Virus record (IMG/VR): IMGVR_UViG_3300026382_000002
Span: 1 to 64,000 of that record
Reading direction: 5' to 3' (one strand)
DNA: 64,000 bases
DNA from: a virus
The notes under the pieces were generated by a model, which was not told the origin of the DNA, did no database searches, and saw nothing but the letters and a program-made list of their open reading frames with translations. A program made the position numbers and the translations under genes. Of the stretch, positions 1-64,000 are shown piece after piece. Numbering within the stretch: the stretch's first letter is position 1; every line of letters begins with the position of its first letter.

Positions 1-81
1 TTTATTTTTACTCCTATAGTTTTAGATATGTAAAAGTTTAGATTGAAAATATTGATTTGATTTATCTTTTTACCTATATTA

Positions 82-89
82 TGTATAAT
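82..89 (+). promoter_or_regulatory. -10-like box TGTATAAT upstream of the 96-bp repeat block
   Basis: TATAAT at 84-89 is directly preceded by TG. What follows is the repeat block and hairpin 317-343, not an SD-led gene. Confidence 0.3.
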
Positions 90-124
90 GTTTGATGCGA
101 TAAAAGCTATTGAATTTATTTTAT

Positions 125-331
125 CACCGTTATTTGATGTGCTATTATCACTAATCTTTTCTTTTAAGATAAAAATATTGGACGAGACATTGAAGTTGCT
201 AAAATTAATCAACTTTAACACAGTACCATTTGATTTGTTACAATCACTAATCTTTTCTTTCAGGAGAAAAATATTGGACGAGACATTGAAGTTGCTAAAA
301 TTAATCAACTTTAACACAGGACCGTTTGATA
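125..331. repeat. Tandem direct repeat, 96-bp period, about 2.1 copies
   Basis: Copy A (147-242) and copy B (243-~331) align at a fixed 96-nt offset with only a few substitutions. A partial copy lies at 125-146. Confidence 0.85.
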
Positions 332-353
332 TTAAAGGTCCTGCGATGTTTTT
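317..353 (+). terminator. Hairpin plus T-run; also lies 28 nt downstream of the minus-strand tail spike gene
   Basis: Stem CAGGACC (317-323) pairs with GGTCCTG (337-343) around a 13-nt loop. A T-run follows at 349-353 on the plus strand. Confidence 0.45.
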
Positions 354-370
354 ATCTATATCCATCTATT

Positions 371-2389
371 TTAACTCCAGTCAGGTTTTAAATCAACATA
401 AATATTAGAAGGAACTCCGTCTAGTTTTTTAGGAAACGCTTGTAAAACTAATTGAATATCAACATCTTTGTCGTGTGTTGGCATATCGAAGGTTATCTTA
501 TACGACTTATATCCTTCATATAAGCCACTCCACTCTTCTGAACTTTGTTCCACATTAGTAATATTAGAGTTGTAAGTATAACCGTTGTCATCTATTATGT
601 AGCTTATGCTTGCAATGTATTCATATAATTCAGGGGACGTGTTTTGAGAGGCTAGATATATTGTTAATTTTGACTTATTTGCGGGCTTAACAAAAGATAA
701 TCTTTCCAAAGAAAATCCTTCTATGCCATTGTTTGAACTTAAAGATATTGAACCGTTACTACCATTAACCCTTATTATATTAGAAGCTTTTACAGTGTTG
801 TTGTTTGTTATTTTTGCGTAAGGCATAGGGTCGTCGTTTGATAAACATGAAAAAAGCTCTATTTTTCCATCCACATAAGAAGGCAAAGCTGATGTTTTTG
901 AGTTTCTAATTGTTGCATTCATCTTTGTGCTTAAAGAAGCTGTTACATTTGAAGCGTCTATGGTGCTATAAGGGTAATCACCGCTAACATTTCCTCCATT
1001 AATGATTATGTTGTCAAAATGGTTTGAGCCTTCAATGGTGCAGTCAAACAATGAATATATGTTTTTACTTGATGCATCTGTGTTATTTCCCAGCAAATGA
1101 AAAGTTGAATTTCTTGCTATTAAAAATATGTTTCTTACTTGATGAATTACATAATCTTTTAAGGATGAGTTTTTGATATTTATAAAAGTATATTGTGATA
1201 AACTTCCATGCTGATAATTTGAATAAACCAAGTTTGACGCCACTATAGAACAATTGTTTATTATGAATTTTTGAGTGTATATATTTATATCACTGTCGTA
1301 ATAGATAACACTTCTCCCACAATTAATGTCACAAGAATCAAAAAAGATATCTCCAACTGCTGAATTAGCACCATTTGTATAATTATTAGTAACATATAAA
1401 ACATCGTTTTTCGCTTCTAATTTGCAATTAATGAAGCTAACATCTGTTTTATAATCGTACCCAACATCACTATAATGTACCGCAGCTATCAAAGAAGTGG
1501 AATTTGATTTGATATATGAATCAGTAAATTTAGCAGTTAATTTATATCTGCTTCTAAAATAGAGAAATTCATATAAACTAATGCTAGATATTTTTTCAAC
1601 GTTTAAGTTTAATTTAGCATAATTATAGTTATCTTCATCGAAATAAAAAACCCTGGTTTTAATGTTTATACTATCACCATTTGTGTATATATTGTGGTTT
1701 GTTGCAGAAGCTCTCCAGTACCATATTGCATATCCTTGGTCTGTACCAGAGTACTCGTTTCTTTCAGATGTGAAGTTAAACGTAACTTCAGACCAAGTCA
1801 CATCATCTTTACAGCCGAAAAGCATACCGTCAAACGTGATTTTAGAATCTGTAACTTTTAAATTGGTTGTTCCGCTAGTTTCATCAATTCTATGAAAGGA
1901 AATAAAGCTATCACCATCACCATTTCTTTGATGGTTTATGACACAATTGTTAATTTCTATATCACTAATACTGAACATTATAGCGTAATCAGTTCCATCA
2001 TCGCTTGTCTCAAAATTTATATTAAACATTTTAAACACGTTTTCACTTGTTGTTTTCATGTTAATTGAATTTTCTAAAGTTATTTTAGCTTTTGTATTGT
2101 CGTCATCATCCCAGCCTGCATCTGTTCCAGCTGTAGGCCTCTCACTATAGTATGGCTCTCCTTCCTGTGGCCACCCTATAATTATTCTGTTAGGGTTTGC
2201 GGTTAAATCTATTGTGTCTCCACTTATTTTTGCCTCTGTATTTCTTCTCATATAAATAAGGGCTGGAGAATCGACACTAGATTGGTCTGCTGTTAATTCA
2301 ACAAAAGGGCTTGCCCATGCTTTATCTGGCGTTGTACCGTCATTGTCGTTTGAACCGTTTACGGGGTCTACAAAAAAAATGTTAGCCAT
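371..2389 (-). CDS. Tail spike / receptor-binding protein, predicted right-handed beta-helix
   Basis: 672-aa ORF. The N-terminus MANIFFVDPVNGSNDNDGTTPDKAWASP resembles the typical start of pectate-lyase-fold beta-helix proteins. The body is N/S/T-rich and periodic. SD AAAAAAGGA lies upstream of the ATG. Confidence 0.55.
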   Translation of the reverse strand: MANIFFVDPVNGSNDNDGTTPDKAWASPFVELTADQSSVDSPALIYMRRNTEAKISGDTIDLTANPNRIIIGWPQEGEPYYSERPTAGTDAGWDDDDNTKAKITLENSINMKTTSENVFKMFNINFETSDDGTDYAIMFSISDIEINNCVINHQRNGDGDSFISFHRIDETSGTTNLKVTDSKITFDGMLFGCKDDVTWSEVTFNFTSERNEYSGTDQGYAIWYWRASATNHNIYTNGDSINIKTRVFYFDEDNYNYAKLNLNVEKISSISLYEFLYFRSRYKLTAKFTDSYIKSNSTSLIAAVHYSDVGYDYKTDVSFINCKLEAKNDVLYVTNNYTNGANSAVGDIFFDSCDINCGRSVIYYDSDINIYTQKFIINNCSIVASNLVYSNYQHGSLSQYTFINIKNSSLKDYVIHQVRNIFLIARNSTFHLLGNNTDASSKNIYSLFDCTIEGSNHFDNIIINGGNVSGDYPYSTIDASNVTASLSTKMNATIRNSKTSALPSYVDGKIELFSCLSNDDPMPYAKITNNNTVKASNIIRVNGSNGSISLSSNNGIEGFSLERLSFVKPANKSKLTIYLASQNTSPELYEYIASISYIIDDNGYTYNSNITNVEQSSEEWSGLYEGYKSYKITFDMPTHDKDVDIQLVLQAFPKKLDGVPSNIYVDLKPDWS

Positions 2390-2409
2390 TTGTTATCCTT
2401 TTTTAGAGA

Positions 2410-2418
2410 ATTGTAACA
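2410..2418 (-). promoter_or_regulatory. Extended -10 promoter-like box (TGTTACAAT)
   Basis: The reverse complement reads TATGTTACAAT. The hexamer ends 20 nt upstream of ATG 2389, with SD AAAAAAGGA between them. Confidence 0.5.
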
Positions 2419-2431
2419 TATTTTTTACATA

Positions 2432-2842
2432 TTACCTAACTTCATATTTTACCTGAATAACATTAAAATCACCAGTTAGCTTTATAGTGTCCCCATTGTT
2501 ATAAGGTATATCAATCTGTTCGTATTGAAACAATATTAACGGGTCATTGTCGTTATAAATAATTTCGGAATTTGATTCAGAAATATTTTTAATTGTTATC
2601 AGGTTTGCATCGCTTTCTACTTCCACATCAGTTTCTTTTGCACCTTCAAATTTTTGTATTTTAAGCACTTTGTTAAACACTGGCGCAGAGGAATACAACT
2701 CTTTTAAATAAAGAAAAGACTTTAATATGTTTTCAGCGTTTGCCAACAATTGGTCATACGGAAGAGTCTCGTTGTCTGTTTCTTCTAAGGTAACATCTTC
2801 CTGTATTGTGTTATCAAATGGTGTTTTAACTACATTTGCCAT
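2432..2842 (-). CDS. Hypothetical protein, tandem paralog of 2844..3272
   Basis: 136-aa ORF. The N-terminal half aligns with its neighbour: MANVVKTPFDNTIQEDV...LANAENILKSFLYLKELY versus MAEVIKTQFDGTIEQDV...LANAENVYKSFLYLRKMY. Confidence 0.6.
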   Translation of the reverse strand: MANVVKTPFDNTIQEDVTLEETDNETLPYDQLLANAENILKSFLYLKELYSSAPVFNKVLKIQKFEGAKETDVEVESDANLITIKNISESNSEIIYNDNDPLILFQYEQIDIPYNNGDTIKLTGDFNVIQVKYEVR

Positions 2843-2843
2843 A

Positions 2844-3272
2844 TCAGAACTCCTGGACTATGGTAAATCTTGCGCTAACTGAACCCTTAACTTCAATCGC
2901 ATCACCTGTTGTTTCATCTGTTGTTGCTGTAATTGGTATTGTCTCTCTTTCTCCAGGCATTATTGTATATTCTGAGCCATTTATTTTTATATATGCTAGA
3001 GAATCTTCTGAATAATTTTTGATAGTTATTCTGTTTGCGTATTTTGGAACAGATACTGCAGTATAATCAGAATACGTTCCTGTAAAAGCTCCAGCTGTTT
3101 GTTCAACTTGAGGGAACATTGAATACATCTTTCTAAGATACAAGAAAGATTTGTATACATTTTCTGCGTTTGCCAATGTTGTTTCAACTGCAGGCGGTTT
3201 GCCATCTATGTACTCTAATTGAACGTCTTGCTCAATTGTGCCATCAAATTGTGTTTTTATCACTTCAGCCAT
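2844..3272 (-). CDS. Hypothetical protein, tandem paralog of 2432..2842
   Basis: 142-aa ORF with SD GGAG upstream. It is paralogous to the adjacent 136-aa ORF. Confidence 0.6.
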   Translation of the reverse strand: MAEVIKTQFDGTIEQDVQLEYIDGKPPAVETTLANAENVYKSFLYLRKMYSMFPQVEQTAGAFTGTYSDYTAVSVPKYANRITIKNYSEDSLAYIKINGSEYTIMPGERETIPITATTDETTGDAIEVKGSVSARFTIVQEF

Positions 3273-3275
3273 TAG

Positions 3276-5018
3276 TTACTCCTTATCTATATTTGTATCA
3301 GAATCAACAAGCATCTTATCGTTGGTATTAAGTATGTCTTTTACGATAACAGACATTTCATTGTCTGTTTTAATTATTTGGGCTTCAATTTCCACAGTTA
3401 AAGTTTCAAAACTATTAGTATTGTATACAGATACATCTTCTTTGTCAATATTAAAGGTTTTTAACTCACCATTGAACTCTATATAATTATGTGATGTAAT
3501 AGATGTTTCCATTTTATCACAAACGTTCGAACTGTTCATAATTGTTAACGATGAATTTTTTATGTTTTTTTCATTTACATCAATGTTTTCTTTCAGAATA
3601 GAGGTGATAATTTGCGAATCTGATTGTGACATCATGTAGTCTGTTATATGTGAGACTATTGTTTCTTTCTCGGTTTCAATAGGTTTAATCGTGGTTTTAT
3701 TCTCAACACTTATACTAACTTGGTCATTAAACAAATCACTACTATCTACTACAAAGACATAATTAAGTTCTTTTTCCAATGAGGTAACTATATTAAAATC
3801 TTTAAGAGTCGATTTTTTTGAATCGTTATAATTAAGGGAAACATTTTGCTGTGTTAAATATAGCGTTGAATCGGATTCTTTGTGATTATATACCTCATTT
3901 TCTTTTTTGACTGAAGATATATAGTAAAGCTCATTATATTCTGCCGATTCATTGTTGGTGATTTTACTTTTAGCGTTTTCGCTGAAATTAATTTGAGAGT
4001 TTTCATTGTAATAATCGACTGTTAGAGAATGTTTTTCAGACACATTAACTATATAATAGCTGTTCAATATGTTTTTTGAATTTTCCGCATATTCGGCGTT
4101 TGCTTTATCTAACTTTGAAGAAATGCTCTCTGCAAATATTATTTTTAAGTTTTTAAACACATAAGAAACATCTTTCAATATATCACTGTTTCCAGAAGCT
4201 ATTTCTATTGGTATGTTTATATATATTAAATTGTTAGCTAAAGTTTTGGATATTGTGTCTGCATATAATTTATTGTTAAAAGATTTTATTTTGTTTAATT
4301 TGATGTGGTTTATGTTGTATTTTATTGCCCCATCATTTACTGAACATAATTTAACTACTGGTTCACAAAAATTTAATTTGGTTCCTATTTCTGGATAGGA
4401 TACGGCGGTTTCGAATTCATAACCATTTTTGTCAGTTTCAATGTAATTTTCATGAACTTTTAATACCGTCTCACCATTAGGGGATAAGCAATATGGCGCT
4501 CCTAAGATTATAGACACCATATCTGTGATGAATTTTTTATTATCTGGATTAAATAGTAATATTTTATTCACGATAGCTTTAGCAAAATGAGAAACAGACA
4601 TTTTTTTAATAGATTCTGTTAGCTCCATTATAAAATTTACATCGCCATTTCTAACAATGTAACACAATCCATTACTTACTCTATAAGTATTTGCCTGTTT
4701 TATTATTTTTGCGCTATCTGTATAAAAACTACCGTCAAAAGGAGACACTATTCCATAGTAGTCAGTTATTTGGTTATTGTAAATATCATAGAACTTTATA
4801 TTATTTTTTACGTCAATCTTAAACAATCCTATCGATATTTTTATTTTATTTCCATATTTTAACAATTGTCCATATATTGACTTTGACGTCTCATTAAACA
4901 TATTCTGTATTATGGAAGATGTGTAATTGTTTTGAACAATGTCCGAATGTTTTAAAACATAAGCGTGCAAGTAATAATCACCTATCATTCTAAGATATAA
5001 AGTACTATCAACCCTCAT
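3276..5018 (-). CDS. Hypothetical virion (tail fibre/baseplate module) protein
   Basis: 580-aa ORF, tightly packed in the same operon as the tail spike. No recognisable motif. Confidence 0.5.
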   Translation of the reverse strand: MRVDSTLYLRMIGDYYLHAYVLKHSDIVQNNYTSSIIQNMFNETSKSIYGQLLKYGNKIKISIGLFKIDVKNNIKFYDIYNNQITDYYGIVSPFDGSFYTDSAKIIKQANTYRVSNGLCYIVRNGDVNFIMELTESIKKMSVSHFAKAIVNKILLFNPDNKKFITDMVSIILGAPYCLSPNGETVLKVHENYIETDKNGYEFETAVSYPEIGTKLNFCEPVVKLCSVNDGAIKYNINHIKLNKIKSFNNKLYADTISKTLANNLIYINIPIEIASGNSDILKDVSYVFKNLKIIFAESISSKLDKANAEYAENSKNILNSYYIVNVSEKHSLTVDYYNENSQINFSENAKSKITNNESAEYNELYYISSVKKENEVYNHKESDSTLYLTQQNVSLNYNDSKKSTLKDFNIVTSLEKELNYVFVVDSSDLFNDQVSISVENKTTIKPIETEKETIVSHITDYMMSQSDSQIITSILKENIDVNEKNIKNSSLTIMNSSNVCDKMETSITSHNYIEFNGELKTFNIDKEDVSVYNTNSFETLTVEIEAQIIKTDNEMSVIVKDILNTNDKMLVDSDTNIDKE

Positions 5019-6273
5019 TTGTAACTCTCACATCATTTATTATTAATGCTACAGTGTTCTCAGACAACTGTTCAAGTGGAAAATTTATATCTTTATTCAA
5101 ATCGTTTACTGTTATTGGAAAAACAATATCTTTTTTGTATTTAATTCCTGGAGCTAAGTATAATTCAGAATCGACATTTGTAGAGCATAGACCGTCGGAG
5201 TAATACTTTCTTACAATTGCGTTCAAGTCAACAAGGTTTATATCTATGGAGAAATTTTTGCTTTTGTTGTATTGTTTTATTTCAGAAAACATTTTATTGT
5301 TTTTCTCTTCGTCTATAGGCAACTCAGTATAAACATCTATATTTACTAGTAAAGGAAAAAAAGCTTTATAAATTAAATTGCTTGTATTTATAACATCTTC
5401 TATATCCGGTATTGACGGTATATTGAAATAAGTAACTTGGACTTGTTCCGTATTTTCGCCATTTGTAATAAAGATTTTAAGAGGCCTATTTGTTATGCCA
5501 TACATAAAAGAAACATCGGAATTGTCTATGGCAATTTCTTTAGTGTCATGCTTTACATTTATGTAAAATTTACTTGGCAATATATAAGTTCCATTTACCT
5601 CTTTGTTCACATATATTATATCTGTTTTTATATCAGATAATAGATAAACATCTATAAAATTTGGAAGAGATATTGTTCCGTTATTCACAGCAAGCATATA
5701 CCTGTCAATATCTTTTCTTGAGAATGAATTACCAATAATTGACAATTGGTTTGTTTCGTTTTTAACAAAATTGTTTACCATTGTGTCAGGAAGTTGCACA
5801 ATAGGAATTCTGTTTCTTACCATTTCTTTAGAGTTCGAATCTGAAATATATATCTTTATTATCTCGTTAACAGATGATATTATATTATTTATAACTGGAG
5901 TCTTAAAATTGAACCAATTGTTTCTAATAAAGTACAATAGCTCTTGATACAAAGACTTCCAGTCTTTTGAAATAGGGGTTAAATTATTGTTGTAAGCATA
6001 TTTGACTAAAGCGTTATATTTGTCTTCGTCGCTTAAATTTGAATTAACTATTCCATCTATTGAACTTAATGATTGTATCGAATTCTTTTCTATTTCTGAA
6101 TAAAGCAATATGGCAACTATAGGTCTAACAACAAAATCCATTGTATTTTCATTAGATAGGTCTATCTCAGGATATTTTTCAGCTATTTCTTTTTTTACCT
6201 TCTCAGTGGCTAATTCAATTATTTCTTCATCTATATTTTTATAGGCTTCCAATATAGTTGCAATTTGATACAT
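5008..6273 (-). CDS. Hypothetical virion (baseplate module) protein
   Basis: 421-aa ORF whose 3' end overlaps the next gene by 11 nt. It is the first gene after promoter-like box 6299-6307. Confidence 0.5.
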   Translation of the reverse strand: MYQIATILEAYKNIDEEIIELATEKVKKEIAEKYPEIDLSNENTMDFVVRPIVAILLYSEIEKNSIQSLSSIDGIVNSNLSDEDKYNALVKYAYNNNLTPISKDWKSLYQELLYFIRNNWFNFKTPVINNIISSVNEIIKIYISDSNSKEMVRNRIPIVQLPDTMVNNFVKNETNQLSIIGNSFSRKDIDRYMLAVNNGTISLPNFIDVYLLSDIKTDIIYVNKEVNGTYILPSKFYINVKHDTKEIAIDNSDVSFMYGITNRPLKIFITNGENTEQVQVTYFNIPSIPDIEDVINTSNLIYKAFFPLLVNIDVYTELPIDEEKNNKMFSEIKQYNKSKNFSIDINLVDLNAIVRKYYSDGLCSTNVDSELYLAPGIKYKKDIVFPITVNDLNKDINFPLEQLSENTVALIINDVRVTNEG

Positions 6274-6298
6274 GTGGCCTCTTTATGTTTTTGGGTAA

Positions 6299-6307
6299 AT
6301 TATAACA
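6299..6307 (-). promoter_or_regulatory. Extended -10 promoter-like box (TGTTATAAT)
   Basis: The reverse complement of ATTATAACA is TGTTATAAT. It lies 25 nt upstream of ATG 6273. Confidence 0.5.
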
Positions 6308-6313
6308 AATTTT

Positions 6314-6322
6314 TGTTATAAT
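6314..6322 (+). promoter_or_regulatory. Extended -10 promoter-like box (TGTTATAAT)
   Basis: TTTTTGTTATAAT sits 19 nt upstream of GTG 6342, with SD AAAAAAGG between. It lies back-to-back with the box at 6299-6307. Confidence 0.5.
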
Positions 6323-6341
6323 TCACAAAAAAGGTATTGTT

Positions 6342-9300
6342 GTGCTACGAGAACCGTTTTTATATACAGACACTGTTTCCTTTTATAATAACAACTTACC
6401 GTTTGAAATCTTACATAGTAACAATATATTATTAGTTCAACTGTCTAATAACATAACAAACAATCTGTCTATAGAACAAGGTTTTTTGTTTGGTAAAAAC
6501 GTAGAAACAAATGGTATAAATGGTTTGTTTAATATAAACAAAACCCTGTTAGGGAACAACATAAATATTGAAAATTTTGACCATGCTATTTTAAAGCCTT
6601 TAAAAATATATAAAACACAGGCAGTCGATAATAATAAAAACACTCCTTTGACAACTGGCGAGATTATTTCATATATGGAGCAAAACGGGTATATAAGAAA
6701 ACAAATGGTAATCAATGATATATTTTATTTATCAAATGTACCAAATAGTAACTTATTAACTTTTGATTATGCAAATAAATATGGTTTTAAAAAAGGTATA
6801 GACATAACTCTTGATACTGTTAGTATTGTATTCAATTTAAAAGATAATACAGATAATTATTTGACACCTGTTAATTTTTTACTCTCTAATTATCTATCTA
6901 AAACTGGTATATATTCGTTAAATGTGAACGATGATAATATTGAGAGCGTTACATCATCTAGTAGCTCTATTGATAGAGTGAATTTTGATGGATATTTAAC
7001 ATCAGATGAGGATAATTTTGTAAGCAAAATTAATGAAGTAAAAACTAAAGCACCTAGCAAGAAAAATGTATCAAGCTTATTTATATCAAATCCTTCACTC
7101 AACTCACCTGTAAATAAAAAAGAATATCTGTCTAAAACAAAAGATTATATATCTATTACAGAAAAAACAGTTAACAATATAAAAATATTTAGAAATAAGG
7201 AAATAGAGGACAACGATGTTATAACTATAGATGAAGCTTCTGTTATAGCTAAAGAAATAATACAAAAAACAACTTCCTTATCTTTTAAGACTTTAGAAGA
7301 GTTTGAAAAATTTTATGAAAATATCTGTTCTTCAATCGAATATGTGAAAAAAGATTTAACAATTCCGTCAGACAAAGGATATGTTGCGTCTTACTACAAT
7401 CAAACTTCAACTGTTATAAACCATAAATCATTTAAAAGATTACTATCTCAAGAAGGAAAAGTGGACAACGTTTCTTATGCTGTGGATAAAAGTTCTAATT
7501 ATTTTAATTCTATCCTAAACACAAGCGATAGAGGTAAGTTTATTAAGATAGCCCAGTCAATAGGAGTGGAAATTGACTTTGTAAGGGATAAATTTGGTTC
7601 AATATTTAACAAACTATGTTCTTTAATTGTTACTCTATCATATCCGTCAGCAGAAGATTTAAAATTAATATCAGACATTGATTATGCTAAACCTATATAC
7701 GTTAATTCTTTTATTGTTATCAATCCAAACATACAATACATAATAAAAAATATGTCTACTTATGATTTTGTATATCCTGTATATGTTAGAATTGGGACAT
7801 ATTTTATAATTTCAAATCCTATAATTTCAAGAACAGTAAAATCAAATCTCTATTACAATTTTACAGTACCATTATATACGGATTTCGAAAATGATTTAAA
7901 TATACTTTCATATTCATTGTCTTATATGTCAAAAAATACACAAATGGTTCCATTTGTTCCGGCGAAATATATAAATACTTGTTTATTTGATGATTTGTTA
8001 TTTATACCAACAACAGAAGATGAAAAATTATGGGTTAAGACAAAGTGTGTTTCGTCAGCTGTAAATAAATATTCCATTTTGCATTCTAATAGAGCTATAA
8101 ACGGAACAGAGTTAAGTAAAATTTACAAATCTGTCTTATCTGGGATGGATAAAGAAATATACATGTGTAGAGATTGTCTTATATCAAAAGAATTTGCTGC
8201 TCTAATAGTGTCTTTTTATTTAATAAAACAAATAACAAACAAATACAGTATTCCAGTAAATATAGACTTGTCCAAAATTGTTAAAAAAATATATTCCAAT
8301 TATATAGCAACTGAAAGCAACAAAACTATCAGTGCAAACGATATATGCGGAATAACATCCACAAACCAAGGTGCTTTTATAGACAGTTTTATGTCTGTTA
8401 ATCCTATTGTTGTCTCAACAGCTAAAATTGATATAATAGATTGTCAAGATAGTGAGATAATCGAAAATGTTTCTGTTTCAATATCTGAATTTAAAATATC
8501 CGACAACAATATAGAAGAGATTGCTGATAAATTAGCTGATGATGTTTATAATTATTTTAATCAATTGAGTTTTAAAAATCTAAATGTAAATTTTGATATA
8601 TTAGATTGTAAAAATAATTGTCAAGAATGTAAGTCTCAGAAGTATATCTACACTGCATCTGAAGTGGTTAATGGAAAATTTGACTTAAGATACTCTTTTG
8701 ATGCGCTTTCAAAGCAAGCTATAGGAACTAGAAAAAATGATTACCCTTGTAACAATTCTATTGTCAATAATAAAATATCTTATTGGACATTTTTGTATAT
8801 AAAAGGAAAATACGGGGATAAGCCTACAAATTTAAAAGAACAGAAAAAGGGAATTAATTCTGATACGGTAGGGAAATTGTACTATATTGATGCTGATTTT
8901 ATAAACACAGAAACAAGTATTACACTAGATGAGCTGCAATTTTTCAATAAAAAAGAATATGGTTATATTGCTACTATAAAAGAGTTAGATAAATTTGTTT
9001 ATTATGACAGCGAAAGCGACATACTTTATTATACTCCAAATCTAACAATATCAGTTTCAAATGATTACCATGAAGATAAACCGTTTATAAAAATAAACAA
9101 TCTCAAAGTCTATACCAATACACTAAAACATACATCTTTATCTGTAATAGATACAAATGTGGATAGTTTTGATTTTGGTTTTATTTATGAGTTATTATAT
9201 GAGAAAGAATACACGTCTGATGTTGATGCATTAATAGGAAAAGGATTATCTGGAATGGTTTCATCTTCAAATCAAGAAACCCCAGTGTACAAAATACACA

Positions 9301-10142
9301 CTACTATAACTCCTGATTCTATAAAAGACATTTCAAGTGCTTATAATTCAAGCGGGGCAAATTTGAAAGACAAAGGCTCAATTGCGTCTCCTATTTGTGA
9401 ATATATTACAAATCCTAAAAATTCTTTTATTCCTGGTCATATAAAAATGAGAGCAAAGATTGACGCATTCATGGTTTCTTACGAAGCTGGAGAAAGAGTT
9501 ATAAAGGATATAGGTATTTTGTTACCGTTTTCGTTTGGTATAATTGATGGATACTTTAATGAAGATATAGGGGAATTGCTTTCCAATGGTTCAAGTCCAG
9601 AAGAAATAGATGAAATCTTAAACAATTATCAATTTAATGTTAAAAAATATATTTCTCCAGACAAATGGTATGATTTTATGTCTTTTACCAACATATCGTC
9701 CGATTCTATTCCTGAAAACAAAATAACTATAGATTTGAATGCATTGGTAAAAAAAATGAAAACTCTAAATGGTGACGAATTATTTTTCTCTAAAAGGGAT
9801 GGAACAAAAACACTTTTACGTGACGCAGATATAAAATATGGTAACCCTAAAACCTCTATTGACCCAGGTGTGTATATATCAGAGGTTAACATATTGTCGG
9901 ATGCGGTATATGCAAAAGCGGTAACTAAAAACAAATTTACGCCTATTGCCATATTATCATCAAATGACGGTTTTAAAATAACAAATGTTTTAAAAGAAAG
10001 TGATATTGATACGTATAAAGATGCTACTTACGTTGCTTATAATGATATAAGTAACTTGGTCACAACTATTTACCTATACAAAAAACCTTTGTATAATAAC
10101 GGAATATTTATGACGTTTAATCAAAATAACAAACAAGGATAA
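6342..10142 (+). CDS. Very large hypothetical protein (1266 aa), no recognisable domain
   Basis: Uninterrupted ORF with a GTG start after an SD. The portal candidate follows 2 nt downstream. Confidence 0.6.
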   Translation: MLREPFLYTDTVSFYNNNLPFEILHSNNILLVQLSNNITNNLSIEQGFLFGKNVETNGINGLFNINKTLLGNNINIENFDHAILKPLKIYKTQAVDNNKNTPLTTGEIISYMEQNGYIRKQMVINDIFYLSNVPNSNLLTFDYANKYGFKKGIDITLDTVSIVFNLKDNTDNYLTPVNFLLSNYLSKTGIYSLNVNDDNIESVTSSSSSIDRVNFDGYLTSDEDNFVSKINEVKTKAPSKKNVSSLFISNPSLNSPVNKKEYLSKTKDYISITEKTVNNIKIFRNKEIEDNDVITIDEASVIAKEIIQKTTSLSFKTLEEFEKFYENICSSIEYVKKDLTIPSDKGYVASYYNQTSTVINHKSFKRLLSQEGKVDNVSYAVDKSSNYFNSILNTSDRGKFIKIAQSIGVEIDFVRDKFGSIFNKLCSLIVTLSYPSAEDLKLISDIDYAKPIYVNSFIVINPNIQYIIKNMSTYDFVYPVYVRIGTYFIISNPIISRTVKSNLYYNFTVPLYTDFENDLNILSYSLSYMSKNTQMVPFVPAKYINTCLFDDLLFIPTTEDEKLWVKTKCVSSAVNKYSILHSNRAINGTELSKIYKSVLSGMDKEIYMCRDCLISKEFAALIVSFYLIKQITNKYSIPVNIDLSKIVKKIYSNYIATESNKTISANDICGITSTNQGAFIDSFMSVNPIVVSTAKIDIIDCQDSEIIENVSVSISEFKISDNNIEEIADKLADDVYNYFNQLSFKNLNVNFDILDCKNNCQECKSQKYIYTASEVVNGKFDLRYSFDALSKQAIGTRKNDYPCNNSIVNNKISYWTFLYIKGKYGDKPTNLKEQKKGINSDTVGKLYYIDADFINTETSITLDELQFFNKKEYGYIATIKELDKFVYYDSESDILYYTPNLTISVSNDYHEDKPFIKINNLKVYTNTLKHTSLSVIDTNVDSFDFGFIYELLYEKEYTSDVDALIGKGLSGMVSSSNQETPVYKIHTTITPDSIKDISSAYNSSGANLKDKGSIASPICEYITNPKNSFIPGHIKMRAKIDAFMVSYEAGERVIKDIGILLPFSFGIIDGYFNEDIGELLSNGSSPEEIDEILNNYQFNVKKYISPDKWYDFMSFTNISSDSIPENKITIDLNALVKKMKTLNGDELFFSKRDGTKTLLRDADIKYGNPKTSIDPGVYISEVNILSDAVYAKAVTKNKFTPIAILSSNDGFKITNVLKESDIDTYKDATYVAYNDISNLVTTIYLYKKPLYNNGIFMTFNQNNKQG

Positions 10143-10144
10143 AC

Positions 10145-11968
10145 ATGAGCGTAATTTACTCAGATATAGATTTAAGAAATGTTTTTAGAAAAAACCCTAT
10201 TTTATCGTCTTTTTCATCATATCTTCCTACAAACATTAAGGATATTTTTAAATGGTGTGAGTTCATAGTTAGCAATGTTCCGGTTGCTGCAGCAGGAATA
10301 AAGAAAATTTCTGAAACAACTATTACTAACTTTAAATATAATGTTGGCGATGATTTTAATGAGACCAATATAAATCTTAAAGATTCATGGAAAAAGATAA
10401 TAGAAGAAGAGCTTGGAATGAAAGCTAAATTGATAGAAATTAGTTACAATCTTGAAACATATGGAAACGCTTTTGTTTCTGTTTACAAACCTTTTAACAG
10501 AACGTTAAAATGCAAAACCTGTGGCAATACAATACCTATACAGGCAGCTAGAAATTTATCTTTTAAGATTGTCCGTCTTGCTAGTGAAACCAGCAAAGAA
10601 CACAACATAAAACCATATGACTACTCATCTAAATTAAAAGTAGAAAACGAAACTCACGATAAACTTGTCGCAAATTGTTATTGTAAAAAATGCAAAAATA
10701 TTTCATCGCATGAAATAATTGATTTACCTATAAAAGATGTAAGCAAGACCAATATTATATTGTGGAATCCACACCAAATAAGTATTGAATATAATCCTAT
10801 AAGCGGAAGAACTAATTATTATTATACAATTGACGACACAGTGAAAAAAGCTATAGAGAACAACAATAGATTATTCCTTGAGACAACTCCCAAGGAAATG
10901 ATTGTGTCAGTATTGACTAATAAAAAGTTTAAATTTAACGAAAAAAGCATTTATCATGCAAAGAAGCATTCAATATCTGGAGTAACTACAGTATGGGGAA
11001 TACCTAAATTAGTCGCAGCAATACCATCTGTGCTTACTTATATGATTTACAATAAGGCAAATGAAAAAATTGCAATGGACTATCTAGTCCCACTTAGAAC
11101 TGTTTACCCTGAATCAGCAGGGCAGGGAGAATTATATAATTTCATGTCAGGTGCTTCTGTGGCAGATAAACTAAAAGAGATAATCAATAAATGGAAAATA
11201 GACCCTTCTGGAATTCAAGTTACACCTTTTCCTGTTGGAACGCAACAGATATTAGGTGATGGCAAAATGTTAAATCTTGACCAAGAATTGAACAATAAAG
11301 AAGTATCAATCGCTAACGCATTAGGAGTGCCTATTGAATTCATTAAAGGTGGATTAAGTTATGCATCGCAAGGCCCATCGCTTAGATTGCTTGAGAATCA
11401 AATGGCAAAAAATCAATATGATATGAATAATATAATAATGTTCGTTGTTAACGAAATAGCTTCCATTTTAAACAAAGAGCCTATAAACGTTTCCTTATTG
11501 CCGTTTAAAATTATTGATGATTTACAGGAAAAAGCAACTATTGTCCAACTTGCTGCTCAAGGCGGTGGATTAATCTCCACTGGCACTTTACTAGAATTAT
11601 TTAACCTTGATGCAAATTCTGAAAGAAGAAGAACTGTAGAAGAACAAAAAGAGCAAATAAAAGAACAACTTGATTTACAACATTATCAACAAGAAATTCA
11701 ACAGTCTATAGAGGAAAAAGCTAGAGAACAAAACATTATGAATCAATCAAGATTTAATAACCTAAATCAACAAGCCTTAATTCAAGAAGCTCAAAATCAA
11801 GTAGAACAACTGATGCAGATGGATGAAGGGCAAAGAAGAAGTGCTCTTGATGAAATGGCCAAGACAAACTATATTATGTATGCAACCGTTAAGTCGTTGC
11901 TCGAAATGAAAGAAAGAAAAATGATTTATCAAACAGGAAAGCAAGCTGTTAGTGGACAACAAAATTAA
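10145..11968 (+). CDS. Portal protein candidate
   Basis: 607 aa. It has a portal-like motif (ANALGVPIEFIKGG) and a long Q/E-rich C-terminal coiled coil that resembles a barrel. A CxxC...CxCxxC insertion is present (CKTCGN...CYCKKCKN). Confidence 0.55.
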   Translation: MSVIYSDIDLRNVFRKNPILSSFSSYLPTNIKDIFKWCEFIVSNVPVAAAGIKKISETTITNFKYNVGDDFNETNINLKDSWKKIIEEELGMKAKLIEISYNLETYGNAFVSVYKPFNRTLKCKTCGNTIPIQAARNLSFKIVRLASETSKEHNIKPYDYSSKLKVENETHDKLVANCYCKKCKNISSHEIIDLPIKDVSKTNIILWNPHQISIEYNPISGRTNYYYTIDDTVKKAIENNNRLFLETTPKEMIVSVLTNKKFKFNEKSIYHAKKHSISGVTTVWGIPKLVAAIPSVLTYMIYNKANEKIAMDYLVPLRTVYPESAGQGELYNFMSGASVADKLKEIINKWKIDPSGIQVTPFPVGTQQILGDGKMLNLDQELNNKEVSIANALGVPIEFIKGGLSYASQGPSLRLLENQMAKNQYDMNNIIMFVVNEIASILNKEPINVSLLPFKIIDDLQEKATIVQLAAQGGGLISTGTLLELFNLDANSERRRTVEEQKEQIKEQLDLQHYQQEIQQSIEEKAREQNIMNQSRFNNLNQQALIQEAQNQVEQLMQMDEGQRRSALDEMAKTNYIMYATVKSLLEMKERKMIYQTGKQAVSGQQN

Positions 11969-11972
11969 ATTG

Positions 11973-11981
11973 TGTTAAAAT
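11973..11981 (+). promoter_or_regulatory. Extended -10 promoter-like box (TGTTAAAAT)
   Basis: TGTGTTAAAAT lies 24 nt upstream of ATG 12006, with SD AAAAAAAAGGA between. Confidence 0.4.
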
Positions 11982-12005
11982 TTTACAAAAAAAAAGGAAC
12001 GATAT

Positions 12006-12698
12006 ATGGAGAAAAAAAACATCAAAATAAGTCTTTTGAATCTAGAATCGTTGGTGTTAATTGACTTAATGAGAAGGTTTTCTCAGCAAGATATAGAAAA
12101 AATTTCTGAAGAGGATGTAAGGAAGTCAATAATTGATGATTCTGTTAAAACACTATCGGCACAATCCTGTTTTGTAAAAATGAATTTTGATGATAATATG
12201 GAAGAATTTTTTAAAACACTGTGTGCTATTCAATCTGCAACTCCTTTTGGTTTTAAAGAAATTTATAGTTTACCTGATTCAGACAAAAGTATATTATTTT
12301 CATATAGGATTTTGGAAACTATAAAGCAGTTAAAAATTATAAAACCACTTGAAGAAATAACTATAGATACTTCCCAGATTATAGAATCTACCATAAAAAC
12401 AAATTTATACAAATTATTAAATGAAGAGTTTAAAGTTATTAAAATTGACGAGAATCTAAATTTATTAATAGGAAAAGGCTATCGTGAGACTTGGGATATT
12501 TTAAATGGAATAAAACAGGTCTTTACCACTTTTAGAGTTTTTGGAAGCTATGAAAAAGGAGATAAATTTTCAGGTTTTGTATGCTTATTTAATTCAGAGC
12601 TTGATGAAATTAATAATATTATGAAGACAAATATAGCTCCCTTTGTAGAAGATTTTAAACATTTTCTAGTAAAAGAGAAAAACGATGCGGCCAATTAA
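12006..12698 (+). CDS. Hypothetical protein
   Basis: 230-aa ORF with a good SD. No motif recognised. Confidence 0.6.
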   Translation: MEKKNIKISLLNLESLVLIDLMRRFSQQDIEKISEEDVRKSIIDDSVKTLSAQSCFVKMNFDDNMEEFFKTLCAIQSATPFGFKEIYSLPDSDKSILFSYRILETIKQLKIIKPLEEITIDTSQIIESTIKTNLYKLLNEEFKVIKIDENLNLLIGKGYRETWDILNGIKQVFTTFRVFGSYEKGDKFSGFVCLFNSELDEINNIMKTNIAPFVEDFKHFLVKEKNDAAN

Positions 12699-13116
12699 TT
12701 TCATATATGTTGAGGCTATTACACAAGAAGACTTAATTGAAGAAAACAAAAAATGGAAAGAAGCTGGTTTTGAATATGTTCCATTTCATTATATGTTAAA
12801 TTTTAGTGAACATAAAGCGGACAACGGTGCTGTTATTGTAAAAGGTAGACCATTAAATATGAATAACGGATTAATCAGGGATAGTTTTTTGTCTGCCAAA
12901 GGAATAGGTGTCTTGCTGGTTGTTAATGAATATGGTAATATCCCGATTTCTATATACAAACAATTAGGTAAACTTATTAAACAAACAACAATTGATATAG
13001 GTTTAACAGAATACCAATTGGCAACAAATTATTCTATTGAAGAAAGAAAATTAGATATAGTAAAATTACATTCAGAAATACTGAATGCAGAAGTTGATTT
13101 TTTAAAAATAAAATAA
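12685..13116 (+). CDS. Amidase_2 / T7-lysozyme-like fold candidate with missing catalytic residues
   Basis: WKEAGFEYVPFHYMLN...GAVIVKGRP...AKGIGVLLVVN parallels T7 lysozyme WHKEQGWLDVGYHFII...GTVEAGRD...NSIGVCLVGG. The first zinc-ligand His position reads Y/E, and no C-terminal H...C pair is visible. Confidence 0.4.
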   Translation: MRPINFIYVEAITQEDLIEENKKWKEAGFEYVPFHYMLNFSEHKADNGAVIVKGRPLNMNNGLIRDSFLSAKGIGVLLVVNEYGNIPISIYKQLGKLIKQTTIDIGLTEYQLATNYSIEERKLDIVKLHSEILNAEVDFLKIK

Positions 13117-13131
13117 ACAAAAGGACGTAAA

Positions 13132-13350
13132 ATGTTAGTTTTAGTAAAAACAAAAGACGGTGTTGAAAAGGCTATTAATATTACAAATGCTGAATTTGAA
13201 GCTACAAGGAACAGTCAGGATGCCTCATTGCTTGATTTGAGAATTGTAAAGGAAAATGGACAAGTTACAGAAACGACAATAACTGAGGACTCGTATAGAA
13301 TGCTTATAGATGTTTTACAAAGAAACTCTAAAATGATTTCTTTATCTTAA
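13132..13350 (+). CDS. Small hypothetical protein (72 aa)
   Basis: ORF with SD AAAAGGA upstream. It is the last gene before hairpin 13367-13391. Confidence 0.5.
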   Translation: MLVLVKTKDGVEKAINITNAEFEATRNSQDASLLDLRIVKENGQVTETTITEDSYRMLIDVLQRNSKMISLS

Positions 13351-13366
13351 CTACCTTATCGGCATA

Positions 13367-13391
13367 CTCCCCACGCCTTTAGGCGAGGGAG
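13367..13391 (+). terminator. GC-rich imperfect hairpin at the end of the 6342-13350 operon
   Basis: The sequence is CTCCC-CA-CGCC-TTTA-GGCG-A-GGGAG. The T-tail is weak. Confidence 0.4.
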
Positions 13392-13466
13392 GTTGCTTTA
13401 TACACTATCAAATTATCTGTATCATGTATAGGCCTTTAATTCTATCTGCTCGCATCTTTTGTTTTG

Positions 13467-13475
13467 TGGTATAAT
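13467..13475 (+). promoter_or_regulatory. Extended -10 promoter-like box (TGGTATAAT), consensus
   Basis: TTTTGTTTTGTGGTATAAT. The hexamer ends 22 nt upstream of ATG 13498, with SD AAAAAAGG between. Confidence 0.6.
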
Positions 13476-13497
13476 TTACACAAAAAAAAGGCTGCAA

Positions 13498-16400
13498 ATG
13501 TATCATAAAATAGATTCTAATCCAGAGGAACTAGATAATAAAATACTCAAAAATATGACAAAAGCAATAGCAGATAATTTCCCCATTAAAGGTAATTTTT
13601 ATACCTTAAAAGTAAGTAATCTTCATCCTGAAAGAGCAGACGTTTCCCTAAACGATATAAAAGATGCTATTTTGTCAGGTAAAAGTATATACAATACAAT
13701 AAAAGGAGATATGGAACTTGTAAGAAATTCTGATGGTAAAATTGTAGATAGAAAGTCCAATGTAGTGATAGCAAGAATTCCCAAATTTACAAAAAAAGAA
13801 ACTTTTATAGTTGATGGAAATTCCTACGTCGTTCCGAATCAGCAAAGATTAAAACCAGGAGCATATTTATTTCAAAGAAAAAATGGCGAGATTGTAACAA
13901 TATTTAATACTCAACAAAATAGACAATTTAAATTGTCTCTTGACCCATCTACAGGTATTTTTTATTTTAACATAGGAAGCAGTAAGGTTCCTGCTATAAG
14001 CATTCTTAACGCACTTGGTGTGTCCCATCAGGATTTAATTAAAACTATAGGTAATAAACTGTATACTGTAAACCAAAAAAAAGCGAATCCATCTGATTTA
14101 GATAAATTTATTAAAAAATCATATAAATTACCATCTGAGTTGCAGAACGCATCTAGCGAGGAAAAAATAAAATACATATTTGGGAATATGAAGGTTGACG
14201 ACGATGTAGTAAATAGAAATTTCGGGGTTAAAACAAACAAAATAGACACTAGATTAATATTGGCTTCTATGAAAAAATTATTAGATGCAAACAGGGGAGA
14301 GGAAGTTGAGCTAGACCAAAAAAACAATTTAGCCAACAAGAAAATATTAAACGCAATGCATCTAATGCCTGAATATTTTAATAAGAATTTCAAAAATGAA
14401 GCATTCAAGATTAAGTTAAAATTAAGTAAGCCAAATGTTACCAAAATTCAAGACGTTTTCACACCCTCCCATGTTACAGAAACTGCAAAACTATTCTTAA
14501 CAACATCTAAAATATCAAGAATGCCTGAAGAGTACAATCCTCTTCAAATTCATATGGCAAGTAAGCTATTAACACCTATGGGTGAAGGTGGTATTGAAAC
14601 AGATAGGGCATTAACTGAAGATGATAAGGCTATACATCCTTCACAATTAGGTTTTATAGACCCTATTGTATCCCCAGAGGGTGCAAAAACAGGTATTACA
14701 TTAGCGGTTACTGAAAACGCTTATATTTCCGATGATGGCGAGCCCGCAATAAAAGTTATCAATGTTAAAACTGGAAAAGATGAAATAGTTCCAGTTAAAG
14801 ACCTTTGGGATAAAAAAGTTGCATACCCAACCACTAATGAGAGAGCAAAAAAAGAAGGTGTTGGAGTAAGATATAAAAACAAAGAATACGTAACCAAGTC
14901 ATTAAAAGATGTTGACTATATGTTGCCTCATACTTCAGATATTCATAGCGCTTCAAGTAAGACATTGCCCCTAATTAACTCTATGGACGGTGTGAGAGCA
15001 ACAATGTCTCAAAAACATGGCCAACAAGCCCAATCGTTAAAACATAGGGAAGCACCTTTTGTTAGTACTGAGGACACTGATGGAAGAGATTTTTTTGAAA
15101 ATATTGCAGAAAAAACTACCCAAGTAATAAAAGCACACAGAAATGGTAAAGTTACTAAAATCACAGATGATGCTATTTATATTGATGGTGAAAAACACGA
15201 ACTTGTAAAAAACCTGCCTCTTTCAAGAAAAACATATATAGATATGGAACCAAAAGTAAAAGTGGGCGATATTGTAAAGAAAGGTCAAATTATTGCGGAA
15301 AGCAATTTTTCAAAAGACGGCGCACTTGCTACTGGAACTCATCTTAGGACCGCTTGGATGTCAATGCCAGGAAATAGAAATGACGCCGTAATAATATCTG
15401 AGAGCGCAGCCAAAAAATTAACATCATTACATATGTATAAAGAAGAAATACCTATAGAAAAAGATGATATTCTTGATATTAAAAAAGCTAAAGCACTGTT
15501 CCCGATGACGTTGAGCAAAGTTAATTTATCTAATTATGATTCTTATGGAGTAATAAAAAAAGGGGCTATTGTTAAACCTAAAGAGCCATTAGTTATAAAA
15601 CTTGTTCCTAACAACGAAAAGCCAATTACTTCTCTTGATAAAACGTTATTTAAACCGTTCAAGTTAAAACTTGAAACATGGGAGCATGCTCACGATGGTG
15701 AGGTGGTATCAGTCAAAAGAACCGGCAACACTGTTAGGATATTCGTAAAAACAGAAGCAGAGGCGCAAATAGGAGATAAAATATCAGGTAGGTATGGTAA
15801 CAAAGGTCTGATATCTAGGATATTGCCAGATGACAAGATGCCTAAAAACAAAAAAGGCGAACCTGTTCATGTTGTATTTACATCTGCTGGTGTAATCTCA
15901 AGAACTAACCCTGGACAATTAATAGAGGGAACATTAGGAAAAGTTTCAAGAAAAACGGGCAAAAAATATAAAATTACCCAATATGGAAATCCTGATAATT
16001 TATCATTTGCAGAAAATGAAGCAAAAAAACATGGAGTTGAACAATATGAGACATTGATAAACCCGGAAACAGGAAAGCCTTTTGATAAAAAAATATTTGT
16101 GGGAGAGCCTTACATACACAAATTGTTTAAAGATAGCGAGTCTGGGATGTCTGCAACTTCTACTGATAAAGTAAATATAAATGAACAACCTGGTAAAGGT
16201 GGAAAAACATCAGCGTCATCTTTTTCAAATATGGAGGTGAACGCATTATTAGCTCATAATGCAAAAGATTTCCTGAGAGAAGTCAGAACGATAAAAGGAC
16301 AAAAAAATGACGCTTGGTTTGAAGCGTTTAGAAAAGGTGAACCATTACCTAAGCCTGCTGAAAATTTTGCTTACGAGAAATTTAAAGCTTTACTATCTCA

Positions 16401-17820
16401 ATTGAACGTAGATGTTCATAGTGACCCAAAACAATTTAAAATTTTACCAACAACAGATAAGGAAGTAATATCTAAAGGCCGTAGAGAAGTAAAAACGCCT
16501 GAAACAATCAATGCAGCCGATGGAAAACCAAGAAAAGGGGGATTGTTTGACCCTAAAATTTTCGGTGAACTAGGAAACAGATATGGGCACATTAAATTAT
16601 CTGAACCAATAATAAACCCTATGTATTCGTATGAAACATCATTCTTGTTGGGAATTCCAGAAAAAAAACTACAAGAAGAGATGACTAAACCAAACGGTGT
16701 TTCCGATATAGTAAAAAAACTATCTACTATAGACATAAATAAAGAAATAAAAAAATTGAAAGATGAAAGCAAAAAAACTAAAAACCCTCAACTGAAAGAT
16801 AGGAATTTAAAAATAATTAAATTTCTTGAAAAATTAAGAGATAACAATCTTAAATTAAAAGATGTTGTTGTAACCAAAAACATAACAGTAATCCCCCCTA
16901 TATACAGACCTATAATAAAAGACCATACAGGAAAATATGGAGTGTCAGATATTAATATTCATTATCAGGAAATTATGAAAATCAACGATGCTTTAAAAGA
17001 AGCTAAAAAAGAAAAATTGGATACTCAAACAATAAATGCCCTGAAGGTCGATTTGCAGGATGCGATAGCGGCAATGTATGGGCTTAAAGAAAGTAAAAAT
17101 CCATTTATAAAAAATAAAAAAATTAAAGGGGTTCTTGATATAGTAGGCGGTAATAGACCAAAGGATTCATTTGTTCAGGAGAATCTATTAAGAAAAAATC
17201 AATTCATGTCGGGAAGGGCAGTTATTACTCCATCAAGAGGCGATTTAAAGCTCGATGAAATAGAAATACCTGAAGATATGGGGTTGAAGATTTACGAACC
17301 TCATATTAGCAGGGAGTTATCAAAATTAGGATATTCTCAATTGCAAATAAAAGAGATGATAAAAAATAAAGACCCTAAAGTTTTAGATGTTCTACACAAA
17401 TTAGGCAAACAAATACCTGTAGTATATAATAGGGCGCCATCATTGTGGAAACACAACTTGATTGGTGCTTATCCTAAATTTGTCCCTGGCCATAGTATAG
17501 CAATACCTCCTATGGTTGAAAGAGCGCACAACGCCGATTATGATGGCGACCAAATAGCAGTACATGTACCAGTAAGCCCAAAAGGTATTGAGGATGTGAA
17601 GAATAAAATAATGGCATCAAAACAATTGTTTACAGAGCAAGGGACTATTGTTCAAAAAGATTTACTAATGATTACTGACCAGGATGCTATTGTGGGAGTA
17701 TATAAAGCCTCAAGGCCTAGCAATAAAAAACCTGTAAAAGTTAGTAATATAAAAGAGCTTGAAAGATTGATTGCAGAGGGCAAAATTAATTATAATGATA
17801 AAGTTATAATAGGGACTTAA
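13498..17820 (+). CDS. Multisubunit RNA polymerase: beta fused to the N-terminal half of beta-prime
   Basis: Beta motifs: FIVDGNSYVV, GRYGNKGLISRILPDDKMP, and NMEVNALLAHNA. Then, with no linker, beta-prime motifs: VKTPETINAADGKPRKGGLFDPKIFG, NRAPSLWKHNL, and the catalytic NADYDGD (17530-17550). I prefer ATG 13498 over the track's TTG 13459. Confidence 0.85.
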   Translation: MYHKIDSNPEELDNKILKNMTKAIADNFPIKGNFYTLKVSNLHPERADVSLNDIKDAILSGKSIYNTIKGDMELVRNSDGKIVDRKSNVVIARIPKFTKKETFIVDGNSYVVPNQQRLKPGAYLFQRKNGEIVTIFNTQQNRQFKLSLDPSTGIFYFNIGSSKVPAISILNALGVSHQDLIKTIGNKLYTVNQKKANPSDLDKFIKKSYKLPSELQNASSEEKIKYIFGNMKVDDDVVNRNFGVKTNKIDTRLILASMKKLLDANRGEEVELDQKNNLANKKILNAMHLMPEYFNKNFKNEAFKIKLKLSKPNVTKIQDVFTPSHVTETAKLFLTTSKISRMPEEYNPLQIHMASKLLTPMGEGGIETDRALTEDDKAIHPSQLGFIDPIVSPEGAKTGITLAVTENAYISDDGEPAIKVINVKTGKDEIVPVKDLWDKKVAYPTTNERAKKEGVGVRYKNKEYVTKSLKDVDYMLPHTSDIHSASSKTLPLINSMDGVRATMSQKHGQQAQSLKHREAPFVSTEDTDGRDFFENIAEKTTQVIKAHRNGKVTKITDDAIYIDGEKHELVKNLPLSRKTYIDMEPKVKVGDIVKKGQIIAESNFSKDGALATGTHLRTAWMSMPGNRNDAVIISESAAKKLTSLHMYKEEIPIEKDDILDIKKAKALFPMTLSKVNLSNYDSYGVIKKGAIVKPKEPLVIKLVPNNEKPITSLDKTLFKPFKLKLETWEHAHDGEVVSVKRTGNTVRIFVKTEAEAQIGDKISGRYGNKGLISRILPDDKMPKNKKGEPVHVVFTSAGVISRTNPGQLIEGTLGKVSRKTGKKYKITQYGNPDNLSFAENEAKKHGVEQYETLINPETGKPFDKKIFVGEPYIHKLFKDSESGMSATSTDKVNINEQPGKGGKTSASSFSNMEVNALLAHNAKDFLREVRTIKGQKNDAWFEAFRKGEPLPKPAENFAYEKFKALLSQLNVDVHSDPKQFKILPTTDKEVISKGRREVKTPETINAADGKPRKGGLFDPKIFGELGNRYGHIKLSEPIINPMYSYETSFLLGIPEKKLQEEMTKPNGVSDIVKKLSTIDINKEIKKLKDESKKTKNPQLKDRNLKIIKFLEKLRDNNLKLKDVVVTKNITVIPPIYRPIIKDHTGKYGVSDINIHYQEIMKINDALKEAKKEKLDTQTINALKVDLQDAIAAMYGLKESKNPFIKNKKIKGVLDIVGGNRPKDSFVQENLLRKNQFMSGRAVITPSRGDLKLDEIEIPEDMGLKIYEPHISRELSKLGYSQLQIKEMIKNKDPKVLDVLHKLGKQIPVVYNRAPSLWKHNLIGAYPKFVPGHSIAIPPMVERAHNADYDGDQIAVHVPVSPKGIEDVKNKIMASKQLFTEQGTIVQKDLLMITDQDAIVGVYKASRPSNKKPVKVSNIKELERLIAEGKINYNDKVIIGT

Positions 17821-17835
17821 TCTTTAGCCCCTATT
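17808..17835. terminator. Hairpin spanning the overlapping convergent stops of the RNAP and endolysin genes
   Basis: AATAGGG (17808-17814) pairs with CCCTATT (17829-17835). There is no T-run on either strand. Confidence 0.25.
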
Positions 17836-18425
17836 GCAAAATTTAACCTATTAAACCATCCTGCAAACAATTCGTTCGTTGGCCTATTTTCCATAGACTC
17901 TTTAAATTTGCAAAATTCAATTCCATTAAGCACATTTAACAATCTTCTTTTGTTTACAAGATTTACAGCTTGTATAGTTTTTTTTCCAACTATACCATCA
18001 ATAATTAAGTCAGGAAAAAGTCTGCCGTTTCTGTTTAGCAGATTTAATGCCTCCTGTAGATTTTTGCCTGCAGTCTGCCATGTTCCCAATATTACAGACT
18101 GCTCTAACAATTCTTCCGCTACATCATAAGGCAAATCATCGCCCTTGAATCTATTCCAATATTTTTGGTAATAAAATTCTTTTACCAATGTTTGCAATTC
18201 ATCGATATTGGCTAGTTTTTCGTTTAAAGCTCTTTTTTGATTCTTATCTTGTGGATTAAAATCATACGGTTTTGCATCATCTATGATTTTCCAACCAATC
18301 CAATCATTATTATATTTTCTACTTATCCCTTTATAAGTTTCTCCGCCCACGTCATTAGAATTGTTTGAGTAACCGCCTTCGTGTCCAATTAAATTATCAT
18401 AAGCATTTAAGAAAGCCCTTGTCAT
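17817..18425 (-). CDS. Endolysin, GH108-type lysozyme with a C-terminal peptidoglycan-binding region
   Basis: LIGHEGGYSNNSNDVGGETYKGIS matches the GH108 signature (EGGY...DxGGxTxxGI). 202 aa. Confidence 0.8.
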   Translation of the reverse strand: MTRAFLNAYDNLIGHEGGYSNNSNDVGGETYKGISRKYNNDWIGWKIIDDAKPYDFNPQDKNQKRALNEKLANIDELQTLVKEFYYQKYWNRFKGDDLPYDVAEELLEQSVILGTWQTAGKNLQEALNLLNRNGRLFPDLIIDGIVGKKTIQAVNLVNKRRLLNVLNGIEFCKFKESMENRPTNELFAGWFNRLNFAIGAKD

Positions 18426-18446
18426 TTTAAATCCTTTTTTATTGTA

Positions 18447-18457
18447 ATTTTACCTCA
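18447..18457 (-). promoter_or_regulatory. -10-like box (TGAGGTAAAAT) for the endolysin gene
   Basis: The reverse complement reads TTTTTGAGGTAAAATTACAAT. It lies upstream of SD AAAAAAGGA and ATG 18425. Confidence 0.35.
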
Positions 18458-18517
18458 AAAACAAGCTATTTAAAAATACACTAATTTACGCATATTTTGT
18501 AATAGCGTTTTTTTTTA

Positions 18518-18525
18518 TGTAAAAT
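18518..18525 (+). promoter_or_regulatory. -10-like box (TGTAAAAT) for the holin-to-kinase operon
   Basis: TTTTTTTTTATGTAAAAT lies 30 nt upstream of ATG 18556. It diverges from the endolysin promoter candidate. Confidence 0.3.
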
Positions 18526-18555
18526 GTTGTTAAATACTTAAAAAAGGACTGAATT

Positions 18556-18963
18556 ATGGGGCTTATTAATTTTTCTCTAGGGGATATAGGAAGCGTGTTT
18601 AAAGATATTAGAGAAGCTATTACTGGAGAGGCTATTAAAGACCCGAACAAGCAAGCTGAGATTTTAATGAAACTTCAACAGATAGAGCTTGAATATACAA
18701 AAATGAAGGCAAATATAGTTGAAGCTGAGGCAAAGTCTGACCATTGGCTTACAAGCTCTTGGAGGCCTATTACAATGTTAGTGTTTGTTTTTATTATTTT
18801 TAATAACTATGTATTAGTGCCTTATGCGCAAGCGTTTGGAGCTAATATACCAACTTTAAACCTAACACAACAAATGTGGGAACTATTAAAAATAGGAATA
18901 GGCGGGTACATAGTAGGAAGAAGTGCCGAGAAAGTAGCTAAAAGCTTAAAAGAAAAATTGTAA
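18556..18963 (+). CDS. Holin candidate (3-TM, GTA-type holin family)
   Basis: An N-terminal amphipathic/coiled region precedes AEAKSDHWLTSSWRPITMLVFVFIIF, as in the 3-TM holin family. It is adjacent to and divergent from the endolysin. Confidence 0.6.
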   Translation: MGLINFSLGDIGSVFKDIREAITGEAIKDPNKQAEILMKLQQIELEYTKMKANIVEAEAKSDHWLTSSWRPITMLVFVFIIFNNYVLVPYAQAFGANIPTLNLTQQMWELLKIGIGGYIVGRSAEKVAKSLKEKL

Positions 18964-18994
18964 CAAATACATCAAGCTTTTAAAGGATGATACT

Positions 18995-19465
18995 ATGACT
19001 TGTGAAGAAATTAAAAAAGAAATAGAAAGCTTTAAAAAAGATTTAATAAAACAAATTAATGATAGTGACCTGGATATGCAAGAAATGCTAAAAGGGATTA
19101 TAAAAGTATCATCTAAGTATCCGGAACAAAAAGAGCTTATAGAATTTATCGTTATATTGAATGATACTTTAACAAGAGACTCTAAAAATATAAGGAACAA
19201 TATTATAGAAATGATAGATGCTTGTTTTGGATATAAAATAAAAATATTAGAGAAGATAGATGCTGTTAATAAAAAAACAAACAACCCCTCAACGTTTAGA
19301 ACAAAAATGAGAACTGCTGTTTTGAGTGTTAGAAATTTAATCTTGAGCAAACTTGTAATACCGTTAGTTATTGTTGTCATTATTTTTGTTTTATATATCC
19401 TATTTCCAGATAGTACAGAGCATTTTTTTAAAGACATATTTCCGCAATTATCAAAAATATTCTAA
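18995..19465 (+). CDS. C-terminally anchored membrane protein in the lysis cassette (function unknown)
   Basis: 156 aa with a helical, charged N-terminal domain and a single C-terminal TM (LVIPLVIVVIIFVLYILF). SD AAAGGA is present. Confidence 0.45.
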   Translation: MTCEEIKKEIESFKKDLIKQINDSDLDMQEMLKGIIKVSSKYPEQKELIEFIVILNDTLTRDSKNIRNNIIEMIDACFGYKIKILEKIDAVNKKTNNPSTFRTKMRTAVLSVRNLILSKLVIPLVIVVIIFVLYILFPDSTEHFFKDIFPQLSKIF

Positions 19466-19474
19466 GGAGAATAA

Positions 19475-20134
19475 ATGGGAGTTTTTTCGTTTTTTAAAAA
19501 TGATAAAAAAGATAAATCATATAGTAACAACATTAAAGATGTTGCTATGCAGGAATGTAATTTCTACGAAAAAAAAATTAGCGATTTAGGAATTAATGGT
19601 ATTGTTGAGCTCTTACCTCAAAATGCGATAACTCATTTAAAGGAAGTTGAAAGTCAATTATTGAAAATGGACCCAAACAAAAAAAATTTACTTATAATTG
19701 ATGACAATTTGGGATTGATTTCTTTAATTAATGACATTCTGGAAATGTCCAGGTTAGACAAAGATATTAACAGTATATGCATACAAACATCATATGCCGG
19801 TTTTATATATAAAATAATTACGGAAAAATATAATTTAAAAATAGATTATGCAATAATAGATATTACATTTGGAGGAATTATAGTTGATACGCACGATGGA
19901 AACATTAAATATGAAGGGGTTATGGTTTTTAAAGATTTAATTAACAAAAATAAAGAATTGAAATATTTATTCTATACAGGTAATAGTTTAAATAAATATG
20001 TATATTCTTCTAAAAAAATAATAGATATTTTTCAACAAATAACAAATGATGATATTATGAATCACGTTGTATACAAAAACCAATATCCACCATCAAAACT
20101 AATAAATATCGTAAAAAGTTTAATAAAAGGATAA
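19475..20134 (+). CDS. Response-regulator receiver-domain protein without a recognisable output domain
   Basis: NLLIIDDN (acidic pair D76/D77), DYAIIDITFGG (candidate phospho-acceptor D129), and LFYTGNS (conserved T). Strong SD TAAGGAG. It sits immediately upstream of the kinase. Confidence 0.6.
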   Translation: MGVFSFFKNDKKDKSYSNNIKDVAMQECNFYEKKISDLGINGIVELLPQNAITHLKEVESQLLKMDPNKKNLLIIDDNLGLISLINDILEMSRLDKDINSICIQTSYAGFIYKIITEKYNLKIDYAIIDITFGGIIVDTHDGNIKYEGVMVFKDLINKNKELKYLFYTGNSLNKYVYSSKKIIDIFQQITNDDIMNHVVYKNQYPPSKLINIVKSLIKG

Positions 20135-20136
20135 TA

Positions 20137-21243
20137 ATGTGGGGTATGATTGCAAAAGACGCATTTTGGAAAGTGTTTATTTCTTTTGTTATTGTATGTT
20201 TTACAATAATTGGACTCGGATATCTAGACTGTTTTGAGAATGATAGCAAATGCTCTATAGAATGCGTTTTTAAATATGATTGGGTTCATTTGACTGCAAA
20301 ATACTATATGTTTATTGTGCTGGTGTTTGTTGTATCTTTTATAATCAATGTAATAATAGATTATGTTGAATATAAAAAATCAGCAATGTTACATATGTTG
20401 AACTTTAACTCTATGTCCACAAATAAAACGCTTGTACATATAACAGAAAATATATCACACGAATTGTCTACACCATTAGAAGTTATATCTTTTAAAATGT
20501 TTAAAATAAGAAAAATTATTAACACTATTATAAATGATGAATTTTCTATATGGATGAAAGAAAACTGCACACAAACTAATTCTTGTACTAAAGAAGAGAA
20601 ATGTTTACTTTCAGATTCTAATATAGAGATTCTTAAACAACATTTTCTAAAATCAAAAAATAAAAAAAAATATATTGATGAACTATTAAAAATAGATAAT
20701 GAGTTTAAATACGTTGATGCCTCAATAGAGCAAATTGGCAATATTTTACAGAAAATGAAAGGTTTTAAATCTATAAAATATTCCAATGGTAATAAAACTT
20801 TATATGACATAATTGAAACTTCATTTCAGGTCATGGCTATATCTCATAAAGACTTTAAATGGGGGATAGATGAAAAATTCAAGAAATACAGACTGTGTCA
20901 TAAAAAATGTCTTCATAATGGAGATTTATTAAACATTATGATAAACCACATTAAAAATTCTATAGAAGCTAATGCTACTACTATATCAGCACATTTTATT
21001 AGATATACAAATGGCTTTCTATATCTTTACATTAAAGATAATGGTTCAGGTATTCCAAGACAATTTATAAACACAGTATTCTCACCTAATATAAGCAGCA
21101 AATCTAAAATGCTTGATATTAGAGGAAATGGGATGTTTATAAACAGGGAAATAATACGAAGCACTGGAGGGGATATAAGAATAGTTGAAACCTCTAAAAG
21201 AGGAACTGTTTTTGAGCTAAAAATAAGAGCAGAAAAAATCTAA
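20137..21243 (+). CDS. Membrane sensor histidine kinase
   Basis: Two N-terminal TM helices. H-box ISHELSTPL (His108 at 20458-20460), N-box LLNIMINHIKNSIEA, G1 IKDNGSGIP, F-box FINTVFSP, and G2 RGNGMFI. Confidence 0.85.
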   Translation: MWGMIAKDAFWKVFISFVIVCFTIIGLGYLDCFENDSKCSIECVFKYDWVHLTAKYYMFIVLVFVVSFIINVIIDYVEYKKSAMLHMLNFNSMSTNKTLVHITENISHELSTPLEVISFKMFKIRKIINTIINDEFSIWMKENCTQTNSCTKEEKCLLSDSNIEILKQHFLKSKNKKKYIDELLKIDNEFKYVDASIEQIGNILQKMKGFKSIKYSNGNKTLYDIIETSFQVMAISHKDFKWGIDEKFKKYRLCHKKCLHNGDLLNIMINHIKNSIEANATTISAHFIRYTNGFLYLYIKDNGSGIPRQFINTVFSPNISSKSKMLDIRGNGMFINREIIRSTGGDIRIVETSKRGTVFELKIRAEKI

Positions 21244-21298
21244 CCTAAAAAAACATTTATTAATATGAGCAGTTTAACGTCTTGCTCAGGACGATACA

Positions 21299-21442
21299 CT
21301 ATACCCTAAAAACGCTTATAGCGCTAATAGGGATGGCAGTTGAGACAACAGTGCTAACCCATTTTGCCGCCGCCCTCCTGGCGGCGTCTGCACTTTTGAA
21401 TTTTTCGGCAGATATATATCTGCCTATTTTGAATTTATACAT
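21299..21442 (-). CDS. Candidate small membrane peptide (47 aa) inside a GC-rich, hairpin-dense island
   Basis: SD AAGGAG lies 6 nt upstream of ATG 21442. The product is MYKFKIGRYISAEKFKSADAARRAAAKWVSTVVSTAIPISAISVFRV, with a hydrophobic C-terminus. The region could instead be a structured RNA. Confidence 0.35.
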   Translation of the reverse strand: MYKFKIGRYISAEKFKSADAARRAAAKWVSTVVSTAIPISAISVFRV

Positions 21443-21553
21443 TTTAAACTCCTTGATTAATTTTTTCTTCATATTTATATAACACATTTTTTTAATTTTT
21501 TTCGCAAAAATATTTCCGTCATTTTGTATCTTTTGGTTTTTAAATAATTTGAG

Positions 21554-21566
21554 GATATAATATAAT
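21554..21566 (+). promoter_or_regulatory. -10-like boxes (GATATAATATAAT)
   Basis: TTTGAGGATATAATATAAT lies about 40 nt upstream of ATG 21606. Confidence 0.35.
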
Positions 21567-21605
21567 GCCGAATGGCAAAAATCAAAAAAAACGAAAGGAT
21601 TAGTT

Positions 21606-22601
21606 ATGGCATTAAACGTAACAACCCAAAATTTGCAAACATTACTACAACAATTAGCACAATCCCAGGGTAAGGCTATACACGATTATATACAAGCTCA
21701 GGGGTTTGCTTCACAGGTAGAGCTAGAAACTAAGATTGCAGATGTATTATCTAAAATTGACGCAATAACTAAGATAGATGACAGTGACAACGTAGAGTCT
21801 CTTGCTGAAAAAATTCAAGCGATTCAAGATGTTTTAAATAGTGAAGAGGGTGTTGTTCAAGAAATTCTTGATAGGTTAACAACTAATGAACAAGCAATAT
21901 CTGATTTAAACGACAAAGTTGATAATAATTATTCTTTAATTTCTCAAGCATTATCAACTCTTAAAACATCAGTAGATAAAAATACTGCTGATATTTCTGA
22001 CGTAAAAACAAGCATTACTAATATTGAAAAGGATATTGAAGAAAAAGTATCAGGATTAGACCAAAGAATCGCTTCAAACGAACAAGCGATTGAAACTCTT
22101 AACGGAGATGCGTCTGTAGAAGGTTCTGTTGATTACAAAGTTGCTCAAGAAGCTGCAAGAGCTAAAGCTGCAGAAACAGGGTTGACTCAATCTATTGAAA
22201 CAGCTAAGTCTGAAGCTGTAAGTGAAGCGGTAAGCCAAGCTAACGCTTATACTGACCAAAAAGTTCAAGATGCTATAGATAATCTTGACGTTGCTTCTGA
22301 TAAAGACTTTCAAGCTATTGAAGAAAGAGTAACCAAAGTCGAGAATGTTTTAAATGACACAACCAATGAAAACGGTGAGCTTGAAAAGGGACTTGTAACT
22401 AAAGTAAGTGACCTTGAAACTGGTCTTGTTAATGAAAAAGCTGCTAGAGAGGCTGGAGACACAGCAACTCTTGAGGCAGCTAAAGCGTATACAGATAGTA
22501 CAGTAGTTCAAGCTGATAAAATAGACATTGACGTAATTGTTAATGTATTTATTGATGCTCTTAATGGGAATTCTTCAAGTGACAATGGGGATGCTCTATA
22601 A
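21606..22601 (+). CDS. Coiled-coil fibre-like protein
   Basis: 331 aa with heptad-like repeats throughout. Repeated A(N/K)AYTD motifs (SQANAYTDQKV, AAKAYTDSTV) are typical of phage fibre or whisker proteins. Confidence 0.5.
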   Translation: MALNVTTQNLQTLLQQLAQSQGKAIHDYIQAQGFASQVELETKIADVLSKIDAITKIDDSDNVESLAEKIQAIQDVLNSEEGVVQEILDRLTTNEQAISDLNDKVDNNYSLISQALSTLKTSVDKNTADISDVKTSITNIEKDIEEKVSGLDQRIASNEQAIETLNGDASVEGSVDYKVAQEAARAKAAETGLTQSIETAKSEAVSEAVSQANAYTDQKVQDAIDNLDVASDKDFQAIEERVTKVENVLNDTTNENGELEKGLVTKVSDLETGLVNEKAAREAGDTATLEAAKAYTDSTVVQADKIDIDVIVNVFIDALNGNSSSDNGDAL

Positions 22602-22639
22602 TTTCCCCTTTCTTCCCTCTTCTATTTTTTAATTTTTTG

Positions 22640-22648
22640 TGGTATTAT
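22640..22648 (+). promoter_or_regulatory. Extended -10-like box (TGGTATTAT)
   Basis: TTTTTTGTGGTATTAT lies 21 nt upstream of ATG 22670, with SD AAAAAAGGA between. Confidence 0.4.
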
Positions 22649-22669
22649 TAACATAAAAAAGGAATTAAT

Positions 22670-23101
22670 ATGGGACTTCTACATAAAATTGCAGCTAAAA
22701 CAAATAATACTGTTTTATCAGATGCAGCTCACTTAGCCGGAACTATAGGGGCTACAACGGCAGGTGTAATGGCAGCAGATAAATTAATTGGAGGAGCAGG
22801 TGCTCAAGCTTTCAAACTTAAGATACCATCTTTGATTAGATACGCCAAAAAGAAACACTCCGAATTGGGCGAAGTGGGAGATGCTAAATTAAAATCATGG
22901 GTTATGGCTATATATACTCTTTCTCCAAGAATAGCTCATAATCAAGAGCTTGTTGCAGATGCGCTTTACCAAATTTATCAATATGGTGGAAATTTTGACT
23001 TAGCAACATCAAAAATATTAGCCGACATCAACAAAGGAACAAAAGTAGATAATAACTTGCCTTATATTACAGCCGCAAATTCTATACAAAAGAGAAAATA
23101 A
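22670..23101 (+). CDS. Ala/Gly-rich hypothetical protein
   Basis: 143 aa. AGTIGATTAGVMAADKLIGGAGAQA is a glycine-zipper-like segment. Confidence 0.5.
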   Translation: MGLLHKIAAKTNNTVLSDAAHLAGTIGATTAGVMAADKLIGGAGAQAFKLKIPSLIRYAKKKHSELGEVGDAKLKSWVMAIYTLSPRIAHNQELVADALYQIYQYGGNFDLATSKILADINKGTKVDNNLPYITAANSIQKRK

Positions 23102-24123
23102 TGTCAACCGAAAGCAAAAAGAAAAAAATAGAAAAATTTCTACTTGAAGAACAAGCCAAAGCTGACGCTTTATATCCATATACAGACAAGAGTGTTGAAC
23201 CAATAGCCGAAGGGGCATGGAAAGGAGCGTTACTCTCGGGTATAGGAAAAACGTTGCATGAGGCTCACAAGCAACACAGATTAACGCTAAAAGGAACATT
23301 AGGTTATTATGTTGGAGGAGGAGCGCTGGGCGCTTTGGCCGGATATGTTAACAATAAAAACAAAGTAAAAAAAGCTAAAGAAGCAAGACAATTTTTAGCA
23401 GATAACAGAGTTAGAAATAATTATGTAAAAGAAAAAAAACAAATTTTAAAACAAGCTGCATTAACCCCAGATGAGAAAACAAAAATTTTAACGGAGACTG
23501 GAATTGAATTGAGTGGGAATAATAAAAAACAAGACTCTTTAATTAAATCAATTGCTACAAATACTGCATTGGGTGCTGTTATGGGTGGGGTCGGAGGTTT
23601 AGCTACTAGAATGTTTGGAGGAAAAAGCAATATTTTAAGAGGTGCCGCAACTATGGGTGTTCTATCAGGTACGCAAGCAGGACTTGGTAATGAAATTGAT
23701 AAGGAAATTAGTGAACATAATAAACATAATTCAATTTCACCAGCAACACAATTAGCTATAGCCACAGGGCTGTCTAGTGCGACAGAGCCATTAATATATA
23801 GAGCTATAGGTAGGGCTGGTGGGAAAAATACTGTAAAATTATTCGAAAAAGAAGAGCTTAAGAATTTGGCGCAGGCAAAAAAAACACATCGACAAGGCGG
23901 GATATCCACCAAGGCTAAAAATTATCTTTTACCAAACGTGTTAAAAGAAAAATATGACAGTGATTTTATAGATATGATGAAAGGTAGAAAAGGAAAATTT
24001 TTAGATAAAGATTTACTAGGTCATACAATGGGGAAAGCGTTATGGGGAACTTTACTGGGGTATGGAATAGGTAAAGCGGTAGAAAAAATAACTAAAATGC
24101 GTAATACCGAAGCTAAAACTTGA
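23101..24123 (+). CDS. Glycine-zipper-rich hypothetical (membrane-active?) protein
   Basis: 340 aa with at least five GxxxG-type segments, e.g. GGGALGALAGYV, LGAVMGGVGGLATRMFGG, and LWGTLLGYGIGKAV. Its start overlaps the upstream stop (ATAATG). Confidence 0.5.
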   Translation: MSTESKKKKIEKFLLEEQAKADALYPYTDKSVEPIAEGAWKGALLSGIGKTLHEAHKQHRLTLKGTLGYYVGGGALGALAGYVNNKNKVKKAKEARQFLADNRVRNNYVKEKKQILKQAALTPDEKTKILTETGIELSGNNKKQDSLIKSIATNTALGAVMGGVGGLATRMFGGKSNILRGAATMGVLSGTQAGLGNEIDKEISEHNKHNSISPATQLAIATGLSSATEPLIYRAIGRAGGKNTVKLFEKEELKNLAQAKKTHRQGGISTKAKNYLLPNVLKEKYDSDFIDMMKGRKGKFLDKDLLGHTMGKALWGTLLGYGIGKAVEKITKMRNTEAKT

Positions 24124-24139
24124 TTAATGAATTTTTATA

Positions 24140-24148
24140 TGCTAAAAT
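24140..24148 (+). promoter_or_regulatory. Extended -10 promoter-like box (TGCTAAAAT)
   Basis: TTTTTATATGCTAAAAT lies 51 nt upstream of ATG 24200. Confidence 0.4.
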
Positions 24149-24199
24149 TATCTGAATGTTGTTCTAAACAACTACTAAAATTATCAAAAAGGAAAAGAA

Positions 24200-24844
24200 A
24201 TGAACGTATTAACAAAACTTGCAAGTGAAAACAGTTCAAGACTTGAGAAAATCGCTTCTGCTATTGCTGCTATTGAAGAAGGGTATGACCCTGAAGAGGT
24301 GATAGCGTTTGCAGCTGAACAAGGTATTGCACCTGAAGAAGTTGTTCTCGGGACAAATTTATTTGCTAGCGATTTGGGTAAAGAAGCTTCTTATGAGGAT
24401 GAACTTCAAAAGATAGCAAGCGTTATAGCTGATGAATATACTGTTCCGTTAGTTAAAGTTGCTGCTGCTGTTGATTTATTTGCCGCTGGTGCACTTGAAG
24501 CTGACGATGTTTACGGTATAGCTGGAGATTTCGGTTTTAGTCAAGATGATGTTGATTATATTTTCACTAGTGCATATCCAGACCTAGCTAAAGAAGCCGG
24601 CGCAAGTGAATCTGGAGAGAAATTAACAGAACGAGCTTGGAAAAAAATCAGAGAATTAGGGACTGGTATGAAAAACGCTGCTATGGCAAAAGAACTAAGA
24701 GAAGGTTTGAAAGCTGATGCTAGCGGAAAAAGAGATTATCTAAAAGCTCTTAAAGGGGCTGGTAAAACTGGTGCTATTTACGGAATACCTGCTGGAGCTG
24801 CCGCTTATCTAGCCACAAGGGGCAGAGACGGGCAAGAAGATTAA
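24200..24844 (+). CDS. Acidic Ala-rich hypothetical protein with an internal duplication
   Basis: 214 aa. KIASAIAAIEEG and KIASVIADEY are repeated segments. It carries two (L)xKEA(S/G) motifs and a C-terminal Gly-zipper (GAIYGIPAGAAAYLA). Confidence 0.5.
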   Translation: MNVLTKLASENSSRLEKIASAIAAIEEGYDPEEVIAFAAEQGIAPEEVVLGTNLFASDLGKEASYEDELQKIASVIADEYTVPLVKVAAAVDLFAAGALEADDVYGIAGDFGFSQDDVDYIFTSAYPDLAKEAGASESGEKLTERAWKKIRELGTGMKNAAMAKELREGLKADASGKRDYLKALKGAGKTGAIYGIPAGAAAYLATRGRDGQED

Positions 24845-24858
24845 ATTTCTTCTTTTTT
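24834..24858 (+). terminator. Rho-independent terminator-like hairpin overlapping the stop codon
   Basis: AAGAAGA (24834-24840) pairs with TCTTCTT (24848-24854), followed by a T-run to 24858. Confidence 0.5.
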
Positions 24859-24865
24859 CTAACCT

Positions 24866-24891
24866 AAAAAAAAGCGGCGATTTAACGCCGC
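24866..24891 (-). terminator. Rho-independent terminator for the minus-strand tail operon
   Basis: GCGGCG (24874-24879) pairs with CGCCGC (24886-24891). The A8 run at 24866-24873 becomes a U-tail on the minus strand. Confidence 0.6.
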
Positions 24892-24904
24892 CATCTCTCT
24901 AACA

Positions 24905-25032
24905 CAACCACCATTACAGAAACCTTTATATAATTAAATATTGTTAAAAAAAATTTTTTTTTCATTCTAGGCCTTTTTTTTAAAGGATAGAGCGTTTTTT
25001 TGCACGCTCCCTTTGGCCTGTAATGATGGTTG
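24905..25032. other. Nested inverted-repeat structure in a convergent intergenic region
   Basis: Outer 15-nt arms CAACCACCATTACAG (24905-24919) and CTGTAATGATGGTTG (25018-25032) match 14/15. Inside are an A8T11 tract and a three-tier hairpin: AGGCC/GGCCT, AAAGG/CCTTT, GAGCG/CGCTC (24969-25019). Confidence 0.6.
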
Positions 25033-25064
25033 CCTATATATATAACATATTTCTTAAATCATTT

Positions 25065-25841
25065 TCACTTTAATCTTGTATTTATGTTTGAAGTTAAGGA
25101 GCTGTTTATTTTAACATTATCTGTAGTGTTTATTTTGGTTTTATCCGATGTTATAGGAGACTTGGAGACATCTGTTTTAATTATGTTAGTTTCTGTTGTT
25201 ATAGGACTAGCTTCTCCTGATGTTACCACGTTAATAGTTCCTACATTAACTGTTTTTTCTTGAGATAAACAATTGTTTAATTGTTTTTCAAGTAAAAGTA
25301 ATTTTTCATAATATTTTTGTTTAAGTTCCAAACATTTCTGTAAATCTTTGTCTGACGTATAATTTGAACAATCCATCTCAAAAGGATACTTAAATACAGC
25401 ACAGACATCTTCTACGCAAATTATACTTAATTGTTTCTTGTTTATAGCTCTATGATAAAAACCATACCCTATTTCATTTAGTGGTCCATAATCTATTGTT
25501 TCAGCGTTTTCATCTAATTGTATAAATTCATAGTTTTCGCCGCTTTTAAAGCCAGGAGCCCTATAGAAAAACCTATCTATAGGGTTTCCATATCGTAACA
25601 CAAAAGAGTCTTTAATCCCATCTATTGTAGCAATACCCAAAACATATCCATCTATATGCATCGGGTTTACTGTTGCACGCCATATATTGTTATCCAAATA
25701 TTGTGGTTGTAAATTTTCTTCAGCTAGCACAATACCTTCTGAGTTTATATATAAAATATTTATAGATATATCAGACTCTTCATAAGCATCAATCCATACG
25801 TATTTTGGAATACCTAAAGGAACATAAGCGCCGCATATCAT
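25065..25841 (-). CDS. Hypothetical protein (distal gene of the tail/baseplate operon)
   Basis: 258-aa ORF that overlaps the upstream gene by 4 nt. Confidence 0.55.
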   Translation of the reverse strand: MICGAYVPLGIPKYVWIDAYEESDISINILYINSEGIVLAEENLQPQYLDNNIWRATVNPMHIDGYVLGIATIDGIKDSFVLRYGNPIDRFFYRAPGFKSGENYEFIQLDENAETIDYGPLNEIGYGFYHRAINKKQLSIICVEDVCAVFKYPFEMDCSNYTSDKDLQKCLELKQKYYEKLLLLEKQLNNCLSQEKTVNVGTINVVTSGEASPITTETNIIKTDVSKSPITSDKTKINTTDNVKINSSLTSNINTRLK

Positions 25842-27562
25842 TTAACAGGCTCCACTTTTTTTTCTAAATCAGGCTTCTTGGTTTTAGGAGGTTCTTTAAT
25901 GTTCAGTGGGGTTTTAATGTTTTTATTATTTAATTCTTTCTTTAAAGCTTTTCCACAATCTATTTTTCCTGTTGCTACACCATTCATAATTTCATCAATC
26001 ACATTATACAACTTCTCATCATATCTACCGCTGTAGCTTAAAGTTGTACTTACTGCTCCTCTTTGTATTGTGTGATTTATTTCAGTTACGAAATATGACT
26101 CATCACCAATTTTGTACCATTTGTAAGGTTCGGTTATATCTGGTCTAAATGTAAGTTCAATTGTTCCTGTGTGCATGTTTTGAAAAAATGTTTTAAACGC
26201 AAACGAAGAATAATATTTCCATATCTTGCTAAAATTGCTATCTATCTTACTAAACAAAACTTTTTTATTTTCTTCTAGATATTCTGGAACTAGTAGATTT
26301 GGTACCTCATACACTTCTATCTTAAATACAGGAAGGTCTTTTATCTGGGATAAAGCCTTTACCACTTGAGAAACAAAAACTTCACTACATTTTGTTGCTA
26401 TAGAGCTTAAAGCCATATTTTTGAAATCTATTTGAGGTATTATTACAGATGGTATATTTATTTTTGGTTCTTCCATTGTTATAGAATTAACATCGTCGTA
26501 TGATATTTCAATATTAGATATAGTGTCCCCGTCATAAAACATAAATCTTGGAGGTTCTAAAGAATACTCATTCCCATTAAAATACAATTCCAAACCAAAC
26601 ATAGGTAATATTTGTGCTAATATAGTTCCTACTGAAAATATGCCACCATTAAGCCACTGCTCACTTATGTTATTATAAAAAACATTAACGAAGTTTCCAT
26701 ACACTTCAGAACTTCCCTCTTGCAGTATTTTAACTAATGCCGACTTTGTTTGTTTGTCGCCAACTATATTTAATTCGTTGCCTATCATTGCTTTTACAAA
26801 AGCAGCCACATCCCCTTTTCCTATAGTTGTTGTAATGATGTGGTAAAAATCCTCCTTTGTCCAAAACACTATTTTTTCATTATTTGCATCTCCTATAGCG
26901 TTTATAAATTCAGAGTTTTTTCTAGATATTGTTGAAATGATAACTGTTTTTTGAATTATTAGGCTTAGTGGGTCACTAAATGAATTTGTATATGAAGACA
27001 TTGTTCTACTTACGTTTTTACCTTTGCCTATAAGTTTTGAGGCTTTATTTCCTAAAACATAAGGTTTATTATCGTATGTAAATTTAACCTCAGGTGAAGT
27101 TATATCATATTTGCTTGCTATAGAGATATTAAATCCTGTTCCTATATTTGATATGTAGGTTGTCCTATAGTTTACATTGTAATAGTCATCAAGTCCTCTT
27201 AAGATATGTATTCCGTTAGATAATTCTATTTTAGATTCTGGAGTAGAGTCTTCGCCAATTGCGGAAATAGATACAACAGAATATGGTATTGAGGAGTACT
27301 GAGAGATTGTTACATTTTCTGCTTTTGCTTGACCTGCAAATTCTTCACTAAAAACTTTAATATAATCATCTTCATTAAATTCGTCAATATTAGTAGTATA
27401 CACCATTAAATTAAGATTTTTTACATTGAATCCGAAATCTATTATCTGTTTTTTACCGCTAATTGGAGATAATACTTCTACACTTCTGCTTGTAGTAGAC
27501 TCGTTCCTAGTTACAACATTTATTTTATTTTCAATAAGTTCTTGAGTAACAACATCAGCCAT
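25838..27562 (-). CDS. Hypothetical baseplate/hub-region protein
   Basis: 574 aa. The call rests only on position, two genes downstream of the tape measure. Confidence 0.45.
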   Translation of the reverse strand: MADVVTQELIENKINVVTRNESTTSRSVEVLSPISGKKQIIDFGFNVKNLNLMVYTTNIDEFNEDDYIKVFSEEFAGQAKAENVTISQYSSIPYSVVSISAIGEDSTPESKIELSNGIHILRGLDDYYNVNYRTTYISNIGTGFNISIASKYDITSPEVKFTYDNKPYVLGNKASKLIGKGKNVSRTMSSYTNSFSDPLSLIIQKTVIISTISRKNSEFINAIGDANNEKIVFWTKEDFYHIITTTIGKGDVAAFVKAMIGNELNIVGDKQTKSALVKILQEGSSEVYGNFVNVFYNNISEQWLNGGIFSVGTILAQILPMFGLELYFNGNEYSLEPPRFMFYDGDTISNIEISYDDVNSITMEEPKINIPSVIIPQIDFKNMALSSIATKCSEVFVSQVVKALSQIKDLPVFKIEVYEVPNLLVPEYLEENKKVLFSKIDSNFSKIWKYYSSFAFKTFFQNMHTGTIELTFRPDITEPYKWYKIGDESYFVTEINHTIQRGAVSTTLSYSGRYDEKLYNVIDEIMNGVATGKIDCGKALKKELNNKNIKTPLNIKEPPKTKKPDLEKKVEPVK

Positions 27563-27882
27563 TACATTACTCCGAGAATTGTAGTAGTTTTAAGTATATT
27601 TGGATTTGCAGATTCTCCCCCCTCTTTAACAATACCATAACTAGATGTTATATAAGGACCAGTGAATTCTGAAGAAAAAACCTTGCCGGCGGGCGTATTA
27701 AAACTATTTGTTGCTAACACTGTGGCTTCTACTATTCCGCCTTTAACTTTGATATCGTCTCTTATTTTTTGATTTCCATTAATTGGAGAATCTATGGGTA
27801 TTTCAACAGTCTTTGTGACATTTTTGCTGATTACGATTGAACATTTTTCAGTTGTCCCTATTTTAGTAGTTATTGTTCCCAT
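27562..27882 (-). CDS. Small hypothetical tail protein (106 aa)
   Basis: ORF coupled by ATGA-type overlaps to both the tape measure gene and the 574-aa gene. Confidence 0.5.
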   Translation of the reverse strand: MGTITTKIGTTEKCSIVISKNVTKTVEIPIDSPINGNQKIRDDIKVKGGIVEATVLATNSFNTPAGKVFSSEFTGPYITSSYGIVKEGGESANPNILKTTTILGVM

Positions 27883-30800
27883 TATTTTTCTCCTGCTATA
27901 ATTTTAGTACTATTTGCTATATCTTTTAAATAATCATTATTTTTATGCAGTATTGTAATCATAGCAGTTTCTTTATCTGACCTGCTTAAATTATTTATTT
28001 TTTTAACAAACTCAAGAGACTCTTTATCGTTCATACCAAGCATCTTAGGCATTTCTGTCATTCTTTGAATCTTCTCCAATTCTCTGAGAGACATAAATCC
28101 TTGATGGTTTTTTTCTCTGTATTTATTTATTTCATCTAATGCTGCTGTAGGCGACTTAATCCATTTCCTTATTATATCTTTTTTTTGCTTTTCACCCAAG
28201 TAGTCCATCCCCATTAAATGAAACATATTGTTTATATTCTCTTTTGCTTCTTTTGCTGTTTCTATTTTTGCATATTGATAATACTTACCTCTTTTATCTT
28301 CATCATCATCTTTAGTAGCAAACAAAAATCTTGCCATCGCTTTTGTAATTTTTGTCTTCTCTTTTTTGTCCTGAATAAAATCCAGTGCACTTATCATTTG
28401 CTCTTTATCGCCGCTTTCTATTGCGGATTCTAATATCTTCACTGTTCCTTTTGATATTTTAGCCCCGTGAATTGTTCCATATAGCTCTCTACCTATATTT
28501 ACTCTATGTTTATCTTCTTTTGTAGTAAATAAACCATCGAACGTACCCAGCTCTTTTTGGTTTATTGCGTTTATATAACCTTGGTCAGCCTCAGTTAACG
28601 ATTGTTTTAGTTCTTCAAAATCTTCTTGCCCCAAAGCATAACTTTTTTTGAGCTGCTTTTTAAATTCGTGCATTTTGCCTTCCATAGCTAATTTTAAAAG
28701 TTGCTGTTTCTGATAATCTTTGTTGGCAACAGTTTTGTAGGTTTCACTTATTTTAGGAATAATAGCTTTGTATTTATTATAATCGATTCCTTTTTTCTTT
28801 AATATATCAACAAATTCTCCCTTACCCCCTTCTTTTTGCCAATTGTAATATTGATTTGCTATTTCCATAGCCTTGTCTAACTGTGTGCCAGTTATCCCTG
28901 CTTTATTAAACTTATATAAGGATTCAACTTGAAATCTACCTTTTATACCCTTAGATGTTATGTATTTAGAATATTCCTTATGGTTAGCTAACATTCTTGG
29001 TAATGAATATTCTTTTGTAAATACTAGAGGTTTCCATCCCCCTATATCTTTTTGTAGAAAATCTCTCTCAAATTCTATATGGTACAAATTTTTAAAGTAT
29101 TGGTATGGAGAAGATACGTTATTTTTTAACCATTCCTTTTTATACATATATTTGATTGCATTTTTATCAAATATATTATATAGAGCGCTGTCTTCGGCAT
29201 AATCCTCCGCTTTTTTAAGTCCTTTATTTATTTCTTCTTCTGAAAGAGGTTTTATGTTAGTGTTTGCTGAATATTTGAGAAGATTCTGGAGATACTCTTG
29301 AAAGGTTTTTGCTCCTGTTAAATATTTAAAATCATTGCTTCTTCTGAAAAAAGCATATTTGTTGTACTTGTCTCCTTTGAACTTCAAGGATTGTTCCATT
29401 CTTTTTACTTTATCAAAAATTTCTTCGCCTGATGAGCCTCCCCACCATTCAGTTAAATCGTTCTCCACACCTCTCCACCATCTTGATATTGTGTTTATAA
29501 CACCAGTATCTTGTTTGTATTTTATCCCTTGATTAGCTATAGTGGTAAGTCTTTTTTTGTAGTTTGCTACCTCTGATTGTTTATCTAACATTGACCAGTC
29601 CCCAAAAATAAGCCTATTTTGAACTAAAGGCTTTACAGCAGACAGTTCTTTTGAACTTAAATGAGCTACTTGCTGCAAATTAAATAATACATTTTCGGCG
29701 GTTACTTTTTTTCCTTTTTCTTTTAAGTTCCTTATAACATTATCTATAAGCTGCTGGGACTGTGTTCTCCTTATGTGAAGATTGCCAACTTCTGGATTTT
29801 CCTGGACAACAGTTGCCAACAAGTCTTTATTGTAATAAATTTTATTAAAATCTTTAATAGATTTGCTGTATTGCATCACTAAATCATTTTTTTCTTGAGG
29901 AGACATTGCCTGCATTTTGTTAAATGCTTTTTGTAATGATATTTTATTTTTTTTTGCATAAATCATAGATAAATATATATCTTTATTAGTATCAACACCA
30001 AATATATTGTGAAGCGCTAATTCTGACTTTTGATTAGCAGAAGTATATGCAGACATCTGTTCCTGCCTATTTGTTAAATAATTAGAACTAAATGGTCCTC
30101 TTGATAAATAATTCATCTGATACAATTGAGAAAACATTTGTTTTGCAACTATTCTTCTATCAATAGATAAAGGGTTTTGTTGTGATGTAGCCAAACCTAT
30201 TGTCTGCTCTATTATATTTTTACTTATTCCAGACATATCAGAGGCTATTTTCATTGACTTCATTATGTCAAATGATTGAGACCTAGTAAACCCCAAACTT
30301 CTGTATTTTGCTAATCCTTCTAGAAGTTTGGAAGGGTTTGTTTCTCCTAAAAACTCGGCTAAATCACGCACTCTATCCTTTAACATTTTGGTTACTTGTT
30401 TGAATTTATGCTCAGAATTAACGTCGTTCATAAAACCAAATTTGCTAAATTTTAACATCATATCTTGGATATCATCCGCACTAAACATGGTATCTTCAAC
30501 CCCAAGCTTCCTTATGTACTTAGATATGTTCTTTACCTGTTTAGACGAAAGGCCCACATCTAATCCATTTTCACCTAACATATTTGATGTAATAATGTTT
30601 ACTTTTTGGTTTTGAGCAAATATCTTTCTCATGTTTTTCTTATATTTATCTGCAGCGTATTCAATACCAAAACCAATTGGTATTCCAGCCCACCCACCCA
30701 GAAACATTGAACCTACTTGTCCTGCAGTAGCAATAGCAGACACTCCAAATTCGCTTGCTTCAAGAGAATGCTGCTGTTTTGCGGCAAGAGAAGAATAGAC

Positions 30801-31052
30801 GTTATTCATACCTATTCTTCTTGTCGTTCCAAGAGATTGCAATATATAATCTTTTACACCATATTCATAAGTTGCGTAAGGATGGTTTAAATATTGAACA
30901 TTGCCCGTCATATTGTATCCGGTGCTTATATTGTTCATAAAAAATGGATTATACCCAATCATGCTGTTGAATAAATGCTGACCATTTTGTTTTTTCATTA
31001 AAGCATATAGGTAGAATGGGTTATTTAAATCTATTCCTCCGTAATTATCCAT
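27882..31052 (-). CDS. Tape measure protein candidate
   Basis: 1056 aa, mostly helical and K/E/Q-rich, with a hydrophobic Gly-rich segment (GQVGSMFLGGWAGIPIGFGIEY). It follows the chaperone/frameshift pair directly. Confidence 0.65.
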   Translation of the reverse strand: MDNYGGIDLNNPFYLYALMKKQNGQHLFNSMIGYNPFFMNNISTGYNMTGNVQYLNHPYATYEYGVKDYILQSLGTTRRIGMNNVYSSLAAKQQHSLEASEFGVSAIATAGQVGSMFLGGWAGIPIGFGIEYAADKYKKNMRKIFAQNQKVNIITSNMLGENGLDVGLSSKQVKNISKYIRKLGVEDTMFSADDIQDMMLKFSKFGFMNDVNSEHKFKQVTKMLKDRVRDLAEFLGETNPSKLLEGLAKYRSLGFTRSQSFDIMKSMKIASDMSGISKNIIEQTIGLATSQQNPLSIDRRIVAKQMFSQLYQMNYLSRGPFSSNYLTNRQEQMSAYTSANQKSELALHNIFGVDTNKDIYLSMIYAKKNKISLQKAFNKMQAMSPQEKNDLVMQYSKSIKDFNKIYYNKDLLATVVQENPEVGNLHIRRTQSQQLIDNVIRNLKEKGKKVTAENVLFNLQQVAHLSSKELSAVKPLVQNRLIFGDWSMLDKQSEVANYKKRLTTIANQGIKYKQDTGVINTISRWWRGVENDLTEWWGGSSGEEIFDKVKRMEQSLKFKGDKYNKYAFFRRSNDFKYLTGAKTFQEYLQNLLKYSANTNIKPLSEEEINKGLKKAEDYAEDSALYNIFDKNAIKYMYKKEWLKNNVSSPYQYFKNLYHIEFERDFLQKDIGGWKPLVFTKEYSLPRMLANHKEYSKYITSKGIKGRFQVESLYKFNKAGITGTQLDKAMEIANQYYNWQKEGGKGEFVDILKKKGIDYNKYKAIIPKISETYKTVANKDYQKQQLLKLAMEGKMHEFKKQLKKSYALGQEDFEELKQSLTEADQGYINAINQKELGTFDGLFTTKEDKHRVNIGRELYGTIHGAKISKGTVKILESAIESGDKEQMISALDFIQDKKEKTKITKAMARFLFATKDDDEDKRGKYYQYAKIETAKEAKENINNMFHLMGMDYLGEKQKKDIIRKWIKSPTAALDEINKYREKNHQGFMSLRELEKIQRMTEMPKMLGMNDKESLEFVKKINNLSRSDKETAMITILHKNNDYLKDIANSTKIIAGEK

Positions 31053-31065
31053 TGCTTAACCTTAT

Positions 31066-31988
31066 TTATTTTTTTAGAAATTGCAATCCTATTTCAATAT
31101 CTTCATTTTTGTTGTTTGAATCGTCTTCAAAAACAGGAAACAATTCTTTATACAATTCTTCTAACCTTTTAGTGATTATATCAAAATTGTTTGATTTTAT
31201 ATCAAAAACATTTGACAAGACAAGAAGTTGAGTTTGAAGAAAATTGATTCTTTTTTCTTTTGTTGTTTTTATCTGTTGAGCAAAAAAACATAATTTCCGT
31301 ATTGTTTTATTGTTTGAATGCTTATTGCCAAAAAAGAGTATATAATCTAATATATACTCATTTAAGACAAAAAATCCATCACATCCTCTCTGCCTAGAAT
31401 ATATACAAATTTGTGAAATTTTGCCGCCTCTTGACTTAACAGTTGATAAATAGGTAAAGGTATTGTGGACTCTATTTTCTGTGCCTTACATTTTAAAATA
31501 GCAATTTCCTTCTCTATCGGGTCCATACTTTCTATATCTATATTTTTATCTTTTAAAATTTTTAAACATTCTTCGTTTAAGTTTTTACCTTTAAACGAAA
31601 CCAATATTGAGGCAATTGTTAAAAGATTGTATGTGAAATCAAATCTATTTAGGGAAAGAGAGTATTTATCTTCCATTATTGCATATACTGCATCAGTAGT
31701 GGCCGGCAAAGGTGCTTTAAATTTAAATATTAATTTTCCATCCATAAATGATAACTCTTCTTCATAGGTCTCCGTATCTATAAGCTGTATAATAGCATTA
31801 TATACATCATCTTTCGTTTTCCCTATTTCCTTCAATATTTCATCTATGGGTTTATTTAACTCTTCAAGCATTTTTTCCTGTTGTGTTTTTGTTTCATCTA
31901 ATACATTTGTATTTTTATCTTCAACATTTTCTTCTTTTTCCTCAGTAAACATATTTTCATTTATTAATGCTTTTACTTGTTCTTCCAC
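31066..31988 (-). CDS. Candidate -1 frameshift fusion product of the tail assembly chaperone (GT-like, about 307 aa)
   Basis: The -1 frame relative to 31362..31988 stays open from 31485 down to stop 31066-31068. The slippery heptamer T_TTT_TTG (31374->31368) lies two codons before the 0-frame stop. The extension ends 14 nt upstream of the tape measure ATG. Confidence 0.45.
31362..31988 (-). CDS. Tail assembly chaperone candidate (G-like)
   Basis: 208-aa acidic protein immediately upstream of the tape measure gene, with a frameshift-compatible 3' end. Confidence 0.55.
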   Translation of the reverse strand: MEEQVKALINENMFTEEKEENVEDKNTNVLDETKTQQEKMLEELNKPIDEILKEIGKTKDDVYNAIIQLIDTETYEEELSFMDGKLIFKFKAPLPATTDAVYAIMEDKYSLSLNRFDFTYNLLTIASILVSFKGKNLNEECLKILKDKNIDIESMDPIEKEIAILKCKAQKIESTIPLPIYQLLSQEAAKFHKFVYILGREDVMDFLS

Positions 31989-31989
31989 T

Positions 31990-32415
31990 TTATCTCCTTT
32001 GTTTGTAATCTTCTAAAATTGAAGCGCATATCAAATTATACACTACATTACGCATATTTTCAATAGGTGATATTCCAGAGACATAAAACCTAGTATCGTA
32101 TGTTACAATCATATTTCCATATAATGAAATGTTAGTTTCTTCTATATCTATAAGCTTTGAATAAATATCAATTAATTTTTCATAATATTCTAAATGATTG
32201 TTTTTTATAAAATTAAAATCTAGGTAAGATATTTTCCCATCAATAAGTTGCGCTCCGCAAATATAATTTGCAATCTTTATTTTATTTTTCTGATTATTTA
32301 AGTCATATTCAATATTTCCGGTTATAGTAAGAGCTGTCTTAACTTGCAAAGAATGGAAAGAGTGCGTTCCGTTAAATGCTCCATTTATTTCCGGATTATG
32401 CATTTTTACTAGCAT
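31990..32415 (-). CDS. Hypothetical tail protein (141 aa)
   Basis: ORF in the tail operon between the spike and the chaperone. No motif recognised. Confidence 0.5.
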   Translation of the reverse strand: MLVKMHNPEINGAFNGTHSFHSLQVKTALTITGNIEYDLNNQKNKIKIANYICGAQLIDGKISYLDFNFIKNNHLEYYEKLIDIYSKLIDIEETNISLYGNMIVTYDTRFYVSGISPIENMRNVVYNLICASILEDYKQRR

Positions 32416-34244
32416 CTACAATATCCTGGTATAGAAATTTCTTCTCCGTTTAGGGATAAAACATTAGGATTTACAAATATACCACTACTGTTAATATTGT
32501 CAGAAGAATATAAAGCAACTGATTTAGTTCCATATGACACTATATTGTCAGCTTTAAATAGAGCAGTAGTACCAGTTATATATATACTTTTACTATTTAA
32601 TACAATATTACTATTGTTAGTTACATACAACATTCCCTTAAATATAGAATTATTAGACACTTGTAATTTATCTACACTTAATAGAGAGTCTTGAGCAACA
32701 ACGTTTTGAACTTTCTCAAAAAGAATATTTTTAAATCCGTTATATACGATAGAATTATTTGTGATAGTTATTGAAAAGTCATATTGTCCTATTTTGCCTG
32801 ATAAATAAAAAGGGCTATGGATATTTTGTATCATAGTTATTTTATCTGTTCCCTGTGTTATTGTCACCATTTTACCAATTATATTTTCTGAATTATCCAT
32901 TTTGCTATAGTCTTCATACACAAATCCATATTTTGCTTTAATATACGGGACCTCTTCCATCCTTACGGTTTTTATATTGCAATCATCACATACTTCTTGT
33001 TTATAGTAAGTGTTTAATTCCGTATTTTTAAAATATGTCCATTTTTTGTGTGAAAGAGCGAGAAAGTTATTTATTTCCTCATTGCTATATGTTTTTGTTA
33101 TCTTATATGAACCATCGGTATATGGGTAGTTGTATTCTTCATATGCCGTTTCCCATATAGTGGACATTGTGTCAGCTGCAGTTATTATATTATTCGAATA
33201 TTCTATCGAGTAATCAGTAGAAATATCTGTTTTCTGAAATGCATATTTGTTAATTTTTCCATCAATTGTTTCAGTTTCTATGATTGTGCATTCAAATTTA
33301 GAGGCGTTTATTTGGAGTGTAGGAATTTTTCCTATTAAAACTTCTTCGTTTATAAAAGGTTTTATCTTATCTATCATATTTTCATTTATTCCACCGCCTA
33401 TTTGAACTTGTGATGAAAAAGAATTTTTGCGATTTATATATTGGTGCGAGACTATGTTTTTTTGTTTGGCTTCAAACTGTGTTTTTTTAAAAACGATTTT
33501 ACAATATACTGTGTTTTCATCTAATAAAAAAGGAAAGTCGGTAGTGCTTATTTTGTAATCTGCTAATGCAGTAATTACATCTCCTTTAATTTCTATCATA
33601 TATGGAATTTTATTTTTGTAAAAAAACTCTACTTTATAAGCATTTGAAGCATCTGGATTTTCTTTTAAAGTTATAAAACTTTTATTGTTAAACAATTGGA
33701 ATGTTATTGCCTTTGCGACACCATACAAGTCGCTAAAAGTTGTTATAAGTCTTGTAATGCCGGAGAATATATGAAAGGCTTCTTCCTTAATTCTGTAACC
33801 AGTTAATTTAATATGTTTAACTATATCACCCTTATCTTTCTTAATATGAAATTCTTGTAAATATTCAACTTTGTCAAGAGTTTCAACATTAACATTTTCC
33901 TCTTTTAAAATATCCTTCATACTTAACGAATCGGGGTCATAAACGAAACGAGTATCTCTTTTAAAATCTATATTGGCCTTTCCTAAGATATGATATATGC
34001 CCTCAACTTTAACAACCAAAACAATATCATTTATTTTTATAGATGACTCATAAGAAGCTGGTATTGAAAATTCTGAATCATGGTGAAAACTATAAAGAGT
34101 AATAGTATCATATGTGGTGTCAATGTCGGTAACAACACATATAAAACTATTCTCAGAATTTGATTTGGCTTTATTAAAAAAAGCTGGAGAAAGAGTATCG
34201 ATATACCCTTCTCTTTTAAGTAATTTTTTGAGTCGTTTAAACAC
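32409..34244 (-). CDS. Central spike / gpV-gp5-like protein candidate
   Basis: The N-terminus (ICVVTDIDTTYDTITLYS...IKINDIVLVVKVEGIYHILGK) resembles the OB-fold of baseplate spike proteins. The C-terminus is a repetitive beta-helix-like N/S-rich region. Confidence 0.45.
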   Translation of the reverse strand: MFKRLKKLLKREGYIDTLSPAFFNKAKSNSENSFICVVTDIDTTYDTITLYSFHHDSEFSIPASYESSIKINDIVLVVKVEGIYHILGKANIDFKRDTRFVYDPDSLSMKDILKEENVNVETLDKVEYLQEFHIKKDKGDIVKHIKLTGYRIKEEAFHIFSGITRLITTFSDLYGVAKAITFQLFNNKSFITLKENPDASNAYKVEFFYKNKIPYMIEIKGDVITALADYKISTTDFPFLLDENTVYCKIVFKKTQFEAKQKNIVSHQYINRKNSFSSQVQIGGGINENMIDKIKPFINEEVLIGKIPTLQINASKFECTIIETETIDGKINKYAFQKTDISTDYSIEYSNNIITAADTMSTIWETAYEEYNYPYTDGSYKITKTYSNEEINNFLALSHKKWTYFKNTELNTYYKQEVCDDCNIKTVRMEEVPYIKAKYGFVYEDYSKMDNSENIIGKMVTITQGTDKITMIQNIHSPFYLSGKIGQYDFSITITNNSIVYNGFKNILFEKVQNVVAQDSLLSVDKLQVSNNSIFKGMLYVTNNSNIVLNSKSIYITGTTALFKADNIVSYGTKSVALYSSDNINSSGIFVNPNVLSLNGEEISIPGYCRC

Positions 34245-34573
34245 TAAGTACTCTTTTTACCTACAATAGTTAAATCCTCAACAACATAAGCCTGTCCTGA
34301 TGAGGCTTGGTATCCATATTTTACAACTGCTGAATCAATTGTTAAGGCAGGAACCTTAGCCAATGCAAAGCTTGAAACATCAGATGTGTATTGCCCTTCT
34401 TCAAATAATGCTTTCTGAATTGAAACCTGCGCTAACGCTTCAATCTCAACAACACAATTAATTTTTGACTCTCCAGCCTGATAGATAGGCTGTGAGTCAT
34501 TTCCGTGCATTACATTAAATCCGATTATAACGCTATTACATGTTTTGTCGGTGCTTAAGTTAATAGTTGCCAT
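34244..34573 (-). CDS. Small tail protein directly downstream of the sheath (tube candidate by position only)
   Basis: 109 aa. It uses the same AAAGGATAACAAATGGCA initiation region as the sheath gene. It is short for a tube protein. Confidence 0.35.
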   Translation of the reverse strand: MATINLSTDKTCNSVIIGFNVMHGNDSQPIYQAGESKINCVVEIEALAQVSIQKALFEEGQYTSDVSSFALAKVPALTIDSAVVKYGYQASSGQAYVVEDLTIVGKKST

Positions 34574-34585
34574 TTGTTATCCTTT

Positions 34586-36724
34586 TTAACTTTTTGATTT
34601 TATGAACAATCTAATAGCATTCAACGATGTAGGTGTAGTTACTTCAATATCACCGTCGATTGCATCAGGTTCATCTTCTGGTATTGCAATATAGTTAATA
34701 GTGTAATTGGTAATCACACTACCAAGTAAATCATTTTTAGTAGTGTTCATTATGTTTGTAAGAATTGATGTGATTTTTTCTTTAAGGTCAATCACATTGC
34801 GTTCTGTTACATTTCTTTTTCCTACATAATCATCAACGCCGGCTTTTACTTCGAGAGCAGCATAGTCAAGACATCTTACTTTGTTTATCTCCATCTCTTC
34901 TAGTGAGCTCATATTTGTTGTAAGTTGTCTGATGATGTATGGTTTACTATCATAGCTCACTTGCGTAATTACAGTTATGCCTGCACTTGCTATATCATCA
35001 AGCTCTGCGTCACTAAAATAAAACGCTGAACCTATTACTCTATCGATAGTATTGAAGGATAAGTTACTTAACCCTTGTTGTGGTGGTAAATGCGCCAATA
35101 CAGCGGCCATTAAACCTGCAATATAATATCCTGCATATAATTTATCTTTTATAATAAATTTATCAGGAAACACTAATACAAGATGCATATTATCATATCC
35201 AAGTGCGTAATGTTTTTCAGCTTCTCTAATTTCGTCTTTACTATTCATTTTAACAATAACTGTGTTTTGCCCGTTCAATGCGTCAATCACATCAATAGTG
35301 CTTACAGTAGGGCTTACAACTATCTTTTTATCAGTCGTAACAGAGGTAACTTTAGCTATCATTTTTGATGTATATGGCTCACCTACCGTATTGTAATATT
35401 CGCTGTCAGCTATCGCAAGGTCTTGGTCGCCTATGATATAATCTCCAACTTTGATATCAGCCAGAGAAAAACCTCCTGTTGCGCTTTCAATTGTGTAACT
35501 TCCATCCTCGTTTTTAGTGATTGTTGCATCTGTTATAGTTATTTTTTTAGTGTAAATAGGCATTTTTGGACAGAAAACTCCAAGTTTGTATGCACTCACC
35601 AATGGGTCTGATGCTCTATTAAGCATACCAGCTAATGCATCCATTACCTTATCCGAATCTGTCAAACAAGCCACTTCATATGCTTGCGTAGATGTGGCAA
35701 GTATATTTAGTGCGGTAATATAGCTTTCATCGCTATCATTAGGTACAACGTATGCCTTCATTCTAAATCCTGGAATTTCATTAGCAATCAATGAAAACAT
35801 TGTTCCTAGTTTGTTTTTTTTAGAAGGTTCTCCAAATGTTGTTTTATACGTATTATAATCAACATCTATAATCTGGTTTGCTATATCTGTTCTATTTGCT
35901 GTAAACCAGTTAAATAATTCCCCGTCTTTAGCCACTGTGGTAACTTTTGTTGATGACATGTTTACAAGCGTTATAAGGTCTTTGCTCACTTTTATATTAT
36001 CAAAAGTCGCAGCTTTATCAGTAGGTTGATAAACATAATAATCAAAACTAAATGTCCCTGGTCCCTTAATCAGTACACTGTCTCCAAAATATGGAACTGA
36101 TTCAAATTTAAGTCCGTTCACAGACAAACTAACTTGATGAAACTCTTTTGAAATTGAACCTGTTAAAGAGTTGCTGTCGTCAACATCATAAGGAACTTCA
36201 TCCCATATAAAAATTTGCAAATTTCCATCTGCGTCATGTTCGAAGTTTCTTATTTTGGAAGAAAATGGTTCTTGGTCAGCGGTAACCGGATTAATCGTTA
36301 TTGTGTCTCCAACTTGCACACCAAGCGACAACATGTCTTGTTCTGTAACATTATTGTCTCCACTCTCAAGAACAAGAATATGTTTTTCTGTGCTTGATTT
36401 AACATGCACATGAAATTCCTTATCAGTTCCAAAATTTAATACTGTTATTACTTTATCTCCACCCCACTTTAATGTGTTAACATCAAGAGTCGTATTAGGT
36501 CTAATGCCTGCTACCTTAAACACTTTGCCTGTTTCATCCATGTTTGAAACTGTAGCAATACCAGCATTGTTCAAAGTTGTAAAATTCAACTCTGAAGCGA
36601 ATCCTGCTTTTTCGTCTACGGCTGTTCCAATTATAATTCCAGGCATAGTTATTTTAAGTAGATTTGGCGTAGTTTGTGAAATACTCTCAGCTACACTTAT
36701 GTATGGTCTAATGTTTGTTGCCAT
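34586..36724 (-). CDS. Contractile tail sheath protein
   Basis: 712 aa. The C-terminal region (AGYYIAGLMAAVLAHLPPQQGLSN...ELDDIASAGITVITQV...YIIRQLTT...INKVRCLDYAALEVK) matches the conserved sheath C-terminal domain pattern. Confidence 0.7.
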   Translation of the reverse strand: MATNIRPYISVAESISQTTPNLLKITMPGIIIGTAVDEKAGFASELNFTTLNNAGIATVSNMDETGKVFKVAGIRPNTTLDVNTLKWGGDKVITVLNFGTDKEFHVHVKSSTEKHILVLESGDNNVTEQDMLSLGVQVGDTITINPVTADQEPFSSKIRNFEHDADGNLQIFIWDEVPYDVDDSNSLTGSISKEFHQVSLSVNGLKFESVPYFGDSVLIKGPGTFSFDYYVYQPTDKAATFDNIKVSKDLITLVNMSSTKVTTVAKDGELFNWFTANRTDIANQIIDVDYNTYKTTFGEPSKKNKLGTMFSLIANEIPGFRMKAYVVPNDSDESYITALNILATSTQAYEVACLTDSDKVMDALAGMLNRASDPLVSAYKLGVFCPKMPIYTKKITITDATITKNEDGSYTIESATGGFSLADIKVGDYIIGDQDLAIADSEYYNTVGEPYTSKMIAKVTSVTTDKKIVVSPTVSTIDVIDALNGQNTVIVKMNSKDEIREAEKHYALGYDNMHLVLVFPDKFIIKDKLYAGYYIAGLMAAVLAHLPPQQGLSNLSFNTIDRVIGSAFYFSDAELDDIASAGITVITQVSYDSKPYIIRQLTTNMSSLEEMEINKVRCLDYAALEVKAGVDDYVGKRNVTERNVIDLKEKITSILTNIMNTTKNDLLGSVITNYTINYIAIPEDEPDAIDGDIEVTTPTSLNAIRLFIKSKS

Positions 36725-36734
36725 TTGTTATCCT

Positions 36735-37421
36735 TTACAATGTTCTTTTGCTTTCTTTTTCGTGCATAATTAAACGGTTATATTTTATCAATTTTTCTTT
36801 AAATAGTAAAATGTTACATTCTTTATAGGAAATTTTCCACTGTATTTGGGTGAAATAGTAGTCGCTTTGTTTAGGAGAAGGAACAATTTGGCTCATTACC
36901 GGTTCAGATACTCTGACAATTTTATCAAAAACCATAGACAAAACATCGTCTGAACAAGATAACAACATAAGGTAAACCATGTATGCCACTTTCTCAAGTT
37001 CAGCTCTATTAGCACTAAACACTTTTATTTCCATTTCTTGTTCAAGTAGAAAAGTTCCCGTTTTTGTTTCATTTGAATTAACACCCGGAGCACCTATTTC
37101 ACCTAATGGAGTTAGTCTATACGTACTACCAGGTGTTGCTGATAAAGCTGGTGACAATGTACCTCTGCTAACTAGCACCAATGGTGTAGTATTGTTGGGG
37201 ACAAATTCCTCCTGATAAGAGACATTTACAATCACGTCACCCATTTCTTTATCTTGAAACAAAGATTTTAGTAAGGTTACATAATATCCAATTAGATTTT
37301 TTGGAGTTTCAAAGCTTTTATCCAGATTACCAATCTCTGGAATATTATTAACTTCTAAAGACATACTTCCTGTTTGATGTTGTTCATCCACCACAAACAC
37401 TGAATCTTTATTTAACTCCAT
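36735..37421 (-). CDS. Hypothetical protein (neck/tail-completion position)
   Basis: 228-aa ORF immediately upstream of the sheath gene. Confidence 0.4.
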   Translation of the reverse strand: MELNKDSVFVVDEQHQTGSMSLEVNNIPEIGNLDKSFETPKNLIGYYVTLLKSLFQDKEMGDVIVNVSYQEEFVPNNTTPLVLVSRGTLSPALSATPGSTYRLTPLGEIGAPGVNSNETKTGTFLLEQEMEIKVFSANRAELEKVAYMVYLMLLSCSDDVLSMVFDKIVRVSEPVMSQIVPSPKQSDYYFTQIQWKISYKECNILLFKEKLIKYNRLIMHEKESKRTL

Positions 37422-38223
37422 ATAATTCCTTCAGTTTTTCTTTTAAATCAAGCTCAATTGCTTTATATTCTCTACTGGCACTAGGTAAAACAGAGATAAC
37501 AGCTGACTGTGATAATAAAATATTACTAAAGAAAGTGTTAGTAATATTAATTACACGACCAAGCTCGCCATTGTCTACCACATATATTAAATCCTCTATG
37601 TCTATAGGGACATCAGGCAATAATGTAATATTACTATTTCCTCCATATTGTGGATTATATATATCTTTACCGTCTTCACCTCCTTTAGGGTAAGAAGAGG
37701 GTTGACTAACATAAGGACCACCCCAAGTAAAAAAAGGATATGAGTATTTATCAATATATCCTACTCCGCCACATGTTGGGCAACTAGTATTGTTACTTGA
37801 CTGCAAATCATCGTCCCAGCAATCAGGGCAATGCTCTTTTTCATGTATTTTTTTAAAAACAAGCAATTTATTTCCGTTTACCTTTTTGGCTTTTATTAGG
37901 AATTCATATCTTTGTTGCTTCATGACGCCACGTTTCCATGAGGGTTCTTCAGAATTTGATGGAAAAATTTGAGCTTCTTTAATTAAATCCTCCCCTTTTT
38001 TAAATAACACCCTATATTGTTGTATATCTATTTCTCTATTAAATTTATTCATATCTTTTACAGAGTAATCAATCTTGTTGGAGTTATATTTAAACTTTTT
38101 CAATAATTGCCATTCACCCTCTTTTTTTGCCGGTTGATGAATTTCTATCGTATCACAATCTATTTTTTCATTAACTATATAAAGAGTTATTTCGTCGATA
38201 TCACTCTTAATAAGTTTAATCAT
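37408..38223 (-). CDS. Hypothetical virion-assembly protein with a zinc-ribbon motif
   Basis: 271 aa. CPDCWDDDLQSSNNTSCPTCGGVGY is a CxxC...CxxCxGxG motif. Confidence 0.5.
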   Translation of the reverse strand: MIKLIKSDIDEITLYIVNEKIDCDTIEIHQPAKKEGEWQLLKKFKYNSNKIDYSVKDMNKFNREIDIQQYRVLFKKGEDLIKEAQIFPSNSEEPSWKRGVMKQQRYEFLIKAKKVNGNKLLVFKKIHEKEHCPDCWDDDLQSSNNTSCPTCGGVGYIDKYSYPFFTWGGPYVSQPSSYPKGGEDGKDIYNPQYGGNSNITLLPDVPIDIEDLIYVVDNGELGRVINITNTFFSNILLSQSAVISVLPSASREYKAIELDLKEKLKELYGVK

Positions 38224-38702
38224 TAAAAATCTCCCCAGCCAACAGGAAATGACAAATCCCCTTTACATTCAACATCTAGTGCATTAGAGTCTACACTTCC
38301 CCATAGCCCCTGATACCAAGCTTTTTTAGCCACCATATCTATCATTTTCTCAAACTGAGCTTGAAACATGCTGGCCATTTGCAAATATTCATTTTGTTTC
38401 CCAAAAAGTGAAGTGCCTGCGTTGTTGTTATCCCCAACGGTTATTTGATTTCTAATTTGAACAAAGCTTTCACTTTGAAGCAATTTAGAGACAATACCAT
38501 AAATCCATACAACAGAAGGGATTTTGTGTACGACTGTTTTTAGTGAAGGCTTTAACACTATAGCCTCATTAACTACCATTGGTATAACTGTTTCAATGAG
38601 TTCATCACTAAATTGCTCCAAATTGTCTTTTAAAATATTAAGTGCAGGATAATCCTGTAAAAAATCCCGCACTTGGTCTATATCAATTCTAGGATACTTC
38701 AT
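38223..38702 (-). CDS. Hypothetical protein (head-tail joining position)
   Basis: 159-aa ORF with an ATGA overlap onto the next gene. Confidence 0.35.
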   Translation of the reverse strand: MKYPRIDIDQVRDFLQDYPALNILKDNLEQFSDELIETVIPMVVNEAIVLKPSLKTVVHKIPSVVWIYGIVSKLLQSESFVQIRNQITVGDNNNAGTSLFGKQNEYLQMASMFQAQFEKMIDMVAKKAWYQGLWGSVDSNALDVECKGDLSFPVGWGDF

Positions 38703-38714
38703 TTAATGTTCCTA

Positions 38715-39227
38715 TTATTTTTTTGTGTTTCTTTTTCTTGTTACTCTTTTTTTTGTTTCTTGTTTTTCTTCTACTGTTTCCACTTTAGCTTCAACTTCAG
38801 TCTCTGCCTCAACTTCAGGTGTTGTTTGTACTTCAGTCTCTGCCTCAACTTCAGGTGTTGCTTGTACTTCAGTCTCTGTCTCAACTTCAGGTGTTGCTTG
38901 TACTTCAGTCTCTGTCTCAACTTCAGGTGTTGCTTTTCCTGTGTTTATGTTATTTTCCGCACTTTCTTCTATAATTTTCATATATTCAGGCTTCTGGTGT
39001 TGTCTTACTGGCGTAACTCCTCTTTTTGCAACTATATCCCTAATATCTTCAACAGTTAACTCTCTTCCGTCGTAATCTTCGATAACAGCCAATCCTTCAC
39101 CGTAATACTTGTAAAGCAAACTTTGATATTTTACAACGCTATCTTCGCTTATAAATATTTTACTTCCTGGGTCAACTAATCTACCCTGAAAATTTAAGAT
39201 TCCTTTTGATTTGTTTACAAATCTCAT
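38715..39227 (-). CDS. Hypothetical protein with an HeH/Rho-N-like motif and an acidic 12-aa tandem repeat
   Basis: 170 aa. It contains LTVEDIRDIVAKRGV, four copies of TPEVE(T/A)ETEVQ(A/T), and a basic tail KKRVTRKRNTKK. Confidence 0.5.
   Translation of the reverse strand: MRFVNKSKGILNFQGRLVDPGSKIFISEDSVVKYQSLLYKYYGEGLAVIEDYDGRELTVEDIRDIVAKRGVTPVRQHQKPEYMKIIEESAENNINTGKATPEVETETEVQATPEVETETEVQATPEVEAETEVQTTPEVEAETEVEAKVETVEEKQETKKRVTRKRNTKK
38795..38938. repeat. Tandem repeat, 36-bp period, 4 copies, in frame within CDS 38715..39227
   Basis: Units lie at 38795, 38831, 38867 and 38903 (CTTCAGTCTCTG(C/T)CTCAACTTCAGGTGTTG(T/C)TTGTA). Confidence 0.9.
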
Positions 39228-39259
39228 TTTTCTTCCTTTTTGATGATTTAATCCAACTA

Positions 39260-39267
39260 ATTATACA
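39260..39267 (-). promoter_or_regulatory. -10 promoter-like box (TGTATAAT)
   Basis: The reverse complement reads TTTTTTGTATAAT. It lies 32 nt upstream of ATG 39227. Confidence 0.4.
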
Positions 39268-39289
39268 AAAAATAGTTACTTTTGTTAAG

Positions 39290-40072
39290 TTAGTTAATTT
39301 TAGAGTTACAAACAAAGTCTCCATCTGGTTTAGAAATGTTTTTTTTAGGGTCTTCTTCTTCTATGATTATATTCAACGCTTCTTGTATATCATAAACTAA
39401 ATTATCTGAGGCCCCGTTTTGCATCATGGCAGTATTTATTTCTTTTATTGTTTTAACTAATGAACTAACGATTTTAACATATTCAGAATGCTCAAGCTCT
39501 TTTTCAGACAGGGAAATTTCTTTATAATAAAAAAAAGCTTCTTTAGCTATTGAATCTAAGAAATTATTTGTTGTAACATCAACTTTTTTAAGACCAAACT
39601 TCCATATTACAAATTCTTTACCAAGCAAAAGAGCCCATCTCTTAAATAGAACAGACTTAAGTGCTGCCATCCAGACTGTGCGTTCATTTTTCGTTAAATC
39701 GCCTTTAAAGGCTTCGTTTTTAACTTTCTTAAGTTCTGTCTCAATCCACATTTTTTTCTTGAAATATGTATTTAAAAACCCTACATTGCAAAACCAATAC
39801 GCATACTCATCTAACACTTCCTCTTCAATTTCAAGTATTTCTGAAATCTCTGACATGGTAATGTCTTCGCAAAATAAAAAACTTTCAATTGCTTCTTTTG
39901 CAAATTCATTTTTATAATATTCTATTATTTCTCTGTGTAGTTCAGATAATTGACTATATGCCTTTTGGTCGTTTTCTATTAGAACTTTAGAAATTAACTT
40001 AGCAACTTTTCTATCGTCTTTATCCTCCGGGAGTTGTTTAATCTCCCCAAAAATACCAAAAAAAGAAAACAT
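39290..40072 (-). CDS. Hypothetical protein with a possible HTH segment
   Basis: 260 aa. ITMSEISEILEIEEEVLDEYAYWF looks HTH-like. The evidence is weak. Confidence 0.4.
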   Translation of the reverse strand: MFSFFGIFGEIKQLPEDKDDRKVAKLISKVLIENDQKAYSQLSELHREIIEYYKNEFAKEAIESFLFCEDITMSEISEILEIEEEVLDEYAYWFCNVGFLNTYFKKKMWIETELKKVKNEAFKGDLTKNERTVWMAALKSVLFKRWALLLGKEFVIWKFGLKKVDVTTNNFLDSIAKEAFFYYKEISLSEKELEHSEYVKIVSSLVKTIKEINTAMMQNGASDNLVYDIQEALNIIIEEEDPKKNISKPDGDFVCNSKIN

Positions 40073-40075
40073 TTA

Positions 40076-42403
40076 CTAGCTTTCTTCAGAATGCGCATTA
40101 TACTGTTCGCTTTTTTGAACCATATCAACATACATATCAGTCATCTTTTTAAAAAGTGATTTCATATTGTTTAATACAGATTTATATTTACTGTCCCCCA
40201 TTGAACCAGATAGACTATTGTAATTCAATTGAATGTTGAAAACTATCTTTCCAAGTCCAGTTATTCCTAATACAATATTTTGTAATTGGTCTTGTATCAC
40301 AAGAGATACATTTTTATCTGACAATATAACAGATAAAAAGCTTGTATCCATTACAGGGGAGTCTTTAAGTTGTAATAAAGTTTCCACTACATCAGGGTTA
40401 GCTAATGGGTTTACCCCATCAATAAGCCCCTGTTGAGATTGTTCATTGTTGGCGGCCATATCGGTTGGAGCTGCAATTCCAATTTGTTGCATATCGGGAG
40501 TTTGGTCGGGCGCCGAATTATCTTCAAGCGAAAACATAGGAGGAGTTTCTGCCCCTTGTTGTGCTTGCATTGCTATAGCTGCCTGTGTTTCAGGGTCTAA
40601 TTGCGGTGCGCCGGCTTCGTTTTGCGTCGCAATTAAAGACTCATTGCTGTTCATAGGGTCGGAAACCTCTCCGTATTGTTCTTGAGAATCGGTTTGCATA
40701 TCTTGTCCCAAATCGTCTTCTTGTACTGTTGCGTTTTGTCCAGCCGTCCCATCGATTCTCTCGGTAAGAGTTTTAACTTTATCTTCTACTTTTTTAATTT
40801 CACCCACTGCATTCATCAACATATTTGCCAACATATCTATTTTTGAACTTATCGCTTTCACCTCAACGCTACCATTATCTTTAGCCTCTTTTATTAGACT
40901 ATAGATACTATTTTTATCAACGCCTTGAGATAATAAAGTTTGGGCTAATCCGGAAGCGCTTGTAGGTGTAGAATTTATATAAAATGTTCCCCTGTCGTAA
41001 CTTACTTTTATTAGGTTGTCTTGATTATCGGTATCTCTTAATCCTATCGAATATTCTTTAAAAGTCAACAGTCTTCTAGGGTCTACTTTGCAAGGGTATA
41101 GCTTAATGTTTTTATCTCCGATTGTAATAACATTTCCTACTTGAAGAGGCTTTCTGTCAGAATTTTTTAGGATTATGATTTTGTCAATATGCGGCACACT
41201 ACCGATACCTATATTAAGAACATATCTGTCTCCCTTATCATCGATGAGTTGTATCTTGTTAATAGTTGAGAAGGGGATTATTACGGGTATAAATCCTAAT
41301 GGTTTTTGACCGTCCATTAAAACAAGTGCTAAATTAGGTAAAAGAGAAATTAGATTTTGAGGGGTTACGTCCACTGCTTTATTAAGCGCAGTACATTTAT
41401 CGTCAGATTTTCCAACAAATGATTCAAATTCTAATGTTTTAAAATTATTATCAAACATAATATCAATTAATACAGGATGAGAATACTTGCTACCATACAC
41501 AGGCAATGAAAGCATAGGTACTTGTAGATAAGTAATGCTATCAACGCCCAGTACACACCCTGTTTCTTTGTTAATAACTTCCAATTCTTCCCCGTTAAAT
41601 ACAGAATTTAATTTAGATTGTAAAGATGATTTTTTTACAAGTGTCTTATTTGGTAACATTCGGCCATGTTGAATATATATTCCGTTCTCAATATATTCTT
41701 TTAAAGCAGCTTCCTTATCTAAGAGTTTATCATTCTCTACCAACTCTTGTCTTGTTGTGACAACAACTGGTTCAGAATTGATAATTGCATTTATTGCGCT
41801 AGCTTCTTTTTTTAGAACTTCAGCAAAATCACCATACGCTTTTTCAAAAGCTTCAGCAAAAAAACTATCATTGGAAAGCTTTTCTAATAAAGCAATTTTT
41901 ACTTCCGGATACGCTTCTACTATTTGAGGTAAAAAGTTGCTATTTGCTATTTTTGGAGACCACGTTTTAGGTGGGATAAATAATTTTCTTATATTTCCTG
42001 AATCAAAATTGACATTGGTAGCAGATACCGCATTCCCAAGCGATTTATTCTTCCCTAAAATGAAGTTTACAACTTTTTTCGTTAAAGCAAACATTATATC
42101 TGCATCAGGGTTATAGATATATGACGTAGCATCCACTTTTCCAGCGGCGTAAATAATCGGAATTATTAATCTCACTTCACCATTACTTACAATTGCACTA
42201 CTTAATATTGTATTGTCATCTATATTTTCAACATCTTTTATACCAAGAATATATGGAACCAAATCAGGATATTTTTTAGATAATTGAGAATAGGCTTCTT
42301 GATTTATTAACTCATTAACTGTTTGGTTTCCATCATCAGCTGTTTTCATTAAGTCCATACCATCTAAAAATTGTTTATATTTTTCAGATTTATATCTTTT
42401 CAT
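40076..42403 (-). CDS. Large hypothetical protein (775 aa) with a Q/A/P/D-rich low-complexity linker
   Basis: Long ORF. The low-complexity segment maps to roughly 40440-40740, where GC is locally elevated. It contains LKKEAS. Confidence 0.55.
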   Translation of the reverse strand: MKRYKSEKYKQFLDGMDLMKTADDGNQTVNELINQEAYSQLSKKYPDLVPYILGIKDVENIDDNTILSSAIVSNGEVRLIIPIIYAAGKVDATSYIYNPDADIMFALTKKVVNFILGKNKSLGNAVSATNVNFDSGNIRKLFIPPKTWSPKIANSNFLPQIVEAYPEVKIALLEKLSNDSFFAEAFEKAYGDFAEVLKKEASAINAIINSEPVVVTTRQELVENDKLLDKEAALKEYIENGIYIQHGRMLPNKTLVKKSSLQSKLNSVFNGEELEVINKETGCVLGVDSITYLQVPMLSLPVYGSKYSHPVLIDIMFDNNFKTLEFESFVGKSDDKCTALNKAVDVTPQNLISLLPNLALVLMDGQKPLGFIPVIIPFSTINKIQLIDDKGDRYVLNIGIGSVPHIDKIIILKNSDRKPLQVGNVITIGDKNIKLYPCKVDPRRLLTFKEYSIGLRDTDNQDNLIKVSYDRGTFYINSTPTSASGLAQTLLSQGVDKNSIYSLIKEAKDNGSVEVKAISSKIDMLANMLMNAVGEIKKVEDKVKTLTERIDGTAGQNATVQEDDLGQDMQTDSQEQYGEVSDPMNSNESLIATQNEAGAPQLDPETQAAIAMQAQQGAETPPMFSLEDNSAPDQTPDMQQIGIAAPTDMAANNEQSQQGLIDGVNPLANPDVVETLLQLKDSPVMDTSFLSVILSDKNVSLVIQDQLQNIVLGITGLGKIVFNIQLNYNSLSGSMGDSKYKSVLNNMKSLFKKMTDMYVDMVQKSEQYNAHSEES

Positions 42404-43104
42404 TTGAGTCCTTTTTTAGTTAATAGTTTAGCTTCTTGTAATGTAAAAGTGTTTAACAACATTTTACCATCTTTTATTTCATTTTGGTAGCCTATTAAAA
42501 ATATCTTAAACCTCTCATATAAGTCTTTAGTTATTTCTCCGGCTTTACATAATTCTTCTGCAGCTTTTAACTTTTCTTCCACGTTTGCTGTATTTGTTCC
42601 TTTGTTAGCTTTCGCTTCTTGAGCGACATCACTTACAGATTTAAAATCATTTTTGCTATTCCATCCGTTTATAGTTAACCTATCCACATAAGGTACTCCG
42701 TCAACTTTATACCTGATTATAGTGTTCGGAGTAAACATCCCTATTCCTATTTTACATATTTCTTTACTCTTATCATAGAATCCTTTTAGAGTTAGGTCAA
42801 CCTTGCTTTTTTGAATAAAAAATATAGGGTCATCATCATGAGAGAGTTCAAAATCATACCCCTCAGCTGTATATAATCCAACAACTGTGCCATCATTATG
42901 TATCATAGGAAGTAATTGCACTTGATATTCGTTAAATTCTTTTTTTACAAATCTTAGATTTCTATACAGTTTAGTTGCGTTTTGATAAACTTCATTAGTT
43001 TTATCTACAATTGTTATTGTCTCATTTCCAGTGATTACAATATTTAAAATAGTTTCTTGGGGAGTTTCTTTGGTAAGAGGTATATTTGAGAATAAGGTTG
43101 CCAT
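42400..43104 (-). CDS. Hypothetical protein
   Basis: 234-aa ORF, first gene after promoter-like box 43125-43133. Confidence 0.55.
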   Translation of the reverse strand: MATLFSNIPLTKETPQETILNIVITGNETITIVDKTNEVYQNATKLYRNLRFVKKEFNEYQVQLLPMIHNDGTVVGLYTAEGYDFELSHDDDPIFFIQKSKVDLTLKGFYDKSKEICKIGIGMFTPNTIIRYKVDGVPYVDRLTINGWNSKNDFKSVSDVAQEAKANKGTNTANVEEKLKAAEELCKAGEITKDLYERFKIFLIGYQNEIKDGKMLLNTFTLQEAKLLTKKGLK

Positions 43105-43124
43105 ATTACGCCTTTTTTTCTCTA

Positions 43125-43133
43125 ATTATACTA
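43125..43133 (-). promoter_or_regulatory. -10 promoter-like box (TAGTATAAT)
   Basis: The reverse complement reads TTTTTTTTAGTATAAT. It lies 20 nt upstream of ATG 43104, with SD AAAAAAAGG between. Confidence 0.4.
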
Positions 43134-43147
43134 AAAAAAAGAAAAGA

Positions 43148-44905
43148 TTATAGTCGATGGGCTGTGTGTTTTTCTCTTCCTGAAACTATTTCATCTGTTT
43201 TAAACCCTTTTCCTCTTTTAACTTCATCGGTAATAGCTTTTTGTAAATATCTATAATTCAATTTAGCAAATAAATTTCTATTAAAGTTTGGTCTCATTAC
43301 AAGAGTCTTGTACACAGGTTTTACGGGTGGTTTTTGGTCAGTTATATATACAAATCTCACACCATGTAGTTTAAGCATATTTAATATATAATCATCAATC
43401 AGTGTACCCTTTAGAAAGACATCTACGTTTTCAGCAAGATACTTACCAACAATATCAGGACCAACTATTACTTTCTTTTTATAACTAGGATAATTTTTTA
43501 GTGCGGCGTTTATATCATACAGTTCGCCTTCATCATCTTTTGCTAACGATAAGTGTCCTCTTGCAATTACTTCAAAATGTTTTTTATTTAAATCTTTGCC
43601 GGTACTGTTTAAAAATGTCTGGTGTAAAAGGTCAGCTTCCTGTTTTCTGGCGGCTCCTATACCTTGATGTTCCAATTTATCTTTAACTGACACTATTCCA
43701 GTGGACAGCTCTTGCCCTTTGTAAACAAAATCGCCCTGTTTAACTTTTAATTTTTTATCTTCCTGAACATATACTTTTGTCTTGTCAGAGTTAATATATA
43801 CAAAATGTCCTCCCTGCGGAGCATTATCTATTCTTATAACTCTACCAGAAACAGGAGCTACTGCCGCTTTTTGTTTAAAATTGCTAGGGCTATTTACCAC
43901 TATTTTAAAACCTTCCATTCCTTGAAGTTTATCAGCTTCTTCGTCTTTTGCACCAACTGAGTGTTTTGTTGAAAGTACCATTTGTGTTAATGGCTCACCA
44001 ATACTTTGCGCTGCTTCTATACCCACTTCTTCTCCTATAGCAGGCAACCGTCCATTTGATTTTAACCCATAACACATTGCACATATACCTCTAGAGGCTT
44101 CGCAAGTTATAGGGCTTCTAACTCTTACACATTTAACTTTTTTGTTTTTTAATTCCTTCCAATATTTTTCGTCTATCAACCTATTTGTACCAGCCTCATA
44201 TCTCCCTACGATGTGATGGTCCATTGGCGACATACAAATTCCATTTTTAGTTCCACAATCATGCTTTGTAATAACTTGATTATCAGTATTTGCTACAAGC
44301 ACTTTTCCAAACTCGCCAGGCTCAGATGTAGCATTAGCGGTTTGAACTGCAGAGAACCTACCCTGAGATGCAACCGCAAAATATTCTTGAGTATTGAGAC
44401 CTTTTATAAAATTATTTTTTATCATTATAGGTTTAGGAGTCTGGTCCATGCCCACAGCATAAAAAGGCGCCCAACTCATTCTAGCTAACTGAGCCGGTTT
44501 TCCTCTAGCGGAAGACTTAATTTGTGTTAACATTTCATTATTATCATCATTCATATTGCTGACGTTTTTTTGAGCCTCGTTAAATGCTTTCATTAATATT
44601 TTCTTCTTTTGAGTATCAGTTTTGGCTTTTTTGAATTCTCTTTCTATTTTTTTTATATGCTTCTCTACCTCTTTTTCATTTATTCTTAAATCTTTAGTTC
44701 CAACATTAGCCCCAAGATAATAGGCCATTTTTTCAGCTAAAGCTGTTATTTTGTGTATTCTTTCCTTATATAGTTCTGGATATTTTTCAGCAAACTTTTT
44801 AAGTTTGTTTGTATATGTTTTTTTATCTATAGGTTTATCAGGTTCAAATTGTATATCCTTAGGCATTAAACTGTTTAATAATATTACTCCGGCTGTTGCT
44901 GTCAT
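43148..44905 (-). CDS. RNA polymerase beta-prime, C-terminal half
   Basis: TATAGVILLNSLMPKD and LGANVGTKDL align with E. coli beta-prime around residue 560 onward. The bridge helix reads SARGKPAQLARMSWAP...GLNTQEYFAVASQGR, and the trigger loop region reads AAQSIGEPLTQMVLSTKHSVGA. Confidence 0.85.
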   Translation of the reverse strand: MTATAGVILLNSLMPKDIQFEPDKPIDKKTYTNKLKKFAEKYPELYKERIHKITALAEKMAYYLGANVGTKDLRINEKEVEKHIKKIEREFKKAKTDTQKKKILMKAFNEAQKNVSNMNDDNNEMLTQIKSSARGKPAQLARMSWAPFYAVGMDQTPKPIMIKNNFIKGLNTQEYFAVASQGRFSAVQTANATSEPGEFGKVLVANTDNQVITKHDCGTKNGICMSPMDHHIVGRYEAGTNRLIDEKYWKELKNKKVKCVRVRSPITCEASRGICAMCYGLKSNGRLPAIGEEVGIEAAQSIGEPLTQMVLSTKHSVGAKDEEADKLQGMEGFKIVVNSPSNFKQKAAVAPVSGRVIRIDNAPQGGHFVYINSDKTKVYVQEDKKLKVKQGDFVYKGQELSTGIVSVKDKLEHQGIGAARKQEADLLHQTFLNSTGKDLNKKHFEVIARGHLSLAKDDEGELYDINAALKNYPSYKKKVIVGPDIVGKYLAENVDVFLKGTLIDDYILNMLKLHGVRFVYITDQKPPVKPVYKTLVMRPNFNRNLFAKLNYRYLQKAITDEVKRGKGFKTDEIVSGREKHTAHRL

Positions 44906-45345
44906 TATTGTCCTTTAAAAGTCAAATTATAATAATCAATTGTATCAAAATCTGCGTCTATTCCAGACCCTATATAATGCCCTCTTTTTTTTATAATAGA
45001 ATTTATAGCGGCATTATTTCTAACTATTCCTATTATAGCAGGTTTATTTTTAAGTTTATCATTCATATGTTTCCATAGTTTATATCCTAGTTTTTTTTGT
45101 CTAACTAGCGGATGTAGAATAAAAGCTTTTATTATATATATTTCATTGGTTTCTTCAAATGTATAAAGTCCTCTTACATTCCCTTCTACAATAAGAACAA
45201 CGGTTTTGTTTTTAGAGTTTTTTAGAATATGCTCGGCCTCTATTTTGTTTATTAATTCGCCCTTAAACTCTTTAAAAAATCTTTGTATTAACTGCACTGA
45301 TTCGTTATAGGTATATTTATCAATCTGTTTTATTTCACTATTCAT
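44905..45345 (-). CDS. GNAT-family N-acetyltransferase candidate
   Basis: 146 aa. IIKAFILHPLVRQKKLGYKLWKHM resembles GNAT motif A (beta4-alpha3). Its stop overlaps the beta-prime-C start. Confidence 0.5.
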   Translation of the reverse strand: MNSEIKQIDKYTYNESVQLIQRFFKEFKGELINKIEAEHILKNSKNKTVVLIVEGNVRGLYTFEETNEIYIIKAFILHPLVRQKKLGYKLWKHMNDKLKNKPAIIGIVRNNAAINSIIKKRGHYIGSGIDADFDTIDYYNLTFKGQ

Positions 45346-45734
45346 CTTTTTCCTTTTAGTGAATCTAATAAACTAATTACATCAGATTCTGTGGATTTGT
45401 CTTTTATGTAGTTATATAATTCAAAGTAGGGAAGATAATCATTGTTATAAATTGCTTCTACCATTAAAGGTGAGATAGCCTTAAATTTCATTCGTTTTAA
45501 AGTTAGATATAAATCATAGTAACATTTATTATTGTCGTTTATTTCTTTTGTTAAAGCTTCATTTAAAAATTCATCTTGCCCCGACACAATAATCCACTTA
45601 TTGACTAGCAATATAGTGCCTATTGCTCCAAAATAAACAGCAGGTTTATATTTTGAATCAGGGTTTTGTAATTCGTTTAACAAATTAAAAGCTTGAAAAG
45701 AATCTATTTCCTTGTATTTTGAAAAAGGTATCAT
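45342..45734 (-). CDS. Hypothetical protein
   Basis: 130-aa ORF with a 4-nt overlap onto the GNAT gene. Confidence 0.55.
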   Translation of the reverse strand: MIPFSKYKEIDSFQAFNLLNELQNPDSKYKPAVYFGAIGTILLVNKWIIVSGQDEFLNEALTKEINDNNKCYYDLYLTLKRMKFKAISPLMVEAIYNNDYLPYFELYNYIKDKSTESDVISLLDSLKGKR

Positions 45735-45742
45735 CTTGTTCC

Positions 45743-46999
45743 TTATAGTGGTATTCTATCATTAATACATTGTATCAACCATCTTTTAAATACACCTTTT
45801 GTTAAAACTTTATTACTTATTTCTATAGACACATTAGAATCGGCACATTTTGTTTGCTTTAAAAAAGTTAATGGACTTGTCTTTTCAAGACAATAATCTT
45901 CTCTATTGTAAAAAGAACTTAAAGCATGGTTTTTTAGTAGAATATAATTTTCTTCAATTGTTGATATTTTATTTTTATAAAATTCTATCAATTTTCCTAT
46001 ATCTGTTGAAGGCCTTCCGTTCACTATATCGTTAACTATTTGTATATAATATTCTTCGATGTGCGTTTTAATTAAAGACACAGCTTTTTTTGCAGTTAAT
46101 ACGTCTTGGCCAGAATAATTGTTTTCAACTACATATGAAGAATCAACAGTATAGTCGTTTTTGTCTTTTAGATTTTTGTTTGCTTTATTGATTGTTTTTT
46201 TAGAGAGAACCATATTGTCAACAGTTTCATTAAAAGCTATTTCATCTATATAAAGAGAGGTTACATTAGATAAATCACGTCTAATGAATGCGTCAACATT
46301 ATCATAGTTAAGCAAATCTGCCATTAGTTTTTTGGATGCAGTTGAAACGTATGATGTGTACAATACTATCGGATTTAAGAATGTAGCATTTCCTCCGTTT
46401 ATAAAACTAAAACTGTTTCCCTCTATTTTTGAAACACCGCACTCAACAATATCTGTACCAATCTGGTTAAAATTGTCCAGCATATATTTTTTTGTTGGCA
46501 ATATTGCTTTCTCATCTGTAATATATATTCTTTGAAATGATTCCGATGTGTTTTTATAAAACATCCCGGAAGTTATATTGTTCGATAAAACAGCGTCATT
46601 AATTATTTTACTTCTATCTACATCGTGTGAATACCACCATACAACATTTGCAGTTACGACATCATTTGAAATAAAAATATTATTTAAATAAGTAAAAAGG
46701 GGGAGGGTAAAATCTTTCAATATTAATGTATTTGGATTGATTTCTAAATTATAATTGGGTAACAGCTTTATTTCGGGAGTATATTTAACGAATAGTGAAT
46801 CGTAGTTTAATGAACTGTTTTCAAATTTACTTCCATATACAAACAATGAAATAAACGGATTTCCGGCGTAATAATTATCTATCTTCTTCGTTAAAAAGCT
46901 TTCAATTGAGTTTTTTATTTCTAGAAAATTATTATATACATCTTTAGCTGCATCACAGAAATCAGAAAGTTTAAACACATGTTTATAATCATAAGTCAT
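45743..46999 (-). CDS. Hypothetical protein
   Basis: 418-aa ORF in a tightly packed operon. Confidence 0.55.
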   Translation of the reverse strand: MTYDYKHVFKLSDFCDAAKDVYNNFLEIKNSIESFLTKKIDNYYAGNPFISLFVYGSKFENSSLNYDSLFVKYTPEIKLLPNYNLEINPNTLILKDFTLPLFTYLNNIFISNDVVTANVVWWYSHDVDRSKIINDAVLSNNITSGMFYKNTSESFQRIYITDEKAILPTKKYMLDNFNQIGTDIVECGVSKIEGNSFSFINGGNATFLNPIVLYTSYVSTASKKLMADLLNYDNVDAFIRRDLSNVTSLYIDEIAFNETVDNMVLSKKTINKANKNLKDKNDYTVDSSYVVENNYSGQDVLTAKKAVSLIKTHIEEYYIQIVNDIVNGRPSTDIGKLIEFYKNKISTIEENYILLKNHALSSFYNREDYCLEKTSPLTFLKQTKCADSNVSIEISNKVLTKGVFKRWLIQCINDRIPL

Positions 47000-48035
47000 T
47001 TATTAATTCCTTTACACTGCTAGCAAGAGGTGTTAACGCTGGAAAATACAAGGCGTCAGAAAAAGTTTTGGTTTTGCATACGTTAAATCTTATTTGTTCA
47101 GGAACTCTCCCATAAGACCAACCATTTGAAACGCTTACTTTTTCCCAACTAGAAAATGGGATAATTGTATTGTTCACTTGAATATTTGCTAACATTTTTT
47201 TATCAAATGTCTTGCTTATTGTTTCATTGGGGGCAACAGATAACAAACTACCATCTACTGTCCTTATTTTGACGCTATTACCGAACAGGTCAATAATATT
47301 AAATATTGGGATTTCACCAGTAACTATTGAATTTCTAACAATAAATCCAGACTGATTGGTAAGTGATATAATATATTTCTTATAGCTGAAATCGTTATAT
47401 CTAACTTCAATAGTGTATCTTCCATTAATAGATATAGTATCTCCCTCATCTATTGGTTCATTGAATTTAATTCCTATAAACATTACTCCCCATATAGATG
47501 TTGGACAGAATGCTGTATTGATATTGTATTTATTAACAATATTATTTGCTGCATCTAAATAATACAACACTGGCTCATTTAATATTTCCCGATTTTTCTT
47601 TTTTGAAAAAACAGAGAAAGTATTGGATATATTTATCTGGTCAATAAAAGTCTTGACTTTTGATATGTTTTTATAAGCCATTATTGAATATGCAGCTGCA
47701 TCTTTTGTAACCACATCTATATTTACATCACTGTAATACGAATTGTTCAATATCAAAAATTGCTCTCTTATATCTTCATCTAAAGCTACAGCGTCTACTT
47801 TTTTGAGGTCATCGACATATTCTATTATTTTTTTAATAATATATTCAAGCGTTTCTCCTATATTAGAATATGAAAGCGATTGATTATCATTTAATTCGTT
47901 TATTTTTTTATCTTGAAAGAATGCTAAATTATTCTCGCTTTCTGTTATTATATAGTCAAGTGGAACCAATTGTGATTTCACTTCTGTATATTGTTGAATT
48001 ACTGAATTTAAATAATCTAAGGGCGTCATTAACAT
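46989..48035 (-). CDS. Hypothetical protein
   Basis: 348-aa ORF that overlaps both neighbours. Confidence 0.55.
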   Translation of the reverse strand: MLMTPLDYLNSVIQQYTEVKSQLVPLDYIITESENNLAFFQDKKINELNDNQSLSYSNIGETLEYIIKKIIEYVDDLKKVDAVALDEDIREQFLILNNSYYSDVNIDVVTKDAAAYSIMAYKNISKVKTFIDQINISNTFSVFSKKKNREILNEPVLYYLDAANNIVNKYNINTAFCPTSIWGVMFIGIKFNEPIDEGDTISINGRYTIEVRYNDFSYKKYIISLTNQSGFIVRNSIVTGEIPIFNIIDLFGNSVKIRTVDGSLLSVAPNETISKTFDKKMLANIQVNNTIIPFSSWEKVSVSNGWSYGRVPEQIRFNVCKTKTFSDALYFPALTPLASSVKELINDL

Positions 48036-49042
48036 TCTCCTATAGCTTTATATGCTTCAGTAAGCACTTTATTGATACTGTTCACAAACTCACTATAACT
48101 TATCATTTCGTCAGTATCTATTTCATTGTTATGTATCACGGCATCTACAATTTTCGATTCAACATCTGTTTTTCCCGAATCTAATTTTATAAGATAAGGT
48201 ACTTGCCAGTTTTTTGAAGCTTTAGTGTTTTCTAATTCTGTCATTAAATCTATTACTTTAACAAGGTTTGTATTTAAAGACAGGTCATCACTTATTACTG
48301 ATAAGTCTTTCAAGTAGAGATTATTGTAAGTAATATAATCAAGAGAAAATTGCATATTGTTTATTAAGTAATCCGAATTGGAGCAATAAATACCTATGAT
48401 ATTAGTCTGTTCAATATCTATTACCTTTCCATCTATAGTTTTATTTGTTATTGTCACCAATGGCGATTTAATTATTGAATTTGACAATGAAAGGGTTTCG
48501 TTTATAGAGATAAATTTTTCTTTTATTTCAAGCAATCCTACCAATTCGTTTTCATCTTTATTATCAAGCCCTATTTTTTTTAAAGTACTATTTACTATTG
48601 TTTTTTTATTGGCGTTAAAATAAGTTGATAGAAAATAATCAGAAGTCAAGATAATATCTCTGGTTGTGTCAGTATCTCCAGTTATTACTTGTTGATATAT
48701 AAATGAAGATACATTATCTATTGTTTGGTATTTAGTTGAAACGACTGCATCAACATATTCTTCATCAACAAATTGATTGGGCCCGCTGATTTGATTTTCA
48801 ATAATTATTGTTAGCGTGTTCGACGATATAGTAACTTCCTTGTCGTAATAAAAAAAAGCGCTATCTAGAATCGGATTTTCTGAATTAGTCCTTTTAAGCT
48901 GTTCCAAAAGATATTCGGCTTTTAATATCTTTTGGAGAAGCTCTTTTTGTAATTTGTACATTTCTTTAAAAAACGAATTTTCTGTGTCCACATTCGTAAT
49001 ATCAGATAATGCAAATTGTTTACATAAAAGGCTTATATCCAT
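48029..49042 (-). CDS. Hypothetical protein
   Basis: 337-aa ORF. Confidence 0.55.
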   Translation of the reverse strand: MDISLLCKQFALSDITNVDTENSFFKEMYKLQKELLQKILKAEYLLEQLKRTNSENPILDSAFFYYDKEVTISSNTLTIIIENQISGPNQFVDEEYVDAVVSTKYQTIDNVSSFIYQQVITGDTDTTRDIILTSDYFLSTYFNANKKTIVNSTLKKIGLDNKDENELVGLLEIKEKFISINETLSLSNSIIKSPLVTITNKTIDGKVIDIEQTNIIGIYCSNSDYLINNMQFSLDYITYNNLYLKDLSVISDDLSLNTNLVKVIDLMTELENTKASKNWQVPYLIKLDSGKTDVESKIVDAVIHNNEIDTDEMISYSEFVNSINKVLTEAYKAIGEC

Positions 49043-49043
49043 A

Positions 49044-49484
49044 TTACACCTGCTTCATAAGATTATCTGCTACTGAATACTCATAAGTGCCTGTGTCTGA
49101 CGATATTACGATTGCATCGTTATTTATCTTTAATTGAACTGTTTTATCATGATTTCCAAAATATAATAATGTCTCCTTTGAAGTATCATAGTCAACCACG
49201 CCAGAATTTGCAGCTATTTCATTTAACTTTTTTTCAATATCAGCGAAGTTTCTATTAATAGTTTGGATAACGCTATTAATGCCTGCTGTTGTAAAATCAA
49301 TTTTGTCAACATTTATTTCGGTGATTGCCATTTTTAACCTTTTAGCTATTTGTGTTTGATAATCGAGCGTTGTTTTTAGTTTTTCTAAAAACTTAATATC
49401 AATACCATTTTCAATTGGGTCACTGAGCTCGGCAGGAGGAATAATGTCCTCGTATGCCTTAACAAATTCCCTAAAAACAACCAT
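49044..49484 (-). CDS. Hypothetical protein
   Basis: 146-aa ORF. Confidence 0.55.
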   Translation of the reverse strand: MVVFREFVKAYEDIIPPAELSDPIENGIDIKFLEKLKTTLDYQTQIAKRLKMAITEINVDKIDFTTAGINSVIQTINRNFADIEKKLNEIAANSGVVDYDTSKETLLYFGNHDKTVQLKINNDAIVISSDTGTYEYSVADNLMKQV

Positions 49485-50404
49485 TAGTCAACCAAATTCC
49501 AGCTTAGTGTCCATTGATATACAAAATTAAACCCTTCAGGGAATACTAATAATCCTGAAGTAATTCTTGAAGATGCAAGTTTTTCATAAGGGTCTGATTC
49601 AGTTCCGCTACCAGTTATGTTTGCGCATAATAATATTTCTGAGATTTCTTGTGGTCTATAACCCCCATCCGCTGTAACGGCACCAGTTGAATCGAGACCG
49701 TTTTTAAATCTGTAAATAGTATTGTCTTCACCATCAGTAGCTTTTAAAACTTCCGTATAATTACCACCATCAATTATGTTTCCATCTGCATCAATATTTC
49801 TCATTTTGGCTAATGTCCCATCTGGCATCACTAAGTCATAACCAACAAGGTTGTCTACAAAAGGAATTTTTTCATCAGTTTGGTCTGTACCATTTCTCAA
49901 GTTAAAATCGTTAAACGCTATAGGCATTTCAACTGTAAATTCTTTTCCATCAGGGCCAAACGATATATTGCTTGCTGTAATATCTTTTTCAATGTAAACA
50001 ATTCTATGTTTCTTATCGTTGTAAGTGTATGTAAAGTCATCAACGCTGTCATCGAGCAATGATGTTTTAATTAATTCAGCCGCTTTAAGTTCAGTGTCAT
50101 TTACTGTAGGGTCAACCTTTTGTTTTGGATTATCAAAATTATGACCACAATTACCGAACGCCACTTTTGCAAGTTTGTAGTTTGTGTCTCCAGCCATAAC
50201 GTGCGCCATTATTTTTTTAGCAGTTTCGAGCGAAGTATTAAACATCACGTCATCAATATCGTATCCTTTCCACATAGTCACAATGTCAACCAAATTGCCT
50301 TGAGGGTCATAAACTTTAAGAGCAACTTTGCCTTTCATGCCGCTTACCGTTTTTGAGCTGTTTAGCATTCTATTGAAAGTTTTAGCTTGACTTTTTGTAA
50401 TCAT
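49484..50404 (-). CDS. Hypothetical protein (probably structural)
   Basis: 306-aa ORF, first gene after the consensus box at 50434-50442. Confidence 0.55.
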   Translation of the reverse strand: MITKSQAKTFNRMLNSSKTVSGMKGKVALKVYDPQGNLVDIVTMWKGYDIDDVMFNTSLETAKKIMAHVMAGDTNYKLAKVAFGNCGHNFDNPKQKVDPTVNDTELKAAELIKTSLLDDSVDDFTYTYNDKKHRIVYIEKDITASNISFGPDGKEFTVEMPIAFNDFNLRNGTDQTDEKIPFVDNLVGYDLVMPDGTLAKMRNIDADGNIIDGGNYTEVLKATDGEDNTIYRFKNGLDSTGAVTADGGYRPQEISEILLCANITGSGTESDPYEKLASSRITSGLLVFPEGFNFVYQWTLSWNLVD

Positions 50405-50433
50405 TTCAGTCCTTTTTAGTTATTTTTTTGTTA

Positions 50434-50442
50434 ATTATAGCA
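50434..50442 (-). promoter_or_regulatory. Extended -10 promoter-like box (TGCTATAAT)
   Basis: The reverse complement reads TAATATGCTATAAT. It lies 29 nt upstream of ATG 50404. Confidence 0.5.
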
Positions 50443-50453
50443 TATTAAACTAA

Positions 50454-51023
50454 TTAATAATATGCAATCAAGTCGCCATCTGCCATATTATAAATTTTTA
50501 ATGTTTTATTAGCCGCATCATAAACATAATATTTTTCGTCGCTTGTATTTTTTGTTATAAGTTTTCCATTAACAAAAATTAATCTAATTGGTCTTGTAAA
50601 GTCAACCAGAGTAACACTATTACCATCATCTGCATCTATATTATCTGATGTAATTTTAACTGTTACAGGGTCTTTCGTCGGCATATCCAAAGATGTTATG
50701 TAAGTTTGCCTAATATTTGTTGTTGGGTCTAAAAATTGGATTCTACCCAAATCTGTGTTAAATCCAATTTGTCCCGGAAGTAGTGTTGACGAAAGAGCTA
50801 CTGAGCCACCAAGTTTAGGTTTGTACTCTTGTATATTGTCAGTTACATATTTTTCAACATCTGTCCAATAAGCAATTTTTTTTGCCCCCTCTGATGTACC
50901 TATAAATAGATTGGTCGTATCCATCGCATATACAAACTCTCTTACCGCAGGTCTATATTGTTGCAATGTTGCCTCTGTTTCTGCCCATCTTATCTGTAGT
51001 TGTTTTGCTATTGGTTCACTCAT
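50454..51023 (-). CDS. Tail fibre protein candidate
   Basis: LQIRWAETEATLQQYRPAVREFVYAMDTTNLFIGTSEG resembles the conserved tail-fibre N-terminal motif (QlRRgt.a.w....L..GE...e.Dt..l.iGdG). Confidence 0.45.
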   Translation of the reverse strand: MSEPIAKQLQIRWAETEATLQQYRPAVREFVYAMDTTNLFIGTSEGAKKIAYWTDVEKYVTDNIQEYKPKLGGSVALSSTLLPGQIGFNTDLGRIQFLDPTTNIRQTYITSLDMPTKDPVTVKITSDNIDADDGNSVTLVDFTRPIRLIFVNGKLITKNTSDEKYYVYDAANKTLKIYNMADGDLIAYY

Positions 51024-51038
51024 TGTTTTTCCTTTTTT

Positions 51039-51047
51039 TGTTATAAT
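51039..51047 (+). promoter_or_regulatory. Extended -10 promoter-like box (TGTTATAAT)
   Basis: TTTTTTTGTTATAAT lies 20 nt upstream of GTG 51068. It overlaps the minus-strand box by 2 bp. Confidence 0.5.
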
Positions 51048-51054
51048 TATAGCA
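51046..51054 (-). promoter_or_regulatory. Extended -10 promoter-like box (TGCTATAAT)
   Basis: The reverse complement reads TTTTTGCTATAAT. It lies 22 nt upstream of ATG 51023. Confidence 0.5.
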
Positions 51055-51067
51055 AAAAGGCAAAAAA

Positions 51068-51691
51068 GTGGCTGAAAAAATAAAAATTACCAACTCGTAT
51101 TATAAAGAGTTATACATATCTAAAACTGACCAATACGGAAATGAAAAACCTATAGACTTATCTAAATATAATGATTGTTATGTAATTTTTAAAAAGAATA
51201 GATTAGTGCCTGATGAAGAGGCCTATCTTATTAAAAAAATATATCCAGATGATTCAAATATTGGAGTAATCCCTATTTATCTAACCCCTGAAGAAACAAA
51301 GATGTTGCCGCTTACATCTTTTGATGGAGATTTGCCATATTTTTATATGTTTGTTCAGATAGGGAGTACAGCCACGGGCGAAACAATGGAAGTGGGTGAA
51401 TACAAGGTAAAAACAGAATACGCAGGTTTAAGATATTACACTAAAGTTGACACTGATTTAAGTGATTTGGGACCTATTACAGGATATGTAGGCTATGTGT
51501 TTGATTGTGGCAGATTGTGCGAGCCAGCAGTATATGTGCTTGACTTATCTGGAGGAAAGCCTATCGTTACAGATTGTGGGAAATTAACAAACTATGAATA
51601 TACTATTATAGATTTAGGGCCTATATCAAAAGAGCCTATTGAGATTTATGATTTAAGTAAGTTTACTGGAGTGTGTGATGTTAATATTTAG
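51068..51691 (+). CDS. Hypothetical protein
   Basis: 207-aa ORF with a GTG start after SD AAAAAGG. Confidence 0.55.
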   Translation: MAEKIKITNSYYKELYISKTDQYGNEKPIDLSKYNDCYVIFKKNRLVPDEEAYLIKKIYPDDSNIGVIPIYLTPEETKMLPLTSFDGDLPYFYMFVQIGSTATGETMEVGEYKVKTEYAGLRYYTKVDTDLSDLGPITGYVGYVFDCGRLCEPAVYVLDLSGGKPIVTDCGKLTNYEYTIIDLGPISKEPIEIYDLSKFTGVCDVNI

Positions 51692-52331
51692 TTCTGACCC
51701 ACAGATAAATCAAATAGCTAATCAACAGCTCGAATATTTTGTTAACAAATTCAAACAAAACCACAACGAAAATGTACTAAGGGCAAAAGGTGAAATAATT
51801 ATAAAAAAAGCTCTTAAAAACTGGAACCCTAGTAAAGGAAATCTTAAAACATTTTTATCTTCACAACTGCAACAACTATCAAGAGAACTTTATAAAAATC
51901 AAATTGTTTATATCCCCGAAAACCAACAATTATTAATGTACAAGGCACAACAAATTATTAATACATATAATGACACGTATGGAGGAGTCCCTGATGCTAA
52001 ATATTTAGCCAAACAGTTAAATATAACAGAAAAGAAAGCAAAAAACTTACTAAACTTATATGGAGGGGTTGTTTCTCATCAGTATGATACAGATATAAAA
52101 GGAAAAACTGCTGAAACATATTCCCCACTTGAAATAATAAACACTATTCCAGATTCTTTGCACAGAGAAATTGCTAATGATTTATATTTAAAAGAGAAAC
52201 CCAAAGATTATATTTATAAAAAATATGGAATTAAGCAAACTAAATTTTATGAAATCAAAAAGAGTATAGATTCACATATAAACAGATATTCTGAAGCTAT
52301 GAATACAGAAAAAGATAAAGGATTATTCTAA
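51675..52331 (+). CDS. Sigma-70-family sigma factor
   Basis: Region 2-like NWNPSKGNLKTFLSSQLQQLSRELYKNQIVYIPEN. Region 3-like GGVPDAKYLAKQLNITEKKAKNLL. Region 4.2-like HTH DYIYKKYGIKQTKFYEIKKSIDSHI. Confidence 0.65.
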   Translation: MMLIFSSDPQINQIANQQLEYFVNKFKQNHNENVLRAKGEIIIKKALKNWNPSKGNLKTFLSSQLQQLSRELYKNQIVYIPENQQLLMYKAQQIINTYNDTYGGVPDAKYLAKQLNITEKKAKNLLNLYGGVVSHQYDTDIKGKTAETYSPLEIINTIPDSLHREIANDLYLKEKPKDYIYKKYGIKQTKFYEIKKSIDSHINRYSEAMNTEKDKGLF

Positions 52332-52744
52332 TGAATATTAATGACTTGTTTGCCAACAAGATATCGGAGGTAGAATCAACAACATTGACATCAAATATAC
52401 AAACATCAGCAGAAATTGATGCAGAAAAAAAATTAAAAGCATTCGTTCAAGAATTGCTCACAACCAAATCTCCTGTGCTGAAACCAGGGTATGGAACTAC
52501 TTTTATTAACGATTTGGGCGAAATAGTTAATATATACAAAATGAGATATTACCTTCAGTCTAATGCCGATTCCATTAAAAATAAATATAACATATCTACT
52601 GTAGAAATAGCAGATGTTAAAAAAAACGGTAACGCTTTAATAGGGCATATAGAAGCCGTTTTTAATGAAAATATCAAAAAAACTGTTAATTTTCAAATTG
52701 ATTGGAAAGATAGAATGTTTACTACAGAAGCTATTGTGGAGTAA
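52331..52744 (+). CDS. Hypothetical protein translationally coupled to the sigma gene
   Basis: 137-aa ORF with a TAATG stop/start overlap onto the sigma gene. Confidence 0.55.
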   Translation: MNINDLFANKISEVESTTLTSNIQTSAEIDAEKKLKAFVQELLTTKSPVLKPGYGTTFINDLGEIVNIYKMRYYLQSNADSIKNKYNISTVEIADVKKNGNALIGHIEAVFNENIKKTVNFQIDWKDRMFTTEAIVE

Positions 52745-52752
52745 AGGAAGAA

Positions 52753-52773
52753 GAGAATTAAATATAAATTCTC
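52753..52773. terminator. AT-rich hairpin between convergent genes
   Basis: GAGAATT (52753-52759) pairs with AATTCTC (52767-52773). It contains the stop codon of the minus-strand gene. Confidence 0.3.
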
Positions 52774-53411
52774 GCTCCTCCAAGTCCTCCATTGATAAGA
52801 TTATCGATTCCTGTTTTAAGGTAATCAATATCACCTTTAAGATTATCGTAATCGTAATCAGTAGCATGGAATATTTCAGAAGTTACATCAATTTCACCAG
52901 CTTCGCTAGTTACTTGAACTTGATAATCTCCACCAGAAACAACACTTCCTGTTAGGTTTTCAGTGTTTACTACTACTCTATAATCACCAGAGTTACCAAC
53001 TTGAGTAATTTGTGCATCTGCAGTTTCATCATCATCAGTGTCAGCTACCACATTGCCTTTTAACGGCTTATAGAAAGTAATCGTGTCTCCCGTAACAAGT
53101 CTAATTTCTTTAAGTTCAGTTCCTTCAGATGTAGGAATAGATACTTTCATTCCAGCTTTAAATTTCGCACCGTCTCCTTCAACTAATGGAAGAATCTTGC
53201 TTCCTGCAGAAACATCAGCTGCAATTGTTCCGGTGGCAGGATTATCTATATTGTAGATAATTTCGCTCACTTCAACATTGTCAGTTTCGTTTGTAACATT
53301 TCCTGTTTGTAGGTCAACTAGAAAAATTTCCCAGTCGTTCAACCCCATTTTGTCTCTATCCGTTCCAATAACAAAATGGTTTATTCCAGGAACAGTCCAT
53401 AATGCTGCCAT
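52758..53411 (-). CDS. Hypothetical virion surface protein
   Basis: 217 aa, beta-rich with a D/T/G/V composition, and a highly expressed-type start (MAA) after SD AAAGGA. Confidence 0.45.
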   Translation of the reverse strand: MAALWTVPGINHFVIGTDRDKMGLNDWEIFLVDLQTGNVTNETDNVEVSEIIYNIDNPATGTIAADVSAGSKILPLVEGDGAKFKAGMKVSIPTSEGTELKEIRLVTGDTITFYKPLKGNVVADTDDDETADAQITQVGNSGDYRVVVNTENLTGSVVSGGDYQVQVTSEAGEIDVTSEIFHATDYDYDNLKGDIDYLKTGIDNLINGGLGGARIYI

Positions 53412-53444
53412 ATTTTATCCTTTCTTTGTTTTTTTTGCATTATT

Positions 53445-53453
53445 ATTATAACC
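53445..53453 (-). promoter_or_regulatory. -10 promoter-like box (GGTTATAAT)
   Basis: The reverse complement reads TTTTTTTTGGGTTATAAT. It lies 33 nt upstream of ATG 53411. Confidence 0.4.
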
Positions 53454-53484
53454 CAAAAAAAAGGTAGTTCAAAATGCAGCGAGA

Positions 53485-54927
53485 TTACATAAAAATTTTA
53501 GCCCCTGAAGAATCGTTTTCTATCACAATGGAGGTATCGTCTGTTGTTGTATCTTCTGTATCGTCTTCTTCTTCTACTCTGGAAACTTTAACAGATTCCC
53601 AATATACATTATTTTGTATTTTACAATACAATAAATATATTCCGTCTTGCCATATTTCTCCTGTTGAACTTTCTTCTGCTAATTCTCCTATCAAAAAAGA
53701 AACCCTATATAAAGATTCACCTATTTGGACTACTTCATACGGGTCTTCAATTTTATTATTATTTGATTTTCGTAATTCCACATTAGGTTTGATTTTACTG
53801 TTGATAAAAAAACTAAATATAGATTCCAATTTAGTATTTTTATCAGGAATTAAATAAACACTTGGACTTGCATCAGAGGTAGTGTTATTATTTTCGAAAT
53901 CCAGATAAGAGTCTACGTCTATAGTGAAAGGTTTGTTCGGCACGACGCTAAAGGTTATACTATTATTTATAGTAATAGAATATTCCTTGTATCTAATTTC
54001 TCTGTCTTTGTTTTTTTCTATATAAATCAAATCGGTGTAATTTCTATCTTTCAACACAAACATATCAATTGTTTCATCTTGATAAGTAATTTTTATTATA
54101 ATGTTTTCATTCGTGTATTTAAAGTTGATTCTGTTTTTAACGATTATAGTGCTCTTATTGTCCTCAAAATACACATTTAAACCATCAATAACAGGGTTTA
54201 TTAAAGATAAAGTCTTTTTTTCTGTATGGGATTCGCAATATATTAAATTATTATAGTTATGTGCCCTAAAGTCTTCTATTACGCAATCTCCAGAAATTGC
54301 GGGATTGAAATATAAAGCATATCCATCGTCTGACACATTATTTACAGAAATGTTTTTGAGAAGACCTATCTTACCCAAAACACTTATTGAACCATATTTT
54401 GTTTTAGCATTTAAATATTTTGTATTTTTCACATACGAATTGTTGCCCGAAATTCTTCCAAAACCTATTATTAAACAATCCTCTATTTCAACTAGTTGTT
54501 TGTCTGGAGAATTAAAAAACCCCCAGAAACATGGAGCCTCTATATAAGAACCATATAAAAATAAATTTCCTGACAATGTATAAATATCATCTTTCTTTTT
54601 GCAACCAAAACCATAACCTAAAGAAAGATTTGGAGCATAAAAATAACATCCATTTAAAACCTTGTTGTTTTGTTTACTGCCTAATCTAAAAAATGAATTT
54701 TCATACACCTGAAAATAAGACGATGTTACTTCTACAGAAACGTTTTCATCTTCCAAAGACGCAGCGCTATCTTTTCCTATATAAAAATCAAAATCAAAAA
54801 AATAACTTCTGTCACCTATTTTTTTTGCTTTGTTTCGATAATAGCTATTTGCTACCTTTTTGAACACATCTTCAAAAGAATAGCTTCCCCCATCAATATA
54901 AATAGAACTAGAGGTAACAGAAATCAT
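53485..54927 (-). CDS. Hypothetical tail-associated protein
   Basis: 480-aa ORF, N/Y/F-rich and repetitive, with an acidic C-terminal tail. Confidence 0.4.
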   Translation of the reverse strand: MISVTSSSIYIDGGSYSFEDVFKKVANSYYRNKAKKIGDRSYFFDFDFYIGKDSAASLEDENVSVEVTSSYFQVYENSFFRLGSKQNNKVLNGCYFYAPNLSLGYGFGCKKKDDIYTLSGNLFLYGSYIEAPCFWGFFNSPDKQLVEIEDCLIIGFGRISGNNSYVKNTKYLNAKTKYGSISVLGKIGLLKNISVNNVSDDGYALYFNPAISGDCVIEDFRAHNYNNLIYCESHTEKKTLSLINPVIDGLNVYFEDNKSTIIVKNRINFKYTNENIIIKITYQDETIDMFVLKDRNYTDLIYIEKNKDREIRYKEYSITINNSITFSVVPNKPFTIDVDSYLDFENNNTTSDASPSVYLIPDKNTKLESIFSFFINSKIKPNVELRKSNNNKIEDPYEVVQIGESLYRVSFLIGELAEESSTGEIWQDGIYLLYCKIQNNVYWESVKVSRVEEEDDTEDTTTDDTSIVIENDSSGAKIFM

Positions 54928-54939
54928 GTTACCTCTTTT

Positions 54940-55086
54940 TTATTTGTTTATGTGTTTATGGAAAGTTTTAAGTCTTATGTAAGCTGCTTTTTTTAGTAAT
55001 TCAATTGTGGGCACATCTGATTTTAGAATAGCTTTAGAAGTTTTTAACTCTTCAGCTATTTTTAATAGTTCTTTTTTTGTCTCCAT
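54940..55086 (-). CDS. Small ORF (48 aa) absent from the track; paralog of 58841..58999
   Basis: SD AAGGAAAAACAATG. The product is METKKELLKIAEELKTSKAILKSDVPTIELLKKAAYIRLKTFHKHINK. It fills an otherwise unexplained 168-nt gap. Confidence 0.45.
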   Translation of the reverse strand: METKKELLKIAEELKTSKAILKSDVPTIELLKKAAYIRLKTFHKHINK

Positions 55087-55095
55087 TGTTTTTCC

Positions 55096-55602
55096 TTATA
55101 CTTCAATACCAAGCGCTTGTAGGAATGATTTAGCTGCTCTCTCACCAAAAACATCAGCTGTTTTTTCAAGGTCAGCCAATTCAAGCAATGAATCGTATGC
55201 TATTTTTTCTAATTCTGCATCAATTTCTTCTCCAGCTACACTCGCTTCTTTTGCTAACATTTTTGATTCTTCTCTCAAAACCGTAACAACATCTTCTTCA
55301 CTTGCTATTTTAGTAAAAGGGATTCCTTTTTCTTTTTTTATTGGTGCTGTAGGTTCAGTTGTTGACCCTGGTCTATCTATCACATTGTTTATTTTGTGCT
55401 CATTTTCAAGCCTTTTTAAAATTCCACTTGGGGCTCTTCCCTCAGACACTTTAACGGTTTCTTTTGGTGCTTTTTTTACAGAATCCGGATTTTCTGTCGG
55501 GAATTGAGGTTTGTTGTCATCTGGGTTGGCCATCGCCATTTTCTGAAGGTCTTTTTCCGCTGAATCCACTATTTGCGCAAGAATTTCGTTTCTGTTTTGC
55601 AT
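55096..55602 (-). CDS. Hypothetical head-associated (scaffold/internal-like) protein
   Basis: 168 aa, charged, with SD AAAGGA. It contains MLAKEAS. Confidence 0.5.
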   Translation of the reverse strand: MQNRNEILAQIVDSAEKDLQKMAMANPDDNKPQFPTENPDSVKKAPKETVKVSEGRAPSGILKRLENEHKINNVIDRPGSTTEPTAPIKKEKGIPFTKIASEEDVVTVLREESKMLAKEASVAGEEIDAELEKIAYDSLLELADLEKTADVFGERAAKSFLQALGIEV

Positions 55603-55627
55603 TTTTTGTTCCTTTTTTTTTGGATAT

Positions 55628-55636
55628 ATTATAGCA
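55628..55636 (-). promoter_or_regulatory. Extended -10 promoter-like box (TGCTATAAT)
   Basis: The reverse complement reads TTTTGCTATAAT. It lies 25 nt upstream of ATG 55602. Confidence 0.5.
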
Positions 55637-55651
55637 AAACTTTTAATTTTT

Positions 55652-55660
55652 TGGTAAAAT
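55652..55660 (+). promoter_or_regulatory. Extended -10 promoter-like box (TGGTAAAAT)
   Basis: TTTTTTGGTAAAAT lies 20 nt upstream of ATG 55681. Confidence 0.5.
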
Positions 55661-55680
55661 CATTTAAAAAAGGATGTTTT

Positions 55681-55953
55681 ATGATTAAGACCACTTATAT
55701 ATCGCTTATTGAAAAGATTTCAGCAGATACTAATCTGAATAAAAAAACCGTTAGAAAAGTTATGGATTCTTTTATTAGTGCAGTATTAAATCTTAAGGAT
55801 GAAGGTGATACACTATACCTGAAAAATCTCGGAAAATTTACAGTTAAAAAAAGAGCCCAGAGGATTATAAAACTAAACAAAGAGGGTGACAAAGTGAAAG
55901 AAGAAATTATTCCTGAAAGATTGGCTATCACTTTCAAAAGAACTGGGAGCTAA
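55681..55953 (+). CDS. HU/IHF-family DNA-binding protein
   Basis: 90 aa starting at the internal ATG 55681, after SD AAAAAAGGA. KKTVRKVMDSFISAV...LKNLGKFTVKKRAQR...IPERLAITFKRTG fits the HU/IHF pattern. Confidence 0.75.
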   Translation: MIKTTYISLIEKISADTNLNKKTVRKVMDSFISAVLNLKDEGDTLYLKNLGKFTVKKRAQRIIKLNKEGDKVKEEIIPERLAITFKRTGS

Positions 55954-55954
55954 C

Positions 55955-56194
55955 ATGGGTGGGGCTTTAAGTCTTTTGGGTAAAGGTATTTCTTTTGGAG
56001 CTAATACTGGTAGAAAAGCAATTAATACGATAAAAAATTCAGCGTTCACTGGAATTACAAACCCTCTTAAAACAAAGACAGGTAAGGCATTAACTATGTT
56101 TACAGTAGGACAAGGATTGTTTAGCCCAGGTACTTCCAATAAAGAGATTACAGGCTTAATCCAACAACAGTCATCAAAATATTTTGGCAAATAA
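55955..56194 (+). CDS. Small Gly-rich hypothetical protein
   Basis: 79-aa ORF starting 1 nt after the HU stop. Confidence 0.45.
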   Translation: MGGALSLLGKGISFGANTGRKAINTIKNSAFTGITNPLKTKTGKALTMFTVGQGLFSPGTSNKEITGLIQQQSSKYFGK

Positions 56195-56438
56195 AATGAC
56201 TCTGACAACATTTAGAGATAAATTGTTTATGCTTCAAGAGCAAAAAGCTTTAACAAATAACGAGATAAAGTTTTTAAATTTGTTTAATACTGTGGAGCAA
56301 ATATATAACATTATAAAAAGCGCAGCTAACGATTCCAAAGAGTTTACAATTAACAATATTAATATTGAGATTATTTCTGATTATAAGTCAGAAACAGAAA
56401 GTATATGGCTTAAAATTTTAAACGCCGCAATTAATTAA
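56184..56438 (+). CDS. Small hypothetical protein
   Basis: 84-aa ORF overlapping the upstream gene. Confidence 0.45.
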   Translation: MANKMTLTTFRDKLFMLQEQKALTNNEIKFLNLFNTVEQIYNIIKSAANDSKEFTINNINIEIISDYKSETESIWLKILNAAIN

Positions 56439-56448
56439 GGAGAAAGCA

Positions 56449-56745
56449 ATGTTTGGAAATGACAGTTTTAATGATTTACACAAAATTATAAATAGTAGTG
56501 CCGAAAGGGCATATTCTTCAGTAAGCGGAATTCCTAAAATACAAAGAGAAAGTTCAACTGCTAGTGGGCTAAAATGGCAATCTAAATTTTTTTTTATAGC
56601 GGAACAAACAAGTGCGGATGAGTATGCTAATTTTATGACCAATATTATTCAAAACCCTGAGAAATACACTCTTATAAGAGAAGAAAAGAACTGGACTCCA
56701 AGTGGAGAATTAATTAGATTGGTAGAATACTTAGAAAAATCTTAA
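56449..56745 (+). CDS. Small hypothetical protein
   Basis: 98-aa ORF with SD AAGGAGAAAGCAATG. Confidence 0.5.
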   Translation: MFGNDSFNDLHKIINSSAERAYSSVSGIPKIQRESSTASGLKWQSKFFFIAEQTSADEYANFMTNIIQNPEKYTLIREEKNWTPSGELIRLVEYLEKS

Positions 56746-58220
56746 AAGGTCTTATCGTATTCATTACACCAATATTTATAGGCAATATCAAAACTCAAAC
56801 AAGAAGTATCTCCAAAAAGTTTAGTTATGATAGTTTCGTACATTGCCTTATAGTCGTCAAATGTGGCATTATTTGCTGTTACCCATGATTTGTGAGCCTT
56901 ATTTATCGTATTAAATATTATATTTATTGGCCCATACAGATTCATTGTCGCATTATCTGTAAAATCCCTACACGTCCCCAGTATTGCATTCAACAAAAAG
57001 AATCTTTTTAATGCGTCATTTTGCTCTAGGTTTGCCACTTGAGAATTTGCTTCTGACAAATATCTTTTTAACACAGTTGTTATATCACTCTCTATCAATG
57101 TCTCATTGTCACTTGCTATTGATACGATTTCGCTCATTTTCCCAATTAAAGTATATCCCTCCATAGGTAATCCTTCCGGAACGGGAAATAGATAAGGCGA
57201 AAAATATTTATATAGACTAGTGTTAGGAGTAGCGGGGCCCAATCTGTTAACTATATGAAAACAAACATCTATTCTTGGGTCAAAAGAAGAAACATTAGTT
57301 TTGTATGCGTTTAAATTAAACCCTGTCTCCCCATATCTGAGACCAATACATTTTGAAGGGTCAATAGAGCCGATTACAACAGATAAGCCATCTTCGGCAT
57401 TTTTCATTACCATTGATAATACTGATTCCATAACTCCTGAACTATCCGAGATATCATTTTTCAACAATTCAGTTCCAATAGAGTATACATATTCTATTAT
57501 GCTATTGTCTGCTTGTTCTGAAGTTGTATAAGGAAATGGAAGAAACACCTTTTCAAACTTTTCATACACACCTGTACCAGCTTCAGCTGTAACAGCAGAA
57601 ACAATTTCATTGATTGCATTAATAGCATCTTTTTTGATATCAGGACTTGATACTGCCTTAATCATCAGTCTAGCAATAGGTAGTAAATTAGGATTGTTTG
57701 GATAGGCCAAATCTATAAAAGCGGGAGCATATTTTGAACAAATATCGCCTCTTTCTTTAATAAAGTTTTCTGTATATGAGATTATCATCGCTCCAGAATA
57801 CCCCATGCTATTTACACTTTTTAGCATATTTTCTATTTCTGTAGTATCATCAAACAATTCTTCCATCAAGTCAAATATGTCAGGTAGGGTTACGATTGTA
57901 CTGTTGATATAGTAATTGAGCAGTTGCATTAGCAGATTGTCGCCCTTGCTGTTTGTTTGCTGTTTCAAAATTATGCCTGCACTATCTTTTGAATTTACAA
58001 TATCTCTTAATGTATCTTTTATTTTATCTTCACCAAATAAAACACTGTCATCTTTAATAGTGTTTAGTGCAGCTACACACAACCATCCAGCACCTGTCAT
58101 ATCCGCAGTAGATGTAGACTGTCCACTAAAAGCATCAATTCCAAGATTGTTCTTTAGTGCCTCTATTGCTTCCGGATTAAATCTATCTGTTACAAGGTTT
58201 ATTAAATTTTCTACCGCCAT
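56742..58220 (-). CDS. Hypothetical protein
   Basis: 492-aa ORF behind consensus box 58239-58247. Its 3' end overlaps the convergent gene by 4 nt. Confidence 0.55.
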   Translation of the reverse strand: MAVENLINLVTDRFNPEAIEALKNNLGIDAFSGQSTSTADMTGAGWLCVAALNTIKDDSVLFGEDKIKDTLRDIVNSKDSAGIILKQQTNSKGDNLLMQLLNYYINSTIVTLPDIFDLMEELFDDTTEIENMLKSVNSMGYSGAMIISYTENFIKERGDICSKYAPAFIDLAYPNNPNLLPIARLMIKAVSSPDIKKDAINAINEIVSAVTAEAGTGVYEKFEKVFLPFPYTTSEQADNSIIEYVYSIGTELLKNDISDSSGVMESVLSMVMKNAEDGLSVVIGSIDPSKCIGLRYGETGFNLNAYKTNVSSFDPRIDVCFHIVNRLGPATPNTSLYKYFSPYLFPVPEGLPMEGYTLIGKMSEIVSIASDNETLIESDITTVLKRYLSEANSQVANLEQNDALKRFFLLNAILGTCRDFTDNATMNLYGPINIIFNTINKAHKSWVTANNATFDDYKAMYETIITKLFGDTSCLSFDIAYKYWCNEYDKTF

Positions 58221-58238
58221 AATGTCCCTTTTTGCAAA

Positions 58239-58247
58239 ATTATACCA
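58239..58247 (-). promoter_or_regulatory. Extended -10 promoter-like box (TGGTATAAT), consensus
   Basis: The reverse complement reads TATGGTATAAT. It lies 18 nt upstream of ATG 58220 and overlaps the stop of the upstream gene. Confidence 0.5.
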
Positions 58248-58863
58248 TAATACATTTCTCAGGGACTAATTTTATATTTCCTTTTTTGTTAACAAACATA
58301 TAGTAATTATTGTTAGTGTCAATATCTTGAACTAAATAATGGTTCGAGCATTCCTTTATGATTATTTTTTTTTCATCAGTATCAAACATAAATGTTTTTA
58401 TGGTTTGAGCTAAAATCCCTTCATTTGCCATACAATATTTATGACCAAACAGCGAAGCTTTTATGTAAAGAGTGTTCTTTCTTACAAACAATTTATAATT
58501 ATTTCTTGTGTTTTCTGTATAGAAATCAACTTTTACTTTTTTAACTCCAGGTGTATGAATATCTATCAATTTCCATAAAGAGCTATCGTTTTTCTTGACT
58601 ATAATAGTATGTTCATCTATTACATCAAAAGATGAAATCTTATAACCTTTATTCCCTTTAAAAATTTTAATTGATATTAATTTTTTATTACACATTATTG
58701 GTTTTGTAGTTTTTATAATACCGAAATTATTAACGTCACATATTTCCGAATATTTCAAGAGTAAGGAATTATTGTTTAATTTTTCAATAAGTTTAAAAAT
58801 ATTTAGTGGCGCTTTTATTTCTGTATTTTTTTTTAAAAAATCAAATAACCCCATTTTTAGCAT
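58240..58863 (-). CDS. Hypothetical protein
   Basis: 207-aa ORF. The true start may be the second Met (MGLFDFLKK, ATG at 58854). Confidence 0.55.
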   Translation of the reverse strand: MLKMGLFDFLKKNTEIKAPLNIFKLIEKLNNNSLLLKYSEICDVNNFGIIKTTKPIMCNKKLISIKIFKGNKGYKISSFDVIDEHTIIVKKNDSSLWKLIDIHTPGVKKVKVDFYTENTRNNYKLFVRKNTLYIKASLFGHKYCMANEGILAQTIKTFMFDTDEKKIIIKECSNHYLVQDIDTNNNYYMFVNKKGNIKLVPEKCIMV

Positions 58864-58999
58864 CTCTTTCTAATTCTTTGACTATTAAATATTGTTCTAT
58901 ACTTTTAGCTGCGGCATATTTTTTAATATAGTAGTCTTTTGCAGTTTTTTTTACTTCTTCAGCTATTTTTAAAAAAAATTCTTTTGTTTGTTTATCCAT
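58841..58999 (-). CDS. Small ORF (52 aa) absent from the track; paralog of 54940..55086
   Basis: SD AAAAGGATTACAATG. The product is MDKQTKEFFLKIAEEVKKTAKDYYIKKYAAAKSIEQYLIVKELERDAKNGVI. Confidence 0.45.
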   Translation of the reverse strand: MDKQTKEFFLKIAEEVKKTAKDYYIKKYAAAKSIEQYLIVKELERDAKNGVI

Positions 59000-59010
59000 T
59001 GTAATCCTTT

Positions 59011-59964
59011 TCAAGAATTTGCAAATGCAGCAATATTAGTAGCTACTTTACCTGTTTCTTTACCTTCAAAAAACGAATACGGTTGTTTTGCTGCTAATAA
59101 TGCAATTATACTCTTTTCTGGATTGTTTTTAAAGTATTTTGCAATTTCTAAACTTTTCTCCCCAACTTTTGAAATTTCTTTTTTCACAGGGATTAAAAGT
59201 TTTAACTCTTCTATAAGTTCACTTACTTTTGCAACTTTTTGCAATTCATATCTAGTTACATCTTGCATAAAATCCGAATTTATAATTTCTTGAGTATTAT
59301 ATTTACAAGCAACCATTACGTCTTCTGCTGTTTCATCATCTCCAGCTATTTTCACAAGGTCACGTATAACAGCTTTAGCTACTCCTGGAGATATGTTAGC
59401 TATTTTTGTAAGCTCATTAACAATTTTGTATCTTTCATTTTCTATTTTATAAGAGGCTTCTTTTATTAATTCTTCATTGCGAATATCTTCATGCAATTTT
59501 TTTTGATAAAAAGCTACTTTTTCCAACTCTTCTGTATCATCAAATTGGTCTGCTACTAAATGAATTTCTTCAAAAGGGCTATATTCCTCATTGCCATAGG
59601 CAAACATATCTGGCGTTACAATTACATTAGCATTTTCATATGAAGCTGCTTTTTCTATTGAAGAGTCGTTTTGTTTTAGTGGTATTGGTTCATTGAATGG
59701 GACATCAACCCATTGTTCGGCTTCATCAACTATAGGCTCCATGAGTTGGAAGTTTTCATGATGTGTCCCCTCTTTTAGTTTATCAAGAAAAGATAAAATG
59801 TTGTATTCTTCGACAACCCTTTGCTTCCAATTGGGGTTCAACTGATATTCGCTAGCAAGTTTTTCCAACAGCACGGTTGGACTTTCACCCGTTTCATTAG
59901 TTTGATTTAATATTTGTTGTGCATAATTCACTACTCTTTGTCTGTTGCGGTCAATAAAAAACAT
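59011..59964 (-). CDS. Scaffold-like / head assembly protein candidate
   Basis: 317 aa, acidic and helical, directly downstream of the capsid gene. It contains LIKEAS. Confidence 0.4.
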   Translation of the reverse strand: MFFIDRNRQRVVNYAQQILNQTNETGESPTVLLEKLASEYQLNPNWKQRVVEEYNILSFLDKLKEGTHHENFQLMEPIVDEAEQWVDVPFNEPIPLKQNDSSIEKAASYENANVIVTPDMFAYGNEEYSPFEEIHLVADQFDDTEELEKVAFYQKKLHEDIRNEELIKEASYKIENERYKIVNELTKIANISPGVAKAVIRDLVKIAGDDETAEDVMVACKYNTQEIINSDFMQDVTRYELQKVAKVSELIEELKLLIPVKKEISKVGEKSLEIAKYFKNNPEKSIIALLAAKQPYSFFEGKETGKVATNIAAFANS

Positions 59965-60025
59965 AGTTTAGCCTTTATATAAAATCGAGACATTAATACA
60001 ACCAATCATATTAGCTGTATTAATA

Positions 60026-60039
60026 CCTCCAAAAGGAGG
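60026..60039 (-). terminator. Short GC hairpin just downstream of the capsid gene
   Basis: On the minus strand it reads CCTCC-TTTT-GGAGG. The T-tail is poor. A second AT-rich inverted repeat lies at about 59992-60025. Confidence 0.3.
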
Positions 60040-60045
60040 GCTTGA

Positions 60046-60978
60046 TTAAGCTAGTTTAATTTTACAAACACCTTTAGTGTTTATAAATCCAGCTCCAAGT
60101 GAACCGTATGTCCACATTGTCATCATATCAGCTTCAGTTTTAATTACAAGAGTATGGTCTTGTAGGATGAAAAATCTTCCAAAGTAATCCTGAGGTGCAA
60201 CAATATACATTTCATCATCTTTTACAAGGTCATTTTTAATAGTATCAATCACAGGAATACCGAAAAGTTTATCAATACCAAGAGTTCCTTGCTCCCAGTT
60301 TTTAGAAACGTTTGCGTCACCAATTTCAATCATACCTAGATTTACTAAATCAGCTTTTAGTGTTTGGCTCATTAGAAATTTAGGTTTAGGTGCATTTGGC
60401 CCTGTAGGAATCATTTGTAATCTTGAAAGCATTTTAATAAGAATACTGATGTTTTCTTTTGTAAGTCCACCAGATACTTCTTGATATTGTGCTCCAGGAT
60501 TCTCAGCTTCAGCATCTGTAATGATTTTGTTGAACGCTTCTATGAAAGTTTCGTCTTCAACTTTTTGAGCTTCCTGAACGAACCTTTTTTCAAGTATTTG
60601 AGTGTAAGGCGTTTTTGAAGTCATTAATTCAAATTTAGATTTATTTAATCTTTGTGTTTCAATTTTTTGAAATAGAACTACCGGATTTTCTCTTTCCCAA
60701 TATTTTTGCTCACCTTGGCCTCTGAATGGAACCGTGAACCCTTTTGCTTCAACATCTTTCTCTAAGATGATTGCTGGTTGTTCACTTCCACTTACCCTAT
60801 CAAGGTCTGCAGCAGTTACAGTTTTTGGCTCTATCAATCTTCTTGCAAAACCAAGTTCTCTTACTCTTTCTCTAATAAAATAAGTACTGTTGTCCATTGC
60901 TTGCTTTAATAGCGATGCATCATTTGCAGCTTTAACAAGCCCTGCGTTAGTTTTTATAGTAGGTACTTCAATTTTCAT
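60046..60978 (-). CDS. Major capsid protein (HK97-fold type)
   Basis: 310 aa. The size, composition and position (after the small head proteins, before the scaffold-like gene) all fit. The C-terminus ...MWTYGSLGAGFINTKGVCKIKL is typical of this family. Confidence 0.65.
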   Translation of the reverse strand: MKIEVPTIKTNAGLVKAANDASLLKQAMDNSTYFIRERVRELGFARRLIEPKTVTAADLDRVSGSEQPAIILEKDVEAKGFTVPFRGQGEQKYWERENPVVLFQKIETQRLNKSKFELMTSKTPYTQILEKRFVQEAQKVEDETFIEAFNKIITDAEAENPGAQYQEVSGGLTKENISILIKMLSRLQMIPTGPNAPKPKFLMSQTLKADLVNLGMIEIGDANVSKNWEQGTLGIDKLFGIPVIDTIKNDLVKDDEMYIVAPQDYFGRFFILQDHTLVIKTEADMMTMWTYGSLGAGFINTKGVCKIKLA

Positions 60979-60989
60979 CTTTCATCCTT

Positions 60990-61379
60990 TTAGTAATTTA
61001 CTCTTACATCAAACGATGTGTCGGTCATGTTTGTTACATAGCCCCACACTACTGTGTGTGTCTCATCAAGTTTTGCTGGTTTTCCTTTAACTACAGTTAC
61101 CGGGTCTCCAACGTTTACATCAGTAGGTGCAGGTTCATAAAATCTTACAACAAAATTGCTTACATAAACAGGAATTTTTCCGCTTGGTTTAACTACCCCA
61201 GTTGCGTCATAGTTTGATTCAATTGCGATACCGCATTCTATATGTTCTGTCTCAAGTGTAACCTTTTGACCATCAAGACCTATAATGTCTCCGACTTCAA
61301 CTTTTACAGTCGAATCTGAAGCATATAAGTCTTCATGACCAAAGGTTCTATACCCTCTGATTATGTCAATGTTTTTCAT
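60990..61379 (-). CDS. Small beta-rich head accessory protein candidate
   Basis: 129-aa ORF immediately upstream of the capsid gene. It shows a vague DUF2190-like pattern. Confidence 0.35.
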   Translation of the reverse strand: MKNIDIIRGYRTFGHEDLYASDSTVKVEVGDIIGLDGQKVTLETEHIECGIAIESNYDATGVVKPSGKIPVYVSNFVVRFYEPAPTDVNVGDPVTVVKGKPAKLDETHTVVWGYVTNMTDTSFDVRVNY

Positions 61380-61412
61380 CTGGCTTTCCTTTTTTAAAGT
61401 TTTTACAAGAAT

Positions 61413-61422
61413 ATTTTATACA
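61413..61422 (-). promoter_or_regulatory. -10-like box (TGTATAAAAT)
   Basis: The reverse complement reads TTTGTATAAAAT. It lies about 33 nt upstream of ATG 61379. Confidence 0.3.
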
Positions 61423-61434
61423 AATTACAGCGTA

Positions 61435-61460
61435 ATACAAAATACAGCGTTTTTTCGCTG
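61435..61460 (-). terminator. Short hairpin plus T-rich tail after the 92-aa gene
   Basis: On the minus strand it reads CAGCG-AAAAAA-CGCTG followed by TATTTTGTATT. Confidence 0.35.
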
Positions 61461-61462
61461 GA

Positions 61463-61502
61463 TTTTAGAGGGGTGTTTTTTAGAGGATATCGAATTTTAG
61501 GG
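61463..61502. repeat. Three direct copies of TTTTAG(A)GG
   Basis: Copies lie at 61463-61471, 61478-61486 and 61495-61502, spaced 15 and 17 bp apart. Confidence 0.6.
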
Positions 61503-61528
61503 AATTATAGGAAGAAAAAAGAGGAAGA

Positions 61529-61807
61529 TTAAACTAAACTGGAAAGAAAAGACTCCAATTGACTTTTTGCATCTTGCCTTTGTTCTGATACAGATGAAGG
61601 CATCCCTAATTCTACTTCATTAGAATACCAATTATGCTCATCAATGGCTGACGCTTCTTTTACCATAGCTCCAACTGTAGCACTTTTGCGAGCCTCTTCC
61701 AATTCAGCTTGCAGTTTTGCGATTTCCGCATCTCTCTTTTCTATTTCAGAAGCAGCTTTCTCTAACAAGGCTGATATTTGCTCTTTTGTGTAAACTTTCA
61801 TTTTCAT
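61529..61807 (-). CDS. Small coiled-coil protein (scaffold-like)
   Basis: 92 aa. EIAKLQAELEEARK forms a coiled coil. It contains MVKEAS and sits between the terminase and capsid genes. Confidence 0.4.
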   Translation of the reverse strand: MKMKVYTKEQISALLEKAASEIEKRDAEIAKLQAELEEARKSATVGAMVKEASAIDEHNWYSNEVELGMPSSVSEQRQDAKSQLESFLSSLV

Positions 61808-61828
61808 CCTTTTATTTATTTTTGTTTA

Positions 61829-61837
61829 ATTATAGCA
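61829..61837 (-). promoter_or_regulatory. Extended -10 promoter-like box (TGCTATAAT)
   Basis: The reverse complement reads TTTTGTGCTATAAT. It lies 21 nt upstream of ATG 61807. Confidence 0.5.
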
Positions 61838-61848
61838 CAAAATATTTA

Positions 61849-63480
61849 TCAATAGAAAGCAACTATACCTTTGTAGATTTTGAATGCGTTATAAGCAAAA
61901 ACAGATGCATGAAGAAAGTCGTCAGGATGGACTCCCCTCATCCATATTCTATATCCATTTTTAGTTACGTGTTCGTGTTCGGACAGCAAATGTAATATAG
62001 GTTCTCTCATTTCTTTCGGATTAGGGAATATAAATCTTCCACCCTTATTAGCTTCATCTTTTTTTCCTGGCTTTAGTGCTTTAAAAAAATCATCTATTGC
62101 TGTAGTTTTATCCAAATATGCAGTCCAACCGTCAGCGCTTCTTTTTATAGCTCTGTCAAACTTTCCATATCTAAATGGTTGCACTATTTCAGGACCAAAC
62201 GCATCCGCTAGATAAGAGTTATTTAGCGCCCCCTCACCAGCATCCGCTCCTATTTTATCAACCCCAAATAAAGCCAATGTTCTTTTTATTTCCCTGATAG
62301 TGACCATATAATCTTGTTGAGGGAATATTTTATAGTACAGTAACTGAAGTCTACCACCATCTCTATATTTATACTCACCCGCTAACTCTCCATAAATAGC
62401 TAAGACTGTTCTTGAGTTATAATCGATACCTCCTCCTGACCAGTCAATTCCTGCAACGATAGTTTTAAACGTTTTTTTAAGATAACCCTTGTTGGGATTA
62501 TTAATCACATGTAACCCCGGCCTACAACATGCAAGAATATCATCTTCCGTTATAAATCTAGCGCCTTTGGAAAAAGAAATACCTAATACCTCATTATTGA
62601 ATTTCGCTTCATCATATTCTTCATATTTTTGAAGAAGGTCATTCCATTTGTTTTCAAAACCATAATGAAGCTTTAAAGCCGGTTGCGGAACCCTCACTCC
62701 AACGTAAAAAGCTTTTTCCAAATCTGGAGAAGTAGGAACAATGGTATAATGTTCCATATCCAACATTCCGCCACATTTGGTGCAAATAGGCCCCTTTTTC
62801 CCTATATTTTTATATCCTATATCATTCCAAGCTCCACAGCTTCCACACTTAAAAAATATTTCATGTTGTGTTGAGCGTTGCCACATAATTTCGATTGGAT
62901 TATCCACTGTTTTAGGTGTTCCAGCAAATAACTTCCGTGGTTTAAGCGAGGCCGATAAAATTTCTAATGCAACAGGTATTTCATTTGGGTCCATATCCTG
63001 AATTTCGTCTAACATTAGATTGTCAGCAGAATAACCCCTGGTTCTATCAGCGTTGTCTTTCATATATGAGATTGTAACACCACTACCATTAGCAAAGTTT
63101 TTATCAAATAAGCTATCCTTCACATCATAGCTATGCTTATTTAATAAATACTTTCTTGCGATTGGAGAACGTGCTAAAAATTCATTCAACTTAACCCTTG
63201 CAAATTCCCTTGCTTGTCTTTCAGAAGTAGTGGCATAAAACGTTCTTCTGTTTGCTTCAAGCATACTGTCAGTAACAACTGTTGCAGCAAGCATTGTGGA
63301 TTTACCAACCTGTCTGGCTGTTTTTAATAATAAATTTGTTCTATCCCAATTATATATATGCTTAAAAGGTGCGTGCAATTTAAAATTAAATCTCTGTCCT
63401 TTAAGCATCAATACCGCTTGAGCATAATCAGAACGTTTAACTATTTTTTTAGAATAAGTAAGAGGGGGAGAGAAAGACAT
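61849..63480 (-). CDS. terL: Terminase large subunit
   Basis: Walker A LLKTARQVGKST, Walker B NLMLDEIQD, and nuclease-domain start VAGIDWSGGG. A CxxC-x17-CxxC insertion is present (KCGSCG...CTKCGG). Confidence 0.85.
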   Translation of the reverse strand: MSFSPPLTYSKKIVKRSDYAQAVLMLKGQRFNFKLHAPFKHIYNWDRTNLLLKTARQVGKSTMLAATVVTDSMLEANRRTFYATTSERQAREFARVKLNEFLARSPIARKYLLNKHSYDVKDSLFDKNFANGSGVTISYMKDNADRTRGYSADNLMLDEIQDMDPNEIPVALEILSASLKPRKLFAGTPKTVDNPIEIMWQRSTQHEIFFKCGSCGAWNDIGYKNIGKKGPICTKCGGMLDMEHYTIVPTSPDLEKAFYVGVRVPQPALKLHYGFENKWNDLLQKYEEYDEAKFNNEVLGISFSKGARFITEDDILACCRPGLHVINNPNKGYLKKTFKTIVAGIDWSGGGIDYNSRTVLAIYGELAGEYKYRDGGRLQLLYYKIFPQQDYMVTIREIKRTLALFGVDKIGADAGEGALNNSYLADAFGPEIVQPFRYGKFDRAIKRSADGWTAYLDKTTAIDDFFKALKPGKKDEANKGGRFIFPNPKEMREPILHLLSEHEHVTKNGYRIWMRGVHPDDFLHASVFAYNAFKIYKGIVAFY

Positions 63481-63544
63481 TACTGTTGCTTTTCTTTAAA
63501 GGTATAAACAGTAATATATTTTGTTTTCTTGTCCACATTCAATC

Positions 63545-63997
63545 TTATTGGTGGTCTTTATAAGCCTGATATCCACTTGTTCCCAACCCTACCAATGCTA
63601 ATGCACCTAATGCTCCTGCACCTTTTTTCCATCTACCTAAACTTTTCTCAAGCTCTCCATAATTTGTTTTCAATTTATTGTGTTCTCCAGTTAAATTTGT
63701 TAGGTCTTGTTGAGTTTGTGTATATCGAGCATTAATGTCATTCAGATGAGAATTCAAATCCTGGACTTTTTGTTTGTAGTCATTGATTGTGCTTTTATGC
63801 TGGCCTATTTGTTGAGTTAAATCATCAATTGTTCTTTTATGCTGACCTATTTGTTGGGTCAAATCATTAATTCTTGATTTAAAATTTTGAATAGTTCCGT
63901 ATTGCTCTCTTATTTGTTGCTGATATTCTGCATTACCCTTTAGAGCTTTATCGTAGAGTCTTTCCATGATATTTTTCTCATGCTCTAATGCAGCCAT
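63545..63997 (-). CDS. C-terminally anchored coiled-coil membrane protein
   Basis: 150 aa. It has a duplicated 14-aa unit (DLTQQIGQHK(R/S)TI(D/N)D) and the C-terminal TM GAGALGALALVGLGTSGY. Confidence 0.5.
   Translation of the reverse strand: MAALEHEKNIMERLYDKALKGNAEYQQQIREQYGTIQNFKSRINDLTQQIGQHKRTIDDLTQQIGQHKSTINDYKQKVQDLNSHLNDINARYTQTQQDLTNLTGEHNKLKTNYGELEKSLGRWKKGAGALGALALVGLGTSGYQAYKDHQ
63792..63875. repeat. Tandem repeat, 42-bp period, 2 copies, in frame within CDS 63545..63997
   Basis: The units start at 63792 and 63834. Confidence 0.8.
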
Positions 63998-64000
63998 ATT

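What the first reader, a model, noticed from the sequence alone, without database searches (positions are those of the whole stretch)
13498..17820. RNA polymerase beta fused in frame to the N-terminal half of beta-prime; the beta-prime zinc-binding segment is missing
One 1440-aa ORF contains the beta landmarks FIVDGNSYVV, GRYGNKGLISRILPDDKMP and MEVNALLAHNA.

The beta C-terminal helix follows (ENFAYEKFKALLSQLNVDVHS, compare E. coli ESFNVLLKEIRSLGINIEL). About three residues later, near 16424-16433, the beta-prime N-terminus begins (FKILPTTDKEV...VKTPETINAADGKPRKGGLFDPKIFG). It runs through NRAPSLW to the catalytic NADYDGD and stops shortly after.

Where E. coli beta-prime has the Cys4 zinc-binding element between IFGP and GHIEL, this protein has only ELGNRY.

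The remainder of beta-prime is encoded about 25 kb away on the opposite strand (43148..44905). Jumbo-phage multisubunit polymerases that I know of split beta and beta-prime into separate halves. A beta/beta-prime-N fusion plus a free beta-prime-C is a different arrangement. It echoes the rpoB-rpoC fusion of Helicobacter-type hosts. No alpha or omega homolog is visible in the window.
Basis: partly seen in the sequence, partly recalled or inferred. Interest (0 to 1): 0.8.

Follow-up and report, generated by a model that had tools for sequence, protein, structure and literature searches.

The report
Phage RNA polymerase with fused β–β′N subunit
A large, very divergent phage encodes a bacterial-type RNA polymerase in which the β subunit is joined to the first half of β′, the second half of β′ is a separate gene and the phage has its own sigma factor; hundreds of phage lineages share this layout, but I found no paper that describes it.

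Summary
ORF 13498..17820 (+, 1440 aa) holds a complete RNAP β module (aa 1-975), a 4-residue linker and the N-terminal half of β′ (aa ~980-1440, catalytic NADYDGD). The ~34-residue N-terminal Zn element of β′ is absent, and the protein has no cysteine. ORF 43148..44905 (-) is the exactly complementary β′ C-half. ORF 51678..52331 (+) is a σ70-family factor.

The fusion is not an artefact. The identical ORF lies on 5 independently assembled contigs, and 849 clusters (50% identity) match a junction-spanning probe; all 150 listed do so in one continuous stretch. Relatives are either β–β′N plus a free β′C (as here, in Salmonella phage Arash and in Vibrio phages) or a single β–β′ chain of about 2050 aa.

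The family is not Helicobacter-derived. It is not φKZ-like. It is not the published "mReC" set, which has separate β and β′ genes. In Arash, all three proteins were detected in virions.

Best reading: a minimal phage polymerase of two chains plus σ, with no α or ω found, probably packaged in the virion. This is a new variant of a known kind. It is widespread in databases but undescribed in the literature I could search.

The parts
13467..13485 (+). Promoter-like element TGGTATAAT-ttac-ACAAAA (extended -10 plus a conserved A-rich downstream box), 22 nt upstream of the ATG. An AAAGG ribosome-binding site follows it.
   Evidence: TGNTATAAT occurs 17 times against 8.3±3.1 expected. The longer motif occurs 22 times against 5.9±2.2 expected. 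Nine intergenic copies lie 18-29 nt upstream of start codons.
13498..17820 (+). Fused RNAP large subunit, β–β′N, 1440 aa, no cysteine.
   Evidence: The AF2 model of aa 241-1440 has pLDDT 86.2 and pTM 0.76. Its Foldseek top hits are bacterial β chains at about 1e-50.
13498..16422 (+). β module, aa 1-975. It is complete and compact; the best solved match is cyanobacterial β.
   Evidence: 8gzg_C residues 85-1058, 4e-67. (Rpb2_3, Rpb2_6).
16423..16434 (+). Four-residue linker (DPKQ) between the β C-terminal helix and the β′ N-terminus.
   Evidence: The junction is alignable in all 16 diverse homologues aligned. Model pLDDT is 80-92 across the junction.
16435..17817 (+). β′ N-terminal module, aa 980-1440. 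It holds the clamp helices and the catalytic barrel with NADYDGD (nt 17530-17550), and ends at about E. coli β′ residue 552.
   Evidence: alignments to bacterial β′ 20-65, 96-, and 171-546. (Rpb1_1, Rpb1_2).
16567..16584 (+). Site of the missing Zn-binding element. The hexapeptide ELGNRY stands where bacterial β′ has about 34 residues that include four Cys.
   Evidence: The element is absent in all 16 aligned family members.
43148..44905 (-). β′ C-terminal half, 585 aa, with the bridge-helix and trigger-loop region. It keeps the second Zn site (C217, C268, C275, C278).
   Evidence: In single-chain relatives such as P0060 the two window ORFs abut at residues 1473/1475.
51678..52331 (+). Phage σ70-family factor, 217 aa, with σ2-, σ3- and σ4-like modules.
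   Evidence: It is a homologue of Arash virion protein gp10 (1.8e-6). gp10 matches Sigma70_r3 at 9e-9. A family profile hits almost only σA/RpoD/RpoS chains in PDB, best 2.8e-8. The AF2 model has pLDDT 79, and nearly all its significant Foldseek hits are σ chains aligned over the full length.
10145..11968 (+). Portal protein gene (context). The order portal, small ORFs, RNAP fusion gene is shared with phages Arash and D69.
   Evidence: Arash gp204, 1.7e-71..

Best explanation
The ORF encodes the large catalytic subunit of a phage-encoded, bacterial-type multisubunit RNA polymerase. The enzyme is built from two polypeptides, β–β′N (165 kDa) and β′C (585 aa). It works with a phage σ70-family factor encoded in the same window.

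Shown:
- Both barrel-containing modules lie in one chain.
- β′C is the exact complement of that chain.
- The catalytic motifs are intact.
- The N-terminal Zn element is lost and cysteines are absent.
- A phage σ factor is present.
- The junction is conserved family-wide.

Inferred:
- The covalent β→β′ tether joins two termini that lie next to each other in bacterial RNAP. It helps the enzyme assemble without the α2 platform and ω, neither of which was found.
- As in the cultured relative Arash, the polymerase and its σ are packed into the virion and start phage transcription on entry.
- The near-absence of Cys and Zn sites suits a protein that must be ejected and then refold.

The free β′C is most simply a secondary fission of an ancestrally single β–β′ chain. 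In this lineage its gene has moved 25 kb away onto the other strand.
For: Domain content and residue-level alignments.

The two ORFs are complementary. They abut in single-chain relatives.

The ORF is real. The identical 1440-aa ORF lies on 5 independent contigs.

The family is large:
- 81 proteins with the fused architecture appear.
- At least 125 IMG/VR contigs encode relatives.
- 849 clusters at 50% identity match a junction-spanning probe at E ≤ 1e-10, and all 150 listed matches are one continuous stretch.

The junction is unbroken in every clade member examined. Apparent exceptions are breaks elsewhere in the gene (L043, L074, L048) or TGA recoding (L047, L081).

An NJ tree puts the phage fusions in one clade apart from bacterial β′ and from mReC loci. 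Single-chain forms are paraphyletic in it.

σ factor.

No α or ω Pfam domain was found in about 42 window ORFs.

Arash virion mass spectrometry (PMC10585845):
- gp206 (the fusion) gave the most spectra, with 100% coverage and 128 unique peptides.
- gp216 (β′C) had 89% coverage.
- gp10 (σ) had 100% coverage.

Portal-to-RNAP gene order is conserved.

Cysteine depletion:
- P(0 Cys in 1440 aa) is about 1e-5 given the window's composition.
- The window's clade has 0 Cys.
- Arash gp206 has 1 Cys in 1525 aa.
- Intein-free relatives have a median of 1 Cys.

Only one RNAP set per genome was found in Arash and the Vibrio phages (one place per record).
Against: - Virion packaging is known only for Arash, which is 29% identical. 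Its authors note that abundant intracellular enzymes could contaminate particle preparations.
- Absence of α and ω was tested only by Pfam, and only in 64 kb of a genome of at least 161 kb. A divergent assembly factor could exist.
- No biochemical data exist for any member of the family.
- The tree is a rough NJ tree. The window's lineage sits on a long branch, so the polarity and number of β′C fissions are tentative.
- Cysteine depletion is a trend across the family, not a rule.
- The extended -10 promoters could equally be read by host σ70.
Confidence: 0.8

Rival explanations
1. It is the same enzyme, but it is not a virion protein. It is made after infection and transcribes only middle or late genes. 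Its detection in Arash particles would be carry-over of an abundant cytoplasmic enzyme.
For: The Arash authors raise this possibility themselves. The window's gene carries the same promoter-like motif as neighbouring genes in the window, several of them homologues of Arash structural genes, which shows only that it is co-expressed with them.
Against: gp206 gave the most spectra of any protein in Arash virions, and β′C and σ were found with it. The gene sits next to the portal gene in three distant lineages. These genomes encode only one RNAP set. Strong Cys depletion is shared with another large putative virion protein, ORF 27882..31052, a homologue of Arash gp4.
Confidence: 0.25
2. The gene was captured recently from a host with a fused rpoBC (Helicobacter, Campylobacterota or Wolbachia type). 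It then lost or relocated the β′ C-half.
For: The low GC content (about 31%) is compatible with such hosts, and the β→β′ gene order and fusion are analogous.
Against: Cellular β and β′ are only 24-28% identical to the ORF. A cellular-type fusion (P0090) falls outside the phage clade. The fusion is shared by phages of Salmonella and Vibrio and by hundreds of metagenomic lineages. No close relative exists in 185,579 species-representative genomes.
Confidence: 0.03
3. β′N and β′C are rejoined after translation by a split intein (protein trans-splicing), so the mature enzyme is a single chain.
For: Inteins and homing endonucleases are frequent in this gene family.
Against: Homology to β′ runs to within about 6 residues of the fusion ORF's C-terminus and starts at residue 3 of β′C. 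That leaves no room for intein halves. The fusion ORF also has no Cys; Ser or Thr as a possible splice-junction nucleophile was not examined.
Confidence: 0.02
4. The fusion is an assembly or sequencing artefact, or the gene is a decaying pseudogene.
For: None found.
Against: The identical ORF lies on 5 independent contigs. The junction is conserved in at least 150 non-redundant representatives. The catalytic residues are invariant across the family. The Arash orthologue was detected with 100% peptide coverage.
Confidence: 0.01

Closest known systems
Salmonella phage Arash gp206 / gp216 / gp10 (OQ632216; PMC10585845), and Vibrio phages D69, D148, D181
   Same: They share the β–β′N fusion (1525-1527 aa, 29% identity over the full length), a separate β′C, a σ factor, the portal-adjacent position, the missing Zn element, and near-absence of Cys (1-2 per protein).
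   Different: In those phages β′C lies 0.6-5 kb downstream on the same strand. Here it is 25 kb away on the opposite strand. The records annotate the fusion simply as 'subunit beta' or 'hypothetical protein', and the Arash paper does not mention it.
mReC polymerases (Weinheimer & Aylward 2020, PMC7481178)
   Same: They are deep-branching, phage-encoded, bacterial-type β/β′ genes on contigs of roughly 20-310 kb. One of the two mReC polymerase types also lacks the Zn element.
   Different: In mReC, β (about 1000-1420 aa) and a complete β′ (about 900-1390 aa) are always separate ORFs (L085 is an mReC contig). mReC proteins contain many Cys. The mReC loci fall outside the fused clade in the NJ tree. 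The paper's selection filter would have excluded fused genes.
Cellular rpoB-rpoC fusions (Helicobacter, Wolbachia); engineered E. coli β::β′ tether (Severinov et al. 1997, from my own knowledge)
   Same: β is joined head-to-tail to β′ through the neighbouring β C-terminus and β′ N-terminus.
   Different: The cellular fusions carry the whole β′, keep both Zn sites, and work with α2 and ω. I found no specific sequence relationship: about 25% identity.
Cyanobacterial and plastid split β′ (γ/β′, rpoC1/rpoC2)
   Same: β′ is broken after the catalytic barrel. Cyanobacterial β is also the best solved match to the β module.
   Different: The break here lies at about E. coli β′ 552-583, some 35-65 residues upstream of the cyanobacterial break at about 619 (extrapolated). 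In cyanobacteria β is a separate subunit and the Zn element is present.
φKZ/AR9-type jumbo-phage multisubunit RNAPs (PMC7598289, PMC7824862)
   Same: They are phage-encoded two-barrel RNAPs without α or ω, with β′ split after the barrel, and they include a virion-packaged form.
   Different: In those phages β is split into 2-3 pieces and is never fused to β′. There are two paralogous enzymes per genome. No σ factor is present; a phage-specific fifth subunit takes its place.
Single-chain two-barrel phage RNAPs (crAss-like gp66, YonO, P23-45 tape-measure-fused RNAP)
   Same: Both catalytic barrels lie in one polypeptide, and some are virion-packaged and ejected.
   Different: Those enzymes are so divergent that β/β′ profiles do not detect them. 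They lack most β/β′ accessory domains and do not use σ70-type factors (statements in PMC7481178; abstract of 10.1101/2022.12.01.518664).

Membership tests
Two-barrel multisubunit RNAP (β/β′ superfamily) | β-type catalytic barrel region (Rpb2_6) | tested here: met
   Pfam Rpb2_6 at 1.9e-40. GRYGNKG motif at aa 764. K761, K769 and G770 are invariant in the family.
Two-barrel multisubunit RNAP (β/β′ superfamily) | β′ barrel with the Mg-binding NADxDGD triad | tested here: met
   NADYDGD at aa 1345-1351. D1347, D1349 and D1351 are invariant. The motif aligns to NADFDGD of bacterial β′.
Two-barrel multisubunit RNAP (β/β′ superfamily) | Bridge-helix and trigger-loop region (β′ C-half) | tested here: met
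   It lies in the separate ORF 43148..44905(-): Rpb1_5 at 4.6e-20, aligned to β′ 661-1145 of Streptomyces.
Canonical bacterial core α2ββ′ω | N-terminal Cys4 Zn-binding element of β′ | tested here: not met
   About 34 residues are absent and the ORF has no Cys.
Canonical bacterial core α2ββ′ω | α and ω subunits | tested here: inconclusive
   No RNA_pol_A_bac, RNA_pol_L or Rpb6 hit in about 42 window ORFs. Only 64 kb of a genome of at least 161 kb was visible, and Pfam is weak on this genome. Arash annotates only β, β′ and σ.
Canonical bacterial holoenzyme | σ70-family initiation factor | tested here: met
   ORF 51678..52331. Physical association with the polymerase was not tested.
Helicobacter/Wolbachia-type RpoBC | One chain containing β and the complete β′ | tested here: not met
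   The chain stops at about E. coli β′ residue 552, and β′C is a separate gene.
Helicobacter/Wolbachia-type RpoBC | Phylogenetic affinity to those cellular lineages | tested here: not met
   Identity is 24-28%. The cellular sequences lie outside the phage clade in the NJ tree. No close genomic relative was found.
φKZ-type jumbo-phage msRNAP | β split into two or more polypeptides; no σ; two paralogous RNAP sets | tested here: not met
   β is intact and fused, a σ factor is present, and cultured relatives have one RNAP set per genome.
mReC (Weinheimer & Aylward 2020) | Separate β and β′ ORFs, each at least 800 aa, with NADxDGD in the β′ ORF | tested here: not met
   Here NADYDGD lies in the same ORF as β. 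All listed mReC entries have distinct β and β′ ORFs.
Fused β–β′N phage RNAP family (Arash-like; unnamed) | Continuous junction from the β C-terminal helix to the β′ N-terminus, with no Zn element | tested here: met
Fused β–β′N phage RNAP family (Arash-like; unnamed) | Virion association | not testable with these tools
   Known only from Arash virion mass spectrometry. Conserved synteny with the portal gene is supportive.

The most novel reading that the evidence does not exclude
This family is a distinct class of self-sufficient, σ-dependent multisubunit RNA polymerase that needs no α2 or ω. The covalent β→β′ tether does the assembly job. The enzyme has shed one Zn site, or both in some single-chain members, and almost all cysteines, because it is packaged in the capsid and must be ejected through the tail and refold in the host. 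It would be the smallest known bacterial-type holoenzyme, made of one or two chains plus σ.
Probability: 0.35. Interest if true: 0.8.

Novelty: new variant of a known kind. Interest (0 to 1): 0.6.

Why it matters
Bacterial-type RNA polymerases are thought to need an α-dimer platform and ω to assemble β and β′. Their two Zn sites are treated as conserved structural features.

This family has hundreds of lineages. They carry a recognisably bacterial β/β′ and their own σ. β is fused to β′. The N-terminal Zn element is absent in every member checked, and some single-chain members also lack the second Zn site. No α or ω was detected.

If the enzyme is active as one or two chains plus σ, three things follow:
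- It would be a minimal, genetically compact model for σ-dependent transcription and a candidate orthogonal polymerase for engineering.
- It would give a second, independent example, beside φKZ-like and crAss-like phages, of a large polymerase delivered from the virion.
- It would add fused and re-split states to the debate on how β and β′ architectures evolved.

A cultured member, Salmonella phage Arash, already exists, so these questions are directly testable.

Tried and rejected
- PHROGs annotation of 20 window ORFs gave almost nothing, only an endolysin. Pfam was only slightly better.
- Megablast of 20 kb of the window against the phage collection found no match.
- I first assumed the family was the published mReC clade, because L032 comes from an mReC sample. 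I rejected this after reading the paper's Supplementary Data 2: every mReC entry has separate β and β′ ORFs, and the mReC contig Ga0075122_10000014 is my locus L085, which is unfused.
- L043, L074 and L048 looked like members with an unfused β and β′N. I rejected this: the junction is intact and the breaks lie about 75 aa into β′N or inside β, probably from insertions.
- L047 and L081 looked like splits. I rejected this: every in-frame stop is TGA, which points to recoding.
- The N-terminal 140 aa of β′C searched alone against PDB gave only noise. The split position therefore rests on whole-protein alignments.
- Cluster look-up returned no useful names.
- The GTDB genome scan gave no host clue.
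- The φKZ and AR9 structure papers do not discuss Zn sites, so I could not compare that feature from the literature.

Full report
**1. The observation**

ORF 13498..17820 (+) is real and uninterrupted, 1440 aa from the ATG.

Pfam places β domains in aa 344-901 (Rpb2_3; Rpb2_6 at 1.9e-40). It places β′ domains in aa 1076-1367 of the same ORF (Rpb1_1, Rpb1_2). Rpb1_5 falls in ORF 43148..44905(-).

Against solved structures:
- The β part (aa 74-975) aligns end to end with cyanobacterial β (8gzg_C, 4e-67).
- The β′ part (aa 1055-1434) aligns with bacterial β′ 171-546.

At residue level, ORF aa ~981-1024 align to β′ 20-65, and NRYGHIKLSEP aligns to β′ from residue 96. The ~34-residue Cys4 Zn ribbon is therefore missing. 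The protein has no cysteine at all. Given the Cys frequency of the other window ORFs (0.79%), the chance of that is about 1e-5.

An AF2 model of aa 241-1440 is confident: pLDDT 86.2, pTM 0.76. pLDDT is 80-92 across the junction and about 91 at the deletion site. Its best Foldseek matches are bacterial, cyanobacterial and plastid β chains at about 1e-50.

**2. The partner and the split**

ORF 43148..44905(-) aligns from its residue 3 to Streptomyces β′ 661 and C. difficile β′ 579, and runs through the bridge-helix and trigger-loop region.

The fusion ORF ends at about E. coli β′ 552, and β′C starts at about 583. The break is thus 35-65 residues upstream of the cyanobacterial γ/β′ break at about 619. 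These positions are extrapolated.

In single-chain relatives the two window ORFs abut exactly; in P0060 the boundary is at residues 1473/1475. Nothing is lost at the break and there is no room for a split intein.

β′C keeps the second Zn site, at C217, C268, C275 and C278.

**3. Not an artefact, and a large family**

- The identical 1440-aa protein is called on 5 independently assembled contigs from the Logan and ENA collections.
- The word-indexed protein search returned 81 proteins carrying the fused domain combination, at 27-91% identity. Cellular RpoB and RpoC followed at 24-28%.
- An IMG/VR scan found at least 125 contigs encoding relatives.
- An exhaustive search of 1.84 billion cluster representatives with a junction-spanning probe (aa 900-1075) gave 849 hits at E ≤ 1e-10. 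All 150 listed hits match the junction in one continuous stretch.

Three architecture states occur:
- A: β–β′N of about 1400-1500 aa plus a separate β′C. This includes the window, Arash and the Vibrio phages.
- B: one chain β–β′N–β′C of about 2000-2150 aa.
- Either of these, enlarged by inteins or homing endonucleases.

Apparent exceptions dissolve on inspection:
- In L043, L074 and L048 the junction is intact and the break lies elsewhere in the gene.
- In L047 and L081 every in-frame stop is TGA.

In most state-A loci β′C lies 0.5-4 kb downstream on the same strand. In the window it is 25 kb away on the other strand. In a 38%-identical relative on a 192-kb contig it is likewise not within ±10 kb.

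A rough NJ tree of the β′N module puts all fused phage sequences in one clade, separate from bacterial β′. Single-chain lineages are paraphyletic in it, and the main state-A group is nested within them. The window and L007 sit on a long branch. The break point is the same in the window and in the main state-A group. That favours either one fission event or a structurally preferred cut site. This point remains tentative.

**4. What the enzyme works with**

ORF 51678..52331 is a σ70-family factor:
- It matches Arash gp10 at 1.8e-6. gp10 passes Pfam's Sigma70_r3 threshold.
- A profile of the window protein's family hits almost only σA, RpoD and RpoS chains in PDB, best 2.8e-8.
- An AF2 model (pLDDT 79) shows σ2-, σ3- and σ4-like helical modules with a disordered linker.
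- Nearly all its significant Foldseek hits are σ chains of holoenzymes, aligned over the full length.

The β′ clamp helices that bind σ2 in bacterial RNAP (a role I take from my own knowledge) are alignable.

No α or ω domain was detected in about 42 window ORFs. This is weak negative evidence, for two reasons. The window covers 64 kb of a genome of at least 161 kb. Profile libraries also see little in this phage.

**5. Context and likely role**

The window is phage DNA:
- terminase at 61849..63480
- portal at 10145..11968
- GH108 endolysin and a holin directly downstream of the RNAP gene

The order portal, small ORFs, RNAP fusion gene is shared with Arash and Vibrio phage D69.

In Arash, virion mass spectrometry found the fusion protein gp206 as the protein with the most spectra. 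It had 100% coverage and 128 unique peptides. β′C (gp216) and σ (gp10) were found as well. The authors call gp206 simply 'subunit beta' and do not mention a fusion. They also caution that contamination is possible (PMC10585845).

Arash and the Vibrio phages have only one matching place per genome.

From this I infer a virion-delivered polymerase that starts phage transcription. I put that sub-claim at about 0.55. The identity and composition of the enzyme I put above 0.9.

**6. Comparison with known systems**

- Helicobacter/Wolbachia RpoBC: an analogy only.
- Cyanobacterial split β′: a similar break but not the same position, and β is free there.
- φKZ/AR9 polymerases: β is split, there is no σ, and there are two paralogous enzymes.
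- mReC (PMC7481178): this is the closest published clade, but every listed entry has separate β and β′ ORFs. Their filter required two hits of at least 800 aa, with NADxDGD in the β′ hit, which would exclude fused genes. A bona fide mReC contig, my L085, lies outside the fused clade.
- Zn element in mReC: one polymerase type keeps it and the other lacks it. Loss of the element is therefore recurrent in phage RNAPs.

Literature searches found no description of a β–β′N fusion in phages, including in a 2026 jumbo-phage review. The searched library does not cover subscription-only papers.

**7. Verdict**

The finding is correct. It points to a widespread, essentially undescribed architecture of a known enzyme kind. 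It is not unique to this window and it is not host-derived.

Interest is moderate to high. It offers a minimal σ-dependent bacterial-type RNAP with covalently tethered catalytic subunits, few or no Zn sites and no α or ω detected. A cultured representative is available for direct tests.

Noticed in passing
window, intergenic sites: 2400-2418(-), 6289-6307(-), 6314-6332(+), 11973-11991(+), 13467-13485(+), 43115-43133(-), 50424-50442(-), 51036-51057(both strands), 55618-55636(-), 58229-58247(-), 61819-61837(-): A phage-specific promoter-like motif, tTGnTATAATtwwaCAAAAA, has an extended -10 and no obvious -35. It lies 18-29 nt upstream of many start codons, including that of the RNAP fusion gene. 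It occurs 22 times against 5.9±2.2 expected (0 of 100 shuffles reach that count). Whether the host σ70 or the phage σ reads it is unknown.
   Followed up: partly
window 27882..31052 (-): A 1056-aa ORF also has zero cysteines (8.3 expected). It is a weak homologue (7e-6) of Arash virion protein gp4. It may be another ejected protein that shares the cysteine avoidance.
   Followed up: partly
relatives P0058, P0060, P0063, P0070, P0074 (single-chain β–β′, about 2030-2100 aa): The second β′ Zn site is also replaced by non-Cys residues (DSGP ... TDPTPHGISAKSYG). P0058, P0070 and P0074 have no Cys at all; P0060 and P0063 have one each. These would be multisubunit-type RNAPs with no Zn site.
   Followed up: partly
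L047 (IMGVR_UViG_3300000172_000001) 10172-15946; L081 (IMGVR_UViG_3300035698_022190) 10106-16015: The RNAP reading frame is interrupted only by in-frame TGA codons (4 and 3 of them; no TAA or TAG). This indicates TGA-recoded phages that carry the single-chain RNAP gene.
   Followed up: partly
window 20137..21243 (+) with 19475..20134 (+); also L088 618-2015: A histidine-kinase-like HATPase_c protein (1.5e-10) is encoded near the RNAP gene, both in the window and in a 38%-identical relative. Its function is unknown.
   Followed up: no
window 44905..45345 (-): The ORF directly upstream of β′C abuts its start codon. It has a weak GNAT acetyltransferase match (Acetyltransf_10, 3.4e-4, below Pfam's cutoff).
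   Followed up: no
L003 (Vibrio phage D181) 4516-5464; proteins P0045, P0054, P0062, P0068, P0072, P0075-P0079, P0081: The RNAP fusion gene is a hotspot for mobile insertions. D181 and D148 carry a homing-endonuclease-containing insertion that splits the β module. Many metagenomic homologues carry inteins or LAGLIDADG domains.
   Followed up: partly
mReC contigs in PMC7481178 Supplementary Data 2 (e.g. Ga0180432_10000070, Ga0180431_10000006); my loci L080/L077 versus L085/L086: Some mReC genomes carry two different RNAP sets. One has β of about 1365 aa with β′ of about 1005 aa and no Zn element. The other has β of about 1010 aa with β′ of about 900 aa and a Cys4 element. This recalls the virion and non-virion pairs of jumbo phages.
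   Followed up: partly
L057 (IMGVR_UViG_3300031722_000008, 160.5 kb) 9971-16957: A 2329-aa β–β′ fusion on a viral contig groups with a cellular-type fusion (P0090) rather than with the phage fused clade in the NJ tree. It may be an independent fusion or capture.
   Followed up: no
Arash gp7 (L087 7425-8105) versus window 43148..44905: Arash 'structural protein' gp7 (226 aa) gives a phmmer hit to the window's β′C (1.5e-7). I did not examine the cause; it may be a shared sandwich-barrel or M23-like domain.
   Followed up: no

Follow-up and report, generated by a model that had tools for sequence, protein, structure and literature searches.

Stand-alone receivers are a familiar part of classical HisKA-family two-component systems, with CheY, Spo0F, DivK and CpdR as examples, and intramembrane-sensing kinases such as those of LiaFSR and BceS-BceAB are associated with accessory membrane proteins. 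In the lysis inhibition of T4, the antiholins RI and RIII bind directly. To our knowledge, the sensing devices described so far in phages (arbitrium, VqmA-Phi and captured agr genes) are either one-component receptors or borrowed host parts. The agr3 locus of the Clostridioides difficile phage phiCDHM1 comprises AgrB, AgrD and AgrC of clear host origin (PMC3901668). A survey of jumbo phages (Iyer et al. 2021, PMC7824862) mentions only one receiver type, cREC; it reports cREC to be associated with NAD/ADP-ribose enzymes and never to be found alongside histidine kinases. In the literature searched we found no description of a module like the one analysed here, which is probably a functional two-component phosphotransfer system of phage lineage, and one instance of a conserved module formed by a tail-anchored membrane protein, a receiver and a histidine kinase.

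The locus lies in a stretch of 64,000 nucleotides of virus DNA (the window), which also encodes a large terminase (phrog_675, 3e-51). The first gene of the apparent operon encodes a holin (18556..18963, + strand; Pfam GTA_holin_3TM, 3.2e-14; phrog_3427 holin, 1.4e-28), and it is followed on the same strand by the genes for a 156-aa tail-anchored inner-membrane protein (18995..19465), a 219-aa stand-alone receiver protein (19475..20134) and a 368-aa membrane histidine kinase (20137..21243). These four genes are separated by gaps of 31, 9 and 2 nt, and the 156-aa and 219-aa genes each have an AGGA/AGGAG ribosome site in front of them. The endolysin gene (17817..18425, - strand; Pfam Glyco_hydro_108, 5e-18, and PG_binding_3, 9e-7; phrog_315 endolysin) is divergent from the holin operon and is context, outside the conserved module. 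The open reading frames, coordinates, strands and holin and endolysin calls of the first-pass annotation were exactly confirmed by an ORF check, Pfam and PHROG, and the tail anchor that it had assigned to the 156-aa protein agrees with the single C-terminal transmembrane segment that is predicted. No paralogs of the kinase or receiver were found elsewhere in the window, Rfam and tRNA scans of its 64 kb were empty, and a search with its end genes to extend the contig retrieved other contigs with no new relevant genes.

A promoter-like element, consisting of a T-run followed by TGTAAAAT (18508..18525, + strand), precedes the holin start by 31 nt. No other lies on the + strand from 18426 to 21243 (none inside 18556-21243), and relative L001 carries TTTTTTTGATATAAT at the matching position. 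The motif, T5+ N1-5 TAnAAT, is found 20-34 nt 5' of eight gene starts in the window. A 362-nt spacer follows the kinase gene, and in it the terminator scan located a terminator-like hairpin, GGCAGATATATATCTGCC then TATTTTGAAT (21407..21424, + strand), which likely ends the holin-to-kinase transcription unit; there is a second GC-rich hairpin at ~21365-21390, and the next promoter-like site (21539-21566) lies ahead of the gene at 21606. Promoter motif and terminator are pattern matches only, and the sigma-70 scan overall was not enriched over shuffles; taken with the short gaps, the lone promoter-like motif and the hairpin suggest that the holin and the three module genes are apparently co-transcribed, as had been proposed in the first-pass annotation.

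By its motifs and predicted fold, the product of 20137-21243 is a HisKA-type histidine kinase of class I with two transmembrane helices, which is predicted to autophosphorylate. Of the two Pfam searches that had been suggested for it, HATPase_c scored above threshold (E=1.5e-10; 41.9 bits versus a cut-off of 26.4), whereas HisKA remained below (E=0.11, residues 103-118). The H, N, G1, F and G2 boxes had all been correctly placed by eye, and the earlier reservation that their residues might not be conserved is answered by an alignment of ~120 homologs (114-120 counted per box residue), in which they are invariant or nearly so. In the H-box, ISHELSTPL, H108 and E109 are kept in 114/114 homologs, T112 in 106/114 and P113 in 110/114; N270 and N274 of the N box are invariant or nearly so (N274 in 120/120), as are D301, G303 and G305 of the G1 box (118/118), F315 of the F box (116/118) and G330 and G332 of the G2 box (118/118). 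The AF2 model (pLDDT 84) has a transmembrane hairpin, a DHp hairpin bearing H108, formed by helices 57-146 and 178-214, and a CA domain. Its best 50 PDB matches in Foldseek consist solely of histidine kinases, with alignments of 220-300 columns that cover DHp and CA, and BceS is present among the PDB matches. Moreover, the family profile searched against the PDB retrieved SrrB (4.8e-16) and also FixL, ZraS, HK853 and WalK.

The predicted topology of the kinase starts with TM1 (residues ~7-34), an external loop of ~20 aa and TM2 (~50-80), which runs on as DHp helix 1, the helix that bears H108. The DHp loop contains an insertion (147-177) that is partly disordered, and DHp helix 2 (178-214) is followed by a family-specific and invariant YSNGNK linker (215-220) and the CA domain (222-368). 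The DHp-loop insertion and the linker distinguish this protein from classical kinases, with which it shares the HExxTP H-box, the N, G1, F and G2 boxes and a gene adjacent to that of a single-domain receiver with the DD, D, T and K residues. The external loop is unconserved among the five closest homologs. In the window phage's clade the phospho-acceptor histidine has about 107 residues ahead of it, versus 160-200 in most members, and most relatives outside this clade have a periplasmic domain of ~95 aa; judging from these lengths, the clade has lost this sensor domain. With its two transmembrane helices and a loop too short for a ligand, the kinase resembles those of LiaFSR and BceS, and a conserved co-encoded membrane protein could supply its input; it differs from them in that most family members outside the clade keep the periplasmic domain, and the putative accessory protein here is small and tail-anchored, carries a cytoplasmic domain and shows no relation to LiaF or to ABC transporters such as BceAB. 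The sensing of an extracellular cue, proposed in the first-pass annotation, is thus better founded for the relatives than for the window phage, which has lost the periplasmic domain and has only the ~20-aa loop.

The 219-aa protein belongs to a divergent receiver sub-family, recognised by its fold and active site and not by the standard model, and is predicted to be phosphorylated. Pfam Response_reg (PF00072) did not match the window protein and matched only 3 of 17 family members weakly (best E=0.013), which makes the sub-family a blind spot of that model. Since the family profile also gave no significant match against PDB sequences, receivers appearing at E=1.6-3.5, a comparison of folds was needed. 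Structure prediction, suggested beforehand together with the Response_reg search, succeeded where the latter had failed: the AF2 model (pLDDT 87) has a (beta-alpha)5 fold with the strand and helix order of receivers, and its best 38 PDB matches in Foldseek are all response-regulator receivers with probability 1.0, the TM-score to the target reaching 0.74 (0.56-0.74 for isolated receiver-domain entries). Membership of the receiver and kinase families therefore rests on fold and motifs, since the Response_reg and HisKA models stayed below threshold.

The active site of the receiver is strongly conserved. When only those of the 162 family members with a residue at the given position were counted, D76 and D77 of the acidic pair were each kept in 156/158, the putative phospho-acceptor D129 in 157/159, T/S168 in 156/157 and K201 in 141/145, that is, at least 97% in each case. 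In the model, D76/D77, D129, T168 and K201 are found at the ends of beta1, beta3, beta4 and beta5, respectively. The acidic pair, D129 and T168 had been recognised by eye and proved to be real, while K201 had been missed. The protein comprises an N-terminal basic amphipathic peptide, a helical hairpin (14-63) and the receiver domain (~68-219). The basic-hydrophobic character of the N-terminal peptide is conserved across the family, the relatives carry a 4-Cys motif in the helical hairpin, an extra beta-hairpin (135-145) comes after beta3, and an unusual 19-residue insertion between beta3 and alpha3 lies beside the phospho-Asp. The helical hairpin and the beta-hairpin after beta3 set the protein apart from classical receivers. 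AF2 and Foldseek show nothing beyond the receiver domain except the N-terminal hairpin, in agreement with the claim that there is no DNA-binding or other output domain. Since a DNA-binding domain is lacking, the output would be a phosphorylation-dependent protein-protein interaction, as contact between proteins is necessarily the output of classical stand-alone receivers. Like cREC, this is a divergent receiver-fold protein of large phages; assignment to cREC was rejected, since cREC is by definition never linked to histidine kinases (PMC7824862) and this receiver always adjoins one.

The tail-anchored protein is predicted to consist of a helical N-domain in the cytoplasm and one C-terminal transmembrane segment at ~107-144. 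No family match was obtained for it in Pfam, PHROG, NCBIfam or PADLOC, and PADLOC returned nothing for the receiver or the kinase either. The word-index homolog search found only 3 close relatives, and the more distant ones were recognised only by position and by phmmer within the fetched loci; in this way, homologs or positional equivalents were located directly 5' of the receiver gene in L001, L003, L005, L006, L008-L014 and L017. The family alignment shows no recognisable domain and no invariant residue of catalytic appearance. An Hpt-like phosphotransfer protein was considered and rejected, there being no conserved histidine, and so was an i-spanin, for which the topology is wrong (C-terminal transmembrane segment, N-terminus inside).

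Gene context was examined for about a dozen of the family's loci, eight of the related loci being in IMG/VR. The unit conserved in 12 or more independent loci is tail-anchored protein, receiver and kinase, in this order, and the holin lies outside it. Receiver and kinase genes adjoin in the same order and strand in every related locus that is long enough (L001, L003, L005, L006, L008-L010, L012-L015 and L017), at a kinase identity of 33-54%, and the tail-anchored protein precedes the receiver in all complete loci. Such an obligatory neighbour is not a feature of classical systems. The first-pass annotation had taken the tail-anchored protein for a lysis-side neighbour and had suggested looking in other phages for holin, receiver and kinase genes in a row; the related loci show instead that this protein belongs to the signalling module as its third conserved component, and that the neighbourhood kept is the one that it forms with the receiver and kinase. 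In many of them, genes for a small secreted protein and for an outer-membrane-barrel-like protein lie downstream of the module.

The family is deep and widely distributed in virus-like contigs. Kinases fall into at least 121 clusters at 90% identity and receivers into 268 clusters at 50% identity, the family reaching down to 25% identity, and the contigs that bear it measure up to 286 kb, with genes mostly without Pfam matches. A near-identical DNA search of positions 17000-22000 against GenBank phages found nothing; tblastn against the same phages gave only two weak and unrelated matches for the kinase, in faecal contigs, and none for the receiver, and the module is thus found in no cultured phage. 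Judged by RNAP, the cultured phages most closely related are Salmonella phage Arash and the Vibrio phages D181, D148 and D69, and Arash has no module genes beside its RNAP gene. Among 185,579 species genomes of GTDB, a family-specific motif scan gave only three matches, all in tiny MAG contigs; the scan used exact degenerate peptide patterns, which divergent cellular relatives could escape. The concern, raised at first reading, that the genes might be a recent host fragment was thus not substantiated, and the description of a complete and intact kinase-plus-receiver pair in a phage was upheld by the terminase, holin and endolysin of the window and by the related contigs in IMG/VR. Judging from this distribution, the module is phage-lineage and not recent host cargo. 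In this it differs from classical systems, as it also does in having a receiver too divergent for Response_reg.

A coupling of the module to lysis timing was initially proposed; in such a scheme the kinase would sense the state of the envelope or membrane, or superinfection, and the phosphorylated receiver, perhaps via the tail-anchored protein, would delay or trigger the holin. Both in the window phage and in its 76-kb relative, the module comes immediately 3' of the holin gene, the genes being closely spaced without a promoter-like motif in between; the two-TM kinase and the tail-anchored protein reside in the same membrane as the holin; and one distant locus, L005, has a GH108 endolysin gene 2.4 kb downstream of the module. 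However, recognisable holin, endolysin or RNAP neighbours are present only in the window and in L001/L007, the 76-kb nearest relative, and ten other independent loci keep the module with no homolog of the window's holin or endolysin within 6 kb, a search that non-homologous lysis genes would escape. Thus, the linkage to lysis is lineage-specific and could be accidental, and a position inside a lysis cassette does not hold as a general description of the module. As a phage device that might link an envelope signal to the timing of the holin, the module is comparable to RI and RIII of T4, and in the window phage it sits beside lysis genes; unlike them, it would use phosphotransfer chemistry, it has no relation to them in sequence or architecture, and the relatives do not keep its link to the holin. 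A connection of the module with lysis in the window phage, within the same apparent operon, is possible; as an account of what the module does, control of lysis timing seems to us rather doubtful.

Regulated proteolysis is an unlikely function, and it would make the receiver a phosphorylation-gated adaptor or regulator of ClpX(P), in the manner of Caulobacter CpdR, with the kinase switching the degradation of phage or host proteins. Five of about 12 related loci (L003, L009, L010, L012 and L013) have a divergent phage-encoded clpX immediately upstream of the module, and this ClpX scores 396 bits on NCBIfam NF003745 versus a cut-off of 359. CpdR offers a precedent, being a single-domain response regulator that binds the N-domain of ClpX only when unphosphorylated (PMC8973945), and the conserved basic-hydrophobic peptide at the receiver's N-terminus would fit such a role. 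Nevertheless, no ClpX homolog is encoded in the 64-kb window, where homologs of the small secreted and barrel-like proteins are likewise missing, nor in 21 kb of the nearest relative, and seven related loci have no clpX nearby. Moreover, little can be concluded from two divergent genes being neighbours, and no likeness to CpdR was seen beyond the receiver fold.

The module might also act on host signalling, either with the phage kinase phosphorylating or dephosphorylating host regulators or with the receiver serving as a phosphate sink for a host kinase, and so reprogram envelope or stress responses. phiCDHM1 would be a precedent, as it carries AgrC without a phage response regulator and this lone kinase presumably addresses host regulators (PMC3901668), and the absence of an output domain from the receiver is consistent with such a role. 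We nevertheless consider it improbable: the kinase is always inherited with the receiver, and the scan did not find the family in cellular genomes, which argues for a closed cognate pair over a mimic of host partners. The window module shares with agr3 of phiCDHM1 a phage-encoded membrane sensor kinase and a GC content below that of the rest of the phage (PMC3901668); it differs in having a receiver, in lacking a signal-synthesis gene and in belonging to a phage-specific family.

The GC contents of the three module genes, 0.24-0.27 versus a gene mean of 0.316, are 5-8 points under the window average and the lowest in the neighbourhood. Since most related loci are likewise low, we take this as a property of the module and not as a sign of recent import, and it could reflect a separate history inside phage genomes; recent capture from a host was rejected on this ground and on the failure to find the family in cellular genomes. 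That the pair is a recently captured moron with no phage-specific role, or a degenerate pseudo-kinase and pseudo-receiver, as the low GC and the failing Response_reg and HisKA models might suggest, is largely refuted and very improbable, given the depth of the family on virus-like contigs, its three tiny MAG matches, the nearly invariant catalytic residues of both proteins and the recurrence of the low GC.

We therefore favour a phosphotransfer pathway that belongs to the phage itself, in which the kinase would dimerise in the inner membrane and autophosphorylate on H108, the phosphoryl group then passing to D129 of the receiver. Since the kinase keeps the HExxT motif, it would probably dephosphorylate the receiver as well. 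Given that the sensor in the window phage's clade is reduced to two transmembrane helices and a short non-conserved loop, the input would have to come either directly from the membrane or through a partner protein, for which the tail-anchored protein would be the prime candidate by analogy with intramembrane-sensing kinases; this role is guesswork. In the window phage the three module genes would be read from the late-type promoter of the holin and, sharing that promoter, the system would act in the infected cell at about the time when the lysis proteins are made.

Viruses that bear the module probably sense something during infection. A broader and decidedly speculative picture, to which we give little weight, is that large, probably virulent phages of an uncultured lineage own a vertically inherited, envelope-spanning sensory pathway made of the barrel-like protein, the secreted protein, a kinase with a periplasmic domain, the receiver and the tail-anchored protein as effector or scaffold. 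Such a pathway might read an envelope or extracellular cue (superinfection, lysis of neighbouring cells or a secreted signal made by the phage) and adjust a late decision, either lysis timing or ClpX-dependent proteolysis, and the window phage would then carry a stripped-down version wired into the holin operon.

If the module is what we propose, large phages take in information during infection and phosphorelay signalling has an evolutionary history of its own within phages, since a full pair and a third membrane protein are conserved across hundreds of clusters and the scan did not find the family in cellular genomes. As testable handles, H108, D129 and the tail-anchored partner offer an entry to what a lytic phage senses and what it changes in response. 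Two-component domains are also encoded by giant and brown-algal viruses, and the best BFVD matches of the receiver model are the hybrid histidine kinases of EsV-1, FirrV, Hokovirus and Marseillevirus. Those proteins are of eukaryote type with fused receivers, whereas the kinase and receiver described here are separate, of bacterial type and encoded by a tailed phage.

The kinase and receiver encoded downstream of the holin are intact, and in all cases they are inherited jointly with a tail-anchored membrane protein. All ORFs are present at the coordinates that the first-pass annotation had assigned, on the plus strand and in the order holin (18556-18963), 156-aa tail-anchored protein (18995-19465), 219-aa receiver (19475-20134) and 368-aa kinase (20137-21243), separated by 31, 9 and 2 nt, with the endolysin gene pointing away from them. 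A two-component system is of a known kind; judging from the sequences, what is new here is its setting and architecture, as a phage-lineage-specific module of three genes with a divergent receiver.

The kinase matched Pfam HATPase_c above threshold (1.5e-10), and HisKA only at E=0.11, over the H-box. The catalytic positions of the boxes initially picked out by eye proved essentially invariant in alignments of 32 homologs and, with an HMM, of 120 homologs. The essentially invariant residues are E104, H108, E109, T112 and P113 in the H-box (HELxTP), N270, N274 and A278 in the N box, D301, G303 and G305 in G1, F315, K322, G330 and G332 in G2, and G356 and T357; the YSNGNK segment (215-220) between the dimerisation/phospho-His (DHp) and ATP-binding (CA) domains is invariant too. 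An AF2 model built from the homolog alignment (pLDDT 84) has TM1, a short loop and a TM2 continuous with the long helix bearing H108. Beyond that helix the model shows disorder in an insert (147-159), then the other DHp helix (178-214) and finally a CA domain of alpha/beta type. The best 50 PDB matches of the model were all histidine kinases (50/50, 220-300 aligned columns), with YF1/FixL, HK853, WalK, ZraS, CpxA and BceS among the kinases matched, and the family profile recovered the same PDB proteins by sequence. The TM segments placed by a hydropathy scan (~7-34 and 50-80) are separated by a loop of ~20 residues that is unconserved even across the five closest homologs, whereas in the majority of the family 160-200 residues precede the His; there the TM helices flank a stretch of ~95 aa, and a Cys pair is conserved. 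Thus, the sensor is truncated to a TM hairpin in this phage's clade.

The 219-aa protein matched no Pfam, PHROG or NCBIfam family, and a profile of 17 close homologs found no significant receiver among PDB sequences; of the Pfam families, Response_reg matched the largest number of members, weakly (3/17, best E=0.013). The alignment upheld the receiver motifs first read from the sequence (LLIIDDN, AIIDITxGG and FYTGN), together with an invariant Lys. In the AF2 model (pLDDT 87, pTM 0.83), an N-terminal helical hairpin (14-63) precedes a (beta-alpha)5 domain in which D76/D77 end beta1, D129 beta3, T168 beta4 and K201 beta5, with an extra beta-hairpin (135-145) after beta3. Ranks 1-38 of a Foldseek comparison with the PDB were all response-regulator receivers with probability 1.0, and the matches include Spo0F, CheY, DrrB, RcsB, PhoP and NtrX. 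The active-site quintet (D76/D77/D129/T168/K201) is kept in 97-99% of the sequences with a residue at each position, among 162 members. Searched exhaustively with a profile, 1.84 billion representative proteins yielded 268 clusters, all of about 190-270 aa, and therefore this is a compact, distinct family with no doorway into the millions of ordinary regulators. We conclude that the 219-aa protein is a true stand-alone receiver of a divergent sub-family, and it is probably phosphorylatable. At the N-terminus the family has a conserved basic-hydrophobic peptide, approximately M-x-I-F-x-x-I-K-x-I-F-K-K (19475-19520 in the window; columns 1-25 of the family alignment A1), which may act as an amphipathic anchor in the membrane or as a tag recognised by a protease. 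A CxxC...C...C motif precedes the receiver domain in many relatives (e.g. in the related metagenomic loci L005, 7353-7997, and L008, 5728-6486) but not in this clade, where the helical hairpin replaces it.

Judged by sequence patterns, the holin, tail-anchored protein, receiver and kinase genes are probably carried on one late transcript: a promoter-like motif lies upstream, no copy of it was found from the start of the holin to the stop of the kinase, and the kinase is followed by a terminator-like hairpin (21407-21424) and then, ahead of the next gene, by a further promoter-like site. The motif consists of five or more T in a row, 1-5 nt and TAnAAT, and is followed by an AAAAAGG ribosome site; it stands 20-34 nt ahead of eight gene starts in the window, where 10 of 23 matches fall in the small intergenic fraction, right before genes. 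Copies precede the holin (18508-18525, +) and the endolysin (18447-18461, -), and others are at 6310-6322, 39260-39272 (-), 43125-43140 (-), 51033-47, 51046-58 (-) and 53445-62 (-); at the position matching the holin copy, the nearest relative (76 kb, L001) has TTTTTTTGATATAAT. The spacer 3' of the kinase (21244-21605) measures 362 nt in the window as opposed to 86 nt in L001, and gave no Rfam or tRNA match. It contains a 50% GC stretch (21290-21400) with two hairpins, and a small minus-strand ORF (21299-21487) encoding 62 aa with a hydrophobic C-terminus, or alternatively 47 aa from an ATG preceded by AAGGAG.

Gene maps made with phmmer and all-against-all BLAST covered loci L001, L003, L005, L006, L008-L015 and L017 (kinase identity 33-54%, contigs of 2-286 kb). 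Tail-anchored protein, receiver and kinase keep this order wherever the contig permits, and the tail-anchored protein has about 152-172 aa in most loci, with a single C-terminal TM. The lysis-cassette setting did not extend to the relatives: holin, endolysin and RNAP neighbours are common only to the window and the 76-kb relative (L001/L007), and in one distant locus a GH108 gene lies 2.4 kb downstream. The module is thus not linked to lysis genes in a conserved way, and of the first-pass reading, a signalling pair that might set lysis timing, the intact kinase and receiver stand and the interpretation survives in part. For this phage, the position in the holin operon makes lysis timing a reasonable candidate output, though one of low probability.

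In five loci a divergent clpX lies just upstream of the module (L003 3791-4954, L009 4125-5300, L010 4190-5368, L012 4095-5246 and L013 4012-5250, all on the minus strand); the products are phage-encoded, genuine ClpX proteins that score 396 bits, above the NCBIfam equivalog cut-off, and have the N-terminal zinc-finger cysteines. This linkage speaks for a CpdR-like adaptor role of the receiver (PMC8973945), which we nonetheless hold to be rather improbable. Seven loci have two more genes directly 3' of the kinase, the first for a protein of 77-98 aa that has a signal peptide and the conserved motif KGWIR(I/L/V)(F/L)NS, and the second for a protein of ~400 aa, likewise with a signal peptide, that ends in aromatic-x-Phe (Y/F-x-F) and whose L006 copy matched DUF3373 (8.8e-11). 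The larger protein looks like an outer-membrane barrel and the smaller like a periplasmic partner, both attached to the signalling module. These genes lie at 7401-8902 in L003, 9234-10705 in L005, 9360-10876 in L006, 7983-9529 in L009, 7799-9339 in L013 and 7833-9185 in L014; both are missing from the two short-sensor loci examined, and the window has no homolog of ClpX, the small secreted protein or the barrel-like protein. In the 194-kb relative L008, two extra genes (6513-7470) separate receiver and kinase: a minus-strand ORF of 101 aa, and a gene whose 198-aa product has a signal peptide as well as a TM segment at the C-terminus.

As to how the module may work, autophosphorylation at H108 would be followed by phosphotransfer to D129. 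In HisKA kinases the HExxT motif is tied to phosphatase activity, and its conservation here suggests that this kinase may act as a phosphatase as well. Intramembrane-sensing kinases offer an analogy for the input, which would come through the membrane or the tail-anchored partner; output would take place via protein-protein contact, given that the receiver has no effector domain. A role as phosphate sink or in host crosstalk is less likely, because kinase and receiver form a closed, phage-specific pair.

The AgrC kinase of phage phiCDHM1 is host-derived and explicitly comes without a response regulator (PMC3901668), whereas the phage described here encodes both kinase and receiver. Iyer et al., in their jumbo-phage survey (PMC7824862), describe a cREC domain only, and it never occurs linked to kinases. 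Among viral structures, the receiver was matched best by eukaryote-type hybrid kinases of brown-algal and giant viruses; automatic annotation labels a few metagenomic phage proteins as response regulators. Full-text literature searches, of incomplete coverage, turned up no account of a kinase-receiver module conserved in phages.

The module family is carried by virus-like contigs from metagenomes and was not found in the scanned cellular genomes. IMG/VR was the source of eight receiver loci, and a scan with three family-specific peptide patterns, over one genome for each of 185,579 bacterial and archaeal species, gave only three matches, on MAG contigs of 1.4, 2.0 and 5.8 kb from unrelated phyla, which look like binning contaminants. 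The three module genes (18995-21243; L001 8812-11020) are the most AT-rich of their neighbourhood, with a GC of 0.24-0.27 against a window gene mean of 0.316 (sd 0.038), and the receiver is the lowest of 55 genes (23.8%, mean 31.6%); most related loci have the same low-GC offset. The genes are thus not a recent host fragment with host-like flanks, an origin considered in the first-pass annotation, since eight loci come from IMG/VR, matches in the genome scan are restricted to three small MAG contigs and low GC is common in relatives.

The window is part of a large phage genome, and its proteins are also found on a 161-kb contig. It encodes a large terminase (61849-63480; phrog_675, 3e-51), lysis genes for a GH108 endolysin and a 3-TM holin, and split and fused multisubunit RNA polymerase genes. 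Among GenBank phages, a search for near-identical DNA with positions 17000-22000 found none that is closely related; measured by the 1453-aa RNAP gene, Salmonella phage Arash and the Vibrio phages D181, D148 and D69 come closest among cultured phages (29% identity). This fused gene (13459-17820, +) joins the beta C-terminal part (Rpb2_6) to the beta-prime N-terminal part (Rpb1_1, Rpb1_2, NADYDGD), and Rpb1_5 is in a separate 585-aa gene (43148-44905, -). The fused gene is located in the late/structural block, behind a 607-aa gene; in the nearest cultured relative, Arash, the portal gene directly precedes the homolog of this RNAP gene (29% identity over 99%). For the gene in the window, the TTG annotated as start (13459) probably lies too far upstream, and an ATG at ~13498 fits the relative's length. 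The 342-nt 'gap' ahead of the RNAP gene contains an unlisted ORF of ~73 aa (13133-13351, +), which matches by position a 73-aa gene of L001 (3246-3467).
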